A stretch of 32,000 bases of DNA from positions 960,001-992,000 of the forward strand of contig JBAZVE010000001.1 in assembly GCA_041661045.1 (NCBI GenBank), in the 5' to 3' direction. This document shows positions 1 to 32,000 of this stretch, one piece after another. The notes beneath the pieces were generated by a model that worked only from the letters and a program-made list of their open reading frames with translations, was not told the DNA's origin and did no database searches. How positions within the stretch are numbered: the stretch's first letter is position 1; every line of letters starts with the position of its first letter. This DNA is from Candidatus Saccharimonadota bacterium. Its GTDB lineage: Bacteria; Patescibacteriota; Gracilibacteria; UBA1369; 2-02-FULL-48-14. The position numbers were made by a program, and so were the translations under genes.

Positions 1-702
1 ACTCTTGAGGGGCCGATCCAAGTGTAGGCTGAAGAAACTGGGAATCCATTCGCGGAGCAGCTGAGCTTCATCCTTTTGCATCAATATTTTTCTACACTCC
101 TCGGTGGAGGCGCAACGGAAGAATTCGAAGGCTTTTCGGTATTTGAGGGGGAGAGGTCGGCAGCCTTCGTTTCGGCATGCTGGGCAGGCCAGAGTTCCGG
201 CACTTTGGTCCCAGTGTGCTTCTGCTTCAATGCTTTGGTGGCAGGCATTGCAGTGTTTGAAACTGGGGAGAAAGCCCAAAAGGTGGGCGAGTTTGATGAG
301 CGCAATGTCCGGCAAAAAGGCGTGCGGGGCGGTATTTAAGCTTTGCAAAGTCTCCTCCAATAGCGTGTAAATTTGAGGCTCCGGATTTTTTTCTTGAAGT
401 CCGCGATCTAAAATCTCTAAAAACACACTGAGCCGTAGCACCCCGTCCACGCTTTCTTTGAGGCGCATGAAACTGTTTTTCACTTGAACGCTTTGAAGGT
501 ACTGATGATGAGTGCTTTTGTAGATACTGCCCTCAATAAGATTCATGGATTCCAAGTGGGCGCGGCGGCGAGAAGCGGGGAGGTTGGCTCCCTTGACCAC
601 CACCTCCATTCGTTCGCCGGCATCGGTGAGCACGGTGAGCATGAGGTCTTTTTCCCCGTATTCTCGTTTCCGTAAAACAATGGCGCGAAGGTTTTGGATC
701 AT
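1..702 (-). CDS. recO: DNA repair protein RecO (3' end / C-terminus outside window)
   Basis: Absent from the ORF track because the frame runs off the window edge. The minus frame from ATG 702-700 is open to position 1 (234 codons; I checked every triplet for stops). Translation MIQNLRAIVLRKREYGEKDLMLTVLTDAGERMEVVVKGANLPASRRRAHLE... fits the RecO N-terminal OB-fold pattern. A 4-Cys zinc motif is present (CNAC...CPAC). The ATG overlaps the ftsX stop (ATGA at 699-702). Confidence 0.8.
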   Translation of the reverse strand, partial: MIQNLRAIVLRKREYGEKDLMLTVLTDAGERMEVVVKGANLPASRRRAHLESMNLIEGSIYKSTHHQYLQSVQVKNSFMRLKESVDGVLRLSVFLEILDRGLQEKNPEPQIYTLLEETLQSLNTAPHAFLPDIALIKLAHLLGFLPSFKHCNACHQSIEAEAHWDQSAGTLACPACRNEGCRPLPLKYRKAFEFFRCASTEECRKILMQKDEAQLLREWIPSFFSLHLDRPLKS

Positions 703-1616
703 GAGTTTTGTAAAACGAGACCCCTTTTGAGATAAACTTTTGTGGCGACAAAACTGGAAAGCACCCCTATTCCCATGGAGATCACCAGCTCTGCGGCAAA
801 GAGCCAGAGCGGACTCCAGTAATTTTGAAAACTCAAGTAGTTGGATAGGGAAGTCCCTTCCAGGAAAAAGACCAATAAAAAGAAACTGAAAAACACCGCC
901 ACCAGGCTGTAAAAGGCTCCTTCAAACAAGAAGGGGAGTTGAATCATTCCATACTTTGCCCCCACCAATTGCATGATTTGAATCTCAGTTTTGCGTGTAA
1001 AAATACTCAGATGAATGGCGTTCATGATCATGAGCAAGGAGCCGAACAAAAAGGTCACCACCACTCCAATAATGAGTTTTTGGGTGAAGTCGGTGACATT
1101 CAAGAGTCGGGCGGCAATCAATTGGTTTTCTCCCGAGCTTTCGGTCCCTTGTAAGAGGTCTGAATATATGGATTCCTTTAAATAATTGAGCACCATTTCA
1201 TGCTGATTTGGGGTTTCTGTGACGATGCGAAGGCTCGCGGGGAGAGGGTTTTCGATTCCGTAACTGGTGAAGGGATCCGTATCTTTTGGGTAGGTCTCCA
1301 AAAACTTCTCCAAGGCTTCACTGCTGCTGGTGAACTCCACACTTTCCACAACGGGCAAGGCTTCCACCTCTTTCACCAGTTGGTTCATTTCGTACGGAGA
1401 CTGTTCATCGTTCAAGTAAATGATGAGATCGATTTTTTGTGCCAGGTCGTCCAAGGTGGAATGGGTGAGCGCATTCAAAACCATGATCACATTAAAAATG
1501 AACAAAATCAGTCCCATCATCACCGTGGTGGCGACGCTGAGCAAAAGATTTCGCCCCATGTTTTGCATGGAAAGGCGAGCGAGTCGTTTTAGATTGTGAG
1601 CAAGTCTTGGGCGCAT
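699..1616 (-). CDS. ftsX: Cell division permease-like protein FtsX
   Basis: 305 aa. N-terminal ...LSMQNMGRNLLLSVATT is followed by TM1, then a ~100-aa extracytoplasmic domain ending NPLPASLRIV (typical of FtsX), then three C-terminal TM helices. No ftsE is adjacent. The start overlaps the upstream gene by 28 nt. Confidence 0.9.
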   Translation of the reverse strand: MRPRLAHNLKRLARLSMQNMGRNLLLSVATTVMMGLILFIFNVIMVLNALTHSTLDDLAQKIDLIIYLNDEQSPYEMNQLVKEVEALPVVESVEFTSSSEALEKFLETYPKDTDPFTSYGIENPLPASLRIVTETPNQHEMVLNYLKESIYSDLLQGTESSGENQLIAARLLNVTDFTQKLIIGVVVTFLFGSLLMIMNAIHLSIFTRKTEIQIMQLVGAKYGMIQLPFLFEGAFYSLVAVFFSFFLLVFFLEGTSLSNYLSFQNYWSPLWLFAAELVISMGIGVLSSFVATKVYLKRGLVLQNS

Positions 1617-2029
1617 AGGGACTGCTTGATGAGTGAACTTTTGAAGGTTTCAGGTTTCCAGGGTTTCAATCGAATGATTTCGATGTTGAGGTTTTCTTTG
1701 ATGAAATAGTTTTCCAGGCCGTAAGTGAATACATATTGATCGTAACCCAAGGCCAGCACAGCCGGAGCGTATTTTTTGATGACGGCATATTTGTCTTCCG
1801 CGTTTCCCAATACGGCACGGCTCACGGCTTTATAATTTTGTACGGCGCGAAGTCGTTTTCTTTCGTTGTACAGCGGGCTGGCTCTTTTTACTTTTTTAAC
1901 CGTTTCATCTCGGGCCACTACCACAATCAATTCATCGCCGAGCGCGCGAGCTTGGTCCAAATAATTTTCATGTCCCGCATGAAAAAAATCAAAAGTACCA
2001 AAGGCCATAATGACTTTAGAAGTTTGCAT
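1589..2029 (-). CDS. Cytidylyltransferase-family nucleotidyltransferase, RibL-like FMN adenylyltransferase (FAD synthase)
   Basis: HxGH nucleotidyltransferase motif GTFDFFHAGH, followed by LGDELIVVVARDETVKKVK. From memory this closely matches archaeal RibL (~150 aa). The ORF extends to 2089, but that N-terminus (MARSRSSSSS...) overlaps the upstream gene. ATG 2029 (MQTSKVIMAFGTFD) gives the expected ~146 aa. Confidence 0.7.
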   Translation of the reverse strand: MQTSKVIMAFGTFDFFHAGHENYLDQARALGDELIVVVARDETVKKVKRASPLYNERKRLRAVQNYKAVSRAVLGNAEDKYAVIKKYAPAVLALGYDQYVFTYGLENYFIKENLNIEIIRLKPWKPETFKSSLIKQSLCAQDLLTI

Positions 2030-2327
2030 CGGAGAGGCCAAAATTAAAATAAAGAGCGGTGAGGAAGAAGAGGAACGCGAACGAGCCACAAGTGATGAAG
2101 GATTTTTTGAGGTCTCCTACAATGGGTTCGAGCGCGAGCGAAAAGCGAGCGCTTCCATACACCAAGGCGGCGAGCAAAAAGGGGAGGTCCAAAACATTGA
2201 AGATCAAGGTGTCCGCTCGGTTTATGGCTCCATTGGCCATGAGCAGCGAGGTCCCAATATGCAGCGCACCAAAAAACACAAAAAAATAGAGTGAAACCTG
2301 GGCCAAATTTTGCACAATTTTCTGCAT
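2016..2327 (-). CDS. Small integral membrane protein, unknown function
   Basis: 103 aa with three hydrophobic helices (VSLYFFVFFGALHIGTSLLM, VLDLPFLLAALVYG, CGSFAFLFFLTALYF). First gene of a co-directional string (membrane protein, RibL-like, ftsX, recO), preceded by a promoter-like motif. Confidence 0.5.
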   Translation of the reverse strand: MQKIVQNLAQVSLYFFVFFGALHIGTSLLMANGAINRADTLIFNVLDLPFLLAALVYGSARFSLALEPIVGDLKKSFITCGSFAFLFFLTALYFNFGLSDANF

Positions 2328-2333
2328 GCGCCC

Positions 2334-2362
2334 AGTATAGCTAGCTTATAGAGAAACTTCAA
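2334..2362 (-). promoter_or_regulatory. sigma70-like promoter TTGAAG-N17-TATACT, only 6 nt upstream of ATG 2327 (possible leaderless transcript)
   Basis: Reverse complement of 2325-2362 reads ttgaag tttctctataagctagc tatact gggcgc atg. The spacer is exactly 17 nt and the -10 matches consensus at 5/6. Confidence 0.4.
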
Positions 2363-2420
2363 TAAACTTCTGGGACAGAACTGACCGAAGGTCTCAGAAA
2401 TTTTGGCAGCTATTTTGTTG

Positions 2421-2837
2421 TTAATGCATGATGGGGCCTAGAAAGCCGCATTCATGTAGATTTTCATTATTTTCCTCACTTGTGATCCTATGTTGTGAAA
2501 GTGTTTTCCTTGCTTCATCGGGGCCATTCATGCATACCCATAAAGCAAATTTTAGTGTGTGAGGGGAATGAGGCAATGTTGCTTCAAATTGATCGCCAAA
2601 AAACTCAGCTGGAACAGCTATTAAATGTATGCGACTATCAGAATCCCGAAGCAATTCCTCTATTTTAGATAGATCTGAATGTCCAAGTTGATTAAATATA
2701 TCTACAAAGAACTGTGAGACCGTCCCAGCATTGTTGTACTGAGCTTGTTGAATTGCTTCTTCGAGTATACGGAGTGCTCGTTGAATTCCTTCAATTTCTT
2801 CAGGTGAAAATGATTCAGTTCCTTGGTGATCAATCAT
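2421..2837 (-). CDS. Hypothetical protein (orphan, lower-GC patch)
   Basis: 138-aa ORF with ATG start and no motif I recognise. By eye the region has clearly lower GC and more A/T-ending codons than the flanking genes. Confidence 0.55.
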   Translation of the reverse strand: MIDHQGTESFSPEEIEGIQRALRILEEAIQQAQYNNAGTVSQFFVDIFNQLGHSDLSKIEELLRDSDSRIHLIAVPAEFFGDQFEATLPHSPHTLKFALWVCMNGPDEARKTLSQHRITSEENNENLHECGFLGPIMH

Positions 2838-2884
2838 GATTTTTTTGTGATGTTTTATACTTCTTCTTCCTCCATTTCATCAAG

Positions 2885-3262
2885 TTAAGCTAAGACTCTT
2901 AATTTGAGCTTTACCCATTCTTGATAATCCTTGACATCAACATTTAAACTGGTTTCGAACAATTTAAGCCACTCTCTTGACACCTTGCGATCTCTTTGCC
3001 ACGCGTTTTCCCAGTCAGGGTGATCCATTGGCACACTCCTTATTAACATACGAAATGTTTCCTCGGGTACATTTTGCCAACCTATTCTTGTTTGTCCTAT
3101 GAGGGCGGAATATCTTTGCAAAATAGCAGTTCTTTGTTCTTGAGGAGTTTGTTCATCAGTTACTATTGCTAGATCGGCTTCTGCTTGATCTAAGGATGCA
3201 TGGATTTTGCTAATCCCATCCTGAATTTCTGGAGATAGTGGGGTCTCAGATAAAGTGGGCAT
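2885..3262 (-). CDS. Hypothetical protein (orphan, lower-GC patch)
   Basis: The ORF extends to a TTG at 3289, but that codon lies inside the predicted -10 element. ATG 3262 (MPTLSETPL...) sits ~20 nt downstream of the predicted transcription start. No recognisable domain. Confidence 0.55.
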   Translation of the reverse strand: MPTLSETPLSPEIQDGISKIHASLDQAEADLAIVTDEQTPQEQRTAILQRYSALIGQTRIGWQNVPEETFRMLIRSVPMDHPDWENAWQRDRKVSREWLKLFETSLNVDVKDYQEWVKLKLRVLA

Positions 3263-3288
3263 ATTGATGAGTTTAAAGGTAAGATGCA

Positions 3289-3317
3289 ATTAAAGCATAT
3301 ACTTGGAAATGTGTCAA
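3289..3317 (-). promoter_or_regulatory. sigma70-like promoter TTGACA-N17-TTTAAT for the two orphan ORFs
   Basis: Reverse complement of 3289-3317 reads ttgaca catttccaagtatatgc tttaat: a perfect -35, a 17-nt spacer and a 5/6 -10. Confidence 0.45.
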
Positions 3318-3519
3318 GGAAAATCACTCAGCCCTTCTAGGGGCTTCCTAAAACGCCACCAGCTCTGCTGGTGGATATTTACTGTATTGGTTAATATTAA
3401 GCCACTTCAATTATATCAGAAGTGAGCAGAGGCAATAATACTTTCTGCATAATCTTTTGAATTTACCTTGAAGCCCTCGGCCTCTCAGTATAGAGTTTGC
3501 GCGAAGTGACCTTACACAT

Positions 3520-3810
3520 ATGAAGCTTACAAAAGAACAGATCGAGAAAATTGCGCAGCTGGCGAGGCTTCGTTTGAGTGAGGAAGAAATGGAACGGTAT
3601 GCGGATCAGCTCACCACTATTTTGAATTATGTGGATATGTTGAAGGAGCTCGATACTGCGGGTGTGCCGGAGACTTCTCAGGTCACAGGGCTCACCAGCG
3701 TGACTCGTGAAGATGAGGGTCGAGGATCCTTAGCCACTCCCGATGAACTTTTGGCCTGCAGCCCGCTTGAAAAGGTGGACCATCAAATACGCATTAAACG
3801 CATTATGTAA
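3520..3810 (+). CDS. gatC: Asp/Glu-tRNA(Asn/Gln) amidotransferase subunit C
   Basis: 96 aa, MKLTKEQIEKIAQLARLRLSEEEMERYADQLTTILNYVDML...: the canonical GatC pattern. Located directly upstream of gatA. Confidence 0.95.
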   Translation: MKLTKEQIEKIAQLARLRLSEEEMERYADQLTTILNYVDMLKELDTAGVPETSQVTGLTSVTREDEGRGSLATPDELLACSPLEKVDHQIRIKRIM

Positions 3811-3824
3811 AGCGACACCACTCT

Positions 3825-5285
3825 ATGGACTTAAACTGGCTTTCCATCGTCGAAGCACACCAAGGCTTACAAGAAAAAAAGTTCTCTGCGGAGGACTTGC
3901 TGGATGCGTGCTTGGCTCAGATTGAAAAAGGCAAAGTTTTAAATAATTTTGTGACAGTGGCGGAAGCATCGGCGCGTGCCCGGGCAAAGGAAGTGGATGC
4001 CAAGATTGCGCGCGGAGAGAAAATTGGAATCTTGGAAGGAATTCCTGCCGGTATTAAAGATTTATTCTGTACCAAGGGAGTTCGGACCACGGCATCTTCT
4101 CATATCCTCGAAAACTTTGTTCCCCCCTACGAATCCACAGCAACAAAGCGACTTGAAGCGGCCGGTTACATTCTTATGGGAAAAACCAATTTGGATGAAT
4201 TTGCGTGTGGGGCTTCCACGGAGAGTTCTTATTTTGGACCCAGTTTGAATCCTTGGAATAAAGAGTGTGTGGCCGGAGGCAGCTCGGGAGGTTCCGCCTC
4301 GGCTGTGGCGGCGGGTCAGAGTTTCTTCTCACTCGGAACGGATACGGGAGGTTCTATTCGTCAGCCTGCTTCCTTGTGCGGATGCGTGGGGCTCAAGGTT
4401 ACTTACGGTCGCGTGAGTCGTTTTGGAGTGATTGCACTGGCTTCCAGTTGGGACACCGTGGGAACTTTTTCTCGAACCGTGGAAGATGCCGCGATTCTTA
4501 TGAATATTATTGCCGGGCCTGATCCTTATGATTCCACCACTCCTCAAGTGGCGGTGCCGGATTATACGGCGGATCTCGGCAAAGGCGTGAAGGGTCTGCG
4601 CATTGGAGTGCCCAAGGAATATTTTGGAGAGGGAGTGGATGAGGAGGTTCGTCAGGTGGTAATGGCGGCGATTAAGAAATATGAGGAGCTTGGCGCCACG
4701 GTTAAGGAGGTGAGCCTGCCCATGACCAAATATGGAGTGGCCGTTTACTATGTCACTATGCCCACCGAGCTTTCCACCAACTTGGCTCGATTTGATGGGT
4801 TGCGCTTTGGTCACGGAGCTGAGGGGGGTGCGGAGGATTTGGCGAACTATTACAAGACCAGTCGAGGAGAAGGCTTTGGGGCTGAGATCAAGCGCCGCAT
4901 TATGGTGGGAACTTTCGTGTCCTCCGCCGGCTACGCCGACGCGTATTACAAACAGGCTCAGCGCGCCCGCACCTTGATCATCAAAGATTTTGAACAAGCT
5001 TTTGAAGGAGTGGATGTGCTCATGGCTCCGGTTTCGCCCACGCCCGCCTTTAAGGTGGGTGAAAAGGCCAGCAATCCTTTGGCCATGTATCTTGCGGATG
5101 CCTTGGCGATTCCCGCTTCCGCGGCCGGAGTGCCCGCCATTTCTTTGCCCTGTGGATTTACCGCCGGCGGTTTGCCCGTGGGCCTCCAGATCATTGGGCC
5201 CATGTGGAGCGAAGCCCGCATTTTACAAACAGCGGCGGCGTATGAACAGGCGACCGAGTGGAACAAGATGCAGCCAAAGATTTAG
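3825..5285 (+). CDS. gatA: Asp/Glu-tRNA(Asn/Gln) amidotransferase subunit A
   Basis: 486 aa with the amidase signature GGSSGGSASAVAAG...GTDTGGSIRQPAS. Typical GatA length and N-terminus. Confidence 0.97.
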   Translation: MDLNWLSIVEAHQGLQEKKFSAEDLLDACLAQIEKGKVLNNFVTVAEASARARAKEVDAKIARGEKIGILEGIPAGIKDLFCTKGVRTTASSHILENFVPPYESTATKRLEAAGYILMGKTNLDEFACGASTESSYFGPSLNPWNKECVAGGSSGGSASAVAAGQSFFSLGTDTGGSIRQPASLCGCVGLKVTYGRVSRFGVIALASSWDTVGTFSRTVEDAAILMNIIAGPDPYDSTTPQVAVPDYTADLGKGVKGLRIGVPKEYFGEGVDEEVRQVVMAAIKKYEELGATVKEVSLPMTKYGVAVYYVTMPTELSTNLARFDGLRFGHGAEGGAEDLANYYKTSRGEGFGAEIKRRIMVGTFVSSAGYADAYYKQAQRARTLIIKDFEQAFEGVDVLMAPVSPTPAFKVGEKASNPLAMYLADALAIPASAAGVPAISLPCGFTAGGLPVGLQIIGPMWSEARILQTAAAYEQATEWNKMQPKI

Positions 5286-5288
5286 ACC

Positions 5289-5915
5289 ATGAAACTCTAC
5301 CTTTCTTCCTACAAGCTCGGTGATGAAACTGAAACGCTTAAAAAGTGGTTGGCTTTTGGTGATGGGAGGGTTGGCTATATCCCAGACGCTTTCGACTTTA
5401 TTGGTATGCCACCGGAGAATCGTGTGAAACATATGGATTTTGATATGAATGAGCTCAAGGCTTTGGGTTTGAGCGTGGAGGTGCTGGATTTGCGAGATTA
5501 CTTTGGAAAAAAAGAAGCACTTCGCGAAAAGCTTGCAGAGCTTGATGGGCTCTGGGTGAGTGGTGGTAATACTTTTGTGCTTCGGCAGGCTATGCGACTT
5601 TCCGGCTTTGATGAACTTGTAGGTGAATTGGCCAAGCGAAAAGATTTTGTGTACGGCGGCTATAGCGCAGCCTGTTGTGTGCTCTCGCCGACTTTGAAAG
5701 GCTTGCAGATTGTGGATGACCCCAATAACCATCCCTATGAAGGCTTGAAGGAAACTATCTGGGAAGGATTGGGGCTCATTGACTACGCTTTTCTTCCTCA
5801 TTTTGATTCCGACCATCCGGAGTCCGAAGACATCGATAAAGAGGTGGCTTACTGCACAGAGAATGGTATTCCGTTTAAGACGGTGCGGGATGGAGAGGTG
5901 ATTCTTGTGGCTTGA
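5289..5915 (+). CDS. Peptidase S51 family (dipeptidase E-like / type 1 glutamine amidotransferase-like)
   Basis: 208 aa. [13 protein letters not shown] and GGYSAACCV (nucleophile Ser context) plus LPHFDS resemble the PepE Ser-His-Glu family layout. Starts 3 nt after the gatA stop. Confidence 0.75.
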
Positions 5916-5928
5916 GTTTTTGTCACCA

Positions 5929-6681
5929 TTAATCTTCCTCCCTGCGGGTGGCGTTGCCGGCGAATTCCCAGGCCATCATGAAGATGGCGCGTTGGGTGTT
6001 GGCGATTTCCGGGCTTTCGATGATCATGCCCACCACTTCATTTTTACCGAAAGAGACGATGGAGATCTTGTCGTCGTAAATATTGATTTCATTGGAAAAG
6101 GCAAAGGAGCCTGCTTTTACTAGACGGATTTCGCGGTGTTTTTTTTCATTTTCAGCGGCCACCCGTTCACCGTGCTCATCGAGAGGGGCAATTCCGCGGA
6201 GGTAAATGCGGCGTTTTACGCGTTCATTCACATAATCTTTATCGTAGGTGGGCCAGTGCTCGCGGATGGATTTGGAGTCCGCGTAGTTTAGGATTTCCGT
6301 TTTTGTGGAAAGCGTATCAGCATAGACTTTTTTGACCCCTTCGATGCCCTCGTAATAACGGATGCGTGGAATATAGGTGCTGCCGTGGAGGCGGCGAAGA
6401 TCTGGGAGGGCCTCTTTAAACTCCAAGTATTTTTGCCGGAAATCCATTCGTAAAAGGTCGGGTTCGGTGGCCGTAAAGGTTTTGATGCGGTTTTTGATGG
6501 CCTGGCTGATGTAGCCTCGTTCCATAAGTTTTTGCAGGACATCGTAGGTACTCACGCGGTTGAGTTTGGCTCGCAAGGCGATTTCGGAAGCCGGGGAGGG
6601 GCCGAGTTCAAGAGCAGCCAAATAGACTTTAGATTCTTTTGCATTGAGCCCGATGTTGTTCAGAACATTTTGAAGGTTCAT
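5929..6681 (-). CDS. TrmB-family transcriptional regulator
   Basis: 250 aa. The N-terminal winged helix [49 protein letters not shown] is typical of TrmB-like regulators. Divergent from glnA. Confidence 0.85.
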
Positions 6682-6732
6682 TGTAAATGCGGTTTTTGTT
6701 GTAGAAAATTTCGACAGTCGTTCGGAGGAATC

Positions 6733-6761
6733 AGCATAGTGCGTTTTTTCACTCAGGTCAA
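6733..6761 (-). promoter_or_regulatory. Candidate sigma70-like promoter TTGACC-N17-TATGCT for the TrmB-family gene
   Basis: Reverse complement of 6733-6761 reads ttgacc tgagtgaaaaaacgcac tatgct. Leader of ~45 nt to ATG 6681. Confidence 0.35.
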
Positions 6762-6867
6762 ATGGCGGTGTTGCACTGTTTCAACAGCTCAAAAAGGGCT
6801 TATTAAAGGCTCTTGCACAACGCAGAGGGGTCCATTAAAACGGTACCGTATTTAACCCCTTCACCCC

Positions 6868-8301
6868 ATGGATGCTCTTATTTCTTCCCCCGCGATTTCG
6901 GCACAGAAATCGGTGAGGGCGCTTGTGCGAGAACATGCATACACCCAGTTTCCCCGTAACAATGTGAGCAAGCTCATGATTATGGAATTGGTTGAAGAGT
7001 ATGGTGTTCAGTTTGTGGATATGCAGTTCACGGATATGGACGGAGTGCTCAAGGCCGTGACGCTCCCGGTTCACAAGTTGGAGGATGCCCTGGATAACAA
7101 TGTGTGGTTCGACGGATCTTCCATCAGTGGGTTTACCGCCATCACGGAATCCGACATGATGCTGAAACCGGATTTGGATACTTTTTCAATTTTGCCTTGG
7201 ACGGTGGGCAACGAAGACCCCACCGCTCGATTGATTTGTGATGTATTGAATCCTGATGGCAGCCCTTTTGAGGGAGACCCTCGTTTCATTTTGCGCAAAC
7301 AGATGGAAGAAGCGGCGAAGCTTGGGCTCAAACCCTTTATGGGGCCTGAATTGGAATTTTTCCTTTTTGAATTGGATGCGGAGGGAAACCCGACGCTCAC
7401 CCCTCACGACAGTGCGGGATATTTTGATCAATACAGTGACAAGGCTTTGGCCTTAAGGAGGGAAATGTCCTTTGCTTTGGACATGATGGGAATTGAAATT
7501 GAACGGATGCATCACGAAGTGGCGGCGGGGCAAAGTGAAATCAACTTTAAATACTCGGATTCCTTGCACACTGCGGACAATGCCCTCACCTTTAAATTTA
7601 CGCTCAAGGCTTTGGCCAAAAAACACGGACTCCATGCTTCCTTTATGCCCAAGCCGATTTTCGGGATCAATGGCAGTGGTATGCATGTGCATCAGTCGCT
7701 TTCCTCCATTACGGATGGGGCGAATCAATTTTATGATGAAAAGGGGAAGTATGGACTCTCCGCCCTTGCTCAGAGTTACATTGCCGGGCAGCTCCAGCAC
7801 ATTCGAGCGATGAATGCGGTGATGAATCCCATTGTGAATTCCTACAAACGATTGGTGGTGGGCTATGAGGCGCCGGTGAATGCTGCGTGGGGACAAAGGA
7901 ACCGATCCGCTTTGATTCGTGTTCCCCGAGTGAGCCCTGCGGTGGCCAGCAAAGGCGCGCGGATTGAGCTTCGTTGTCCGGACCCTGCTTCCAACCCTTA
8001 CTTGGCCTTTGCGGTGATGCTTGCGGCGGGGCTGGATGGAATTAAAAAAGGTTTGGTGGCGCCCGCTCCGGTGGAAGAAAATATTTGGGAGCTGGATTCC
8101 AAACAAATGAAAAAAATGGGCATCAGCACCGTGGCTGGCACGCTTAAGGAAGCCTTGGATGCACTCGAAAAAGACGAAGTGATTCGCGCTGCGCTGGGGG
8201 AGAGCACTTTTGAAAAATTCCATGCCTCAAAAACCGCAGAGTGGGAATCTTTCCGCACCAGCGTTTCTCAATGGGAAACCGATCGGTATTTGGACTGCTA
8301 G
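6868..8301 (+). CDS. glnA: Glutamine synthetase, type I (alpha-like)
   Basis: VQFVDMQFTDMDGVLK N-domain, then FMPKP...GSGMHVHQSL and NRSALIRVP motifs. At the position of the E. coli adenylylation loop NLYDLP this protein reads NIWELD (Trp, not Tyr). The first ~35 aa have no GS counterpart, so alternative starts GTG 6964, ATG 6976 or ATG 6982 are possible. Confidence 0.95.
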   Translation: MDALISSPAISAQKSVRALVREHAYTQFPRNNVSKLMIMELVEEYGVQFVDMQFTDMDGVLKAVTLPVHKLEDALDNNVWFDGSSISGFTAITESDMMLKPDLDTFSILPWTVGNEDPTARLICDVLNPDGSPFEGDPRFILRKQMEEAAKLGLKPFMGPELEFFLFELDAEGNPTLTPHDSAGYFDQYSDKALALRREMSFALDMMGIEIERMHHEVAAGQSEINFKYSDSLHTADNALTFKFTLKALAKKHGLHASFMPKPIFGINGSGMHVHQSLSSITDGANQFYDEKGKYGLSALAQSYIAGQLQHIRAMNAVMNPIVNSYKRLVVGYEAPVNAAWGQRNRSALIRVPRVSPAVASKGARIELRCPDPASNPYLAFAVMLAAGLDGIKKGLVAPAPVEENIWELDSKQMKKMGISTVAGTLKEALDALEKDEVIRAALGESTFEKFHASKTAEWESFRTSVSQWETDRYLDC

Positions 8302-9269
8302 GCTCTGAGTAAAATTCGTTCAATGGCCAGTAAGTACTGGTCCTCCTCACGGGGTTTCAATGGAATGAGCCCCGTTTTGAGGCGATGGTCCAATTCCATG
8401 AACTTTTTCAAGAAATACCGTAGCTGTTCGAAGGTGAAGTTTTTGGTGAAACGCAGACTGCTGCTCACCACAAAGGGGTGAACTCCCATTTTGCGGGCCA
8501 TCATGGGTGCCGGCAGGTTTTGTTCACTCAGCGCTTTCATCTCTAAGATCAAACGGATTTGTCGCACAATCATTGAGAAAATAAAGGCTGGATCTTCTCC
8601 TTGTGCCTTCAGGTCTTCCATGGTTTTGAGTACCCCGGCAAAGTTTTTTTGAGCCAGTTGATCGGTGAGGGTGAAGATGGATTTTTGTACGATCCCCGTC
8701 ACTAGCTCATCCACCATTTCTCGTAGAATGGGTTCCCCCCGTGCGTAGAGGGTGAGTTTTTGAATTTCTTGATCCAAGGCAAAGAGATCATCGCCCACGG
8801 CACTCACCAGGTAACTTGCGGTTTCCGGATTGATGCGGGCTCCGGCCTGCTCCGCGCGGCGCTGTACCCAGGTGCTCAGTTGGACTCCCTTGGGTTTGAG
8901 GAACAGGCGTTTGGTGGCCAAAATATTGAGTCGTTTGAAAATGCTTGTTCGTTCATCGGGTTTGCTCTCTTCCACCATCACCAGCACGGTGCTTTCGGGC
9001 AGTTTTTCCAGTGCGGGGAGCAGGGTATTGGCGGTTTCCGCCTTTTGACTGCCCAGGAAATTTTTAAGCACGACCAGCCGTTTTTCAGATAAAAATGGAC
9101 GAGTTGAGATTGAGCTAATAATTTGTTCAACGCTTGTGTTTGAACCGTCCAATTCCTCCCAATCGCTTTCCCCAAATTTACTGACGAAGGCGTCTTTCCA
9201 TCGGGTGAGTTCTTGCCGCATGGAGAAGTGGTCTTCTCCAGACATCAAATAGAGATTGGGGCTTTCCAT
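8298..9269 (-). CDS. holA: DNA polymerase III subunit delta
   Basis: 323 aa. N-terminus NLYLMSGEDHFSMRQEL...FGESDWEELDG and overall length and helical C-terminus fit HolA. The ATG is 4 nt after the stop of the 1605-aa gene. Its stop shares a CTAG tetranucleotide with the convergent glnA stop. Confidence 0.85.
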   Translation of the reverse strand: MESPNLYLMSGEDHFSMRQELTRWKDAFVSKFGESDWEELDGSNTSVEQIISSISTRPFLSEKRLVVLKNFLGSQKAETANTLLPALEKLPESTVLVMVEESKPDERTSIFKRLNILATKRLFLKPKGVQLSTWVQRRAEQAGARINPETASYLVSAVGDDLFALDQEIQKLTLYARGEPILREMVDELVTGIVQKSIFTLTDQLAQKNFAGVLKTMEDLKAQGEDPAFIFSMIVRQIRLILEMKALSEQNLPAPMMARKMGVHPFVVSSSLRFTKNFTFEQLRYFLKKFMELDHRLKTGLIPLKPREEDQYLLAIERILLRA

Positions 9270-9273
9270 GGCC

Positions 9274-12200
9274 CTAATTTACTCCTTTTTCTGTGTTGAT
9301 GTCCACATACTCGGAGAGTGCGGGAGGAGTGTTCAAAAGGATGCGGCTGTCGTAACGAATCACGATTCCTCCACCATCAATGGTGGGAGGGCCTACATAT
9401 TTTGCCTTTTGAATCAGAGTTTGAACATTTCCGTAGAAAGATCCGTCCACGGTGAGCTGTTCATCCACCGCGCTGCGTTCGTCCCCATCAAACTTTTGAT
9501 CGGTGTAGTAGACTCCAACCAATTTTTGAGCACCGTCTTCGATGTAAATATCTCCACCCAGGACCACAAAGGCAACGGAGGGGAGATTTTTGTAATCGCC
9601 CGGGTTGCTCACGGTAGCATATTGAATGTTTTTGGTGAGGCGCAAATCGGCATTTTTAACAATGATGGTCCACGCTCCGGAGGGAACGGTGAGCCCACCC
9701 AAGGTCATGGCAGGGTCTGCCTCATTGCTGAGACTTCCATCAAAATACAAGATATTGCTGCTGCTGTTGTTGTTGTTGGTCAGGGCTTTTTCCATCTGTT
9801 CCCATGAGTCATAGGTGCTCACGGATGCCATTTGACTGGTGTCGGCATTACGAGTGGCTTGGCTGATCATGTTGCTGGTGGTGGTTTCCACCGTAGAGCT
9901 GGCCCACAGGTCACTGACCTTGGCCACGATTTCACACACAAAGGAACTCAAATTTCCGACAATACTGTTGGAATCGTCATCGTCACAGAAAGAAACGGTG
10001 GCGAGTGAATAAGTGGAAACAGTGCTGGCGCTGTCTTCGTCATCGTCATCCTCCGTGGGTTCGGTATCTTCCAAGATGATCAAGGCGTCCACATTGCGGT
10101 AATCGCTGCTGGTGGCTTCATCCTCTTCCACGAAGATACAAGAGATGTCGGAACCTCCTTCCAGGGAGACTTCCAGGTACACATCGCCGGCGTTTTGGGT
10201 CATGAGGTAAGAACAGAGCACCACCAATTTTGCTTCGGCGGTGAGTTCTTCCGTATCGTCAAAGACTTCTACGGAAGCATTGTTCTCAAACTCTTCAGTC
10301 AAACATTCGTCTGAGCTGTCTCCACAGTTGAGACCGGAAGTGATGACTCCCACATAACGAATACGGATCACCGCTTCATCTCCATAATCTTCTACAACCG
10401 TTCCGGTGTTCTCAATCACAATATCTTCGGTACTGGTTGGGGAGTGATCAGGGTCGTAACAGACTTCTTCTGTTTCCAAGTTTCCTTCTTCATCATAATC
10501 ACATTCTTCAATGCGAACGGATTCTTCCCCGGGCATTTTGATGTAGGGGAGGTAGGCCATGAAGTTGTTCCGGAATTCTTCGGAGTCTACAAATGCCGCA
10601 AGATCATCGGAGTTTTCTTCTTGTTCATCTCCAAATCCCATCATGGTGATCAAGTTGTAGTCATAAGTGGCTCCACTGGTTCCTTCCACAAGTTCACTGT
10701 AGCTGGTGGCCAGGCGGATGTTTCCACCGGAGTCGCTACCATCTCCTTTGTGTCCTTCCAAAGTGCTGCCCCACATTTCATCGGTGAAGGTGATGGCGTC
10801 TTCATCTCCGCTGGGTTCGTAGGCCAAGGTGTAGAAGGCTCGATCTTCATCGTGGGAGAAGAAGACTCCTTCATCGCTGTAGGAATTTTTCTCGGAAGAG
10901 AAGTTGAAGGTATAAATGAATTTTTCAAAGGATCCCACTTCTTTTTCTTCGGGAGCTTCCGTGATGTTGAGGTCTTCACACACGATATTGTCTTCGAGGA
11001 CTTCAATCTCAGCGCCTTCACAAACCTCTTCAAACGAAACTTCTTCACACACTTGGTCTTCGCCTTCGTCGAATTCAAAGACCATTTCTTCACACTCTCT
11101 ATCGCCTTCGGCGGTTTCGTAACACACTTCAATCACGCGTTCATCGTCTCCGTTTTCGTCACGATCCACACAGATTTCGGTTTCGATGTCTTCACAAGTG
11201 AGGTCGACTTCAAAATCGGTATCGGTGAAATCAATGTCTTCACACACATTTTCAGGAGTTGGAGTGGGGGTTGGGCTTAGGCTGTAGTCATCGCTACATT
11301 CACCGGCTTCTCCTCGAATGTAAGCTTCAATGTCGGCATCGTCTCCGGAATAAGAGTAGCTCACGGTGCTGCTGGTTCCCGAAACGGGGATTTCCAAGTG
11401 TCCGTCGCTGTAACCGGAGGAACTGCCATCACTATAATAGAGTTGGCCGTTGCCGTCTTCGGTGATGACGAGTGTTCCCGTCCAATCGCTGTCGCTTCCT
11501 TGTACGGTTACGGTCTCGGTGTCTTCATTAAGATCAAGGTCGACACAGTAGAGTCCCTCGGGAGGAGTTTGGTCGATGCTAAACGCATCGGCACACGCCT
11601 CGGAGTCGCTCACAATGTAAGAGTTCACGGTGTCCCCGGCATCTCCATTGCGGTAGAAAACAATCACAGTATCATCGGTTCCAAAAACAGGAATTTCCAG
11701 GTGGCCGTCTCCATATTCGGAGGGACTTCCATCGGTGTAGAACAAGGCTCCACTTCCGCTGCGGTTCACCACCAGAGTTCCAGCCCATCCTGGGGCACTG
11801 GCTTCCACGGCAATGGTCACGGCAATGATTCCGGCATCCTCATCTTCGGCCGACATGGTATAAGAGTCGGGATCCATTTGAAGATCGATACAGAATGGGG
11901 CTTCATCTGGAGGAGGAGGCAGGGTCACTTCTTGTGAACAAACGGCCTCTTCTCCAATCATGGAAACGGAAAGTACATTTTTGGCTTCAAAGTTTTCCCA
12001 ACAAATGATTCCGGCGTAGCTGGCGGCTCCACTGAGTCCCATGCTTACGGGGTTGCCGTATTCATTTCTCAAGGTGCTGAGTTCCAGCACGCTCAAGTTC
12101 CCGCTGTAGGCGGTTTCGCTCGGATCGGTGAAACCTTCCACAAGGAGGGTTCCGCTGTAGCTTGCGTCCGAAACGGCCAAGGCAAAATTCCAACATACGG

Positions 12201-14091
12201 TGCTTTCTTCGTAGAGCAGAGCCAAATCTTCTTCATCACTCAGATCGATTGGGGTGGTGCTTCCATCGTCATTATTGATGTAAGGACCGGAGAGGGTGAG
12301 GTCTTCACACACAGGGTTTGGTCCTTCACAAGTTTCACTTTCAATAGTATCTGAACAATACGGTTGATTGATGTCCACGATTTCAATGGTGTCTCCGGGT
12401 TCTCCGGTGTAATACACCACTTTGATGGCAGAGATGTAAAATCCGGTTCCCAAAGAGGGACCTCCGGCACTGCGGCTGAATTCTCCGTTGGGATTGCTGC
12501 TGGTGAGGCGCCAAGGTCCGGGAGTTTCTGTCCCGTCGGTCATGGTGCTTTCCCAACGAATCTCAATGCCACCTTCGGTCATTTCCTCACAGGTGAGGGT
12601 ATGATCGGGTACTCTGACTTCCAAAGATTCGCACACGGGTTTTTGGGGAGTGAGGACATAGGTGAAACCTGTTCGGCACACTCCGGCCACATCATTTTCA
12701 GCTTCTACAAGCACGCTACCGGTTTCATCACTCTGGAAGGAGTCGATGGTCCAGTCGGTGGTGGTGTAAGGAGTGGTGTCCCCATCAAATGTGGCATCCG
12801 TGTCGGTAGCGGAATAGGTCAAATCATAAGGCCAAGGATGGCCGTTGGAGGCCACGGCTTCCACTTCAATGGGAAGGTCCACTTCAGTTTCATCCACGGT
12901 AAAGAGCAGAGTTTCCGGGTCCAAAAGCAAGAGATCGCTACAGTAAGGGAATTCCACTTCGGCTTCACAGAGTCCGGTGCCTTCGTAGCTCACGCCCAAA
13001 TAATCACTCACAAAAGCGGTAAAGCGGTCTCCAGGCATGGAGTCGCGGTATTCCACCTCTGTATCGCCCGTTTCTACGGGTCCGGCATTCCCATTTAAAA
13101 TATTGAGCGAGCCGCCGTAACGGATGTCTCCGCTGGCCGCCGCGCCGTCATAATTATAAGCCTGATAAGTGACATCCACCTCATCGGTGATGACGGTTCC
13201 GTCATTGGCATAAACCGTTGCTTCAAAATCCGTATCACTAAACACATTGTCGAGTCCCACACTGCCCGGATTCAAAACAAGTTTGGAACAAGTGAGCTCC
13301 TCTTCGGTGGGGGGACAAGCGGGAAAATTGGTCACCGCCGTTCCATTGAGCCCGTACCAAAAAATATGATCTTCATCGGGATCCACTTCCTCGATATAAG
13401 AGTCAACTTCTTCTGGATAGGTTTGGTGCCAATTGCTTTCGATGCTGTGCTCAGCGTCCGGATCGATGTAGTAAAACTCCGGTTTCGTCCAACTGGTGGT
13501 GGTGACAATTTGGTCGGTGTCGTAATCCAAGAGCTCGAAAGAAATGCCTTCTATAAAATAATCTCCGCTGGGAAGCCAAGGTTTAAGGTCAATATCTTCA
13601 GGGTCCTCTCTGCCATATTCCCAGAGCAGTCCTTTGGGATTTCCTTCAATCCAGTTTAGGACTTGATAAGTTACGGTGATTCCGTTCCATTCGCCGCCAT
13701 AAACCGTATGAATGACTTCGCCCAAATCTGCTTCTTTATCAAAATTACAGGTTCTGTAGGTTCCGCTTCCATCTGTGCACAGGAAATTGGTGTCGGTGTC
13801 TACCGTTTCCAAAAAATCATCCTCAAACACAATGGCAAAACTGTGGATCACCTCCCAGAATTCTTGTGTGTCTGTATCGGTTGAAGTGTGATAGTGGGTA
13901 TGCTCGTGGGTTGCTCCTACGCAGTAACGGTCTCCTTCATCGTAGCCTCCCTCTGCGACAGCTGGAACCTCATAAGCATCTTCATTGCCTTCCGTGGCTC
14001 GGTCGCCTACAGTCATTAAAGCAAAAGCTTGGATGGGCCAAGCGAGGAGAATGCCGAGAGCGAGGGTGAAAAGGGGGGCGAATTTTTTCAT
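9274..14091 (-). CDS. Giant secreted hyperacidic Cys-rich modular protein, unknown family
   Basis: 1605 aa. Sec-type signal peptide MKKFAPLFTLALGILLAWPIQAFA. 36 Cys by my count, and D/E far exceed K/R (aa 951-1050 are 43/100 D+E by hand count). About eight Cys-delimited modules of ~90-140 aa. The C-terminal ~150 aa are non-acidic. No LPXTG, C-terminal TM, RTX or other signature that I recognise. Confidence 0.9.
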   Translation of the reverse strand: MKKFAPLFTLALGILLAWPIQAFALMTVGDRATEGNEDAYEVPAVAEGGYDEGDRYCVGATHEHTHYHTSTDTDTQEFWEVIHSFAIVFEDDFLETVDTDTNFLCTDGSGTYRTCNFDKEADLGEVIHTVYGGEWNGITVTYQVLNWIEGNPKGLLWEYGREDPEDIDLKPWLPSGDYFIEGISFELLDYDTDQIVTTTSWTKPEFYYIDPDAEHSIESNWHQTYPEEVDSYIEEVDPDEDHIFWYGLNGTAVTNFPACPPTEEELTCSKLVLNPGSVGLDNVFSDTDFEATVYANDGTVITDEVDVTYQAYNYDGAAASGDIRYGGSLNILNGNAGPVETGDTEVEYRDSMPGDRFTAFVSDYLGVSYEGTGLCEAEVEFPYCSDLLLLDPETLLFTVDETEVDLPIEVEAVASNGHPWPYDLTYSATDTDATFDGDTTPYTTTDWTIDSFQSDETGSVLVEAENDVAGVCRTGFTYVLTPQKPVCESLEVRVPDHTLTCEEMTEGGIEIRWESTMTDGTETPGPWRLTSSNPNGEFSRSAGGPSLGTGFYISAIKVVYYTGEPGDTIEIVDINQPYCSDTIESETCEGPNPVCEDLTLSGPYINNDDGSTTPIDLSDEEDLALLYEESTVCWNFALAVSDASYSGTLLVEGFTDPSETAYSGNLSVLELSTLRNEYGNPVSMGLSGAASYAGIICWENFEAKNVLSVSMIGEEAVCSQEVTLPPPPDEAPFCIDLQMDPDSYTMSAEDEDAGIIAVTIAVEASAPGWAGTLVVNRSGSGALFYTDGSPSEYGDGHLEIPVFGTDDTVIVFYRNGDAGDTVNSYIVSDSEACADAFSIDQTPPEGLYCVDLDLNEDTETVTVQGSDSDWTGTLVITEDGNGQLYYSDGSSSGYSDGHLEIPVSGTSSTVSYSYSGDDADIEAYIRGEAGECSDDYSLSPTPTPTPENVCEDIDFTDTDFEVDLTCEDIETEICVDRDENGDDERVIEVCYETAEGDRECEEMVFEFDEGEDQVCEEVSFEEVCEGAEIEVLEDNIVCEDLNITEAPEEKEVGSFEKFIYTFNFSSEKNSYSDEGVFFSHDEDRAFYTLAYEPSGDEDAITFTDEMWGSTLEGHKGDGSDSGGNIRLATSYSELVEGTSGATYDYNLITMMGFGDEQEENSDDLAAFVDSEEFRNNFMAYLPYIKMPGEESVRIEECDYDEEGNLETEEVCYDPDHSPTSTEDIVIENTGTVVEDYGDEAVIRIRYVGVITSGLNCGDSSDECLTEEFENNASVEVFDDTEELTAEAKLVVLCSYLMTQNAGDVYLEVSLEGGSDISCIFVEEDEATSSDYRNVDALIILEDTEPTEDDDDEDSASTVSTYSLATVSFCDDDDSNSIVGNLSSFVCEIVAKVSDLWASSTVETTTSNMISQATRNADTSQMASVSTYDSWEQMEKALTNNNNSSSNILYFDGSLSNEADPAMTLGGLTVPSGAWTIIVKNADLRLTKNIQYATVSNPGDYKNLPSVAFVVLGGDIYIEDGAQKLVGVYYTDQKFDGDERSAVDEQLTVDGSFYGNVQTLIQKAKYVGPPTIDGGGIVIRYDSRILLNTPPALSEYVDINTEKGVN
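11245..11892 (-). repeat. Tandem duplication of a ~100-115-aa module inside the 1605-aa protein (aa 734-848 and 849-949)
   Basis: The two copies align as WAGTLVVNRSGSGALFYTDGSPSEYGDGHLEIPVFGTDDTVIVFYRNGDAGDTVNSYIVSDSEACADAFSI versus WTGTLVITEDGNGQLYYSDGSSSGYSDGHLEIPVSGTSSTVSYSYSGDDADIEAYIRGEAGECSDDYSL. Both copies start with C-[IV]-D-L. The copies are diverged at the DNA level. Confidence 0.8.
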
Positions 14092-14103
14092 GGTTGGAAA
14101 GAT

Positions 14104-14256
14104 TTATTGCATTGGAGACTCCTGTCCGCCGGGTTCCATTTGGATTGAGCTTCCTTCTTGGACAGGGTTGTATTTGATATTTTCAACCTGTTCTTGTGTC
14201 CCACACGCAGTGAGCAGGAGAGACAGGCTTGACATTATAATAAAAATTGTTCTCAT
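14104..14256 (-). CDS. 50-aa lipoprotein (unannotated small ORF between the two giant genes)
   Basis: Hand translation of the minus strand gives MRTIFIIMSSLSLLLTACGTQEQVENIKYNPVQEGSSIQMEPGGQESPMQ*, with ATG 14256 and TAA 14106-14104. Hydrophobic signal plus lipobox LTAC. It fills the gap between the giants, 20 nt after the upstream stop and 12 nt before the downstream ATG. It falls below the track's length cutoff. Confidence 0.5.
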   Translation of the reverse strand: MRTIFIIMSSLSLLLTACGTQEQVENIKYNPVQEGSSIQMEPGGQESPMQ

Positions 14257-14276
14257 AGTCAATGGGTGAATGGTTA

Positions 14277-17200
14277 TTATCGTGGGGAGTTTTGTCCTCC
14301 TTGTGGGGTAATGGTGTGGTCCCCTGGATTGTTTTGTGGCAATTCGTCTGGACTACCCCAAAGATTTGGCTTGTCTTGCCCAGGCAACGGAGGAATGAAT
14401 CCTCCGCCTGGCACAATAGGAATGACTCCTGGGCTCACGCGCAAGGTGGTGTAGTCTACGCCTATTTCCGGGCGAACTTCTTGAGTGAGCGCTTGCCGTG
14501 TGGCGGCGACTTTGACTTCTTTGGGCTGGGTGAGTGTGTAATCGATTTCCACATTGCGGGCCACTGTGAGGTTTTCACACTTGCCATAGAGACAAACAAA
14601 GAATTCTTCGGTTAAAGTTACTGGATTTCCACGGACCATGCTTTGACCATCTTTGAGTAGTTTAAGAACATCTTGAGTGAACTCTTGGGCGAGCTCCGGG
14701 TGAGTTGGCACTCCTGTTTCCACCATTTGCTTGATGTCTCTGCCATCTTCTGGTCCATACAGTTTGTCTGCAATTTGAGCCAGACGAAGGCCGGCCATGT
14801 CCTTTCGAATGTCTTTAAACGAGGCATTTGCTGGAAGCTTTTTCCATTCCGATAAGCCTTTTATGCTTTGTGCGGCTGGGTCGTCCTTTTCAGCGTACAT
14901 CGCGCCATTCATTCCCCCGTGGATATTGAAGTCGTAGTAACCTTGTAAAAGTTTTCGAGTTCCGCTGTCGTCGATGGCAATGAGGAATTCGCTGCCTTCG
15001 GGGAGAGAACTTACGGTATTTGCATTTGCTTGAAGAGATTCTATGACTCTTGCTCCATCTTCTTCACCAAATATTGCCTGCGCAGCCTCGGTATTCCATT
15101 TCCATGGGATCTCTTTTGCGTCAGGTCGGCCGATTTGCATGGCGTATTGGTGAGCCAAGAGGATTTGTTGATCTGTGGGTTCCGTGACGCCGATGTTTTT
15201 GTATCGTTCTGTGATCAGTGAATCGATAGTGTCGCGGTTGGCTGCAACGGCCAAATGGTCGTAATCCATTTTGTCTGTTTTTACGAGTTGTTCAGCTACG
15301 GCCTTAGCGTCTTCGTGGTCATCATGGGTGAGACCTTCAAAGAGTTTGACCTCGCGAACGCCTTCTTGCATGCGAACGGTTTCCCATTCTACTTCGCGTG
15401 CGTTTTGTTTGGCGCCTTCGAGGCTGAGGTCGCCCAAGACGAGTCCATTGTCTTTTGCTTCGACATCAGTGCGAGTCAGGATATTCTCTCTTAAAAGTGG
15501 ATTTTCTACTTTGTCGTTCTTCAGAAGTCGAGTGTCGGTGGTGCCGTCTTTGGTTTGAATCCATTCCATATAACTGGGACTTTGAGACATGATCTGCTCG
15601 ATGGTGGTGTTTTCATCGCTCGTGAGTCCCACGAAGAACAGTTTTTTCCCAGTGTAAGGATCGGTGGTTTCAAGAGTGCGGAGGAGCAAGGCATCGCCAC
15701 TGTCCAAGTTGAGGAGAGGCGCTCCGCCGTCTCCATCTTGAATGGCTTCTATGTCGCTCATTGCATCAGGGTAGAAGCGCACCATTCCATCGATATTTTG
15801 GAGGGTCAACTGAGTGAATTTTCCGTTGAAGGTGAGCACGGCTTGACCTTTGAGTTTTTCGTTCATTGCGGCCAAGGCCTTGCTCGCGTTTGCAATAGCT
15901 TCGGCTTCGGCATTGGCTTTGTCACCATCATTTTCGTAAAGGAATTCATCTTTGAGCTCAATGGGTTCCCAATCGGGTTGAACTTCTTTGTAGTCTACTG
16001 GCAAGGCGACGGGTAGGCCGCTCTTCATGGAATCGCTGACCATGTCCGGAGTTTCCAATAGGGCGGGAATGTACCGTGTTACGGGACGGAAGCCCACGCC
16101 AAAGGTGATGTAGGCACCCAGGGCGAAGCCACCCTCTTTGAGACCGACTGCGGCGGTGGGCCCGGCGCTGATGTATTTGATTTGTTTGCTCCATTTGCTG
16201 AAGTCTTTGGTTTCTCCGTAGGCGATTCGGTAATTTACATAGGATTCCCATTCGGCCTTGAGGGCCTTTTTCATGGGGTCTTCAACATGCTCAAGATCAT
16301 CTATTTGTGCATAAATTTCGGTTCGAATAGTCTCCAATTCTTCTTTATGTGTTTCTTTAAACTCGCGGATTCTTTTTTGTAAAACTTTATCGAGATTGCG
16401 ATCGAGGCTTAGCGGATGAAATCCTGCAACATCCCCGCTTTTACTGAGGCCCAGATTTGCTCCCGTGCCAAGCGATAGCGTTCCGGATTCATTGAGGTCG
16501 CGACTGATGCCAAGCCCAAAGGTTGGCCCAATCAATCCTTGAGGATCGCTGAGTCCGGCGCTGAGGCGGGCATAAGCTTCCAAGTGAGTGCGGCCTTTTT
16601 TACCCAAGTCTATTTGGTAGATCAGACCTCCGTGCATTCGGAGCACAGGCAGGACAGTTCCTGCAGAAACGGTCCATTGCAAACTGAGTCGCCCTGGGAA
16701 ATCCTTATTAAGGAGAGGGATGAGTGCGCCGGCTTCCAGTGCGGCCATGGCGTGTACTTCTTCGCCGGGTTGAATGGCGGCCAATCCGCTGAGCACTCCT
16801 TGAATGTGTCCGCCTAAGTCTTCTTTAAGGGCCTTTTCTTGTTCGTCGGTGAGGGTTCCTGCGGGAATTTGTGCGGTAAGCTCATCCACCATTCCGTTTG
16901 TTGCGGTGTTTACATCTGCAGTGATTTCTTCCGCTTCAATATTTTGCAGCACTCGCATTTCGGCGGCGGCAAAGGCCATGGCTCCGTAACGGATGGCGGC
17001 AATTTGATCTTTGCTGAGGGTGAATGTGGGATCGTTGAGATTCTCTAGTGTGATGGGGGCTACACTCACCGCTTTTCCATATCCCAAATGGTTTTTTTCG
17101 CCGTTGATCTTGTTTTGACCATGAATTAAATAAGTGTTGAGGGTTTCCAGGTAACTGGCCCCATTTTCGTGGTTCATCAATTTATCAAAGGCACGGGCGT

Positions 17201-18593
17201 GAGAAATGACTTGCTGTTCGCCATAACTTTTGTAGCCTTTGCTGACGCGTTGGCGAGCAGTACTCATCCAGTTGTCTGCGTTCACCGTCGGACGGTCTTT
17301 GCCCGAAAGTGTGAAGGCGATGGCTTGAAAGACATTGTATGAAATGCTGGGCCCCTGGCTGTTGCGATCAAAAACTTCTCCAGTGAGGCGGAACATGGCG
17401 GCTTTTTCTCCGGTGAGACCTTCGTAAGCGGCCTCTCGCTGTGTTTTTGCCTCCTTCTCTATCCTTATTTTTTCGGCGTCTTCTTGGGCGGAGGGAAGTT
17501 CATTTATTAAAGTCTGTACGGCGGCAAAAAATTTTTCTAAGTGAGGAGTGTTGGCTTCCAATTGATCTTCATTTTTCCCATACACGGCTTTTGCGATTTC
17601 GTTGGAATTGATTTCAAAACGACCTCCCTTAGAAAGAATGCCTCCGTGGAGTGCTTTCCATGTCATGCGGGTGTCGATGAGGCCCACTTGGTCGCGATGA
17701 ATGGCAGCCATCATGCGGAGCGCATTGTAAATGGCTTCTCCACTCTCAAGATCTTTAATGGTCTCGATGTGTTCAAAAGAATTTTCTCCACGGAAAAGCT
17801 CCGGAATTTCTACGCTTGTTCCCGGAAAGCTGACCAGAGTCAGTTCGCTTTGTGCAGGTAGTGCGACCGCTTCGGGAGTTTCTGTATCTTCGGAGGCTGC
17901 GGCAGCCGCTTTTTCTCTAGCAATTTCGTCTTCAACCATAGCTTTTTCATCATCCGTGAAGTGGGTGGAGGGGGTTTCTTCCGGTTCTTCCTCCGGCCCT
18001 TCCCACTCTGATTCAGCAAAGTCTGTTGAAAGTCCCGCAGCCTCTGGTGTCACGGTTACTGGGCCATCTGCCCCATCGAAGGTGATGGGTTCTTGAGCCA
18101 CTTGAGCGGTGCTTGGAATAACTCTTGTTGTGCTCCTTAGGCTGGCTTCAAAGCTTTGCTGATCCAGCGGTGCTGCTTGAGGTACGGGACGCACTAAGTT
18201 TTTGTCTCTTAGGGCGATGTGTTGGTTCAATTGGGTTTGACGGAAGGTGAAGAGGTCTCGCACTTCTTTTTGAGAAAGTGCAAAGTCCTGAATCCTCTCA
18301 AAAAACCTTTCCAGCGCTTCTTTATAACTTTTTGGGCTGAGGATATCCTTTAAGTCTTGAATACGCTTCAGCTCGTTTAGGATCCGATCTAGATTCTCCA
18401 AAAGCACTGCAGCATCGGCGGGGCTGGCTTTATCAATCAATTTGTTTAAATGGCGAACACTTTCCGGAAGGAGAAATTCGGCTTTTTCCACCTGGTCTCT
18501 GACTTCATGAAGTTCGTTTTTGATTGGAGCTTGCTCCGACTGATGAAGTGCCATACGGGTGGGTTTTATTTTTGTTTTAAATCTATTAATCAT
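14277..18593 (-). CDS. Giant protein (1438 aa) without signal peptide, unknown family
   Basis: Long ORF with an ATG start (alternative ATG at 18554). N-terminal ~130 aa look helical or coiled-coil, followed by an acidic linker (EWEGPEEEPEETP...). Gly-rich amphipathic beta-like segments lie mid-protein, and the tail is Pro/Gly-rich. Only 2 Cys. No TM, signal peptide or catalytic motif that I recognise. Confidence 0.85.
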   Translation of the reverse strand: MINRFKTKIKPTRMALHQSEQAPIKNELHEVRDQVEKAEFLLPESVRHLNKLIDKASPADAAVLLENLDRILNELKRIQDLKDILSPKSYKEALERFFERIQDFALSQKEVRDLFTFRQTQLNQHIALRDKNLVRPVPQAAPLDQQSFEASLRSTTRVIPSTAQVAQEPITFDGADGPVTVTPEAAGLSTDFAESEWEGPEEEPEETPSTHFTDDEKAMVEDEIAREKAAAAASEDTETPEAVALPAQSELTLVSFPGTSVEIPELFRGENSFEHIETIKDLESGEAIYNALRMMAAIHRDQVGLIDTRMTWKALHGGILSKGGRFEINSNEIAKAVYGKNEDQLEANTPHLEKFFAAVQTLINELPSAQEDAEKIRIEKEAKTQREAAYEGLTGEKAAMFRLTGEVFDRNSQGPSISYNVFQAIAFTLSGKDRPTVNADNWMSTARQRVSKGYKSYGEQQVISHARAFDKLMNHENGASYLETLNTYLIHGQNKINGEKNHLGYGKAVSVAPITLENLNDPTFTLSKDQIAAIRYGAMAFAAAEMRVLQNIEAEEITADVNTATNGMVDELTAQIPAGTLTDEQEKALKEDLGGHIQGVLSGLAAIQPGEEVHAMAALEAGALIPLLNKDFPGRLSLQWTVSAGTVLPVLRMHGGLIYQIDLGKKGRTHLEAYARLSAGLSDPQGLIGPTFGLGISRDLNESGTLSLGTGANLGLSKSGDVAGFHPLSLDRNLDKVLQKRIREFKETHKEELETIRTEIYAQIDDLEHVEDPMKKALKAEWESYVNYRIAYGETKDFSKWSKQIKYISAGPTAAVGLKEGGFALGAYITFGVGFRPVTRYIPALLETPDMVSDSMKSGLPVALPVDYKEVQPDWEPIELKDEFLYENDGDKANAEAEAIANASKALAAMNEKLKGQAVLTFNGKFTQLTLQNIDGMVRFYPDAMSDIEAIQDGDGGAPLLNLDSGDALLLRTLETTDPYTGKKLFFVGLTSDENTTIEQIMSQSPSYMEWIQTKDGTTDTRLLKNDKVENPLLRENILTRTDVEAKDNGLVLGDLSLEGAKQNAREVEWETVRMQEGVREVKLFEGLTHDDHEDAKAVAEQLVKTDKMDYDHLAVAANRDTIDSLITERYKNIGVTEPTDQQILLAHQYAMQIGRPDAKEIPWKWNTEAAQAIFGEEDGARVIESLQANANTVSSLPEGSEFLIAIDDSGTRKLLQGYYDFNIHGGMNGAMYAEKDDPAAQSIKGLSEWKKLPANASFKDIRKDMAGLRLAQIADKLYGPEDGRDIKQMVETGVPTHPELAQEFTQDVLKLLKDGQSMVRGNPVTLTEEFFVCLYGKCENLTVARNVEIDYTLTQPKEVKVAATRQALTQEVRPEIGVDYTTLRVSPGVIPIVPGGGFIPPLPGQDKPNLWGSPDELPQNNPGDHTITPQGGQNSPR

Positions 18594-18661
18594 ATCACAA
18601 AATCAGGATGGCCGCAAGAGTCTTCGCTTGGCAATTTTTAAGGTTGAGGCAAGATAGTGGT

Positions 18662-19330
18662 ATGGCGCTACAGACTCCCATCCTCATCACCAATTTTAAA
18701 TCGTACCAAGAGTCCACGGGCCCACGGGCGGTGGAGCTGGCCAAGTTGCATGAACGAGTGGCGAACGAGCTTGGGGTGAACACCGCGATTGTGGGGATGT
18801 TTTTGGATTTGCCCATGCTGGCCTCGTGCGTCAGCATTCCGGTTTTGGCTCCGCATTTGGATGGAGTGGGTTATGGGGCTTATACAGGGCTTATTCCGGT
18901 GGAAGTGGCGCGAGGAGTGGGGATTGACGGGGCGATGCTGAATCATTCGGAGCGACGGATTTCCGATTCGGAGATTGCGCGAGCTTTGGAACGGATGAAG
19001 GCGCTCAATATGCTCTCGCTGGTTTGCGCGGAGAGCTTGGAGGAAGGGAAGAAATTTGCGGATATGGGGGCGGATTTTGTGGCGATTGAAGTGCCGGAAT
19101 TGATTGGAGGAGAGGTTTCTGTTTCGGTGGCCAGGCCGGAGTTGATTACGGAGGCGGTGGCTAAAATAGGAGCCGGAAAAGTGATTGTGGGAGCGGGAAT
19201 AAAGACGGCGGACGATGTGCGCATTGCGCTGAGTCTGGGGGCGGTGGGAGTTTTGGTGTCCAGCGGGGTAGTGAAAGCCGCGGATCCTTTGGCGAAATTG
19301 CGTGAATTGTGCGGAGCTTTGCGGGCGTAA
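18662..19330 (+). CDS. tpiA: Triosephosphate isomerase, archaeal type (~222 aa)
   Basis: ILITNFKSY (catalytic Lys), MLNHSERR (His) and AIEVPELIGG (Glu). Short length and overall collinearity with archaeal TIMs such as Pyrococcus (from memory). The ORF extends to ATG 18608, but that extension has no TIM counterpart. Confidence 0.9.
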   Translation: MALQTPILITNFKSYQESTGPRAVELAKLHERVANELGVNTAIVGMFLDLPMLASCVSIPVLAPHLDGVGYGAYTGLIPVEVARGVGIDGAMLNHSERRISDSEIARALERMKALNMLSLVCAESLEEGKKFADMGADFVAIEVPELIGGEVSVSVARPELITEAVAKIGAGKVIVGAGIKTADDVRIALSLGAVGVLVSSGVVKAADPLAKLRELCGALRA

Positions 19331-19351
19331 GTGGAATTTAATTTAAGAATT

Positions 19352-20578
19352 ATGTTTAAAGTTCCCGGTGGACTTTTTCCTCGCTTGATTGCATTCTTCC
19401 CTCTGCTTTTTCCATTGTATTTTTTTAGGGGAACTTTGCTTGGCGTGCCGGTGTCCTTGCCGGAGTTGGTGCTTGGAATCTTGTTTGTGCTTTTCCTTTT
19501 GCAGGGGTATGAATTTCGTTTAAGAGACTGGAAGCTTTGGCCGGTACTCCTGTTTTTGCTGGCGGCGGGCCTGAGCATCGCGGTGGTTTTTGTGGGAGAT
19601 GGAAGTGGGGAGCTCCCCCGCATGGTGGATGGAACGGAATTCCCCGCCAAGATGAAGGCGCTGGGCATTTTAAAGGGATGGATTGTGGCGCCGGTGCTTT
19701 ATTTTGTGATGGCTCGCACGATTTTTAGGGAAAAACCTTCGATGATGTTCTGGGCCCTCCGGGCGCTGGTGCTCAGCGGAGCGGTTTTATCGGTTTTGGC
19801 CTTGGTCCAAGTGGTGACGGGAGATTTTTTAACCCCGGATATGCGCGCCTCCGGGCCTTTTGAATCGGCCAATTATTTGGCGCTTTATCTGGGGCCTTTG
19901 GTGGTTTTTGCGGGCTTGGCTGCCGTGGAAAGTGATTCAAAAGGCGATAGGATTTTCTTGGGGATTTGCGCCGTACTTGGCGCCGCCGCGCTGTTTTTTT
20001 CCAAATCCTACGCGGGGTGGATTGCGGTGGCCGGTGCCGGGTCTTTGGGTCTTTTGCTTCTGGCGCGGCGGCGCAGCAGAAAATCGTTTTGGATTGCATT
20101 CGCCGCTTTGTTTGGACTTGGATTGGTTCTTTTGCTTTCTCAGCTCGGTACCGATAAATTCGCTCAATTTGTGGACTTTGCCGGACGCTCTTCTTCCAGC
20201 GTTCGCCTCCAAATTTATGAAATTTCCACCGCCTTGATCGCCGATCATCCGCTTTTGGGCATTGGTATGGGGCAGTTTGAACAACAGTATCAGGAGGTGG
20301 CTGAGGTGGTTTTGGGCTCCGCTCCTTTTGAGTGGAACATGCTGCACCCCCACAATATTTTATTGGCCTTTTGGCTCAATATGGGTCTACTCGGCCTTGG
20401 CGCTTTTGTTTGGCTCTGTGGCAGGGCTCTTTTGTGGCTCACCGAACGCGATAAAAAAGAACGGCACCTCGTGGCCCTGATGCTGGTGACCCTGCTCATC
20501 CATGGTCTTTTCGACACCCCTTACTTCAAAAACGACCTGGCTTTTCAGTTCTGGCTCTTCATGGCAATGCTGCTTTAA
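19352..20578 (+). CDS. O-antigen ligase-like (Wzy_C domain) polytopic membrane protein
   Basis: More than 10 predicted TM helices. A periplasmic-loop-type motif RLQIYEISTALIADHPLLGIGMGQF is followed by HPHNILLAFWLNMGLLGL, as in WaaL/PglL/Wzy_C proteins. A GTG at 19331 is an alternative start. Confidence 0.75.
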   Translation: MFKVPGGLFPRLIAFFPLLFPLYFFRGTLLGVPVSLPELVLGILFVLFLLQGYEFRLRDWKLWPVLLFLLAAGLSIAVVFVGDGSGELPRMVDGTEFPAKMKALGILKGWIVAPVLYFVMARTIFREKPSMMFWALRALVLSGAVLSVLALVQVVTGDFLTPDMRASGPFESANYLALYLGPLVVFAGLAAVESDSKGDRIFLGICAVLGAAALFFSKSYAGWIAVAGAGSLGLLLLARRRSRKSFWIAFAALFGLGLVLLLSQLGTDKFAQFVDFAGRSSSSVRLQIYEISTALIADHPLLGIGMGQFEQQYQEVAEVVLGSAPFEWNMLHPHNILLAFWLNMGLLGLGAFVWLCGRALLWLTERDKKERHLVALMLVTLLIHGLFDTPYFKNDLAFQFWLFMAMLL

Positions 20579-20615
20579 GCCCTTGTGAGGAAAGTTTTCG
20601 TGATCGTGGTCGTCC

Positions 20616-20990
20616 TTACTCCTTTTGTTTATGGACTAAATACTGAGATACAAACCAAATTTGACCATCGATAGTAACAGGCCAAAAGCTGCCAATGTGT
20701 GGGAAATCAACCCCGGTAGCTGCTTCCATCATTAATGTGTCAGGCACAATAACCCTTTGATTCGTCTCTAGTACACCTTGTACCCTACCCCTTCCTGTTT
20801 CTATGAGCACTGCTATTCCTTTTTTTAATTCATGAGCAGCTGCTGCGTCTTGATACTTGGGATCATTATAAGTGGCTGCCATTACTTCTGGATCCACACT
20901 CGTCAGGCCTGTGAGAGTCAAAAAAGAACACACCTTTCTTTTGCTTGGAATTTCAATGACATCACCACCTGTTTCTATACCTTTTCCCAT
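20616..20990 (-). CDS. Hypothetical protein (orphan, lower-GC patch)
   Basis: 124-aa ORF with ATG start and no recognisable motif. GC is visibly lower than in the neighbouring ligase-like gene. A promoter-like motif lies upstream. Confidence 0.5.
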   Translation of the reverse strand: MGKGIETGGDVIEIPSKRKVCSFLTLTGLTSVDPEVMAATYNDPKYQDAAAAHELKKGIAVLIETGRGRVQGVLETNQRVIVPDTLMMEAATGVDFPHIGSFWPVTIDGQIWFVSQYLVHKQKE

Positions 20991-21058
20991 ATATTGAATT
21001 TAAATTTTCTTAGGTAGCCTCAGTCAGCCTATCCTTGGATGATGGCGAATTGAGGCTT

Positions 21059-21087
21059 ATTTAAGCCAATTTCTAACGAACTGTCAA
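21059..21087 (-). promoter_or_regulatory. sigma70-like promoter TTGACA-N17-TTAAAT for the 124-aa orphan
   Basis: Reverse complement of 21059-21087 reads ttgaca gttcgttagaaattggc ttaaat. Located just downstream of the HNH gene stop. Confidence 0.4.
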
Positions 21088-21102
21088 GTAAATTTAGGTT
21101 CT

Positions 21103-21984
21103 TTAGACCTCCCTCCGTTTCTCTTGCACCTTTAGATTGATCGCATGCGCAATGGCATGGTGGTCTTTGCAGAGTGGGGCCAGGTAATGAGGATCATGCG
21201 CGTGGCTCAGTGCGAAGGTTTGGGTGTGGTGGACTTGCTCCGCCGGCTTTCTACAGCTTGGGATTGAGCACTTACTGCCGTGCTCTTGATCTAAAACCTT
21301 CTTGGTGCGGGCGGGAATATGACGAGATTGTGTCGGCTCCAGGCCTTCGCTTATGGCCACTTTCTCTTCAGCGATCTCTTGGTCCCGTTTATCAAGGAGA
21401 TCCGTAAGGATTTCATCCACATTGAGGCCTTTTTCTTGTAAGGTCAGGAGTCTTTTTGTAAGCTCCGTGCTGAGCCGAAGGTCTTGCGCGCGCAAGGATT
21501 TTGCCTCAAATAATGGCTGTAGTAAGCCATTTCTATTTTGGTCGGCTGCCTGTTCAGCCATGATTTTCTGATCCCGTACCAAAGTCTCCACTGCACTTTG
21601 AGAAAGATTTTGAACCGCTTCGGCCCATTCTTCTTCATTCTCAGTGCTTGCCACGGAGGCCACCCTTGCAAGCTTGTTCACGCTTACACTTCCCTCCACC
21701 AAGAGGGCCCTCAAAGCGGGTTTATCTGAAAAACATTTCTCAAGATTCAGGGCGGTTCTTACTTGCTGTTCACTCAGTCCCGCAAGTTTAAATGCACATT
21801 CAAAAATGGATCCGAATCCTTTCCTTTCATACAAACGGCGACGGTTGAGTTCGGGGAGAAGTCCTATAAACTTATGCCTCCATTCCAGGGCGTTTCTTCC
21901 ATAAAGTCGTGCCTTTTCGTACAGTTCCCCGTCTGTGAGGCGAGTCGAATAGTCAGGCGTGGATGTCAAAGAATTGGGGGTCAT
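21103..21984 (-). CDS. HNH endonuclease domain protein (DUF222-like N-terminal region)
   Basis: C-terminal HNH/zinc-ribbon pattern CSIPSCRKPAEQVHHTQTF...LAPLCKDHHAIAH. The N-terminal helical region RRRLYERKGFGSIFECAFKLAGLSEQQ is typical of this family. The ORF extends to a GTG at 22026; I prefer ATG 21984. Confidence 0.85.
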   Translation of the reverse strand: MTPNSLTSTPDYSTRLTDGELYEKARLYGRNALEWRHKFIGLLPELNRRRLYERKGFGSIFECAFKLAGLSEQQVRTALNLEKCFSDKPALRALLVEGSVSVNKLARVASVASTENEEEWAEAVQNLSQSAVETLVRDQKIMAEQAADQNRNGLLQPLFEAKSLRAQDLRLSTELTKRLLTLQEKGLNVDEILTDLLDKRDQEIAEEKVAISEGLEPTQSRHIPARTKKVLDQEHGSKCSIPSCRKPAEQVHHTQTFALSHAHDPHYLAPLCKDHHAIAHAINLKVQEKRREV

Positions 21985-22128
21985 ATTTGTAGGGTTAATG
22001 AACCTTAATTCTAAACCAAAATCCACCTCATTAACAGGTTAAAAGCATCCTTTTGAGTGGCACTCAGTCAAGAATATGGTATGGTGAATGTGTGCTCACC
22101 CTTGTGCGCCACATTCTAGTAAAACCCA

Positions 22129-22533
22129 TCAGTTTCGTGGCAACTTGAAGAAGTCCTTCATGAATTCTTTGAGCTCTGCTTCACTCAGGACATCGGTGGT
22201 CTCCACACCTTTGAGTTTGGGGAAGAGGGCTTTGTTGGTTTCGAGCACGGCTTTGAATTCATGCTTGGCGGTGCCGGGCCCAAAAATCACAATCTCATCG
22301 CTGCCTTCCAAATGCTTTAAAACCTCTTTTCCAAAGGCTTTCATTTGATTGTGGCGGCGGTCGTCGTGGCGGTTCTGATTCACAATGGTTTGGTGCTCGC
22401 TGTCGTCGTGACCTCCTTTGTGGTGGGGCTCAACTTCCGAGTGAAACGAATCCATGTTCACTTCGCCCATTTTATTCGCTTTGAGAACGATGGCATGAGC
22501 GTGATCGATCCAGATGCCTGTAAGAGTTGTCAT
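22129..22533 (-). CDS. Hypothetical protein, host-attachment-protein / baeRF-like (tentative)
   Basis: 134 aa. N-terminal GIWIDHAHAIVL, a His-rich middle (HHKGGHDDSEHQ...RHDDRRHNQ), and C-terminal FGKEVLKHLEGSDEIVIFGPGTAKHEFKAVL...LSEAELKEF. This layout resembles host-attachment / eRF1-domain-3-like proteins. The family call is from memory only. Confidence 0.6.
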   Translation of the reverse strand: MTTLTGIWIDHAHAIVLKANKMGEVNMDSFHSEVEPHHKGGHDDSEHQTIVNQNRHDDRRHNQMKAFGKEVLKHLEGSDEIVIFGPGTAKHEFKAVLETNKALFPKLKGVETTDVLSEAELKEFMKDFFKLPRN

Positions 22534-22592
22534 GGGAATGGGGGTTATCGGCTTTCTTTAAAAAAACGCACCCTTATGATAGTCTTCTTTGC

Positions 22593-22961
22593 GTGAAACT
22601 TACAGGAAAAATTGTTCATGGGCAGGGGCGCGGAAAAGCGCTTGGGTTTCCCACTCTTAATATAGAAGGGGATTTTGTAGACCTTGAACAGGGAGTTTAT
22701 GCGGTTTGGGTTGATTTTGGTCAAGGCCGATTTAGAGGTGCAATGAATTACGGACCCCAGCCTACTTTTGAAGGTATGCAAACACGAGCGGAGGTTTTTG
22801 TGCTGGATTTTGAAGGGGATTTGTACGGAGAGACGGCCGAAATTACAGTGGTAAAAAAGACTAGAGAGGTGCAGAAGTTTGATTCGGCAACCGCCCTACA
22901 AGAGCAGATTCAGAAAGATGTTGGCCTTGTGCGCGGCCTCCTTTATAATGACCCCACTTAA
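22593..22961 (+). CDS. Riboflavin kinase (stand-alone RibF C-terminal-type domain)
   Basis: GKIVHGQGRGKALGFPTLNI, GVYAVWV, NYGPQPTF, EVFVLDFEGDLYGE and REVQKFDS match the bacterial flavokinase domain. The ORF's ATG at 22527 would overlap the divergent gene's start codon. An in-frame GTG at 22593 gives ~122 aa with the motif near the N-terminus. Confidence 0.85.
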   Translation: MKLTGKIVHGQGRGKALGFPTLNIEGDFVDLEQGVYAVWVDFGQGRFRGAMNYGPQPTFEGMQTRAEVFVLDFEGDLYGETAEITVVKKTREVQKFDSATALQEQIQKDVGLVRGLLYNDPT

Positions 22962-22970
22962 CTCCTCGCC

Positions 22971-24284
22971 GTGGAAGCCATCAAAAATCTCTTTCGCAAA
23001 CTTCTTCCGCATCAGCATCCCATTCGTTTGTTTTTTCATAAGGTGGTGGCCATTGCGGCCGCTTTTAGATACGGCTTCCCCGCCAATGGCATGACGGTGA
23101 TTGCGGTGACGGGGACCAAAGGAAAAACCAGCACCTCCAATATGATCCACAAGATTTTTACGGAGGCGGGAAAGAAAACGGGCCTGCTCACCACCATCAA
23201 CTTTAAAGTGGGTGAGGATGAAGAGCGCAACACCACCAATCACACCACCATTGGTCCTTTTCAACTTCAAAAAAAGATTCGTGAAATGCGCGATGCTCAG
23301 TGTGAAGTTTTAGTGGTGGAGGTGACCAGCCACGCCATTGTTCAATCGCGCCTTTGGGGTATTAATGTGGATACGGTGGTCTTCACCAACTTGAGCCAAG
23401 ATCACTTGGACTACCACGGGACCATGGAGGAATACCGCAACGCCAAGGGACTTTTGTTCGAAGCCCTCAATCACTCGCCACGAAAAGTGGGCGTGTCTAA
23501 AATTTCTGTGGTGAATCAAGATGATGCCGAGCATGAATATTTTAATAAATTTCCTGCCGACCAGCTCTTTGAATACGGGATTGTTAAGGGCAGCTACACC
23601 GCACGAACTGTGGAGCCTTACGCGGAGGGAAATCGCTTTTTGCTTCGCATCCCCAATGGGGAGTTGCCTATTGATTTAAAAATTCCCGGCCGAATGAATG
23701 TCTATAATGCACTTGCGGCAGCCACGGTAGCCACGGCGCACCGCATCAATCTTGCCACTATTCAAAAAGCCTTGGAGTCCATGAAGCCTCTGCCCGGAAG
23801 ATTGGAGGTGATTGAGGAAGGCCAGCCCTTCACCGTGGTGGTGGACTTTGCACACACGGAAGAATCTTTGAAACAGGTTTTGCAGATGTTTCGTGAACTC
23901 ACCAAGGGCAAGCTTATTGTGGTTTTTGGGGCCACGGGGGAGCGGGATACCGGCAAGCGACCTAAAATGGGAGCGGTGGCGCATCAATATGCCGACCATA
24001 TTGTGCTCACCAATGACGATCCTTATGGAGAAGACCCTTTAAAGATTGCGGAGATGGTTCGTGGAGGTATTCCTCGGCATGAGGGCCAGGGCTTTTGGCA
24101 GGTTTTGAATCGAAAAGAAGCCATTCGTTTGGGGCTTTCCTTGGCGCAAGAGGCAGCCGATACGGTTATTGTGGCGGGGAAAGGAGCGGAGGCCTATCAG
24201 TTGCTGGGGAATCAGAGGATTCCGCACGATGATCGCTTGGTGGTTCGTGAAGTGCTTTCAAAAGCCATTGATATCGCCTTATGA
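22971..24284 (+). CDS. murE: UDP-N-acetylmuramoyl-L-alanyl-D-glutamate ligase (MurE family), short N-terminus
   Basis: P-loop VTGTKGKTS, then TNLSQDHLDYHGTMEEYRNAK, DFAHTEESL and GATGERDTGKRPKMG. 437 aa with the P-loop already at aa 48-54. The stop overlaps the truB ATG (ATGA). Confidence 0.9.
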   Translation: MEAIKNLFRKLLPHQHPIRLFFHKVVAIAAAFRYGFPANGMTVIAVTGTKGKTSTSNMIHKIFTEAGKKTGLLTTINFKVGEDEERNTTNHTTIGPFQLQKKIREMRDAQCEVLVVEVTSHAIVQSRLWGINVDTVVFTNLSQDHLDYHGTMEEYRNAKGLLFEALNHSPRKVGVSKISVVNQDDAEHEYFNKFPADQLFEYGIVKGSYTARTVEPYAEGNRFLLRIPNGELPIDLKIPGRMNVYNALAAATVATAHRINLATIQKALESMKPLPGRLEVIEEGQPFTVVVDFAHTEESLKQVLQMFRELTKGKLIVVFGATGERDTGKRPKMGAVAHQYADHIVLTNDDPYGEDPLKIAEMVRGGIPRHEGQGFWQVLNRKEAIRLGLSLAQEAADTVIVAGKGAEAYQLLGNQRIPHDDRLVVREVLSKAIDIAL

Positions 24285-24964
24285 ATCCAGGATTTTTAAT
24301 TATTGATAAAGCCTCCGGCTGGACCAGCCACGATGTTGTTGCCAAATTGCGCGGCATTTTAAAAGAAAAGAAGATTGGTCATTTGGGCACCCTTGATCCT
24401 TTGGCCACCGGGGTTTTGGTGGTGGCGGTGGGGAGACAGGCCACCAAACAAATCCAGCATTTCATGAAGCTGGATAAGGAATACACCGTGGAATTGGAGT
24501 TGGGGAAGACCTCGGACACTTATGATAGTGAGGGAAAGGTGCAAGAGACCGGATTTGACCTTGGGAAGTTGGATAAAAAACTTGTTCAAGAGGCACTGGA
24601 GAGTTTTTGGGGAAAATCCATGCAAATGCCTCCGGCTTTTTCCGCTAAAAAAATCAATGGTAAAAAGGCTTATGAGTTGGCGCGAGCCGGCAAGCCTGTG
24701 GAACTTAAACCGGTGGAAGTGACTATGCAGGGCAAGGACATTACGGTGGATTTTCCTTTTGTACGATTCACGGTCACGGTGAGCAGCGGAACCTACATCC
24801 GTTCTTTGGCTCACGATTTGGGTCAAAAACTGGCCTGCGGCGCCATCCTCACCGCCCTCCGCCGCACTCGCGTTGGGGACTTTAAGATTGAGGATGCACA
24901 CTCCTTGGATCAGATTGCAAAGGCGCAAACAGAGCCCCCAAAAGCCCCCTTGACTCTTCCGTGA
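24281..24964 (+). CDS. truB: tRNA pseudouridine(55) synthase
   Basis: GHLGTLDPLATGVLVVAVG (catalytic Asp motif) and MQMPPAFSAKKINGKKAYELAR. At 227 aa it appears to lack a C-terminal PUA domain. Confidence 0.95.
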   Translation: MNPGFLIIDKASGWTSHDVVAKLRGILKEKKIGHLGTLDPLATGVLVVAVGRQATKQIQHFMKLDKEYTVELELGKTSDTYDSEGKVQETGFDLGKLDKKLVQEALESFWGKSMQMPPAFSAKKINGKKAYELARAGKPVELKPVEVTMQGKDITVDFPFVRFTVTVSSGTYIRSLAHDLGQKLACGAILTALRRTRVGDFKIEDAHSLDQIAKAQTEPPKAPLTLP

Positions 24965-24977
24965 ATGATGCTATAAT
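24950..24977 (+). promoter_or_regulatory. Near-consensus sigma70 promoter with extended -10: TTGACT-N16-TGcTATAAT
   Basis: ttgact at 24950-24955, tg at 24969-24970, tataat at 24972-24977. The -35 lies in the last truB codons, and the -10 is 30 nt upstream of ATG 25007. Confidence 0.55.
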
Positions 24978-25006
24978 GCCAGCTCTTTTATCGCCCTGCA
25001 TTATTT

Positions 25007-26074
25007 ATGTCTAGTCCTAATCCTGACAAAGCTTTAACCCTTTTTACTGGGGAACTCAGTTCCGGTGGGACTTCTTTTGAAGATCAGATTAGGGCTATTC
25101 AAGGTCTAAGTTTTATTGAGAGGTCTCGCTTGGGCTTCAATCTCTCTCAGGATGTTATTTTACCAACAACGGAGTCATTGCGACTGGCTTTGACAGAAAC
25201 GAGTGGAGCCTTGTCTGAACTGAGGCGCACTCATAGCTCCTTATCTCCTACACCTTCATATCATGGAGCTCCATCAGCTAAATTTGATCCTGTCTTTTCT
25301 TGTCTATTAAAAGGGAGAGAGGTCCAGGTTAGCCTTGAGGACAATCGTATGCTGCACAATGTTGAAGGTGGGCCACCCGTTGTTACACAGAAAAAGGAGT
25401 GGGATCCGTTTGTCCACAAACATGTTTTTAAGGATGTTGGAGTAAAGGCCCCCCTGGTTTGTGTTGAGGAAAAGGGTTGGACCTTACGGTGGGATGATGT
25501 TCAAGCAGCAGAGTCGTCTGGCGACGACGGTTATGCCCTTGCGGTGCCTTCTTTGAGACAGTTGCGAGTGGCTCGCACGACCTATCCGAGCCTGGCCTGC
25601 CCCGATTTTCCCTCCCCCGATTTTTATCCTTTTTATTCGCGAGGACCGCAAGGAATGGATCCTACTACTTTTGGAGAGCGAGCTGTATCTGCGGGTCCCT
25701 ACTTTGAGGATACTGTTCGCTTCAGTGGCCCACGCAATGGCGCTACCCTTGCATGGAAGCTGTATCACAGCCCCTCCTTGGATAATCTTTTTGGGAAATA
25801 TATAGAACCCTTCACTGGACATTCCTGTGCTTCTCTTGCAGAGTGGCGTGTGAATTCGTCCGTTCCAGGAAGCGAGCATTATAGGCCGTTGACCGAGCTG
25901 TTTGGGCCCACATCGATACCAGACTTGCTTACGATCAATAGCTTTCTTCAAGAACTTCGAGGGCTTATTCAACTTATTAATGGTGATCTGATCCCTCAAA
26001 TAAAGGAGAAGAACTTGGGTATGATCATGAATGCTTCTGCGCAGGCTCTCGGAGGTAAAGGTGGTCTTTTCTGA
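25007..26074 (+). CDS. Hypothetical protein (355-aa orphan)
   Basis: ATG start, with no signal peptide, TM or motif that I recognise. Pro/Ser-rich stretches are present (SLSPTPSYHGAPS, CPDFPSPDFYPFYS). Codon style differs from neighbours (frequent AGG, CTA, TTA, AGT). It has its own strong promoter-like element. Confidence 0.6.
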   Translation: MSSPNPDKALTLFTGELSSGGTSFEDQIRAIQGLSFIERSRLGFNLSQDVILPTTESLRLALTETSGALSELRRTHSSLSPTPSYHGAPSAKFDPVFSCLLKGREVQVSLEDNRMLHNVEGGPPVVTQKKEWDPFVHKHVFKDVGVKAPLVCVEEKGWTLRWDDVQAAESSGDDGYALAVPSLRQLRVARTTYPSLACPDFPSPDFYPFYSRGPQGMDPTTFGERAVSAGPYFEDTVRFSGPRNGATLAWKLYHSPSLDNLFGKYIEPFTGHSCASLAEWRVNSSVPGSEHYRPLTELFGPTSIPDLLTINSFLQELRGLIQLINGDLIPQIKEKNLGMIMNASAQALGGKGGLF

Positions 26075-26141
26075 TTCAAGTTTCCTGTGGACTCGGTGAC
26101 TGCGCCGTGAGTAAAATGAGGGAAAGGTTTTTCCCTTGTTT

Positions 26142-27188
26142 ATGTCCTTCTCTATTTTCATCACCGCGTTTGGATTCACTGCTGCTTTTGCGTGGGGGGC
26201 TTTGCGGCTTTTTCCGCGATTGGGGCTTATGGATAGGCCGGAGCGGTATGGGCATAAACGATCGCCGATTCCATATCCGGGCGGGGTGGCGAGTTTTTTT
26301 GCTTTCTTGGCCACGGTGGCTTTGGCTTTCCCCGGAGTGGGAGGCAATGCGGTTTTGGTTTCGGTTTTGGCGGGAGCCAGTTTGCTGGCCTTCACCTGTT
26401 TTTTGGATGATCGCTTCGGTTTGTCTCCTTATTTGAGACTTCTTATTCAAGTGCTGGTTGCTTTTTGTGTTGTGGCAGGAGGTGTGGGCATCAGCTCCAT
26501 CACCAATCCTTTTGGAGATCCCTTGGTTTTAGATGGTCTTAATATTCCCTTTCACTTTGGAAATTTGGCTTTTACGCTCACGGTTTTTGCAGACATCCTT
26601 ACGGTGGCGTGGGTGGTGACTATGGTGAATGCGTTCAACTGGATTGATGGAGTCCCAGGCATGGCGAATGCCAGTGCGGCGACCGCGAGTTTTATTTTAT
26701 TGCTGCTCAGCATGAGGCCCGATTTTCACTTTGTAGATCAAACGCTTTCCATTGCTCTCTCGGCCACCATTTTGGGGCTTAGCCTCGGATTTTTGATCTT
26801 TGATTTTCCAAAACCCAAGATGTTGATGGGCGACACGGGCTCCATGCTTTTGGGATTCTTATTGGCGGTTACGGCCATTATTTCCGGTGGGAAAATTGCC
26901 ACCACCATTTTGGTTTTGGGCTTCCCCATTCTGGATTTTGTGTGGGTGATTTTGCGCCGTTTGTTTAAGGGTCAGTCGCCTTTTAAGGGAGACTTGGGGC
27001 ATTTTCATCATCGTTTGCTGCGGGCCGGATTTTCGGATCGACAGGTGGTGATTTTATTTGCGCTCACCGGGGGACTTTTTGGCGGCATTTCTCTTTTGCT
27101 CCACACGGAGGGCAAGCTCATTGCATTGGCGCTTCTTGCGGGCGGAATGCTTGTGCTTCTCACTTTGCTTTACGCAAAAAAAGAGTAA
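26142..27188 (+). CDS. Glycosyltransferase family 4, WecA/TagO-like polyprenyl-phosphate sugar-1-phosphate transferase
   Basis: LGLMDRPERYGHKRSPIPYPGGVA, FLDDRFGLSP, VNAFNWIDGVPGMA, GDTGSMLLGFLLA and GHFHHRLL are WecA/TagO-type rather than MraY-type motifs. The track start at 26136 is a TTG; ATG 26142 is preferred. Confidence 0.9.
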   Translation: MSFSIFITAFGFTAAFAWGALRLFPRLGLMDRPERYGHKRSPIPYPGGVASFFAFLATVALAFPGVGGNAVLVSVLAGASLLAFTCFLDDRFGLSPYLRLLIQVLVAFCVVAGGVGISSITNPFGDPLVLDGLNIPFHFGNLAFTLTVFADILTVAWVVTMVNAFNWIDGVPGMANASAATASFILLLLSMRPDFHFVDQTLSIALSATILGLSLGFLIFDFPKPKMLMGDTGSMLLGFLLAVTAIISGGKIATTILVLGFPILDFVWVILRRLFKGQSPFKGDLGHFHHRLLRAGFSDRQVVILFALTGGLFGGISLLLHTEGKLIALALLAGGMLVLLTLLYAKKE

Positions 27189-27215
27189 GATTTCCGTGAT
27201 ATTCACTCCAACGCC

Positions 27216-27746
27216 ATGAAAATATTTTCACTTCTCGTTCTATCATCTCTGCTTTTTACGGCCTGCCAGGTGCGTGAAAAAACGGACGAATCCCCTGTGG
27301 ATGAAGAGGTCTTTGTGGAACTCAGCTCTGAGGGAGGGCTTGTACCCGCTCAGCTTGAGGCCAGTTTTATGAGCGATCATCAATCGTTTTCTTATAGCTT
27401 TCGATACGACAGCAGTTTGCTTCAAGTTTTGGATACTCCTTTGGAAGGGGCTTCTAAATTTGGAGCGAGCTTTCAAGTGACCGGCGGGGCTGAAATTATT
27501 GCGATGAGCGAATGGCTTTCTGATCTTGATATTGTCCCCGAACTGTCGGCTTCTCAAGTGTGGGGTCGTAATCAAGTCTATAGATACCTTGTCCCTGAGG
27601 GAGTCTGCACCTTGGATCGCGCGGTGATTCGCAGTGCCGAAGAAGGCTTGGTGATTCAGATGCGTTTGTGCCCGGGAGATGATGCTGAACTTGGGAAAGA
27701 AGCTTTTGAAAGTCTGCTCACTGGAGTAAACTTGAAGAGTCTCTAA
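27216..27746 (+). CDS. Lipoprotein, unknown function
   Basis: 176 aa. Signal MKIFSLLVLSSLLFTAC with a lipobox Cys. The mature part is acidic. Confidence 0.7.
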   Translation: MKIFSLLVLSSLLFTACQVREKTDESPVDEEVFVELSSEGGLVPAQLEASFMSDHQSFSYSFRYDSSLLQVLDTPLEGASKFGASFQVTGGAEIIAMSEWLSDLDIVPELSASQVWGRNQVYRYLVPEGVCTLDRAVIRSAEEGLVIQMRLCPGDDAELGKEAFESLLTGVNLKSL

Positions 27747-27771
27747 ATTTTAATCTATAAATATTTTTGAC

Positions 27772-28263
27772 ATGAAAAACTCTCTACTTGTCATCTTTTC
27801 TTCTTTATTCCTTCTTGCGTGTTCGACCCCAGCGCTGCCTGTCGAAGAGGGTGAGCCTGAGGTTTCAGCATCGGAGGTGGTGGTGTGGCAAGATATTGCA
27901 TTTACTCTTCCTGAGGGTTGGACTGCTGAAGAACAAATGCAAGGTTACGATATCTCTGTTCCTGATGAAAATTATGAAGTGACCTTGGTTTGGACTGTGT
28001 CTCAAGAATCTGAAGGGGCATTACCTTTGGAAGGAAGCGAGGTGGAAACCACTACGGAGGGTATACAGCTTTATAATATTGGGTGTGGAGGGGCTTACTA
28101 CTGTGGAAACTTTGCTTATGCCGGACAGGCTTATAGTTACGGCTTTCAGGTGAGAAGCACGCAGCCCGTCCCTGAGAATTTGGATGGGGTTTGGACTCCT
28201 GATACGGATGTGACTCAAGAAGATTTGGAGGATTTCATTGCTAGCGCTCATCTGGCGGACTAG
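27772..28263 (+). CDS. Lipoprotein, unknown function
   Basis: 163 aa. Signal MKNSLLVIFSSLFLLAC with a lipobox Cys. The mature part is acidic. Confidence 0.7.
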   Translation: MKNSLLVIFSSLFLLACSTPALPVEEGEPEVSASEVVVWQDIAFTLPEGWTAEEQMQGYDISVPDENYEVTLVWTVSQESEGALPLEGSEVETTTEGIQLYNIGCGGAYYCGNFAYAGQAYSYGFQVRSTQPVPENLDGVWTPDTDVTQEDLEDFIASAHLAD

Positions 28264-28290
28264 AATGGAGGCTCCTAAGCCCTTTATTGA

Positions 28291-30057
28291 ATGGATCCGG
28301 TACAAGAAATCAAATCGAAGCTTTCCATTGAGGACATTGTTGCGCCGTTTGTACAACTGAAACGCAGTGGGAAGTATTTGAAGGCGTGTTGCCCCTTCCA
28401 TTCCGAAAAAACACCGAGCTTTTATGTGAGTCCCGAGCGGCAATTGGCCTACTGTTTCTCCTGCCACAAGGGAGGGGATATGTTTCAGTTTATTCAAGAT
28501 ATTGAGAGCCTGGATTTTAGAGGGGCCCTGGAACTTTTGGCGGATAAGGCTCATGTGGACTTGCCCAAATTCTCCGGGAAACAGGAAAAGGTTTCTAAGG
28601 ATGTGAAGGACCGCTTGAAGTTGATTTGTGACGATGCGAACAATTTTTTTGTTCAAAAATTGCATGAGAAAGGGGATGCGGAAAAAGTGTATGCGTACTT
28701 AAAAGCCCGGGGCCTCACGAAGGAATCCATTCAAAAGTTCCAGCTTGGCTTTGCGCCTGAAGGGAGGGACGAGCTTTATCGCCACCTTTTGGCCAAGGGC
28801 CATGAGAAACAGGATATTTTGGAAAGTTCTTTGGCTCTGGCCCGGGATTCCGGAGCTCAAGAAGTTTCGGACCGATTCAAACTTCGGCTCATGGTTCCCA
28901 TTCACAACGCGCAGGGTGAGGTGATTGCTTTTGGAGGTCGCGCGCTCAAAAAAGGGGATCAGCCCAAGTACCTCAATTCCTCTGAATTTGCGCTTTATAA
29001 TAAGAGTTCGGTTCTTTACAACTTGAATCGGGCCAAAAATGCGATTCGGGAACAGGATTTTGTGGTGGTGGTGGAAGGGTACTTTGATGGCATCGCTTCC
29101 GATCAAGCGGGAGTGGAGAATGCCGTGGCCACTTGCGGGACGGCCCTTACGGAAGAACAGCTCAAGTTGATTCGTCGCTATACAAAGAAAATTGCTTTTG
29201 CTTTTGATAAAGATGCCGCGGGTCAGGCGGCGCTGCTTCGGGGGGTGGAATTGGCTCAGCCGCTTGGGTTTGAACTTTTTGTGGTGGAAGTTCCTCTTGG
29301 GAAGGATGCGGCGGATAGCGTGAAGGAAGACCCCAAGCTTTGGCAGGATGCGGTTTCCACTAAAAAACCGTATTTGGATTACTTTTTGGAACAGGGTTTG
29401 GCTAAATTTGATCTTAAAACAGCGCAAGGGAAACGAGATTTTACCGACTATTTCATCGCTATTCTCAAAGGCACCGCACATCCCATTGAAATGGATCATT
29501 ATATTAAGGAACTCTCTAAGCTGGTGGGATCTCCTTCTCGGATGCTCTACGATTACTTGAATCAGATTAAATCTCAACGCACACACACGCGCGTAAAAAC
29601 TCCAAAAGAGGAAAAGGTGAAACTTTCTAAACGAGACCGTTTGTCTCGGGAGTTCGTGGCCCTGCTCTTGGCCTTCCCCAAGGTGTTTTTTGAGCTTTGG
29701 AAGAGTCTGGAACATTTCGATGCTTTCCAGGCTTTGGCGGAGTCCACGAATCTTATTCAACGATCCGACAGGCTGACTGCCGAGCATCATCGTGCTTTTT
29801 ATAGCGATTTTGCACAGTTTTTGGGGGAAGAACGATCTATTTACAAGAGGGTACTGGATTACTATAATGCCCAGGACACGGTGGACGACTTGTTTTATGC
29901 TGGACTTGAAGATGGAATGGCTCTGAGCACACTTGCGCTTGGCGCCGAAAAAGATTTCTCCAGTGCTGATGAGGTTAAAAAAGAGTTCGAGAAGCTCGTC
30001 ACCAAGCTCTACTTTGAATCGCTCAATAGTCTCCCTGAAGTCCCCTCTGCTCCCTAA
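28291..30057 (+). CDS. dnaG: DNA primase
   Basis: CHC2 zinc finger CPFHSEKTPSFYVSPERQLAYCFSCHKGGD and TOPRIM motifs VVVVEGYFD and AFDKDAAGQAA. 588 aa. Confidence 0.97.
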   Translation: MDPVQEIKSKLSIEDIVAPFVQLKRSGKYLKACCPFHSEKTPSFYVSPERQLAYCFSCHKGGDMFQFIQDIESLDFRGALELLADKAHVDLPKFSGKQEKVSKDVKDRLKLICDDANNFFVQKLHEKGDAEKVYAYLKARGLTKESIQKFQLGFAPEGRDELYRHLLAKGHEKQDILESSLALARDSGAQEVSDRFKLRLMVPIHNAQGEVIAFGGRALKKGDQPKYLNSSEFALYNKSSVLYNLNRAKNAIREQDFVVVVEGYFDGIASDQAGVENAVATCGTALTEEQLKLIRRYTKKIAFAFDKDAAGQAALLRGVELAQPLGFELFVVEVPLGKDAADSVKEDPKLWQDAVSTKKPYLDYFLEQGLAKFDLKTAQGKRDFTDYFIAILKGTAHPIEMDHYIKELSKLVGSPSRMLYDYLNQIKSQRTHTRVKTPKEEKVKLSKRDRLSREFVALLLAFPKVFFELWKSLEHFDAFQALAESTNLIQRSDRLTAEHHRAFYSDFAQFLGEERSIYKRVLDYYNAQDTVDDLFYAGLEDGMALSTLALGAEKDFSSADEVKKEFEKLVTKLYFESLNSLPEVPSAP

Positions 30058-30066
30058 CACCGCTCC

Positions 30067-31374
30067 ATGGCGCGAACCAAAAAGTTTATTGCTCACTTCT
30101 CTGAAGAGAATTTAGCCAAATACCCTCAAGAAGTCCGTGATTTGATCGATAAAGGTCGCCAACGCGGCTTTGTGACGCAACAGGAATTGATGCATGCTTT
30201 GCCAAACCTGGAAGAGGATATTGAATTTGCGGATGAGGTCTACACGCTGCTTTTGGAGCTTGGAATCGATTTGATTGATGTGAAGGATGAGATGATTTGG
30301 GGAAAGAAGGAATCGGAAGAAGAGGAGCCTGCGGATGAAGACTTAATGGATGAGGAATTGATTAAGCTGGCGGAAGCAGACGATCTTGGGGAAGAGTTTT
30401 CTGAAGAAGTGACGGAGACCGAAGAAGAGGCGGAAGAACGCGTGGCCAAGAAGAAGAAAAAAGATAAGGCGGATAAAGACCATGCGGCGGCTGTGGAAGC
30501 GGCAGCTAAGAAAAAAGAAAGGAGCAAAAAAACAGTGGATCTTTCGGAAATTGCGAACGATTCCATCCGTATGTATCTTTGTGAAATCGGTAAGGTGGAC
30601 TTGCTCACGGCTAAAGAAGAAGCGGATTTGGCGCGAAAGATTGCTAAAGGAGATCAATCGGCCAAAGCTAAGTTGGCGGAGGCTAATCTTCGTTTAGTGG
30701 TTTCTATCGCAAAAAAATACATTGGTCGTGGACTTTCGTTCTTGGATCTTATCCAGGAGGGAAATATTGGTTTGTTCCGAGCCGTAGAGAAATTTGATCC
30801 CAATCGAGGGTTCAAGTTCTCCACTTATGCAACTTGGTGGATTCGTCAGGCCATCACTCGTGCTATTGCGGATCAAGCGCGCACCATTCGTATTCCGGTG
30901 CACATGGTGGAAACCATCAACAAGCTGACGCACACCCAACGCCGTTTGGTGCAGGAGCTTGGGCGGGAACCTCTGGTGGAAGAGCTGGCTGCGGAAATGG
31001 ATATGGATGAGAAAAAGGTTCGTCATATTCTTAAAATCTCTCAGGATATTGTTTCTTTGGAGGCTCCGGTTGGGGCCGAAGAGGACAGCAAGCTTGGAGA
31101 CTTTATTGAAGATGATGATGCGCTTTCTCCTTCCGAGCAGACCAACCGTCAGCTCATTAAGGAAAATATTCACGAGATGCTTCAATACCTTTCTCCACGA
31201 GAACGAAAGATTATTGAAATGCGATTTGGACTTAAAGATGGTATTGGTCACACTTTGGAAGAGGTGGGCAATGAGTTTGGAGTGACCCGAGAACGGATTC
31301 GACAGATTGAAGCCAAGGTCCTTCATAAGCTGCGTGAACACCCAAAGAGTGTTAAAATCCGCGCATATTTCTGA
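30067..31374 (+). CDS. rpoD: RNA polymerase sigma factor RpoD (primary sigma70)
   Basis: Region 2 [53 protein letters not shown] and region 4 [28 protein letters not shown]. Located immediately after dnaG. Confidence 0.97.
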
Positions 31375-31420
31375 TCCCTCGGCCCTGCCCGAGTCTTACT
31401 GTTTGTCTAACCCACTATTT

Positions 31421-31948
31421 ATGTCTAAAGCTATGACTCAAAAAAGTACCGGATCCAAAAAGGCCATTGTTGCCACCGGAGATGAAGAACTTCTTGTGAC
31501 CAAGGAAGGTCTCAAGGCTCTCCATGAAGAATTGGAATTTTTGTCCACCACTCGCAGGAAGCAAGTGGCTGAACGGCTCAAAGAAGCCATCAGTTATGGA
31601 GATCTTTCCGAGAACTCTGAGTATGAGGAAGCTAAGAATGAGCAGGCTTTTGTGGAGGGCCGTATTATTGAGCTGGAAGGAATGATTAAGATCGCCAAGG
31701 CGGTGGATGAGAAGCAGCATTCTAAAAAAGTAGTGGAGATTGGAGCCAAGGTTAAAATTTCCAACACCAAGAAAAAAGAAGAGATGGAAATCACGATTGT
31801 GGGTGCCACCGAAGCAGATCCTTTCAACGGCCGAATCTCTAATGAGTCTCCCATTGGAACCGCTTTGCTGGGAAGCAAAGTGGGGGATGTTGTTACGGTA
31901 GACGCTCCTGTCGGAAAGTTGGAATACGAGGTGCTTAAACTCTCTTAG
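31421..31948 (+). CDS. greA: Transcription elongation factor GreA
   Basis: LVTKEGLKALHEELEFL...AISYGDLSENSEYEEAKNEQAFVEGRIIELE and C-terminal ISNESPIGTALLGSKVGD. The ORF extends upstream into rpoD; ATG 31421 (MSKAMTQ...) avoids the overlap. Confidence 0.95.
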   Translation: MSKAMTQKSTGSKKAIVATGDEELLVTKEGLKALHEELEFLSTTRRKQVAERLKEAISYGDLSENSEYEEAKNEQAFVEGRIIELEGMIKIAKAVDEKQHSKKVVEIGAKVKISNTKKKEEMEITIVGATEADPFNGRISNESPIGTALLGSKVGDVVTVDAPVGKLEYEVLKLS

Positions 31949-32000
31949 TCTTTTTCTTTCCTTTCTTTTTGGGCAGATACTTGTCGGTCTTTTTCTGGTC

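What the first reader, a model, noticed from the sequence alone, without database searches (positions are those of the whole stretch)
8298..18593. Giant-gene cassette: 1438-aa protein, 50-aa lipoprotein and 1605-aa secreted hyperacidic protein, packed head-to-tail into holA
Seen in sequence:
- Four minus-strand ORFs run consecutively: 18593->14277, 14256->14104, 14091->9274, 9269->8298.
- The gaps between them are only 20, 12 and 4 nt.
- About 9.3 kb (29% of the window) of non-housekeeping coding sequence therefore faces the same way as an essential replication gene, with no room for internal terminators.
- The three cassette products carry complementary targeting signals: none, lipobox, and Sec signal peptide.
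- In neither giant can I find a catalytic motif or a known adhesin, RTX, LPXTG, autotransporter or pilin signature.

Inference: this is a three-part envelope or host-contact apparatus. It would consist of an exported acidic module array, a lipid-anchored micro-adaptor, and a large partner exported non-classically or acting from the cytoplasm. Such a system is plausible for an episymbiotic small-genome bacterium, but I cannot name a described family that fits.
Basis: partly seen in the sequence, partly recalled or inferred. Interest (0 to 1): 0.85.

Follow-up and report, generated by a model that had tools for sequence, protein, structure and literature searches.

The report
Conserved giant surface-protein gene pair
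Two giant genes and a tiny lipoprotein gene of unknown function sit in the same place, between a sugar-metabolism gene and a DNA-replication gene, in every sampled relative of this small-genome groundwater bacterium, and they evolve much faster than their neighbours, which fits a cell-surface contact structure whose function is still untested.

Summary
Four minus-strand ORFs, 20/12/4-nt gaps, holA, a lipobox, a Sec signal peptide and pI 4.05 are all real. One correction: giant A probably starts at M14 (18554).

The organism is a Peribacteria/Peregrinibacteria MAG that uses the standard genetic code.

New findings:
- The order tpiA<-|SP-less giant -> (small anchored peptide) -> exported giant -> holA recurs in 14 distinct Peregrinibacteria loci, including marine and very divergent lineages.
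- B's last ~365 aa match 431 clusters. All eleven relatives whose locus could be read lie just downstream of a giant ORF, ten of them beside holA. The domain looks like the hallmark of one positional orthologue rather than a paralogue family.
- A is the fastest-evolving gene at the locus: about 30% identity where housekeeping neighbours are 82%.
- The small lipoprotein keeps only its lipobox and is absent from 4 of 13 loci.
- Tight packing against holA is local to this genome.

No Pfam, NCBIfam, PDB, PHROG or PADLOC match exists for either giant. Both AlphaFold models failed (pLDDT 51 and 41).

Best reading (0.5): a lineage-specific envelope or host-contact pair. B is a displayed, disulfide-rich surface protein held by its conserved C-terminal domain. 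A's location and role are unresolved.

The parts
14277..18554 (-). Giant A (1425 aa from M14; 1438 aa if the upstream ATG at 18593 is used). It has no signal peptide and no TM helix, 2 Cys and pI 4.9. It is predicted mostly helical with a few beta regions. It is the fastest-evolving gene of the locus.
   Evidence: ORF and composition. (start at M14 aligns with homologue N-termini; NCBI calls 1425 aa). (no family or PDB match). (24-43% identity where neighbours are 62-87%). (AF2 pLDDT 40.7, unusable).
16044..16181 (-). Most conserved block of A, about residues 805-850 (ISAGPTAAVGLKEGGFALGAYITFGVGFRPVTRYIPALLETPD). It consists of two ~12-residue Gly-rich hydrophobic segments joined by a KEGG turn. 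It may be a membrane-interacting hairpin; that reading is inference.
   Evidence: block 801-850 has the highest column identity, 0.71. (invariant G811, G822, G826, G834, T839, E847, P849). The hairpin is read directly from the sequence. No 19-residue window reaches KD 1.4.
14104..14256 (-). 50-aa lipoprotein precursor: signal peptide, lipobox LTAC, and a mature peptide of about 32 aa that is acidic and low in complexity.
   Evidence: weak lipoprotein-signal matches only. (a small lipoprotein sits at the same junction in 8 distinct loci; only the signal and lipobox are conserved). It is absent from 4 loci and replaced by a TM peptide in L019.
9274..14091 (-). Giant B (1605 aa): a Sec-type signal peptide (residues 1-24), a variable Cys-delimited module region (about residues 25-1040) and a conserved C-terminal region (residues 1041-1605). 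pI 4.05; 36 Cys, 27 of them invariant among 10 homologues.
11221..11910 (-). The only internal duplication in B detectable by sequence: residues 728-856 against 843-957, 38% identity.
9277..10374 (-). C-terminal domain that defines the B family (B residues ~1240-1605; it ends ...GSFYGN...IRYDSRILLNTPPALSEYVD...). It lies at or within a few residues of the C-terminal end of the relatives it matches.
   Evidence: 431 clusters at E<=1e-3, 124 at <=1e-30. (alignment; C-terminal position). (no PDB sequence relative). (best fold hit is ComZ, E 0.06, not significant).
8298..9269 (-). holA (DNA polymerase III delta subunit). It is the conserved downstream neighbour. A possible Shine-Dalgarno sequence (AGGAG) lies inside the end of B.
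18608..19330 (+). tpiA (triosephosphate isomerase). It is the conserved, divergently transcribed upstream boundary of the cassette.
14234..14262 (-). Sigma-70-like promoter match, TTGACT-17-TATAAT (11 of 12 positions), overlapping the start of the small ORF. It may be an internal promoter for B, or it may be chance.
   Evidence: Among the relatives' junctions only L018 has a comparable match. The total number of promoter-like sites is below the shuffle expectation (4 found against 8.4 expected).

Best explanation
The cassette is a vertically inherited gene pair found across Peregrinibacteria at a fixed genomic position, with an optional small membrane-anchored peptide between the two genes. 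It most likely builds a cell-envelope or cell-surface structure used for contact with other cells or with substrate.

Shown:
- B carries a Sec signal peptide.
- B is extremely acidic and has 27 invariant Cys placed at module borders.
- Its N-terminal two-thirds vary quickly, while its last ~365-565 aa are as conserved as holA.
- Distant relatives with the same C-terminal domain carry adhesin-type modules: DUF4215, SdrD_B, CARDB and dockerin.

Inferred for B:
- It is exported by Sec and folded oxidatively outside the cell into a chain of modules.
- The conserved C-terminal domain holds or assembles it at the envelope, and the variable part is displayed.

The 50-aa product is made as a lipoprotein. 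The lipobox is shown; processing is inferred. Only its anchor is conserved, so I read it as a short acidic tether or accessory that can be lost.

Shown for A:
- It is encoded immediately upstream on the same strand in every locus.
- It has no export signal, no TM helix and almost no Cys.
- It is the fastest-evolving gene at the locus.

Inferred for A: it is made together with B and works with it. It would act either from the cytoplasmic face of the membrane, perhaps through its conserved Gly-rich hydrophobic hairpin, or after export by an unrecognised route.

The link to holA is conserved gene order, not shared function. The 4-nt junction seen here is a local compaction.
For: Synteny:
- The order tpiA<-|giant->B-type->holA occurs in the window and in L001, L003, L005/L008, L006, L007, L012, L013, L016, L017, the P0020 locus, L018 (tpiA is out of view there), L019 and L022.
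- It holds even where holA is only 27-47% identical to the window copy.
- The gaps between A and B are small: 17-214 nt, or an overlap of the called ORFs in L017.

B as an exported surface protein:
- Signal peptide, pI 4.05 and 36 Cys.
- 27 Cys are invariant among 10 homologues.
- The C-terminal-domain profile finds 431 clusters.
- Relatives belong to Peregrinibacteria, and some are annotated 'cysteine-rich repeat protein'.
- Among 23 distant relatives, Pfam finds DUF4215 in 6 and SdrD_B, CARDB and dockerin in one each.
- Peribacteria are reported to encode large Cys-rich extracellular proteins proposed to act in attachment, four Lgt copies and a disulfide-bond protein (PMC4736985).

Evolutionary-rate gradient:
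- L005 against L007: tpiA 92%, Mur ligase 91%, holA 89%, B 72%, A 55%.
- Window against L006: tpiA/Mur ligase 82%, B 57%, A 29%.
- Within B, the N-terminal part is 37-48% identical and the C-terminal part 49-70%.

Other points:
- Lipoprotein signals recur at the A/B junction in 8 distinct loci.
- The protein in A's position in L019 carries a LysM domain above Pfam's gathering score (30.1 bits against 20.9). This hints at contact with the cell wall.
Against: - There is no experimental or structural evidence for the location of any of the three products.
- Both AF2 models are poor (pLDDT 50.6 and 40.7), and no fold match is significant.
- A has no export signal and only 2 Cys, whereas exported proteins of this lineage tend to be Cys-rich. 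That argues for a cytoplasmic location and leaves its tie to B resting on gene order alone.
- Proteins in A's position in L016, L019 and L022 show no detectable homology to A. The slot may therefore hold unrelated giants.
- Fast evolution is also typical of coiled-coil or disordered proteins under weak constraint, so it does not prove surface exposure.
- Conserved gene order in small, rarely rearranged genomes can persist without any functional link. The flanking housekeeping genes are equally syntenic.
Confidence: 0.5

Rival explanations
1. Two independent functions. B is a structural coat protein of the envelope, S-layer-like or matrix-like, with no role in host contact. A is a cytoplasmic scaffold or cytoskeletal giant. 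They are neighbours only because gene order in these small genomes is frozen.
For: - The whole neighbourhood (truB, Mur ligase, flavokinase, Wzy_C, tpiA ... holA, glnA, TrmB, gatA/C, coaD-like, ftsX) is syntenic in the same loci. Adjacency alone is therefore weak evidence.
- A lacks any export signal and has 2 Cys.
- A is predicted mostly helical.
- B's acidity resembles that of S-layer proteins (general knowledge).
Against: - A and B stay directly adjacent with gaps of 17-214 nt, while other junctions in the same neighbourhood accept insertions, for example between B and holA.
- S-layer proteins are usually poor in Cys, whereas B has 27 invariant Cys.
- B has no SLH domain.
- A evolves faster than every neighbour, which is unusual for a housekeeping scaffold.
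Confidence: 0.2
2. Effector-delivery pair. A is a hypervariable effector, or a pore- or conduit-forming protein, that is exported by a non-Sec route and inserted into a partner cell's envelope. B is the adhesin or translocation platform, and the lipoprotein anchors the complex.
For: - A is the fastest-evolving gene of the locus.
- It has almost no Cys, which is compatible with translocation in an unfolded state.
- It contains Gly-rich, OMP-like alternating beta segments (about residues 620-735) and a conserved hydrophobic Gly-rich hairpin (residues 805-850).
- Homologues share a conserved N-terminal motif, MAIHCFxFGFxxPF...RVYL.
- The protein in A's position in L019 has a LysM domain and no signal peptide.
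- The gene in A's position ranges from 1.4 to 7 thousand codons, as polymorphic effectors do.
- Predatory or episymbiotic lifestyles with giant surface proteins are documented in related CPR bacteria (PMC8080830).
Against: - There is no toxin, MACPF, RHS or other pore-former match, whole or in fragments.
- No secretion-system genes lie in the window.
- The N-terminal motif is degenerate in the window copy.
- No immunity-like gene is present.
- No host is known for this lineage.
Confidence: 0.12
3. B is a tip adhesin associated with type IV pili, analogous to PilY1/PilC or ComZ. Its conserved C-terminal domain would dock onto minor pilins, and A would be unrelated.
For: - The architecture, Sec signal peptide plus variable N-terminus plus conserved C-terminal domain, parallels PilY1 (general knowledge).
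- The best Foldseek hit for the C-terminal model is the Thermus competence pilin ComZ (6qvi_B). Other pilins and adhesins follow it in the list.
- CPR bacteria rely heavily on type IV pili (PMC8080830).
Against: - The fold hit is not significant (E 0.06, probability 0.44, TM 0.12), and it comes from a model with pLDDT 50.6.
- B has no prepilin (class III) signal.
- There is no PilY1/PilC Pfam match.
- No pilin or pilus-assembly genes occur in the window or in the syntenic loci.
Confidence: 0.08

Closest known systems
Large cysteine-rich extracellular proteins of Candidatus Peribacter riflensis (Anantharaman et al. 2016, PeerJ, PMC4736985)
   Same: Same lineage. These are proteins of 1,200-3,900 aa, most with signal peptides, predicted to be extracellular and without functional annotation. 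They are the main site of variation between strains and were proposed to act in attachment. B fits this description.
   Different: The paper describes a loose class, including a 14-gene cluster with about 7% Cys. B has 2.2% Cys. The paper passages I read do not mention the pairing with an SP-less giant, the small lipoprotein, the tpiA/holA position or the shared C-terminal domain. I did not check whether the P. riflensis orthologues are among the listed proteins.
Giant membrane or surface proteins of Vampirococcus lugosii (Absconditabacteria; Moreira et al. 2021, PMC8080830)
   Same: A CPR bacterium with a reduced genome. Its ten longest proteins (1,392-4,163 aa) are inferred to be at the surface and to mediate recognition of, and attachment to, the host.
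   Different: Those proteins carry recognisable interaction domains (WD40, PKD, DUF11, integrin, fibronectin). Neither A nor B has any. No homology was detected.
PilY1/PilC-type pilus tip adhesins and the Thermus competence pilin ComZ
   Same: The layout is similar (Sec signal peptide, variable N-terminal part, conserved C-terminal part), which I compare from general knowledge. ComZ is the top fold hit.
   Different: The hit is not significant. B has no beta-propeller or PilC domain and no prepilin signal, and there are no pilin genes nearby.
Giant adhesin systems of diderm bacteria: two-partner secretion (TpsA/TpsB) and RTX adhesins with T1SS
   Same: They also pair a very large, acidic, modular exoprotein gene with accessory genes.
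   Different: B has no TPS domain, no Omp85 partner, no RTX repeats and no ABC or MFP genes. The accessory gene here is itself a giant with no signal peptide.
Sortase-anchored (LPXTG) modular surface proteins of monoderm bacteria
   Same: These are modular exported proteins whose conserved C-terminal element serves for anchoring.
   Different: B ends in a hydrophilic tail (...LNTPPALSEYVDINTEKGVN). It has no LPXTG motif, no C-terminal TM helix and no basic tail.

Membership tests
DNA polymerase III delta subunit (holA) | Match to the equivalog model TIGR01128 above its cut-off, plus the Pfam delta N- and C-terminal domains | tested here: met
   TIGR01128 scores 250.3 bits (cut-off 80), E 2.8e-74. 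PF06144 and PF21694 are both above their gathering scores.
Bacterial lipoprotein (Lgt/LspA substrate) | N-terminal basic residue, hydrophobic core, and a lipobox [LVI][ASTVI][GAS]C within the first ~35 residues | tested here: met
   MRTIFIIMSSLSLLLTAC contains the lipobox L-T-A-C. Equivalent lipoboxes occur at the same junction in 7 other loci. Lgt is reported in four copies in Peribacteria (PMC4736985). Actual lipidation cannot be tested here.
Sec-exported protein (B) | Cleavable N-terminal signal peptide with n-, h- and c-regions and small residues at -3 and -1 | tested here: met
   MKKFAPLFTLALGILLAWPIQAFA|L, with A at -3 and A at -1. It is the only stretch of B with KD > 1.4. No dedicated predictor was available, so this was judged by rule.
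Sec-exported or membrane protein (A) | Signal peptide or TM helix | tested here: not met
   No 19-residue window reaches KD > 1.4. The N-terminus is hydrophilic in the window copy and in its homologues.
Peribacteria large Cys-rich extracellular proteins (descriptive class, PMC4736985) | More than 1,000 aa, signal peptide, elevated Cys content, no functional annotation | tested here: met
   B is 1605 aa with a signal peptide. It has 36 Cys (2.2%, against the reported proteome mean of 1.67%), 27 of them invariant, and no annotation. Its Cys content is well below the ~7% of the reported 14-gene cluster.
LPXTG / sortase substrates | C-terminal LPXTG-like motif followed by a hydrophobic helix and a basic tail | tested here: not met
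   The C-terminus is ...RILLNTPPALSEYVDINTEKGVN. It has no hydrophobic segment and no basic tail.
Two-partner secretion / autotransporter / RTX adhesins | TPS domain or haemagglutinin repeats, a beta-barrel translocator, RTX nonapeptides, or T1SS genes nearby | tested here: not met
   There are no Pfam or NCBIfam matches. The only trace is a T5SS/PEP-CTERM repeat below threshold, E 0.01 and 15.9 bits against a cut-off of 23. The neighbouring genes are housekeeping genes.
Type IV pilins / ComZ / PilY1 | Class III (prepilin) signal, or a PilC/PilY1 C-terminal propeller, or a significant fold match; pilin gene neighbourhood | tested here: not met
   B has a Sec-type rather than a prepilin signal and no Pfam match. 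The Foldseek hit to ComZ has E 0.06 and probability 0.44 and comes from a low-confidence model. No pilin genes are present.
S-layer proteins with SLH anchoring | SLH domains | tested here: not met
   Neither A nor B has an SLH match. An unrelated 881-aa SLH protein lies after holA in L005/L008 only.
Phage or anti-phage defence proteins | Match to PHROGs or PADLOC models | tested here: not met
   Neither giant has a match at E <= 0.1.

The most novel reading that the evidence does not exclude
The pair is a contact machine of a kind not yet described, common to all Peregrinibacteria. The exported, disulfide-rich giant B would be the anchored adhesin or platform. The SP-less hypervariable giant A (1.4-7 thousand residues, depending on lineage) would leave the cell by a route that is neither Sec nor any known secretion system. 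It would then insert its Gly-rich beta segments into a partner cell's envelope as the conduit or effector of episymbiosis.
Probability: 0.12. Interest if true: 0.85.

Novelty: new variant of a known kind. Interest (0 to 1): 0.6.

Why it matters
CPR bacteria are thought to live attached to other cells, but the molecules that make the contact are almost unknown outside a few cultured Saccharibacteria. This locus offers a concrete and easily recognised candidate. The gene pair takes up about 0.7% of a 1.3-Mb genome. It has kept the same position across a whole class-level lineage while diverging faster than its neighbours. It also carries a diagnostic C-terminal domain (431 clusters) that can be used to find the locus in any Peregrinibacteria bin.

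The locus gives specific targets for transcriptomics, surface proteomics, cryo-ET labelling and structure prediction. The rate gradient (A faster than the N-terminal part of B, which is faster than its C-terminal part, which is about equal to holA) gives a testable picture of which parts face selection from partners or phages. If A proves to be exported, that would imply an unrecognised export route in bacteria that lack the known specialised secretion systems.

Tried and rejected
1. Domain searches. Pfam and NCBIfam on the whole proteins and on ten fragments at E <= 10 gave only noise: SHOCT, ATP-synt_ab_C, FRB and a sub-threshold T5SS/PEP-CTERM repeat.

2. PDB sequence and profile searches with single sequences and with alignments A1, A2 and A8 found nothing. 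The best hits had E 0.4-0.7 (gasdermin, Cog5, L33).

3. AlphaFold2.
- B residues 1040-1605 with 9 sequences: pLDDT 50.6.
- A residues 250-1400 with 5 sequences: pLDDT 40.7.
- Both models are too poor to use.
- The Foldseek/PDB results are not significant for B and meaningless for A.

4. Alternative genetic code (code 25, expected from the 'Gracilibacteria' label): rejected. TGA ends 7 of 25 genes, and the housekeeping ORFs are intact under table 11.

5. HExxH metalloprotease reading of HEHTH at B residues 62-66: rejected. Only H62 is invariant, and E63 is not conserved.

6. NTPPG as a sortase-type or exosortase-type sorting signal: rejected, because no hydrophobic tail follows it.

7. Two allelic classes of A produced by replacement: rejected. 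The full pairwise matrices show a phylogeny roughly congruent with the housekeeping genes, with identity saturating near 30%.

8. Internal promoter at 14262..14234: recorded, but it is not conserved.

9. Homology between A and B, or between A and the giant upstream of B in L015: none.

10. A profile search for more A relatives with alignment A2 returned only the same five proteins.

11. The metagenome scan for more B loci was limited by its search pattern and yielded only three loci. Alignment A8 was too divergent to seed a scan.

12. Phage or defence origin: no PHROG or PADLOC match.

Full report
**Observation**

The four minus-strand ORFs exist exactly as described: 18593->14277 (1438 aa), 14256->14104 (50 aa), 14091->9274 (1605 aa) and 9269->8298 (323 aa). 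The gaps are 20, 12 and 4 nt.

- The last ORF is holA (TIGR01128, 250 bits, E 2.8e-74; Pfam delta N- and C-terminal domains).
- The 50-aa product begins MRTIFIIMSSLSLLLTAC, a lipoprotein signal with lipobox L-T-A-C.
- The 1605-aa protein (B) begins MKKFAPLFTLALGILLAWPIQAFA. This is its only hydrophobic stretch.
- B has pI 4.05, 21% D+E, 3.6% K+R and 36 Cys.
- The 1438-aa protein (A) has no hydrophobic stretch, pI 4.9 and 2 Cys.
- Neither giant matches any Pfam or NCBIfam model, either whole or cut into ten fragments at E <= 10.
- Neither matches a PDB sequence, a PHROG or a PADLOC model.

One correction concerns the start of A. The homologues of A start MAIHCF..., and this aligns with M14 of the window ORF (MALH...). 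NCBI also calls the protein at 1425 aa. A therefore most likely starts at 18554, which leaves 53 nt before the divergent tpiA gene.

**Organism and code**

Identical proteins come from a 1,316,577-bp contig of a MAG labelled 'Candidatus Gracilibacteria'. Relatives are labelled Candidatus Peribacteria or Peregrinibacteria. TGA ends 7 of the 25 window genes, and all housekeeping ORFs are intact under table 11. The standard code therefore applies, and the ORF calls are sound. The neighbours are ordinary housekeeping genes: ftsX, a cytidylyltransferase, gatC/gatA, an S51 peptidase, TrmB, glnA, tpiA, a Wzy_C protein, a Mur ligase, truB, a GT4 transferase, dnaG and rpoD.

**Synteny**

This is the main new result. 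Around close homologues of B, the same order is found: tpiA on the opposite strand, then a giant without Pfam domains, usually a small ORF, then B, then holA. This holds in L001, L003/L004, L005, L006 and L007. A genome scan with the A alignment adds L008, L012 and L013.

I then looked up distant proteins that share only B's C-terminal domain (E 1e-39 to 1e-178).
- P0065 (L016), P0031 (L017), P0020, P0063 (L018) and P0047 (L019) all lie at the same locus. An SP-less giant of 1555-6969 aa lies immediately upstream and holA downstream. tpiA lies upstream wherever the flank reaches it.
- A marine contig of 1.25 Mb (L022) shows the same layout.
- The one partial exception is P0051 (L015). A giant of more than 3269 aa precedes the B-type gene, but holA is not adjacent.

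The arrangement is thus seen in 14 distinct loci, even where holA is only 27-47% identical to the window copy.

It follows that B's C-terminal domain looks like the signature of one positional orthologue rather than a multi-copy paralogue family. The domain matches 431 clusters at E <= 1e-3 and lies at or near the C-terminal end of proteins of 1,000-2,600 aa. Copy number per genome was not measured directly.

**The junction with holA**

The tight packing against holA is not conserved.
- A same-strand gene of 280-297 aa intervenes in L001, L006, L007 and L013.
- An opposite-strand gene of 275 aa intervenes in L005/L008.
- Non-coding gaps of 95-284 nt occur in L016-L019 and L022.

The 4-nt junction in the window is therefore a local compaction, and nothing ties holA functionally to the cassette.

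**The small ORF**

A small lipoprotein of 45-64 aa sits between the giants in 8 distinct loci: the window, L001, L005/L008, L006, L007, L012, L013 and the marine L022. Only the signal peptide and lipobox align; the mature peptides are short, acidic and unrelated in sequence. In L019 a 70-aa single-pass membrane peptide takes its place. In L003, L016, L017 and L018 there is nothing there. It is a frequent accessory that can be lost, not an obligatory third component.

**Anatomy of B**

Among ten homologues, 27 of the 36 Cys are invariant. They fall in pairs at module borders of the type C..DL.L.P. Only one module pair is detectably duplicated: residues 728-856 against 843-957, 38% identity.

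The N-terminal 1040 residues are 37-48% identical to the Peribacteria relatives, and the last 565 residues are 49-70% identical, about the same as holA. Twenty-three distant relatives with the same C-terminal domain are mostly free of Pfam domains. Six carry DUF4215 Cys-rich repeats, and single members carry SdrD_B, CARDB or dockerin, which are modules typical of surface and adhesin proteins. Some sources name these relatives 'cysteine-rich repeat protein'.

This matches the published description of Peribacteria. They are reported to encode large, Cys-rich, signal-peptide-bearing extracellular proteins of unknown function that vary between strains and were proposed to act in attachment. They are also reported to have four Lgt copies and a disulfide-bond protein (PMC4736985).

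**Anatomy of A**

A is acidic and is predicted mostly helical with a few beta regions, but the model is unusable (pLDDT 40.7). Its best-conserved block is residues ~805-850, a Gly-rich hydrophobic hairpin (AAVGLKEGGFALGAYITFGVGF) with invariant G811, G822, G826 and G834. Residues ~620-735 are Gly-rich with an alternating pattern reminiscent of membrane beta-strands; this is read from the sequence, and no family matches it. No His is invariant, and no catalytic motif is apparent.

A is by far the fastest-evolving gene here.

| Comparison | tpiA | Mur ligase | holA | B | A |
|---|---|---|---|---|---|
| L005 vs L007 | 92% | 91% | 89% | 72% | 55% |
| Window vs L006 | 82% | 82% | 73% | 57% | 29% |

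Homology remains detectable by profile-profile comparison to the giant in A's position in L017 (hhalign probability 95.7%, E 8.8e-9, 626 collinear columns). It is not detectable to the corresponding giants in L016, L019, L022 or L015. The L019 giant has an N-terminal LysM domain above Pfam's gathering score and no signal peptide. The gene in this position ranges from 1,425 to 6,969 codons.

**Transcription signals**

No terminator-like site lies in the three junctions on the coding strand, and the count of such sites does not exceed that of shuffled sequence. One strong sigma-70-like match (TTGACT-17-TATAAT, 11 of 12 positions) spans 14262..14234. If real, it would start a transcript inside the small ORF and drive B. 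Among the relatives' junctions only L018 has a comparable match, so I record it without relying on it.

**Structure attempts**

**Interpretation**

What is shown:
- The gene pair is fixed in position across the lineage.
- One partner carries a Sec signal, many conserved Cys, a variable body and a conserved C-terminal domain.
- A small anchored peptide is often encoded between the two genes.
- There is a steep rate gradient: A evolves faster than the N-terminal part of B, which evolves faster than its C-terminal part, which evolves at about the rate of holA.

What is inferred:
- B is displayed on the envelope and held by its C-terminal domain.
- The lipoprotein is a tether or accessory.
- A acts together with B.
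- The structure serves contact with other cells.

A's location is the weak point. The absence of a signal peptide and of Cys argues for the cytoplasm. Its extreme divergence, the LysM domain in one positional counterpart and its Gly-rich hydrophobic segments leave room for export or membrane insertion. I put 0.5 on the envelope or contact-pair reading. I put 0.2 on independent functions frozen together by synteny, 0.12 on an effector or conduit role for A, and 0.08 on B being a pilus-tip adhesin.

**Novelty**

Large Cys-rich exported proteins of Peribacteria, and giant surface proteins of CPR bacteria in general, are already described as classes (PMC4736985; PMC8080830). Three things appear not to be described in the passages I read of the two papers I consulted:
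- the obligate pairing with an SP-less hypervariable giant;
- the fixed tpiA/holA position across the lineage;
- the diagnostic C-terminal domain.

None of the three products has a characterised homologue. I rate it a new variant of a known kind, with interest 0.6.

Noticed in passing
L018:1-9916 (ENA ERZ27237597 k141_308458): The giant gene in A's position upstream of the B-type gene is called at 6,969 aa in this Peregrinibacteria contig, about five times the length of the window's A. Its C-terminus ends in a poly-Lys tail (…GRKKKKKKRKKKDDEKP).
   Followed up: partly
L019:5119-9786: The giant in A's position in this distant relative carries an N-terminal LysM domain (PF01476, 30.1 bits against a gathering score of 20.9) but has no signal peptide. 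The small ORF after it (9808-10020) is a single-pass membrane peptide rather than a lipoprotein.
   Followed up: partly
window 14234-14262 (minus strand): A near-consensus sigma-70 promoter match (TTGACT-17-TATAAT, 11 of 12 positions) overlaps the start codon of the small lipoprotein ORF. Among the relatives' A/B junctions only L018 has a comparable match.
   Followed up: yes
window 27216-27746 and 27772-28263 (+): Two adjacent small proteins (176 and 163 aa) both have lipoprotein signals (LLFTAC, FLLAC) and no Pfam match. They lie just upstream of dnaG.
   Followed up: no
window 21103-22026 (-): A 307-aa protein with no Pfam hit at 1e-3 has a C-terminus that looks HNH-like (…HHTQTFALSHAHDPHYLAPLCKDHHAIAH). 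It is not present at this position in most syntenic relatives.
   Followed up: no
window 8298-8301: glnA (+, 6868-8301) and holA (-, 8298-9269) converge, and their stop-codon ends overlap by 4 nt. No intergenic terminator can fit between them.
   Followed up: no
L005:16958-19603 / L008:21734-24379: In one Peribacteria population, an 881-aa protein with an SLH domain is inserted directly after holA. It is another envelope protein at the edge of the same locus.
   Followed up: no
window 13888-13908 (B residues 62-68): A His-rich motif, HEHTHYH, lies shortly after B's signal peptide. A C...HxH.[YF] pattern recurs near the N-terminus of distant B-type proteins, but only H62 is invariant. It may be a metal site, and it is not a conserved HExxH motif.
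   Followed up: partly
whole window: The MAG is labelled 'Candidatus Gracilibacteria', a name associated with genetic code 25. Here, however, TGA serves as a stop codon in 7 of 25 genes and the GC content is about 49%. The organism belongs to the standard-code Peribacteria/Peregrinibacteria group.
   Followed up: yes
window 22129-22533 (-) and syntenic loci: A 134-aa His-rich and Asp-rich hypothetical protein (…HSEVEPHHKGGHDDSEHQ…) is conserved at exactly 134 aa in L001, L005, L006 and L007, next to the flavokinase and Wzy_C genes. It has no family match.
   Followed up: no

Follow-up and report, generated by a model that had tools for sequence, protein, structure and literature searches.

The 32-kb window, which is the whole stretch of DNA analysed here, contains the gene of a giant protein that is at the same time extremely acidic and rich in cysteines, raising the question of how these cysteines are used and what such a protein could do for a CPR bacterium. 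The open reading frame occupies positions 9274-14091 on the minus strand, as do all its parts described below, and runs from an ATG start to a TAG stop over 1605 aa, with an in-frame TAA five codons 5' of the ATG. Genetic code 11 applies, the 'Gracilibacteria' label notwithstanding, as TGA closes several well-placed genes of the window, with an ATGA overlap at 24281 among them; code 25 (UGA=Gly) was ruled out by these genes and by the TAA/TAG bounds of the giant frame.

Composition, export signal and search for known anchors

We found that the giant protein contains 36 Cys (2.24%), 21.1% D+E and 3.6% K+R, with a pI of 3.34 and a net charge of -281 at pH 7 in the titration computed in this analysis, the pI of 4.05 given by Biopython being only the lower bound of that program. 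The housekeeping proteins of the same window have pI values of 4.4-9.9 and Cys contents of 0-1.7%, and therefore the acidity and Cys content are specific to the giant protein and not proteome-wide; the ordinary pI of the neighbour proteins also ruled out a halophile-type acidity of the whole proteome. The original prediction, made from the sequence, had counted 36 Cys and described D/E as dominant, both of which hold, and K/R as rare until the last ~150 aa, which is only partly right, since K+R amounts to 1-6 per 100 aa along the protein and climbs to 7-8 per 100 aa in this last part. The net charge is -15 to -39 per 100 aa over most of the chain and -5 to -8 in the last ~150 aa. We regard it as probable, with moderate confidence, that a Peribacteria (Peregrinibacteriota, CPR) bacterium bears this polyanionic protein of roughly 170 kDa on its surface.

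The N-terminus carries a predicted Sec signal peptide (residues 1-24; 14020..14091), MKKFAPLFTLALGILLAWPIQAFA/LMTV, in which the slash marks the predicted cleavage after AFA, with a KK n-region, a hydrophobic core and an A-x-A site read from the sequence. The core is the sole segment of the giant protein with KD>1.6, no hydrophobic window was found beyond residues 4-29, and the N-terminus is equivalent in all full-length orthologs. These features agree with the cleavable signal peptide ending in AFA that had been proposed, and on sequence grounds they support export of the protein.

Upon examining the two termini, we observed neither a lipobox Cys nor a prepilin motif at the N-terminus; the class III signal of type IV pilins and pseudopilins (G followed by F/M-T-L-I/V-E), with its N-terminal helix, is absent, the N-terminus being a class I Sec signal. 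The C-terminus (...LNTPPALSEYVDINTEKGVN) has no LPXTG sorting signal and no hydrophobic segment. Searches of Pfam and NCBIfam matched SLH (PF00395) or CWB2 neither to the full-length protein nor to any of 15 diverse C-terminal modules, and in the giant protein as a whole we found no cell-wall-binding domain, sortase signal, lipobox or TM anchor. There is no Pfam match at all, and Pfam and NCBIfam returned neither Ca2+-binding families (cadherin, Calx-beta, RTX, TSP3 and others) nor an RTX/BIg family, the signal peptide being a further difference from type I-secreted adhesins. The T5SS/PEP-CTERM-associated repeat TIGR04393 scored 15.9 bits (E=0.01) at residues 860-889, with a curated cut-off of 23 bits. 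The original prediction had named clear homology to a known adhesin or S-layer family as a finding that would speak against it, and it stands on this point because no such family matches by sequence.

A tandem array of beta-sandwich modules

AlphaFold models residues 27-960 as nearly all strand with a mean pLDDT of 75, and the Foldseek matches are strings of Ig/MG-like beta-sandwich domains with E-values down to 3e-14, including alpha2-macroglobulin/complement MG domains, S-layer SbsC and Sap, Bap, Cna, BspA, RbmA and Gram-positive pilins. The models thus support a tandem Ig/MG-like beta-sandwich array with short linkers, in line with the beta-sandwich modules first envisaged. The array begins with a beta-rich N-terminal head domain (residues 25-263; 13303..14019; pLDDT about 80), whose four Cys (57, 105, 115 and 259) are all present in 25/25 orthologs, with an even Cys count of the segment in each of the 25, and would pair as 57-259 and 105-115. 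Its motif C..HxH..Y (CVGATHEHTHY, 57-67) occurs in 26/118 family members, compared with 0/590 background windows.

Six modules follow the head. Module 1 (residues 264-379; 12955..13302), delimited by AlphaFold strands, has the candidate clamp C268-C375, with both Cys in 25/25 orthologs and exactly 2 Cys in the segment in 24/25, and module 2 (residues 380-479; 12655..12954) the candidate clamp C384-C472, with 2 Cys in 24/25 orthologs. For module 3 (residues 480-591; 12319..12654) the putative pairs are C487-C579 and C501-C588; C501 and C588 are found in the same 8/25 orthologs, an alternative Cys pair at columns 529/571 is found in 4 other orthologs, and the module is missing as a unit in the orthologs P0028 and P0030. 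Module 4 (residues 592-726; 11914..12318) would contain a clamp C595-C718 and a core pair C633-C697 in CW motifs, and P0026 has multiple tandem copies of this four-Cys type of module. Module 5 (residues 727-841; 11569..11913) is preceded by the linker LPPPPDE (723-729) and has the predicted clamp C734-C833, and module 6 (residues 842-941; 11269..11568), with the predicted clamp C849-C932, leads into the linker SPTPTPTPEN (937-946); both linkers had been reported in the initial reading of the sequence and are found. A fragment-based self-comparison revealed an internal repeat between residues 728-839 and 843-938 (38% identity, E=1e-10), and by this measure module 6 is a tandem duplicate of module 5. 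Module 6 is entire in 16/25 orthologs and lacking in 9/25, with C849 and C932 co-occurring, a distribution that, judged from the alignment, is cassette copy-number variation.

The modules are followed by a hyper-acidic, Cys-dense beta region (residues 942-1045; 10957..11268; AlphaFold strands with pLDDT 72-84), which reaches 43 D/E per 100 aa and contains eight Cys (950, 966, 974, 990, 1000, 1015, 1024 and 1038), of which C974 and C1015 have identical phyletic patterns. Next is a Cys-free, subfamily-conserved beta domain (residues 1046-1190, KFIYTFNF..VFFSHDEDRAFYTL; 10522..10956), the densest block of invariant columns. Using two peptide patterns from this block, which aim at the close subfamily only, 20 loci were confirmed, each from a differently named genome record.

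Conservation and pairing of the cysteines

Cysteine is the most conserved residue type among 10 homologs, with a mean identity of 0.95 and 27/36 positions invariant. The Cys count of the mature protein is even in 21/25 orthologs in a crude count and in 22/25 once the N-terminally truncated P0016 is corrected, and linker-delimited segments have an even count in 191/200 cases. Half of the variable Cys columns (50%) have a partner column with an identical pattern, compared with 0-21% for 11 other residue types. Columns gained or lost as pairs comprise 501/588, 529/571, 974/1015 and 1471/1495, plus insert pairs, the two members lying 10-125 residues apart. The exported giant protein thus has the features of a disulfide-containing exoprotein, namely even, conserved and paired Cys, while the partner protein encoded upstream, which has no signal peptide, is by contrast Cys-poor (2-7 Cys in 1400-2800 aa). 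Conservation, paired gain and loss and even counts favour Cys as disulfide partners, as had been proposed, and support structural disulfides whose pairing is read from covariation and parity.

In the AlphaFold secondary structure, successive modules have a Cys as the opening residue of their first strand and another directly ahead of their last strand, which matches the earlier observation that the Cys are mostly placed at module borders. The accompanying idea of stapling across these borders was not sustained, as Cys parity in the terminal segments points to disulfides that close each module individually. A linker-staple connectivity (259-268, 375-384, etc.), which arose from the short C-x9-18-C spacing, was rejected because the terminal segments would then have odd Cys counts, yet the N-terminal segment is even in every one of the 25 orthologs. 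Module deletions by themselves did not discriminate the staple from a clamp within the module. The sequence evidence favours a clamp from the first to the last strand within each module.

A conserved C-terminal module defines the family

The C-terminal module, delimited by profile search, consists of a Cys-bearing half (residues 1191-1386; 9934..10521; motifs CxYLxTxNAGDV and SSxxCE) and a Cys-free, beta-rich tail (residues 1387-1605; 9277..9933; motifs GAxTxIV, PSxAFxV, GVYY, GSxYG and RYDxRxLLNTPPG). Its Cys are kept in 68-99% of 146 sequences with co-absence in 10/10, 6/6 and 15/16 cases, and the likely disulfides are 1197-1211, 1256-1293, 1263-1318 and 1369-1386. The tail is conserved to the last residue and is the least acidic part of the giant protein, with a net charge of -0.05 per residue as against -0.19 for the rest. 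Family-wide, D1303, D1315, E1387, R1414, D1581, R1583 and N1587 are near-invariant polar residues.

An exhaustive profile search of representatives (E<=1e-3) found the module in 426 representative giant proteins of Peribacteria/Peregrinibacteria, of which it is the sole common part, and it ends at most 10 residues from the protein C-terminus in 167/168 sequences. DUF4215 Cys-rich repeats are present in the distant family members P0046, P0058 and P0065 and absent from the giant protein itself. Profile searches gave no Pfam or PDB match for the module and no similarity to enzyme or toxin families in PDB, Pfam, NCBIfam and PHROGs. AlphaFold predicts short successive strands in the tail, with pLDDT 72-86 at about 1424-1524 and weaker values beyond; the module is poorly modelled overall, with pLDDT below 50 for about 1293-1419 and the last ~50 residues. 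By these profile comparisons, the ~415-aa C-terminal module is a conserved and previously undescribed domain. An anchoring role for it is argued by analogy only, because it is poorly modelled and matches nothing known.

Genomic neighbourhood

The gene order is TIM, giant Cys-poor partner, small lipoprotein, giant gene and holA. The upstream partner gene (14277..18593, minus strand) encodes 1438 aa with 2 Cys, a pI of 4.65 and neither a signal peptide nor a TM segment, and its product has no match in Pfam, NCBIfam, PDB or PHROGs. A partner is located in the same position at the loci L001, L003, L025, L027 and L028 and on the P0121 contig, with 39% identity to that of L001, E=3e-68 to 6e-71 to that of L003 and undetectable homology to that of L025. 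Between partner and giant gene lies an ORF for a small acidic lipoprotein (14104..14262, minus strand; 52 aa from TTG, with the likely start an ATG at 14256) with a MRTIFIIMSSLSLLLTAC/G lipobox. The same slot is occupied by small lipoprotein ORFs in L001 (..LLIPGC) and L027 (..MLLAC) and by a small membrane ORF in L028, and is empty in L003 and L025. A promoter-like site, TTGACT-17-TATAAT (14234..14262, minus strand), is of near-consensus sigma-70 type (11/12 matches) and overlaps the beginning of the small ORF. This site upstream of the giant gene is a consensus match only, in a region that shows no overall enrichment of promoter-like sites.

Distant family members occupy the slot between TIM, partner and holA in 4/5 cases tested, and P0046 is found in a different genomic context. 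Across the loci compared, the giant gene occurs in one copy and keeps its syntenic position, even at loci whose ectodomain has become too divergent to recognise. A phage or mobile origin was ruled out by the lack of any PHROGs match, the housekeeping neighbourhood and the conserved synteny. Neighbours with envelope functions include a Wzy_C O-antigen-ligase-like protein, a Mur ligase, a family-4 glycosyltransferase and FtsX. Within the 32-kb window we found no Dsb, MdbA or VKOR genes and no CxxC protein.

Relation to earlier reports and known systems

The original prediction assumed a lineage without elaborate oxidative folding and implied that Cys-rich secreted giants would be new in it; neither premise agrees with the literature. 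CPR bacteria are enriched in a family of MdbA-like thiol-disulfide oxidoreductases, in which 92% of the members keep the CxxC and VKOR is the commonest neighbour (bioRxiv 10.1101/335083), and a DsbB gene is present in Ca. Peribacter riflensis (PMC4736985 supplement). Large, signal-peptide-bearing, Cys-rich extracellular proteins of Peribacteria were reported in 2016, with rigidity or attachment proposed as their role (Anantharaman et al. 2016, PeerJ 4:e1607, PMC4736985). The Ca. P. riflensis set measures 1655 +/- 751 aa with 7.2 +/- 2.4% Cys in a 14-gene cluster, against a proteome mean of 1.67%, and these proteins have no functional annotation and vary between strains by indels (PMC4736985). 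The giant protein comes from the same bacterial class and is likewise large, predicted extracellular and provided with a signal peptide; its 2.24% Cys exceeds the published proteome mean and all other proteins of the window and is far below 7.2%. The P. riflensis giants share DUF4215 repeats with the distant members of the present family. The giant gene, on the other hand, is accompanied only by its one partner among housekeeping genes, whereas theirs form the cluster, and the 2016 paper defined no family, C-terminal module, disulfide map or synteny for them. We sought an ortholog by synteny in the published P. riflensis gene table, where the TIM and holA loci are arranged differently. Both Cys-rich secreted giants and oxidative folding had thus already been reported for the lineage, and nothing is overturned.

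The MdbA/VKOR-folded pilins and adhesins of Actinobacteria (Actinomyces oris FimA, Corynebacterium diphtheriae SpaA) are likewise Sec-exported beta-sandwich proteins of a monoderm-type cell, their stability needs post-translocational disulfides formed by a type of oxidoreductase that is also enriched in CPR, and pilins are among the fold neighbours of the giant protein. Unlike them, the giant protein is far larger and far more acidic, has one clamp per module along the chain, and showed no detectable LPXTG, pilin motif or isopeptide-domain family. S-layer proteins SbsC and Sap share with it an acidic, exported, single-copy, multi-domain beta-sandwich architecture with one conserved terminus and a fast-diverging remainder, whereas the giant protein lacks SLH, CWB2 or another known anchoring domain and its pI of 3.3 is more extreme. 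S-layer proteins are typically Cys-free. The RTX/BIg adhesins MpIBP, LapA and SiiE are also very acidic, long Ig-like arrays that form extended surface stalks, but they use type I secretion, with a C-terminal RTX and no N-terminal signal peptide, and have essentially no Cys and near-identical repeats, in contrast to the Sec export and the diverged, Cys-clamped modules seen here.

Proposed explanation and alternatives

From the export signal, the beta-sandwich array, the disulfide pairing pattern, the family and the synteny described above, we infer the orientation, anchoring, oxidase and coat or attachment function as follows. After cleavage of the signal peptide the chain would fold outside the membrane into the head, six Ig/MG-like modules with Pro/Thr linkers, the hyper-acidic Cys-dense beta region, the subfamily beta domain and the roughly 415-residue C-terminal module. 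Every module would be an autonomous oxidative-folding unit, with one disulfide from the start of the first strand to the start of the last and, in some modules, a second internal one, so that modules could be gained, lost and duplicated as cassettes without leaving unpaired thiols; the MdbA-like/VKOR or DsbB machinery that is known from CPR would presumably perform the oxidation. The C-terminal module would most likely be cell-proximal, holding the giant protein on the envelope or assembling it there, possibly helped by the small lipoprotein encoded just upstream, while the N-terminal array, fast-evolving and strongly negative, would extend away from the cell and form a coat or fibre meeting the environment, hosts or phages. 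Taken as a whole, a Sec-exported polyanionic surface coat or fibre with self-clamped modules and a cell-proximal C-terminal part is our best explanation, which we hold to be reasonably probable.

The chemistry of the chain allows other readings. Among the 309 D/E sites, 26 are acidic in >=95% of orthologs and the mean acidic retention is 0.54, and the orthologs maintain a bulk charge of -0.11 to -0.19 per residue; because few sites are kept while bulk charge is conserved, the acidity appears mainly compositional and polyanionic, not a lattice of discrete binding sites. This weighs against a Ca2+-dependent stalk of the kind put forward in the original prediction, likened to cadherins or to the BIg repeats of RTX adhesins, in which acidic clusters at the junctions would bind Ca2+ at discrete sites and rigidify the chain, with the disulfides as an extra lock. 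Such a stalk would be compatible with the main explanation and would account for the extreme acidity, the enrichment of C-x-D at border Cys (15/36, p=9e-7) and the 26 retained acidic positions, several of which adjoin border Cys (D581, D835); given the poor retention of most D/E sites and the lack of a Ca2+-binding family in Pfam or NCBIfam, we keep it as a tentative possibility. The Cys themselves could be ligands for metal clusters or Zn sites, or free thiols, since their high conservation alone would also suit metal ligands and the conserved HxH motif adjoins C57. We judge this extremely improbable, as Sec exports the protein as an unfolded chain, CxxC or CxxCxxC clusters are absent from it, Cys are gained and lost in distant pairs with even counts per segment, and the signal-less partner is Cys-poor.

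Regarding the C-terminal module, it could be the distal binding or effector head of a host-attachment adhesin that is otherwise retained or released. A symbiotic life is predicted for Peribacteria, attachment to other cells was suggested in 2016 (PMC4736985), adhesins and pilins are among the fold neighbours, and no recognisable anchor motif occurs anywhere in the giant protein. However, target-facing parts usually diverge fastest and envelope-docking parts are conserved, as the C-terminus is here; a cleavable signal peptide leaves the N-terminus without an anchor to offer, and typical adhesins are multi-copy and patchily distributed, whereas this gene is single-copy and syntenic, all of which makes a distal head rather unlikely. 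The large size of the module, its lack of a match to known anchors and its near-invariant polar residues would also suit a catalytic or toxic domain on a long stalk, e.g. a wall hydrolase or an effector used on a host. Such an activity is highly unlikely, as the profile searches against PDB, Pfam, NCBIfam and PHROGs found no enzyme or toxin similarity, polymorphic toxins normally have variable C-terminal tips and not a conserved one, and the downstream gene is holA, with no adjacent immunity-like gene.

Implications for CPR bacteria

The ultra-small CPR bacteria are thought to be attached to other cells, and their surface molecules are almost entirely uncharacterised; this locus provides a concrete and widely conserved candidate for a single-copy, syntenic surface protein. 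More speculatively, and with considerable doubt, the TIM/partner/lipoprotein/giant/holA cassette might be the principal, lineage-defining surface apparatus of Peribacteria/Peregrinibacteria, an S-layer-like coat or host-contact organelle built on the undescribed ~415-aa C-terminal anchoring or assembly domain, in which case ectodomain evolution would be so rapid that nothing but the C-terminal domain is retained among positional orthologs. One self-contained clamp per module would be a simple rule explaining the gain and loss of cassettes in the stalk, and the MdbA/VKOR/DsbB enzymes that earlier work had noted in CPR genomes would find a natural substrate in the giant protein. A defined C-terminal module, found in 426 representative clusters, now makes the family recognisable, and the map of the giant protein yields specific, testable disulfide pairs and a domain that may be used as bait for envelope partners.

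A secreted, acidic protein with paired cysteines

The open reading frame at 9274..14091(-) has an ATG start with an in-frame TAA five codons upstream, a TAG stop and a product of 1605 aa. Its top database match is an identical NCBI protein from a MAG labelled 'Candidatus Gracilibacteria', and because of this label genetic code 25, that of the BD1-5 Gracilibacteria, was considered; it was ruled out since TGA serves as the terminator of several genes that are well spaced within the window, one of them at 24281 where stop and start overlap as ATGA, and the organism therefore uses code 11. The genomes nearest to the source carry a Peribacteria label, although the NCBI label is Candidatus Gracilibacteria. 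We found 36 Cys, 21.1% D+E and 3.6% K+R, with a pI of 3.34 and a net charge of −281 at pH 7 by direct titration (the Biopython pI of 4.05 is merely the lower bound of that program's range), confirming the predicted cysteine number and extreme acidity. The protein begins with a textbook Sec signal (KK, a hydrophobic core, AFA followed by L), which is its sole hydrophobic segment and agrees with the expected signal peptide ending in AFA; both anticipated Thr/Pro linkers are present. K/R had been described as rare until the last ~150 aa, a description that holds in part: K+R about doubles there and net charge falls to about −5 per 100 aa. The remaining window proteins have a pI of 4.4–9.9 and 0–1.7% Cys, two small secreted-looking ORFs excepted, so that acidity and Cys content are specific to this protein and not proteome-wide.

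Bulk negative charge is kept in 25/25 orthologs (−0.11 to −0.19 per residue), their last 200 residues being much less acidic (−0.04 to −0.115), whereas single D/E sites are poorly conserved, with a mean acidic retention of 0.54 and just 26 of 309 sites keeping an acidic residue in 95% or more of orthologs. Acidity is therefore chiefly a selected bulk property that makes the surface polyanionic, and a limited number of putative cation sites may fit in as well. The Cys themselves have an acidic context (C-x-D at 15/36, p = 9e-7; C-E at 12/36, p = 3e-4), which could reflect cation binding, the capping of strands or recognition by an oxidase.

Cysteine is clearly the most conserved residue type among ten homologs of 40–58% identity (mean identity 0.95, 27/36 invariant), followed by Trp (0.75). 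Across 25 full-length orthologs, variable Cys columns are gained or lost pairwise with identical phyletic patterns (501/588, 529/571, 974/1015, 1471/1495), as are several insert Cys pairs; a twin of this kind exists for 50% of variable Cys columns, in comparison to 0–21% for eleven other residue types serving as control. By a crude count, 21/25 orthologs have an even number of Cys in the mature protein, rising to 22/25 after the N-terminally truncated homolog P0016 is corrected by segment counts. Within the C-terminal module (the last ~415 aa), connectivity was derived from co-absence across 146 diverse sequences: 1369–1386 are both missing in 10/10 cases and 1263–1318 in 6/6, 15 of the 16 sequences without 1211 also lack 1197, and 1256–1293 follows by elimination. 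The signal-less product of the giant upstream gene has just 2–7 Cys per 1400–2800 aa across loci, as expected for a protein staying in a reducing compartment. Taken together, conservation, paired gain and loss, parity, co-absence and this Cys-poor partner make it very unlikely that the Cys are metal-cluster ligands or free thiols, and argue for the predicted disulfide pairing.

Probable disulfide clamps within beta-sandwich modules

AlphaFold models residues 27–960 with beta structure almost throughout (mean pLDDT 75) and residues 925–1605 at pLDDT 61, with good beta domains to ~1290 and at ~1424–1524 and a poorly modelled stretch between. Foldseek matches are solely strings of Ig/MG-like sandwiches, comprising alpha2-macroglobulin and complement MG domains, hydin ASH domains, integrin legs, the S-layer proteins SbsC and Sap, Bap, GhpA, Cna, BspA, RbmA and Gram-positive pilins, and the viral structure library gives generic Ig/FN3 matches. 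These models support the proposed beta-sandwich array, and they place Cys at the module borders as predicted: on the residue that opens the first strand and just ahead of the last strand of each module.

Such placement allows two models, in which disulfides either staple adjacent modules across each linker (259–268, 375–384 and so on) or clamp each module internally (268–375, 384–472, 487–579, 595–718, 734–833, 849–932, and 57–259 in the head). Whole-module deletions fit both alike. Stapling, however, requires an odd Cys number in both terminal segments, ahead of the first linker and behind the final one, and it is ruled out because the N-terminal segment count is even in 25/25 orthologs; of the 200 linker-delimited segments, 191 hold an even count, and the exceptions are mostly adjacent odd-odd pairs from misplaced cuts. 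Of the disulfide-stapled stalk originally predicted, the pairing of the Cys thus stands, whereas parity favours clamps inside modules over staples across borders. With intra-module clamps each module is a self-contained disulfide unit, which accounts for the way modules behave as cassettes in gain, loss and multiplication: module 6 is missing in 9/25 orthologs, and the homolog P0026 carries a four-Cys module type in multiple tandem copies.

Near the mature N-terminus, at residues 57–67 (window 13891–13923(-)), we also observe a C..HxH..[YFW] motif (CVGATHEHTHY). It occurs in 26/118 full-length family members and 0/590 background windows, and could bind metal as part of a conserved head domain.

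A C-terminal module defines a fast-evolving family

A search of 1.84 billion representatives with a profile of residues 1045–1605 gave 426 proteins, 122 of them at E<1e-30. Outside close orthologs the matches cover just the final ~350–400 residues, and the module ends no more than 10 residues from the protein C-terminus in 167/168 sequences. Members are mostly 1200–2600 aa with signal peptides and ~2% Cys, are acidic (median D+E 15%, K+R 6%) and, where named, belong to Peregrinibacteria or Patescibacteria; their N-terminal regions are entirely different, some have Cys-rich DUF4215 repeats or an SdrD_B domain. Neither PDB nor Pfam gave a match to a diverse profile of the module. In the genome collection, the close subfamily yielded 20 confirmed loci from as many differently named genome records, mostly labelled Peribacteria. 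One 4.7 kb contig (L021, CAYHTX010000108.1), with a 49%-identity homolog, is binned as 'uncultured Gammaproteobacteria'; it is probably mis-binned, because the other loci are all Peribacteria, Gracilibacteria or Patescibacteria.

The gene order TIM, giant unannotated partner, often a 45–78 aa ORF, the Cys-rich giant gene and holA is common to the window, the related loci L001, L003, L025, L027 and L028, and the contig of the homolog P0121. Members with only tail similarity (E around 1e-30) keep the same order, so many are, by position, orthologs of a single gene that evolves very fast; the homolog P0046 is an exception, and the Ca. P. riflensis locus is arranged differently. The partner, directly upstream on the same strand (14277–18593(-); 1438 aa, 2 Cys, pI 4.65), lacks both a signal peptide and TM segments and has no match in Pfam, NCBIfam, PDB or PHROGs. 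Counterparts of 1498–3229 aa fill the equivalent slot in every syntenic locus examined, diverging so rapidly that the one in L025 is undetectable by BLASTP. Between the giant genes lies a small acidic lipoprotein ORF (14104..14262(-), 52 aa, lipobox LLLTAC), which shares the reading frame of the Cys-rich gene and stops 4 codons short of its ATG. The corresponding slot holds small lipoproteins at L001:9859-9996 and L027:9763-9999, a small membrane ORF in L028, and none in L003 and L025. A near-consensus promoter-like site (TTGACT-17-TATAAT, 11/12) at 14234–14262(-), directly upstream of the Cys-rich gene, overlaps the lipoprotein ORF at its start codons, which puts the two readings partly in competition.

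Elsewhere in the window, adjacent ORFs at 27216–27746(+) and 27772–28263(+) encode 176 and 163 aa with lipoprotein signals (LLFTAC, FLLAC), pI 4.0 and 3.07, exactly two Cys each beyond the lipobox Cys, and no Pfam match. A 307-aa ORF at 21103–22026(-), also without Pfam match, has a C-terminus (CSIPSC...HHTQ...HDPHYLAPLCKDHHAIAH) that looks like an HNH-type nuclease motif.

Relation to known systems

Large Cys-rich extracellular proteins with signal peptides were reported in Peribacteria by Anantharaman et al. 2016, who proposed rigidity or attachment roles and list one DsbB (PMC4736985), and Meheust et al. described a CPR-enriched MdbA-like oxidoreductase family with a conserved CxxC, often adjoining VKOR (bioRxiv 10.1101/335083). 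The general phenomenon is therefore not new, and these oxidoreductases contradict the view that oxidative folding is not a known feature of the lineage. In the searchable literature we did not find the C-terminal module as a family signature, a conserved two-giant-gene cassette with lipoprotein, or a one-clamp-per-module rule with an inferred disulfide map. No family exceeded threshold in Pfam, NCBIfam, PDB-sequence or PHROGs searches, and the protein falls outside the SLH/CWB2 S-layer, LPXTG, RTX, T5SS-repeat and pilin families; clear homology to a known adhesin or S-layer family, which would have counted against the initial reading, was not seen.

Overall, the best reading is that of a Sec-exported, polyanionic fibre or coat protein built of disulfide-clamped beta-sandwiches, in which the novel conserved C-terminal module would anchor or assemble it and the hypervariable array would face outward. 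The structural statements are well supported, and the reading as a whole, including the inferred orientation, anchoring and biological role, is moderately probable. The locus would gain importance if the cassette turned out to form the lineage's principal surface apparatus.

Follow-up and report, generated by a model that had tools for sequence, protein, structure and literature searches.

In the 32,000-nucleotide stretch of DNA analysed here (the window), we found a real gene whose product, as judged from profile searches, is the founding member of a previously undescribed and un-annotated protein family confined to Peregrinibacteria (CPR/Patescibacteria). Because this protein (the target) diverges rapidly at a fixed locus, co-varies with its neighbour, is depleted of Cys, and contains a predicted porin-like barrel, we lean towards an extracytoplasmic, surface-related role. 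Our preferred reading, to which we give a little less than even credence, is that the target is either exported by a non-Sec route or associated with the cell surface, as part of an envelope or host-contact apparatus specific to this lineage. As such, it would be a candidate component of the machinery by which Peregrinibacteria contact other cells.

In the public annotation (gene call P0001, 1425 aa), the protein begins at Met14 of the target, whereas the Met1 start used here fits the conserved N-terminal motif of the family. Comparison of the L001 and L006 orthologues gave a dN/dS of 0.13, which supports a real gene but is a rough value because dS is near saturation. An exhaustive profile search yielded 27 proteins including that of the window, i.e., 26 relatives, ~20 of them full length (1300-1740 aa), and the GTDB matches were only to Peregrinibacteria/Peribacteria MAGs (two relatives carry a taxonomic label). 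A first-pass annotation, made from the DNA alone, had described the target as a protein with no recognisable domain. This held: there was no match in Pfam, NCBIfam, PHROGs, PADLOC, or PDB sequences, and strong homology to a known enzyme or structural family did not emerge from sequence, profile, or Foldseek searches. Across the family, Gly is the sole invariant residue type and no catalytic-type residues are conserved, which favours a structural role.

Table 1. Features of the target gene and its cassette (positions counted from the first nucleotide of the window)
Feature	Coordinates	Strand	Description or basis
Target ORF	14277..18593	-	1438 aa, ATG start, ~157 kDa, pI 4.9
Extreme N-terminus, MINRFKTKIKPT	18558..18593	-	degenerate copy of family motif
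Gly-free helix-prone N-terminal region, aa 29-131	18201..18509	-	sequence composition and conservation
Acidic low-complexity linker, aa 190-245	17859..18026	-	composition, alignment
All-helical domain, aa 246-597	16803..17858	-	AF2, pLDDT mostly 60-88
Predicted Gly-rich amphipathic beta-barrel, aa 598-733 and 805-842	16068..16802	-	AF2, pLDDT 45-80
Beta-rich domain with one long helix, aa 875-1045	15459..15971	-	AF2, pLDDT 80-90
Alpha/beta domain, aa 1090-1315	14649..15326	-	AF2, pLDDT 80-89
C-terminal four-strand beta unit, aa 1317-1368	14490..14645	-	AF2 and alignment
Disordered Gly/Pro/Asp/Glu-rich tail	14280..14486	-	AF2, composition
Putative sigma-70-like site, TTGACT-17-TATAAT	14234..14262	-	sequence match, near-consensus (11/12)
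~50-aa lipoprotein ORF	14104..14256	-	50 aa, MRTIFIIMSSLSLLLTA/C..., lipobox LTAC
Neighbour	9274..14091	-	1605 aa, Sec signal peptide, 21% Asp+Glu, 36 Cys

The target was said to be encoded first in a cassette, and this is indeed its position, with tpiA upstream and divergent and with the target, a small ORF, the neighbour, and holA co-directional; the small ORF, a ~50-aa lipoprotein gene between target and neighbour, had been missed. The order tpiA, target, (usually) lipoprotein, 1021-1755-aa protein, holA was kept at each of the 10 distinct loci for which genes downstream were available, the window included, and it extends to relatives with a target identity of just 17-19%. Thus, within this one lineage, the target gene paired with its Cys-rich neighbour in 10/10 loci and never occurred independently of it. 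All neighbours whose sequence was read carry a signal peptide; Asp+Glu make up 16-21% of their residues, and they contain 22-40 Cys. In the window's neighbour, in which no known domain was found, the N-terminal half is variable and the C-terminal ~550 aa are highly conserved. The lipoprotein ORF with its lipobox was present in 11 of the 12 distinct loci that cover the gap (window included) and absent only in L009; the small ORF at P0020 is represented by a 53-aa gene call alone, so its lipobox was unreadable. Since synteny spans the whole region, vertical inheritance alone could account for the constant adjacency.

Between genomes, the flanking TIM, GlnA, MurF, TrmB, and HolA are 70-87% identical, the target 34-42%, and the neighbour ~54%; in comparisons with HolA at 88% identity, target identity is 44-55%. 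The target evolves about twice as fast as its secreted neighbour, and its divergence is spread along the whole length rather than confined to a C-terminal module. In addition, the L010 target shares 33% identity with the L012 target, more than the 26-27% it shares with those of L001, L005, and L008, whereas L010 HolA shows the opposite, with 50% identity to L012 versus 70% to the other three. Target and neighbour identities have a partial correlation of 0.70 given HolA, a value computed from identity pairs that are not independent. Such a hypervariability pattern is typical of exchangeable surface-antigen cassettes. The slpA cassette of Clostridioides difficile, for example, is a hypervariable S-layer locus with divergent alleles at a fixed site; the target locus resembles it in its fixed chromosomal site, deeply divergent alleles, and conserved flanks.

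Our counts of exactly 2 Cys in the target (C1334 and C1339) and 36 in the 1605-aa neighbour agree with those given in the first-pass annotation, and the two motifs quoted there lie at aa 49-85 (LNKLIDKASPADAAVLLENLDRILNELKRIQDLKDIL) and aa 1331-1342 (FFVCLYGKCENL). The probability of finding ≤2 Cys in 1438 residues is ~0.001. Cys depletion is a family-wide trait and not just that of the target, with a family mean of 0.20% compared to 0.77% in the other proteins of the window. Both Cys residues of the target fall within the C-terminal four-strand unit, where C1339 and N1341 are nearly invariant across the family. The pI of family members ranges from 4.7 to 5.7. A low-Cys, acidic composition is usual in S-layer proteins, in substrates that are secreted unfolded, and in OMP barrels.

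An AlphaFold2 model built with 24 sequences (overall pLDDT 69, pTM 0.37) gave the domain layout of Table 1, including the barrel, which we hold with moderate confidence. At the extreme N-terminus, the family shares the motif M-A-[ILV]-x-C-[FRN]-[KN]-x-x-F-x-[DNE]-P-F, and the closest match to the target's degenerate copy is in P0021 (MAIRFKNFENENPF); this motif is a possible recognition or export signal. The helical N-terminal ~130 residues proposed earlier correspond to aa 29-131, whose composition (0 Gly, 3 Pro, abundant helix formers) suggests helix and which is conserved in the family (LNxLIxKA...NLDxAI...). Similarly, the proposed acidic Pro/Glu linker at aa 190-245 is acidic, containing 15 Glu and 5 Asp in 56 residues, but with 4 Pro it is only mildly Pro-rich. 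Together with aa 135-189, this linker stands in place of a ~105-aa beta-type module found in 20 of 24 relatives. The best-conserved blocks of the family (YxAxRMMAAIHR, NEIAKAVYG, and ISHARAFDKLM) fall in the all-helical domain, and a conserved [VL]IP[IV] motif precedes the disordered tail.

In the model, the barrel consists of 10-11 strands (8+3 long strands) around a highly charged helical hairpin at aa 734-799, and it has the lowest pLDDT among the folded parts. Its top Foldseek matches were almost all transmembrane beta-barrels, at a best E of 0.065, which is not significant; they include KdgM (prob 0.99, rmsd 3.1 over 121 columns) and the designed TMB10 (prob 0.98), with further matches to OmpG, NanC, BamA, and FimD. 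A BFVD search returned the same transmembrane-barrel theme, with no significant match, and a barrel-only profile against the PDB gave weak matches, 13 of 17 being to beta-barrels (among them Bam G at E=0.04, TMB2.3, and EspP, these three at E 0.04-0.76). Column-wise across 24 sequences, hydrophobic residues alternate with Gly or polar residues in 11/11 strands. The strand-end consensus is Trp/Tyr/Phe (W669, W706, Y659, Y698, Y828, Y841, F663, and F835), and Gly makes up 16.4% of the barrel region. As read from the alignment, this is the dyad repeat of outer-membrane-type barrels, with a hydrophobic face, a Gly/polar face, and aromatic girdles.

Like the small outer-membrane beta-barrels (KdgM/NanC, OmpG, the EspP beta-domain, TMB10/TMB2.3), the target is predicted to form a meander with 10-11 strands, each 11-13 residues long, with dyad alternation and aromatic strand ends, and its best, though sub-significant, Foldseek and profile matches are to these proteins. 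Unlike them, it lacks a signal peptide and reaches no significant score in sequence or fold comparisons, and its barrel is internal to 1438 residues and split by the 66-aa charged hairpin. We did not assign it to the outer-membrane OMP class, given that it lacks a signal peptide, that neither it nor other family members matched an OMP family in Pfam, and that its profile matches reach only E 0.04-0.76. CPR bacteria are regarded as monoderm and are not known to have an outer membrane or BAM, so there would be neither an evident membrane for an OMP-type barrel to sit in nor the BAM machinery. OmpM/SlpA-type proteins of Negativicutes and Deinococcus-Thermus combine a signal peptide, an SLH domain, a coiled-coil stalk, and a porin barrel in a true outer membrane. 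The target recalls them in being large and acidic, with a long helical N-terminal part and a predicted beta-barrel; unlike these proteins, whose barrel is large and C-terminal, it showed no SLH domain or porin family. Because Pfam found no SLH domain in the target or the family, membership among SLH-anchored S-layer or OmpM/SlpA proteins was rejected. Nor was the target assigned to the AsmA/TamB/bridge-like lipid-transfer proteins, which appeared neither as Pfam matches nor among the Foldseek structures, although the AF2-based barrel call does not separate a closed barrel from an open groove.

Hydropathy analysis bore out the earlier claim that the target has no export signal. The maxima are 0.48 (10-residue, first 50 aa) and 1.16 (19-residue Kyte-Doolittle mean, whole protein), and because of this low maximum and the non-hydrophobic N-terminus, we assign to it no Sec/Tat-type signal peptide, lipobox, or TM helix. 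The N-terminus is also non-hydrophobic in 22 of the 23 other family members, with a weak signal-like stretch in P0017 alone. No sortase motif or known secretion domain was found in the target, and HemolysinCabind or related Pfam families, which would indicate RTX Gly/Asp-rich nonapeptide repeats, matched neither target nor family. We rejected a type VII substrate since no WXG100/LXG domain matched the target or any of 24 family members, even at E≤10, and no EssC/EccC-type genes are present in the window or syntenic loci. We found no secretion machinery in the window, and no ABC/MFP exporter. This, together with the missing export signals, counts against our preferred reading, as do the resemblance of the Glu/Lys/Arg-rich helical parts to cytoplasmic scaffolds and, for the barrel, the monoderm status of CPR bacteria, the low pLDDT and pTM, and the non-significance of its structural and profile matches.

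Under our preferred reading, the target would exit the cytoplasm through a non-Sec route, using as a candidate signal either the family motif at its extreme N-terminus or its disordered, acidic tail at the C-terminus; the latter, which is Gly/Pro-rich, is compatible with an uncleaved type 1 signal but unspecific. The Gly-rich amphipathic barrel would be seated in a membrane or envelope layer or line a passage across it, and the helical and alpha/beta domains would form an exposed, fast-evolving surface. The target would thereby join the lipoprotein and the secreted giant in an envelope or surface apparatus, plausibly one that attaches to a partner cell or mediates exchange with it. That the target is exported, inserts into a membrane, works with the lipoprotein and neighbour, and has a role in host contact are all steps that we infer. 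Peregrinibacteria are tiny, host-dependent bacteria. A more specific proposal, which we consider very unlikely, is that the target is exported by an unrecognised route and its porin-like barrel is inserted in the partner cell's envelope or in an unrecognised outer layer of the Peregrinibacteria cell, forming a conduit, docked by the giant, adhesin-like, Cys-rich neighbour and the lipoprotein, through which the bacterium, an auxotroph for lipids and amino acids, would take up host material. If true, this would be a first molecular candidate for the channel through which epibiontic CPR bacteria feed or make contact, and it would place an OMP-like barrel in a lineage regarded as monoderm.

The first-pass annotation had named two options, a substrate of a dedicated secretion route and an intracellular scaffold, without choosing between them on sequence. 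In the second case, the target might stay inside the cell as a cytoplasmic scaffold that organises or anchors the surface apparatus, with the predicted barrel being a soluble or domain-buried beta structure. We regard this as possible, if rather unlikely. The absence of export signals of known types and of conserved catalytic-type residues fits a scaffold, as do the long charged helices, the acidic linker, and the place of the gene immediately before that of a giant secreted protein; the bacterium has a reduced genome and is probably attached to a host. By analogy, the target resembles the HMW1/HMW2/HMW3/P65 proteins of Mycoplasma pneumoniae, signal-less cytadherence accessory proteins that support the P1 adhesin: it too is signal-less and large, has acidic low-complexity stretches, and is encoded beside a giant surface protein. 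However, there is no sequence or domain similarity to these proteins, and the target differs from them in its predicted barrel and in evolving faster than its secreted partner. Pfam detected no EAGR box or other Mycoplasma family in target or family, and the linker is 27% Glu but merely 7% Pro; membership among the accessory proteins (HMW1/HMW3/P65) was rejected. Furthermore, an internal scaffold would not usually evolve ~2-fold faster than the secreted neighbour or show incongruent allele types. Cys is scarcer than in the window's cytoplasmic proteins, and the strands, with their Gly-rich polar and aromatic-capped hydrophobic faces, look like those of membrane barrels.

It is quite unlikely, in our estimation, that the target forms an S-layer-type lattice coat, for which the neighbour and lipoprotein would serve as anchor or accessory. 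Caulobacter RsaA, a signal-less S-layer protein secreted by type 1 export, provides the precedent, and the target is similarly signal-less, acidic, Cys-poor, and large; export would be by a type-1-like ABC route. S-layers have been seen on CPR cells, and rapid divergence, cassette-like allelic types at a fixed locus, and the disordered acidic Gly-rich tail are also consistent with a coat. Peribacteria have been reported to have S-layer genes (PMC4736985). Nevertheless, unlike RsaA or the C. difficile S-layer, the target has no RTX repeats, cell-wall-binding repeats, or adjacent exporter: no RTX, SLH, or other S-layer-associated domain was found, ABC/MFP genes are not adjacent, and the helical, charged content is high.

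That the target belongs to a conflict system, as an anti-phage defence protein or polymorphic toxin/effector in an arms race, is the least probable explanation and one we give very little weight, since its large size, lack of domains, hypervariability between close genomes, and a very weak Phage_GPD match in 1/24 members (E=0.0035) are set against a gene at the same site in every genome, no PADLOC or PHROGs match, full-length divergence not focused in a C-terminal toxin module, no evident immunity-like gene, and no homologues found outside one lineage. A known anti-phage defence system was rejected on the PADLOC result and on the non-sporadic position in every locus examined. A phage structural protein (tape measure, fibre, or baseplate) was likewise rejected: the target had no PHROG, IMG/VR, or INPHARED match and no significant BFVD match, and its context is housekeeping genes. 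Plasmid sequences gave no match either.

Within the same phylum, genomes of Ca. Peribacter riflensis and other Peribacteria encode large, strain-variable extracellular proteins with a proposed attachment role (Anantharaman et al. 2016, PMC4736985). As that class is described there in general terms (Cys-rich, with signal peptides), the neighbour fits it, being Cys-rich, acidic, and equipped with a signal peptide. The target shares with the class its large size and lack of functional prediction but differs in being signal-less and Cys-poor, and the keyword-matched passages of that paper make no mention of such a protein or of the three-gene cassette. Finally, the putative sigma-70-like site lies directly past the target stop and overlaps the start of the small ORF.

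The target ORF lies on the minus strand where the first-pass annotation had placed it, and the sequence features described there are present: the quoted peptides occur in the protein, and its two Cys (C1334 and C1339) contrast with 36 in the downstream ORF (hereafter, the giant neighbour). That annotation had also reported neither an export signal nor a recognisable domain, and both statements hold. The N-terminus is hydrophilic and the Kyte-Doolittle 19-residue mean is at most 1.16 throughout, so neither a Sec/Tat-type signal nor a TM helix is present, and the protein has no match in Pfam, NCBIfam, PHROGs, PADLOC or PDB sequences. Passages of the published account of Peribacteria proteomes give a mean Cys content of 1.67% (PMC4736985); Cys averages 0.20% in the target family versus 0.77% in the other window proteins, and the probability of two or fewer Cys in 1438 residues is ~0.001. 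Members of the family are acidic, with a pI of 4.7-5.7. S-layer proteins, flagellins, OMP barrels and substrates secreted unfolded (types 1, 3 and 5) are typically poor in Cys, and, arguing by analogy, the composition of the target may be likened to that of such exported or surface classes.

Coordinates of the features discussed (L, homologous loci from other genomes or metagenomes; aa, residues of the target protein, with domains as predicted by AF2)
Feature	Sequence	Position	Strand	Remarks
Target ORF	window	14277-18593	(-)	1438 codons plus stop
Acidic low-complexity stretch	window	17859-18200	(-)	aa 132-245
Small ORF	window	14104-14256	(-)	50-aa lipoprotein precursor MRTIFIIMSSLSLLLTA/CGTQEQ..., canonical lipobox LTAC
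Sigma-70-like promoter, near-consensus	window	14234-14262	(-)	TTGACT-17-TATAAT, 11/12, directly after target stop codon
Giant neighbour	window	9274-14091	(-)	1605 aa
tpiA ORF as listed	window	18608-19330		240 aa
Promoter region common to tpiA and target, if tpiA starts later	window	18594-18680
ORF without Pfam/NCBIfam match	window	20616-20990	(-)
ORF without Pfam/NCBIfam match	window	21103-22026	(-)
ORF without Pfam/NCBIfam match	window	25007-26074	(+)
Target-family ORF	L010	8011-13221
Target-family ORF	L012	10001-15076
Target-family ORF P0017	L014	330-4421
~285-aa gene	L001	16493-17344
~285-aa gene	L005	20080-20973
~285-aa gene	L009	12168-13031
275-aa ORF	L008	19730-20557	(-)
Helical domain	target	aa 246-597
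Eight strands	target	aa 598-733		11-13 residues each, short turns between
Helical hairpin	target	aa 734-799		~66 residues, Lys/Glu-rich
Three further strands	target	aa 805-842
Beta-rich domain	target	aa 875-1045		pLDDT 80-90
Alpha/beta domain	target	aa 1090-1315		pLDDT 80-90
Four-strand unit with both Cys	target	aa 1317-1368		pLDDT 80-90
Disordered tail	target	from aa 1370

A word-index homologue search returned only four relatives of the target, at 35-38% identity, and still only four when an alignment of 24 family members was the query. When 1.84 billion cluster representatives were searched exhaustively with an HMM profile of aa 262-1392 (E<=0.001), 27 proteins were returned, including the window's own, 26 of them at E<1e-10; ~20 are full length (1300-1740 aa), and the architecture is common to all. 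Among one-genome-per-species GTDB genomes there were only two matches, a 'Candidatus Peribacteria' MAG and 'Candidatus Peregrinibacteria bacterium RIFCSPLOWO2_01_FULL_48_20', and metagenomes contributed four further loci. Relatives were absent from IMG/VR viral contigs, INPHARED phage genomes and PLSDB plasmids, and a mobile-element origin was rejected for this reason. Between two orthologues at 74% amino-acid identity, dN/dS was 0.13 overall and below 0.3 in each computable 100-codon block except the tail (0.41), with dS saturated in two N-terminal blocks and near saturation overall. Judged from these codon comparisons, the target is a real gene under purifying selection. We conclude that it is a functional gene of a new, lineage-restricted family.

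Pfam searches of the 24 members, at E<=0.01 and at E<=10, gave no common family, only scattered single matches. PDB sequence searches with the single target sequence, a 5-sequence profile and a 24-sequence profile produced noise only, and matches to gasdermin (E=0.72), internalin B (E=0.14) and MAD1 (E=0.44) were discarded as chance. Just two residues are invariant in the alignment, both Gly, and the near-invariant columns are mostly Gly, Ala, Pro and aromatics, together with C1339 and N1341. No catalytic-type constellation of conserved residues was found in the alignment, which points to a structural protein; an enzyme function was dropped on the same ground.

Most family members begin with the motif M-A-[ILV]-x-C-[FRN]-[KN]-x-x-F-x-[DNE]-P-F, of which the target has a degenerate copy, MINRFKTKIKPT, that aligns with MAIRFKNFENENPF of the family member P0021. 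The public call of the target is 1425 aa, starting at Met14, a start that matches the 'MALH' of some relatives; alignment with M-A-I-R-F-K...P of P0021 tends to favour Met1. At the other end, all members have a disordered, Gly/Pro/Asp/Glu-rich tail of 30-70 residues after a [VL]IP[IV] motif. Either the N-terminal motif or the tail could be a targeting signal, and neither matches any known one. Prepilin-like processing at G-F of the N-terminal motif was dropped because no hydrophobic helix follows, and a sortase, PEP-CTERM or other sorting signal after [VL]IP[IV] because there is neither a TM segment nor a basic tail. A ~105-aa module (consensus ...DFxDP..G.VN.FA...TLG...AYLW.DG.TY...YV.I..G) follows the N-terminal helical region in 20 of the 24 members; it is present in two copies in P0025 and missing from the target, where an unrelated acidic low-complexity stretch takes its place. 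The divergent member P0017 lacks the N-terminal motif and helical region, and its start, MGNFEQFGRNLTLLAGLSLGQPSLA/KP, is weakly signal-peptide-like (10-residue hydropathy 1.85); if real, this signal peptide would favour an extracytoplasmic location of the family body.

All loci with downstream gene content have one gene order, namely divergent tpiA, target, small ORF, giant ORF (1021-1755 aa) and holA. The target belongs to a fixed three-gene cassette made up entirely of unannotated proteins. This order, counted in 10 distinct loci (the window, L001, L002, L005, L008, L009, L010/L011, L012/L013, L014 and the P0020 contig), is kept even where the identity of the family member to the target is down to 17-19%. 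Occurrence of the target independently of its neighbours, which the first-pass annotation would have taken as a refutation, was not seen, the giant neighbour being present in 10 of 10 distinct loci. The flanks are also syntenic (glnA, trmB and gatA on one side; wzy, murF, truB, mraY and dnaG on the other), and adjacency of target and neighbour could therefore reflect vertical inheritance alone. The rest of the window is ordinary housekeeping (ftsX, gatA, glnA, holA, tpiA, a Wzy_C protein, murF, truB, mraY, dnaG and rpoD), with no tRNA and no Rfam family.

The small ORF between target and giant neighbour had been overlooked. Equivalent ORFs of 44-56 aa with a lipobox are present in L001, L002, L003, L005, L006, L008, L010, L012 and L014, with LTAC, ITGC, LSSC, LNAC, IPGC, LAAC and LSAC as lipobox variants, and a 53-aa gene call stands in its place in the P0020 contig. 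Including the window, the lipobox ORF is conserved in 11 of the 12 distinct loci that span the gap; L009 alone is without it, there and among the loci with the tpiA-target-giant ORF-holA order. Its mature peptide is ~30 aa, acidic, Pro/Gln-rich and poorly conserved. The -35 element of the sigma-70-like promoter lies 1-6 nt 5' of the ATG, and its spacer and -10 element fall within the first codons, so a transcript from this site would be without the ATG. This means either that the promoter match is fortuitous or that the target transcript alone serves to express the small ORF.

Each copy of the giant neighbour whose sequence was read has a signal peptide, with 16-21% Asp+Glu and 22-40 Cys. Across nine orthologues the N-terminal half is variable, while the C-terminal ~550 aa hardly change. 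The protein lacks an LPXTG motif and a TM anchor and has no match in Pfam, NCBIfam, PHROGs or PADLOC; a Pfam and PDB profile search with the nine orthologues was also without a match. Internal tandem units of ~95 aa (…GTLVVNRSGSGALFYTDGSPSEYGDGHLEIPV…) and Cys-rich hyperacidic repeats were observed in the window's copy.

Relative to its flanks, the target is extremely divergent.

Percent identity of locus proteins to those of the window (nd, undetected by tblastn at 1e-3; GlnA and TrmB are not in the L008 locus)
Locus	TIM	GlnA	MurF	TrmB	Target	Neighbour
L001	82	86	82	87	38	54
L005	81	80	81	82	39	55
L008	83		81		42	54
L010	83	74	72	82	nd	43

HolA of L001, L005 and L008 is 74-77% identical to window HolA, and in global pairwise comparisons an 88% identity of HolA is accompanied by 44-55% for the target and 64-71% for the neighbour. 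Allele types are also incongruent. The L010 target is 33% identical to that of the distant L012 and 26-27% to those of L001, L005 and L008, and for HolA the order is reversed (50% versus 70-71%), which suggests deep allelic types or exchange of the cassette via its conserved flanks. The identity of the target tracks that of the neighbour beyond what genome divergence accounts for (partial r given HolA, 0.70), a correlation that is suggestive only, because the pairs are not independent. Surface-exposed loci (S-layer, adhesin, O-antigen) characteristically show such a pattern, as do conflict systems.

An AF2 model built with five sequences (pLDDT 44) gave meaningless Foldseek matches and was replaced by one built with the 24-sequence alignment, covering aa 246-1438 at a mean pLDDT of 69 and pTM of 0.37. 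With this model, Foldseek found nothing significant in PDB (best E 0.065) or BFVD (best E 0.036). The top PDB matches, though non-significant, were almost all transmembrane beta-barrels (FimD, BamA, porins, KdgM, OmpG, NanC and EspP), with KdgM at prob 0.99, TM 0.52 and rmsd 3.1 Å over 121 columns and a designed 10-strand barrel at prob 0.98; those in BFVD, also non-significant, were porin- or OMP-like phage proteins. In the family columns, all barrel strands show a strict dyad alternation of hydrophobic (Leu, Val, Ala, Ile, Phe) with Gly, polar or charged residues, with Trp, Tyr and Phe as the consensus residues where strands end. Gly makes up 16.4% of the region, which has fewer charged residues than the other domains. 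A barrel-only profile gave 17 matches in PDB, all sub-threshold, 13 of them beta-barrels, among them 'Bam G' (E=0.04), designed TMB2.3 (0.34) and the EspP beta-domain (0.37-0.76). Thus, the fold and profile lines, which are independent but each non-significant, agree on an OMP-like barrel, located where the confidence is lowest among the folded parts. The target is predicted to be a multi-domain fold with a porin-like barrel.

Our preferred reading, which we put forward tentatively, is that the target would leave the cytoplasm by an unrecognised route and work together with the lipoprotein and the secreted giant in a lineage-specific apparatus of the envelope or surface, probably in partner-cell contact. 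The main objections are that the target has no known export signal and the window no known export machinery, that CPR bacteria are presumed to be monoderm, and that the barrel matches are statistically non-significant. We regard a cytoplasmic scaffold, drawn by analogy with the Mycoplasma attachment organelle, as unlikely; such hypervariability of a cassette is unusual for internal scaffolds. An S-layer-type coat protein secreted via a type-1-like route is improbable. Signal-less S-layer proteins with hypervariable S-layer cassettes are among the nearest resemblances of the target, which nevertheless fails at least one tested defining feature of these, as it does of small OMP barrels (alike in fold only, and weakly), OmpM/SlpA-type envelope proteins (alike in their helical-plus-barrel build) and Mycoplasma cytadherence proteins (an organisational analogy). 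A defence or toxin function, conflict systems being similarly divergent and PADLOC matching nothing here, is very improbable.

No described protein family is homologous to the target; its family and the cassette lie outside every described kind, and the functional class is one that we infer. Large, strain-variable, Cys-rich extracellular proteins in general were described in the 2016 Peribacteria paper, whose keyword-retrieved passages do not mention the signal-less family or the cassette (PMC4736985). The host-contact and uptake machinery of CPR bacteria is a documented open question (PMC11665869), for which the cassette is a concrete, clade-wide candidate: a testable three-gene locus whose evolution bears the mark of a module at the surface or host interface. 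That a supposedly monoderm lineage should have a membrane-type barrel, and in a protein with no signal, is an odd prediction. If barrel and export are both true, the simple monoderm picture would be challenged and a handle on host-contact machinery gained; even if cytoplasmic, the target would represent a new ~1500-residue family with several new folds, conserved across a class-level lineage.

Some variation was observed at the edges of the cassette. Between the giant neighbour and holA, L001, L005 and L009 have a gene of ~285 aa whose motifs (DGV..., G[ST]DGL) look PP2C/SpoIIE-like by eye; it is missing from the window, L002, L010, L012 and L014. In L008 this slot holds an oppositely oriented ORF with a C-terminus that appears, also by eye, HNH-like and His/Cys-rich, and this may be a mobile-element insertion. 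On the other side, tpiA as listed starts 14 bp from the divergent start of the target. Its match to Pfam TIM starts only at residue 24, and TIM orthologues are 221-231 aa; the true tpiA start is probably ~10-19 codons further downstream, which would leave a short promoter region common to both genes. Three ORFs in the conserved murF-wzy-tpiA neighbourhood have no Pfam or NCBIfam match, and similar-sized counterparts of them are present in the syntenic loci.
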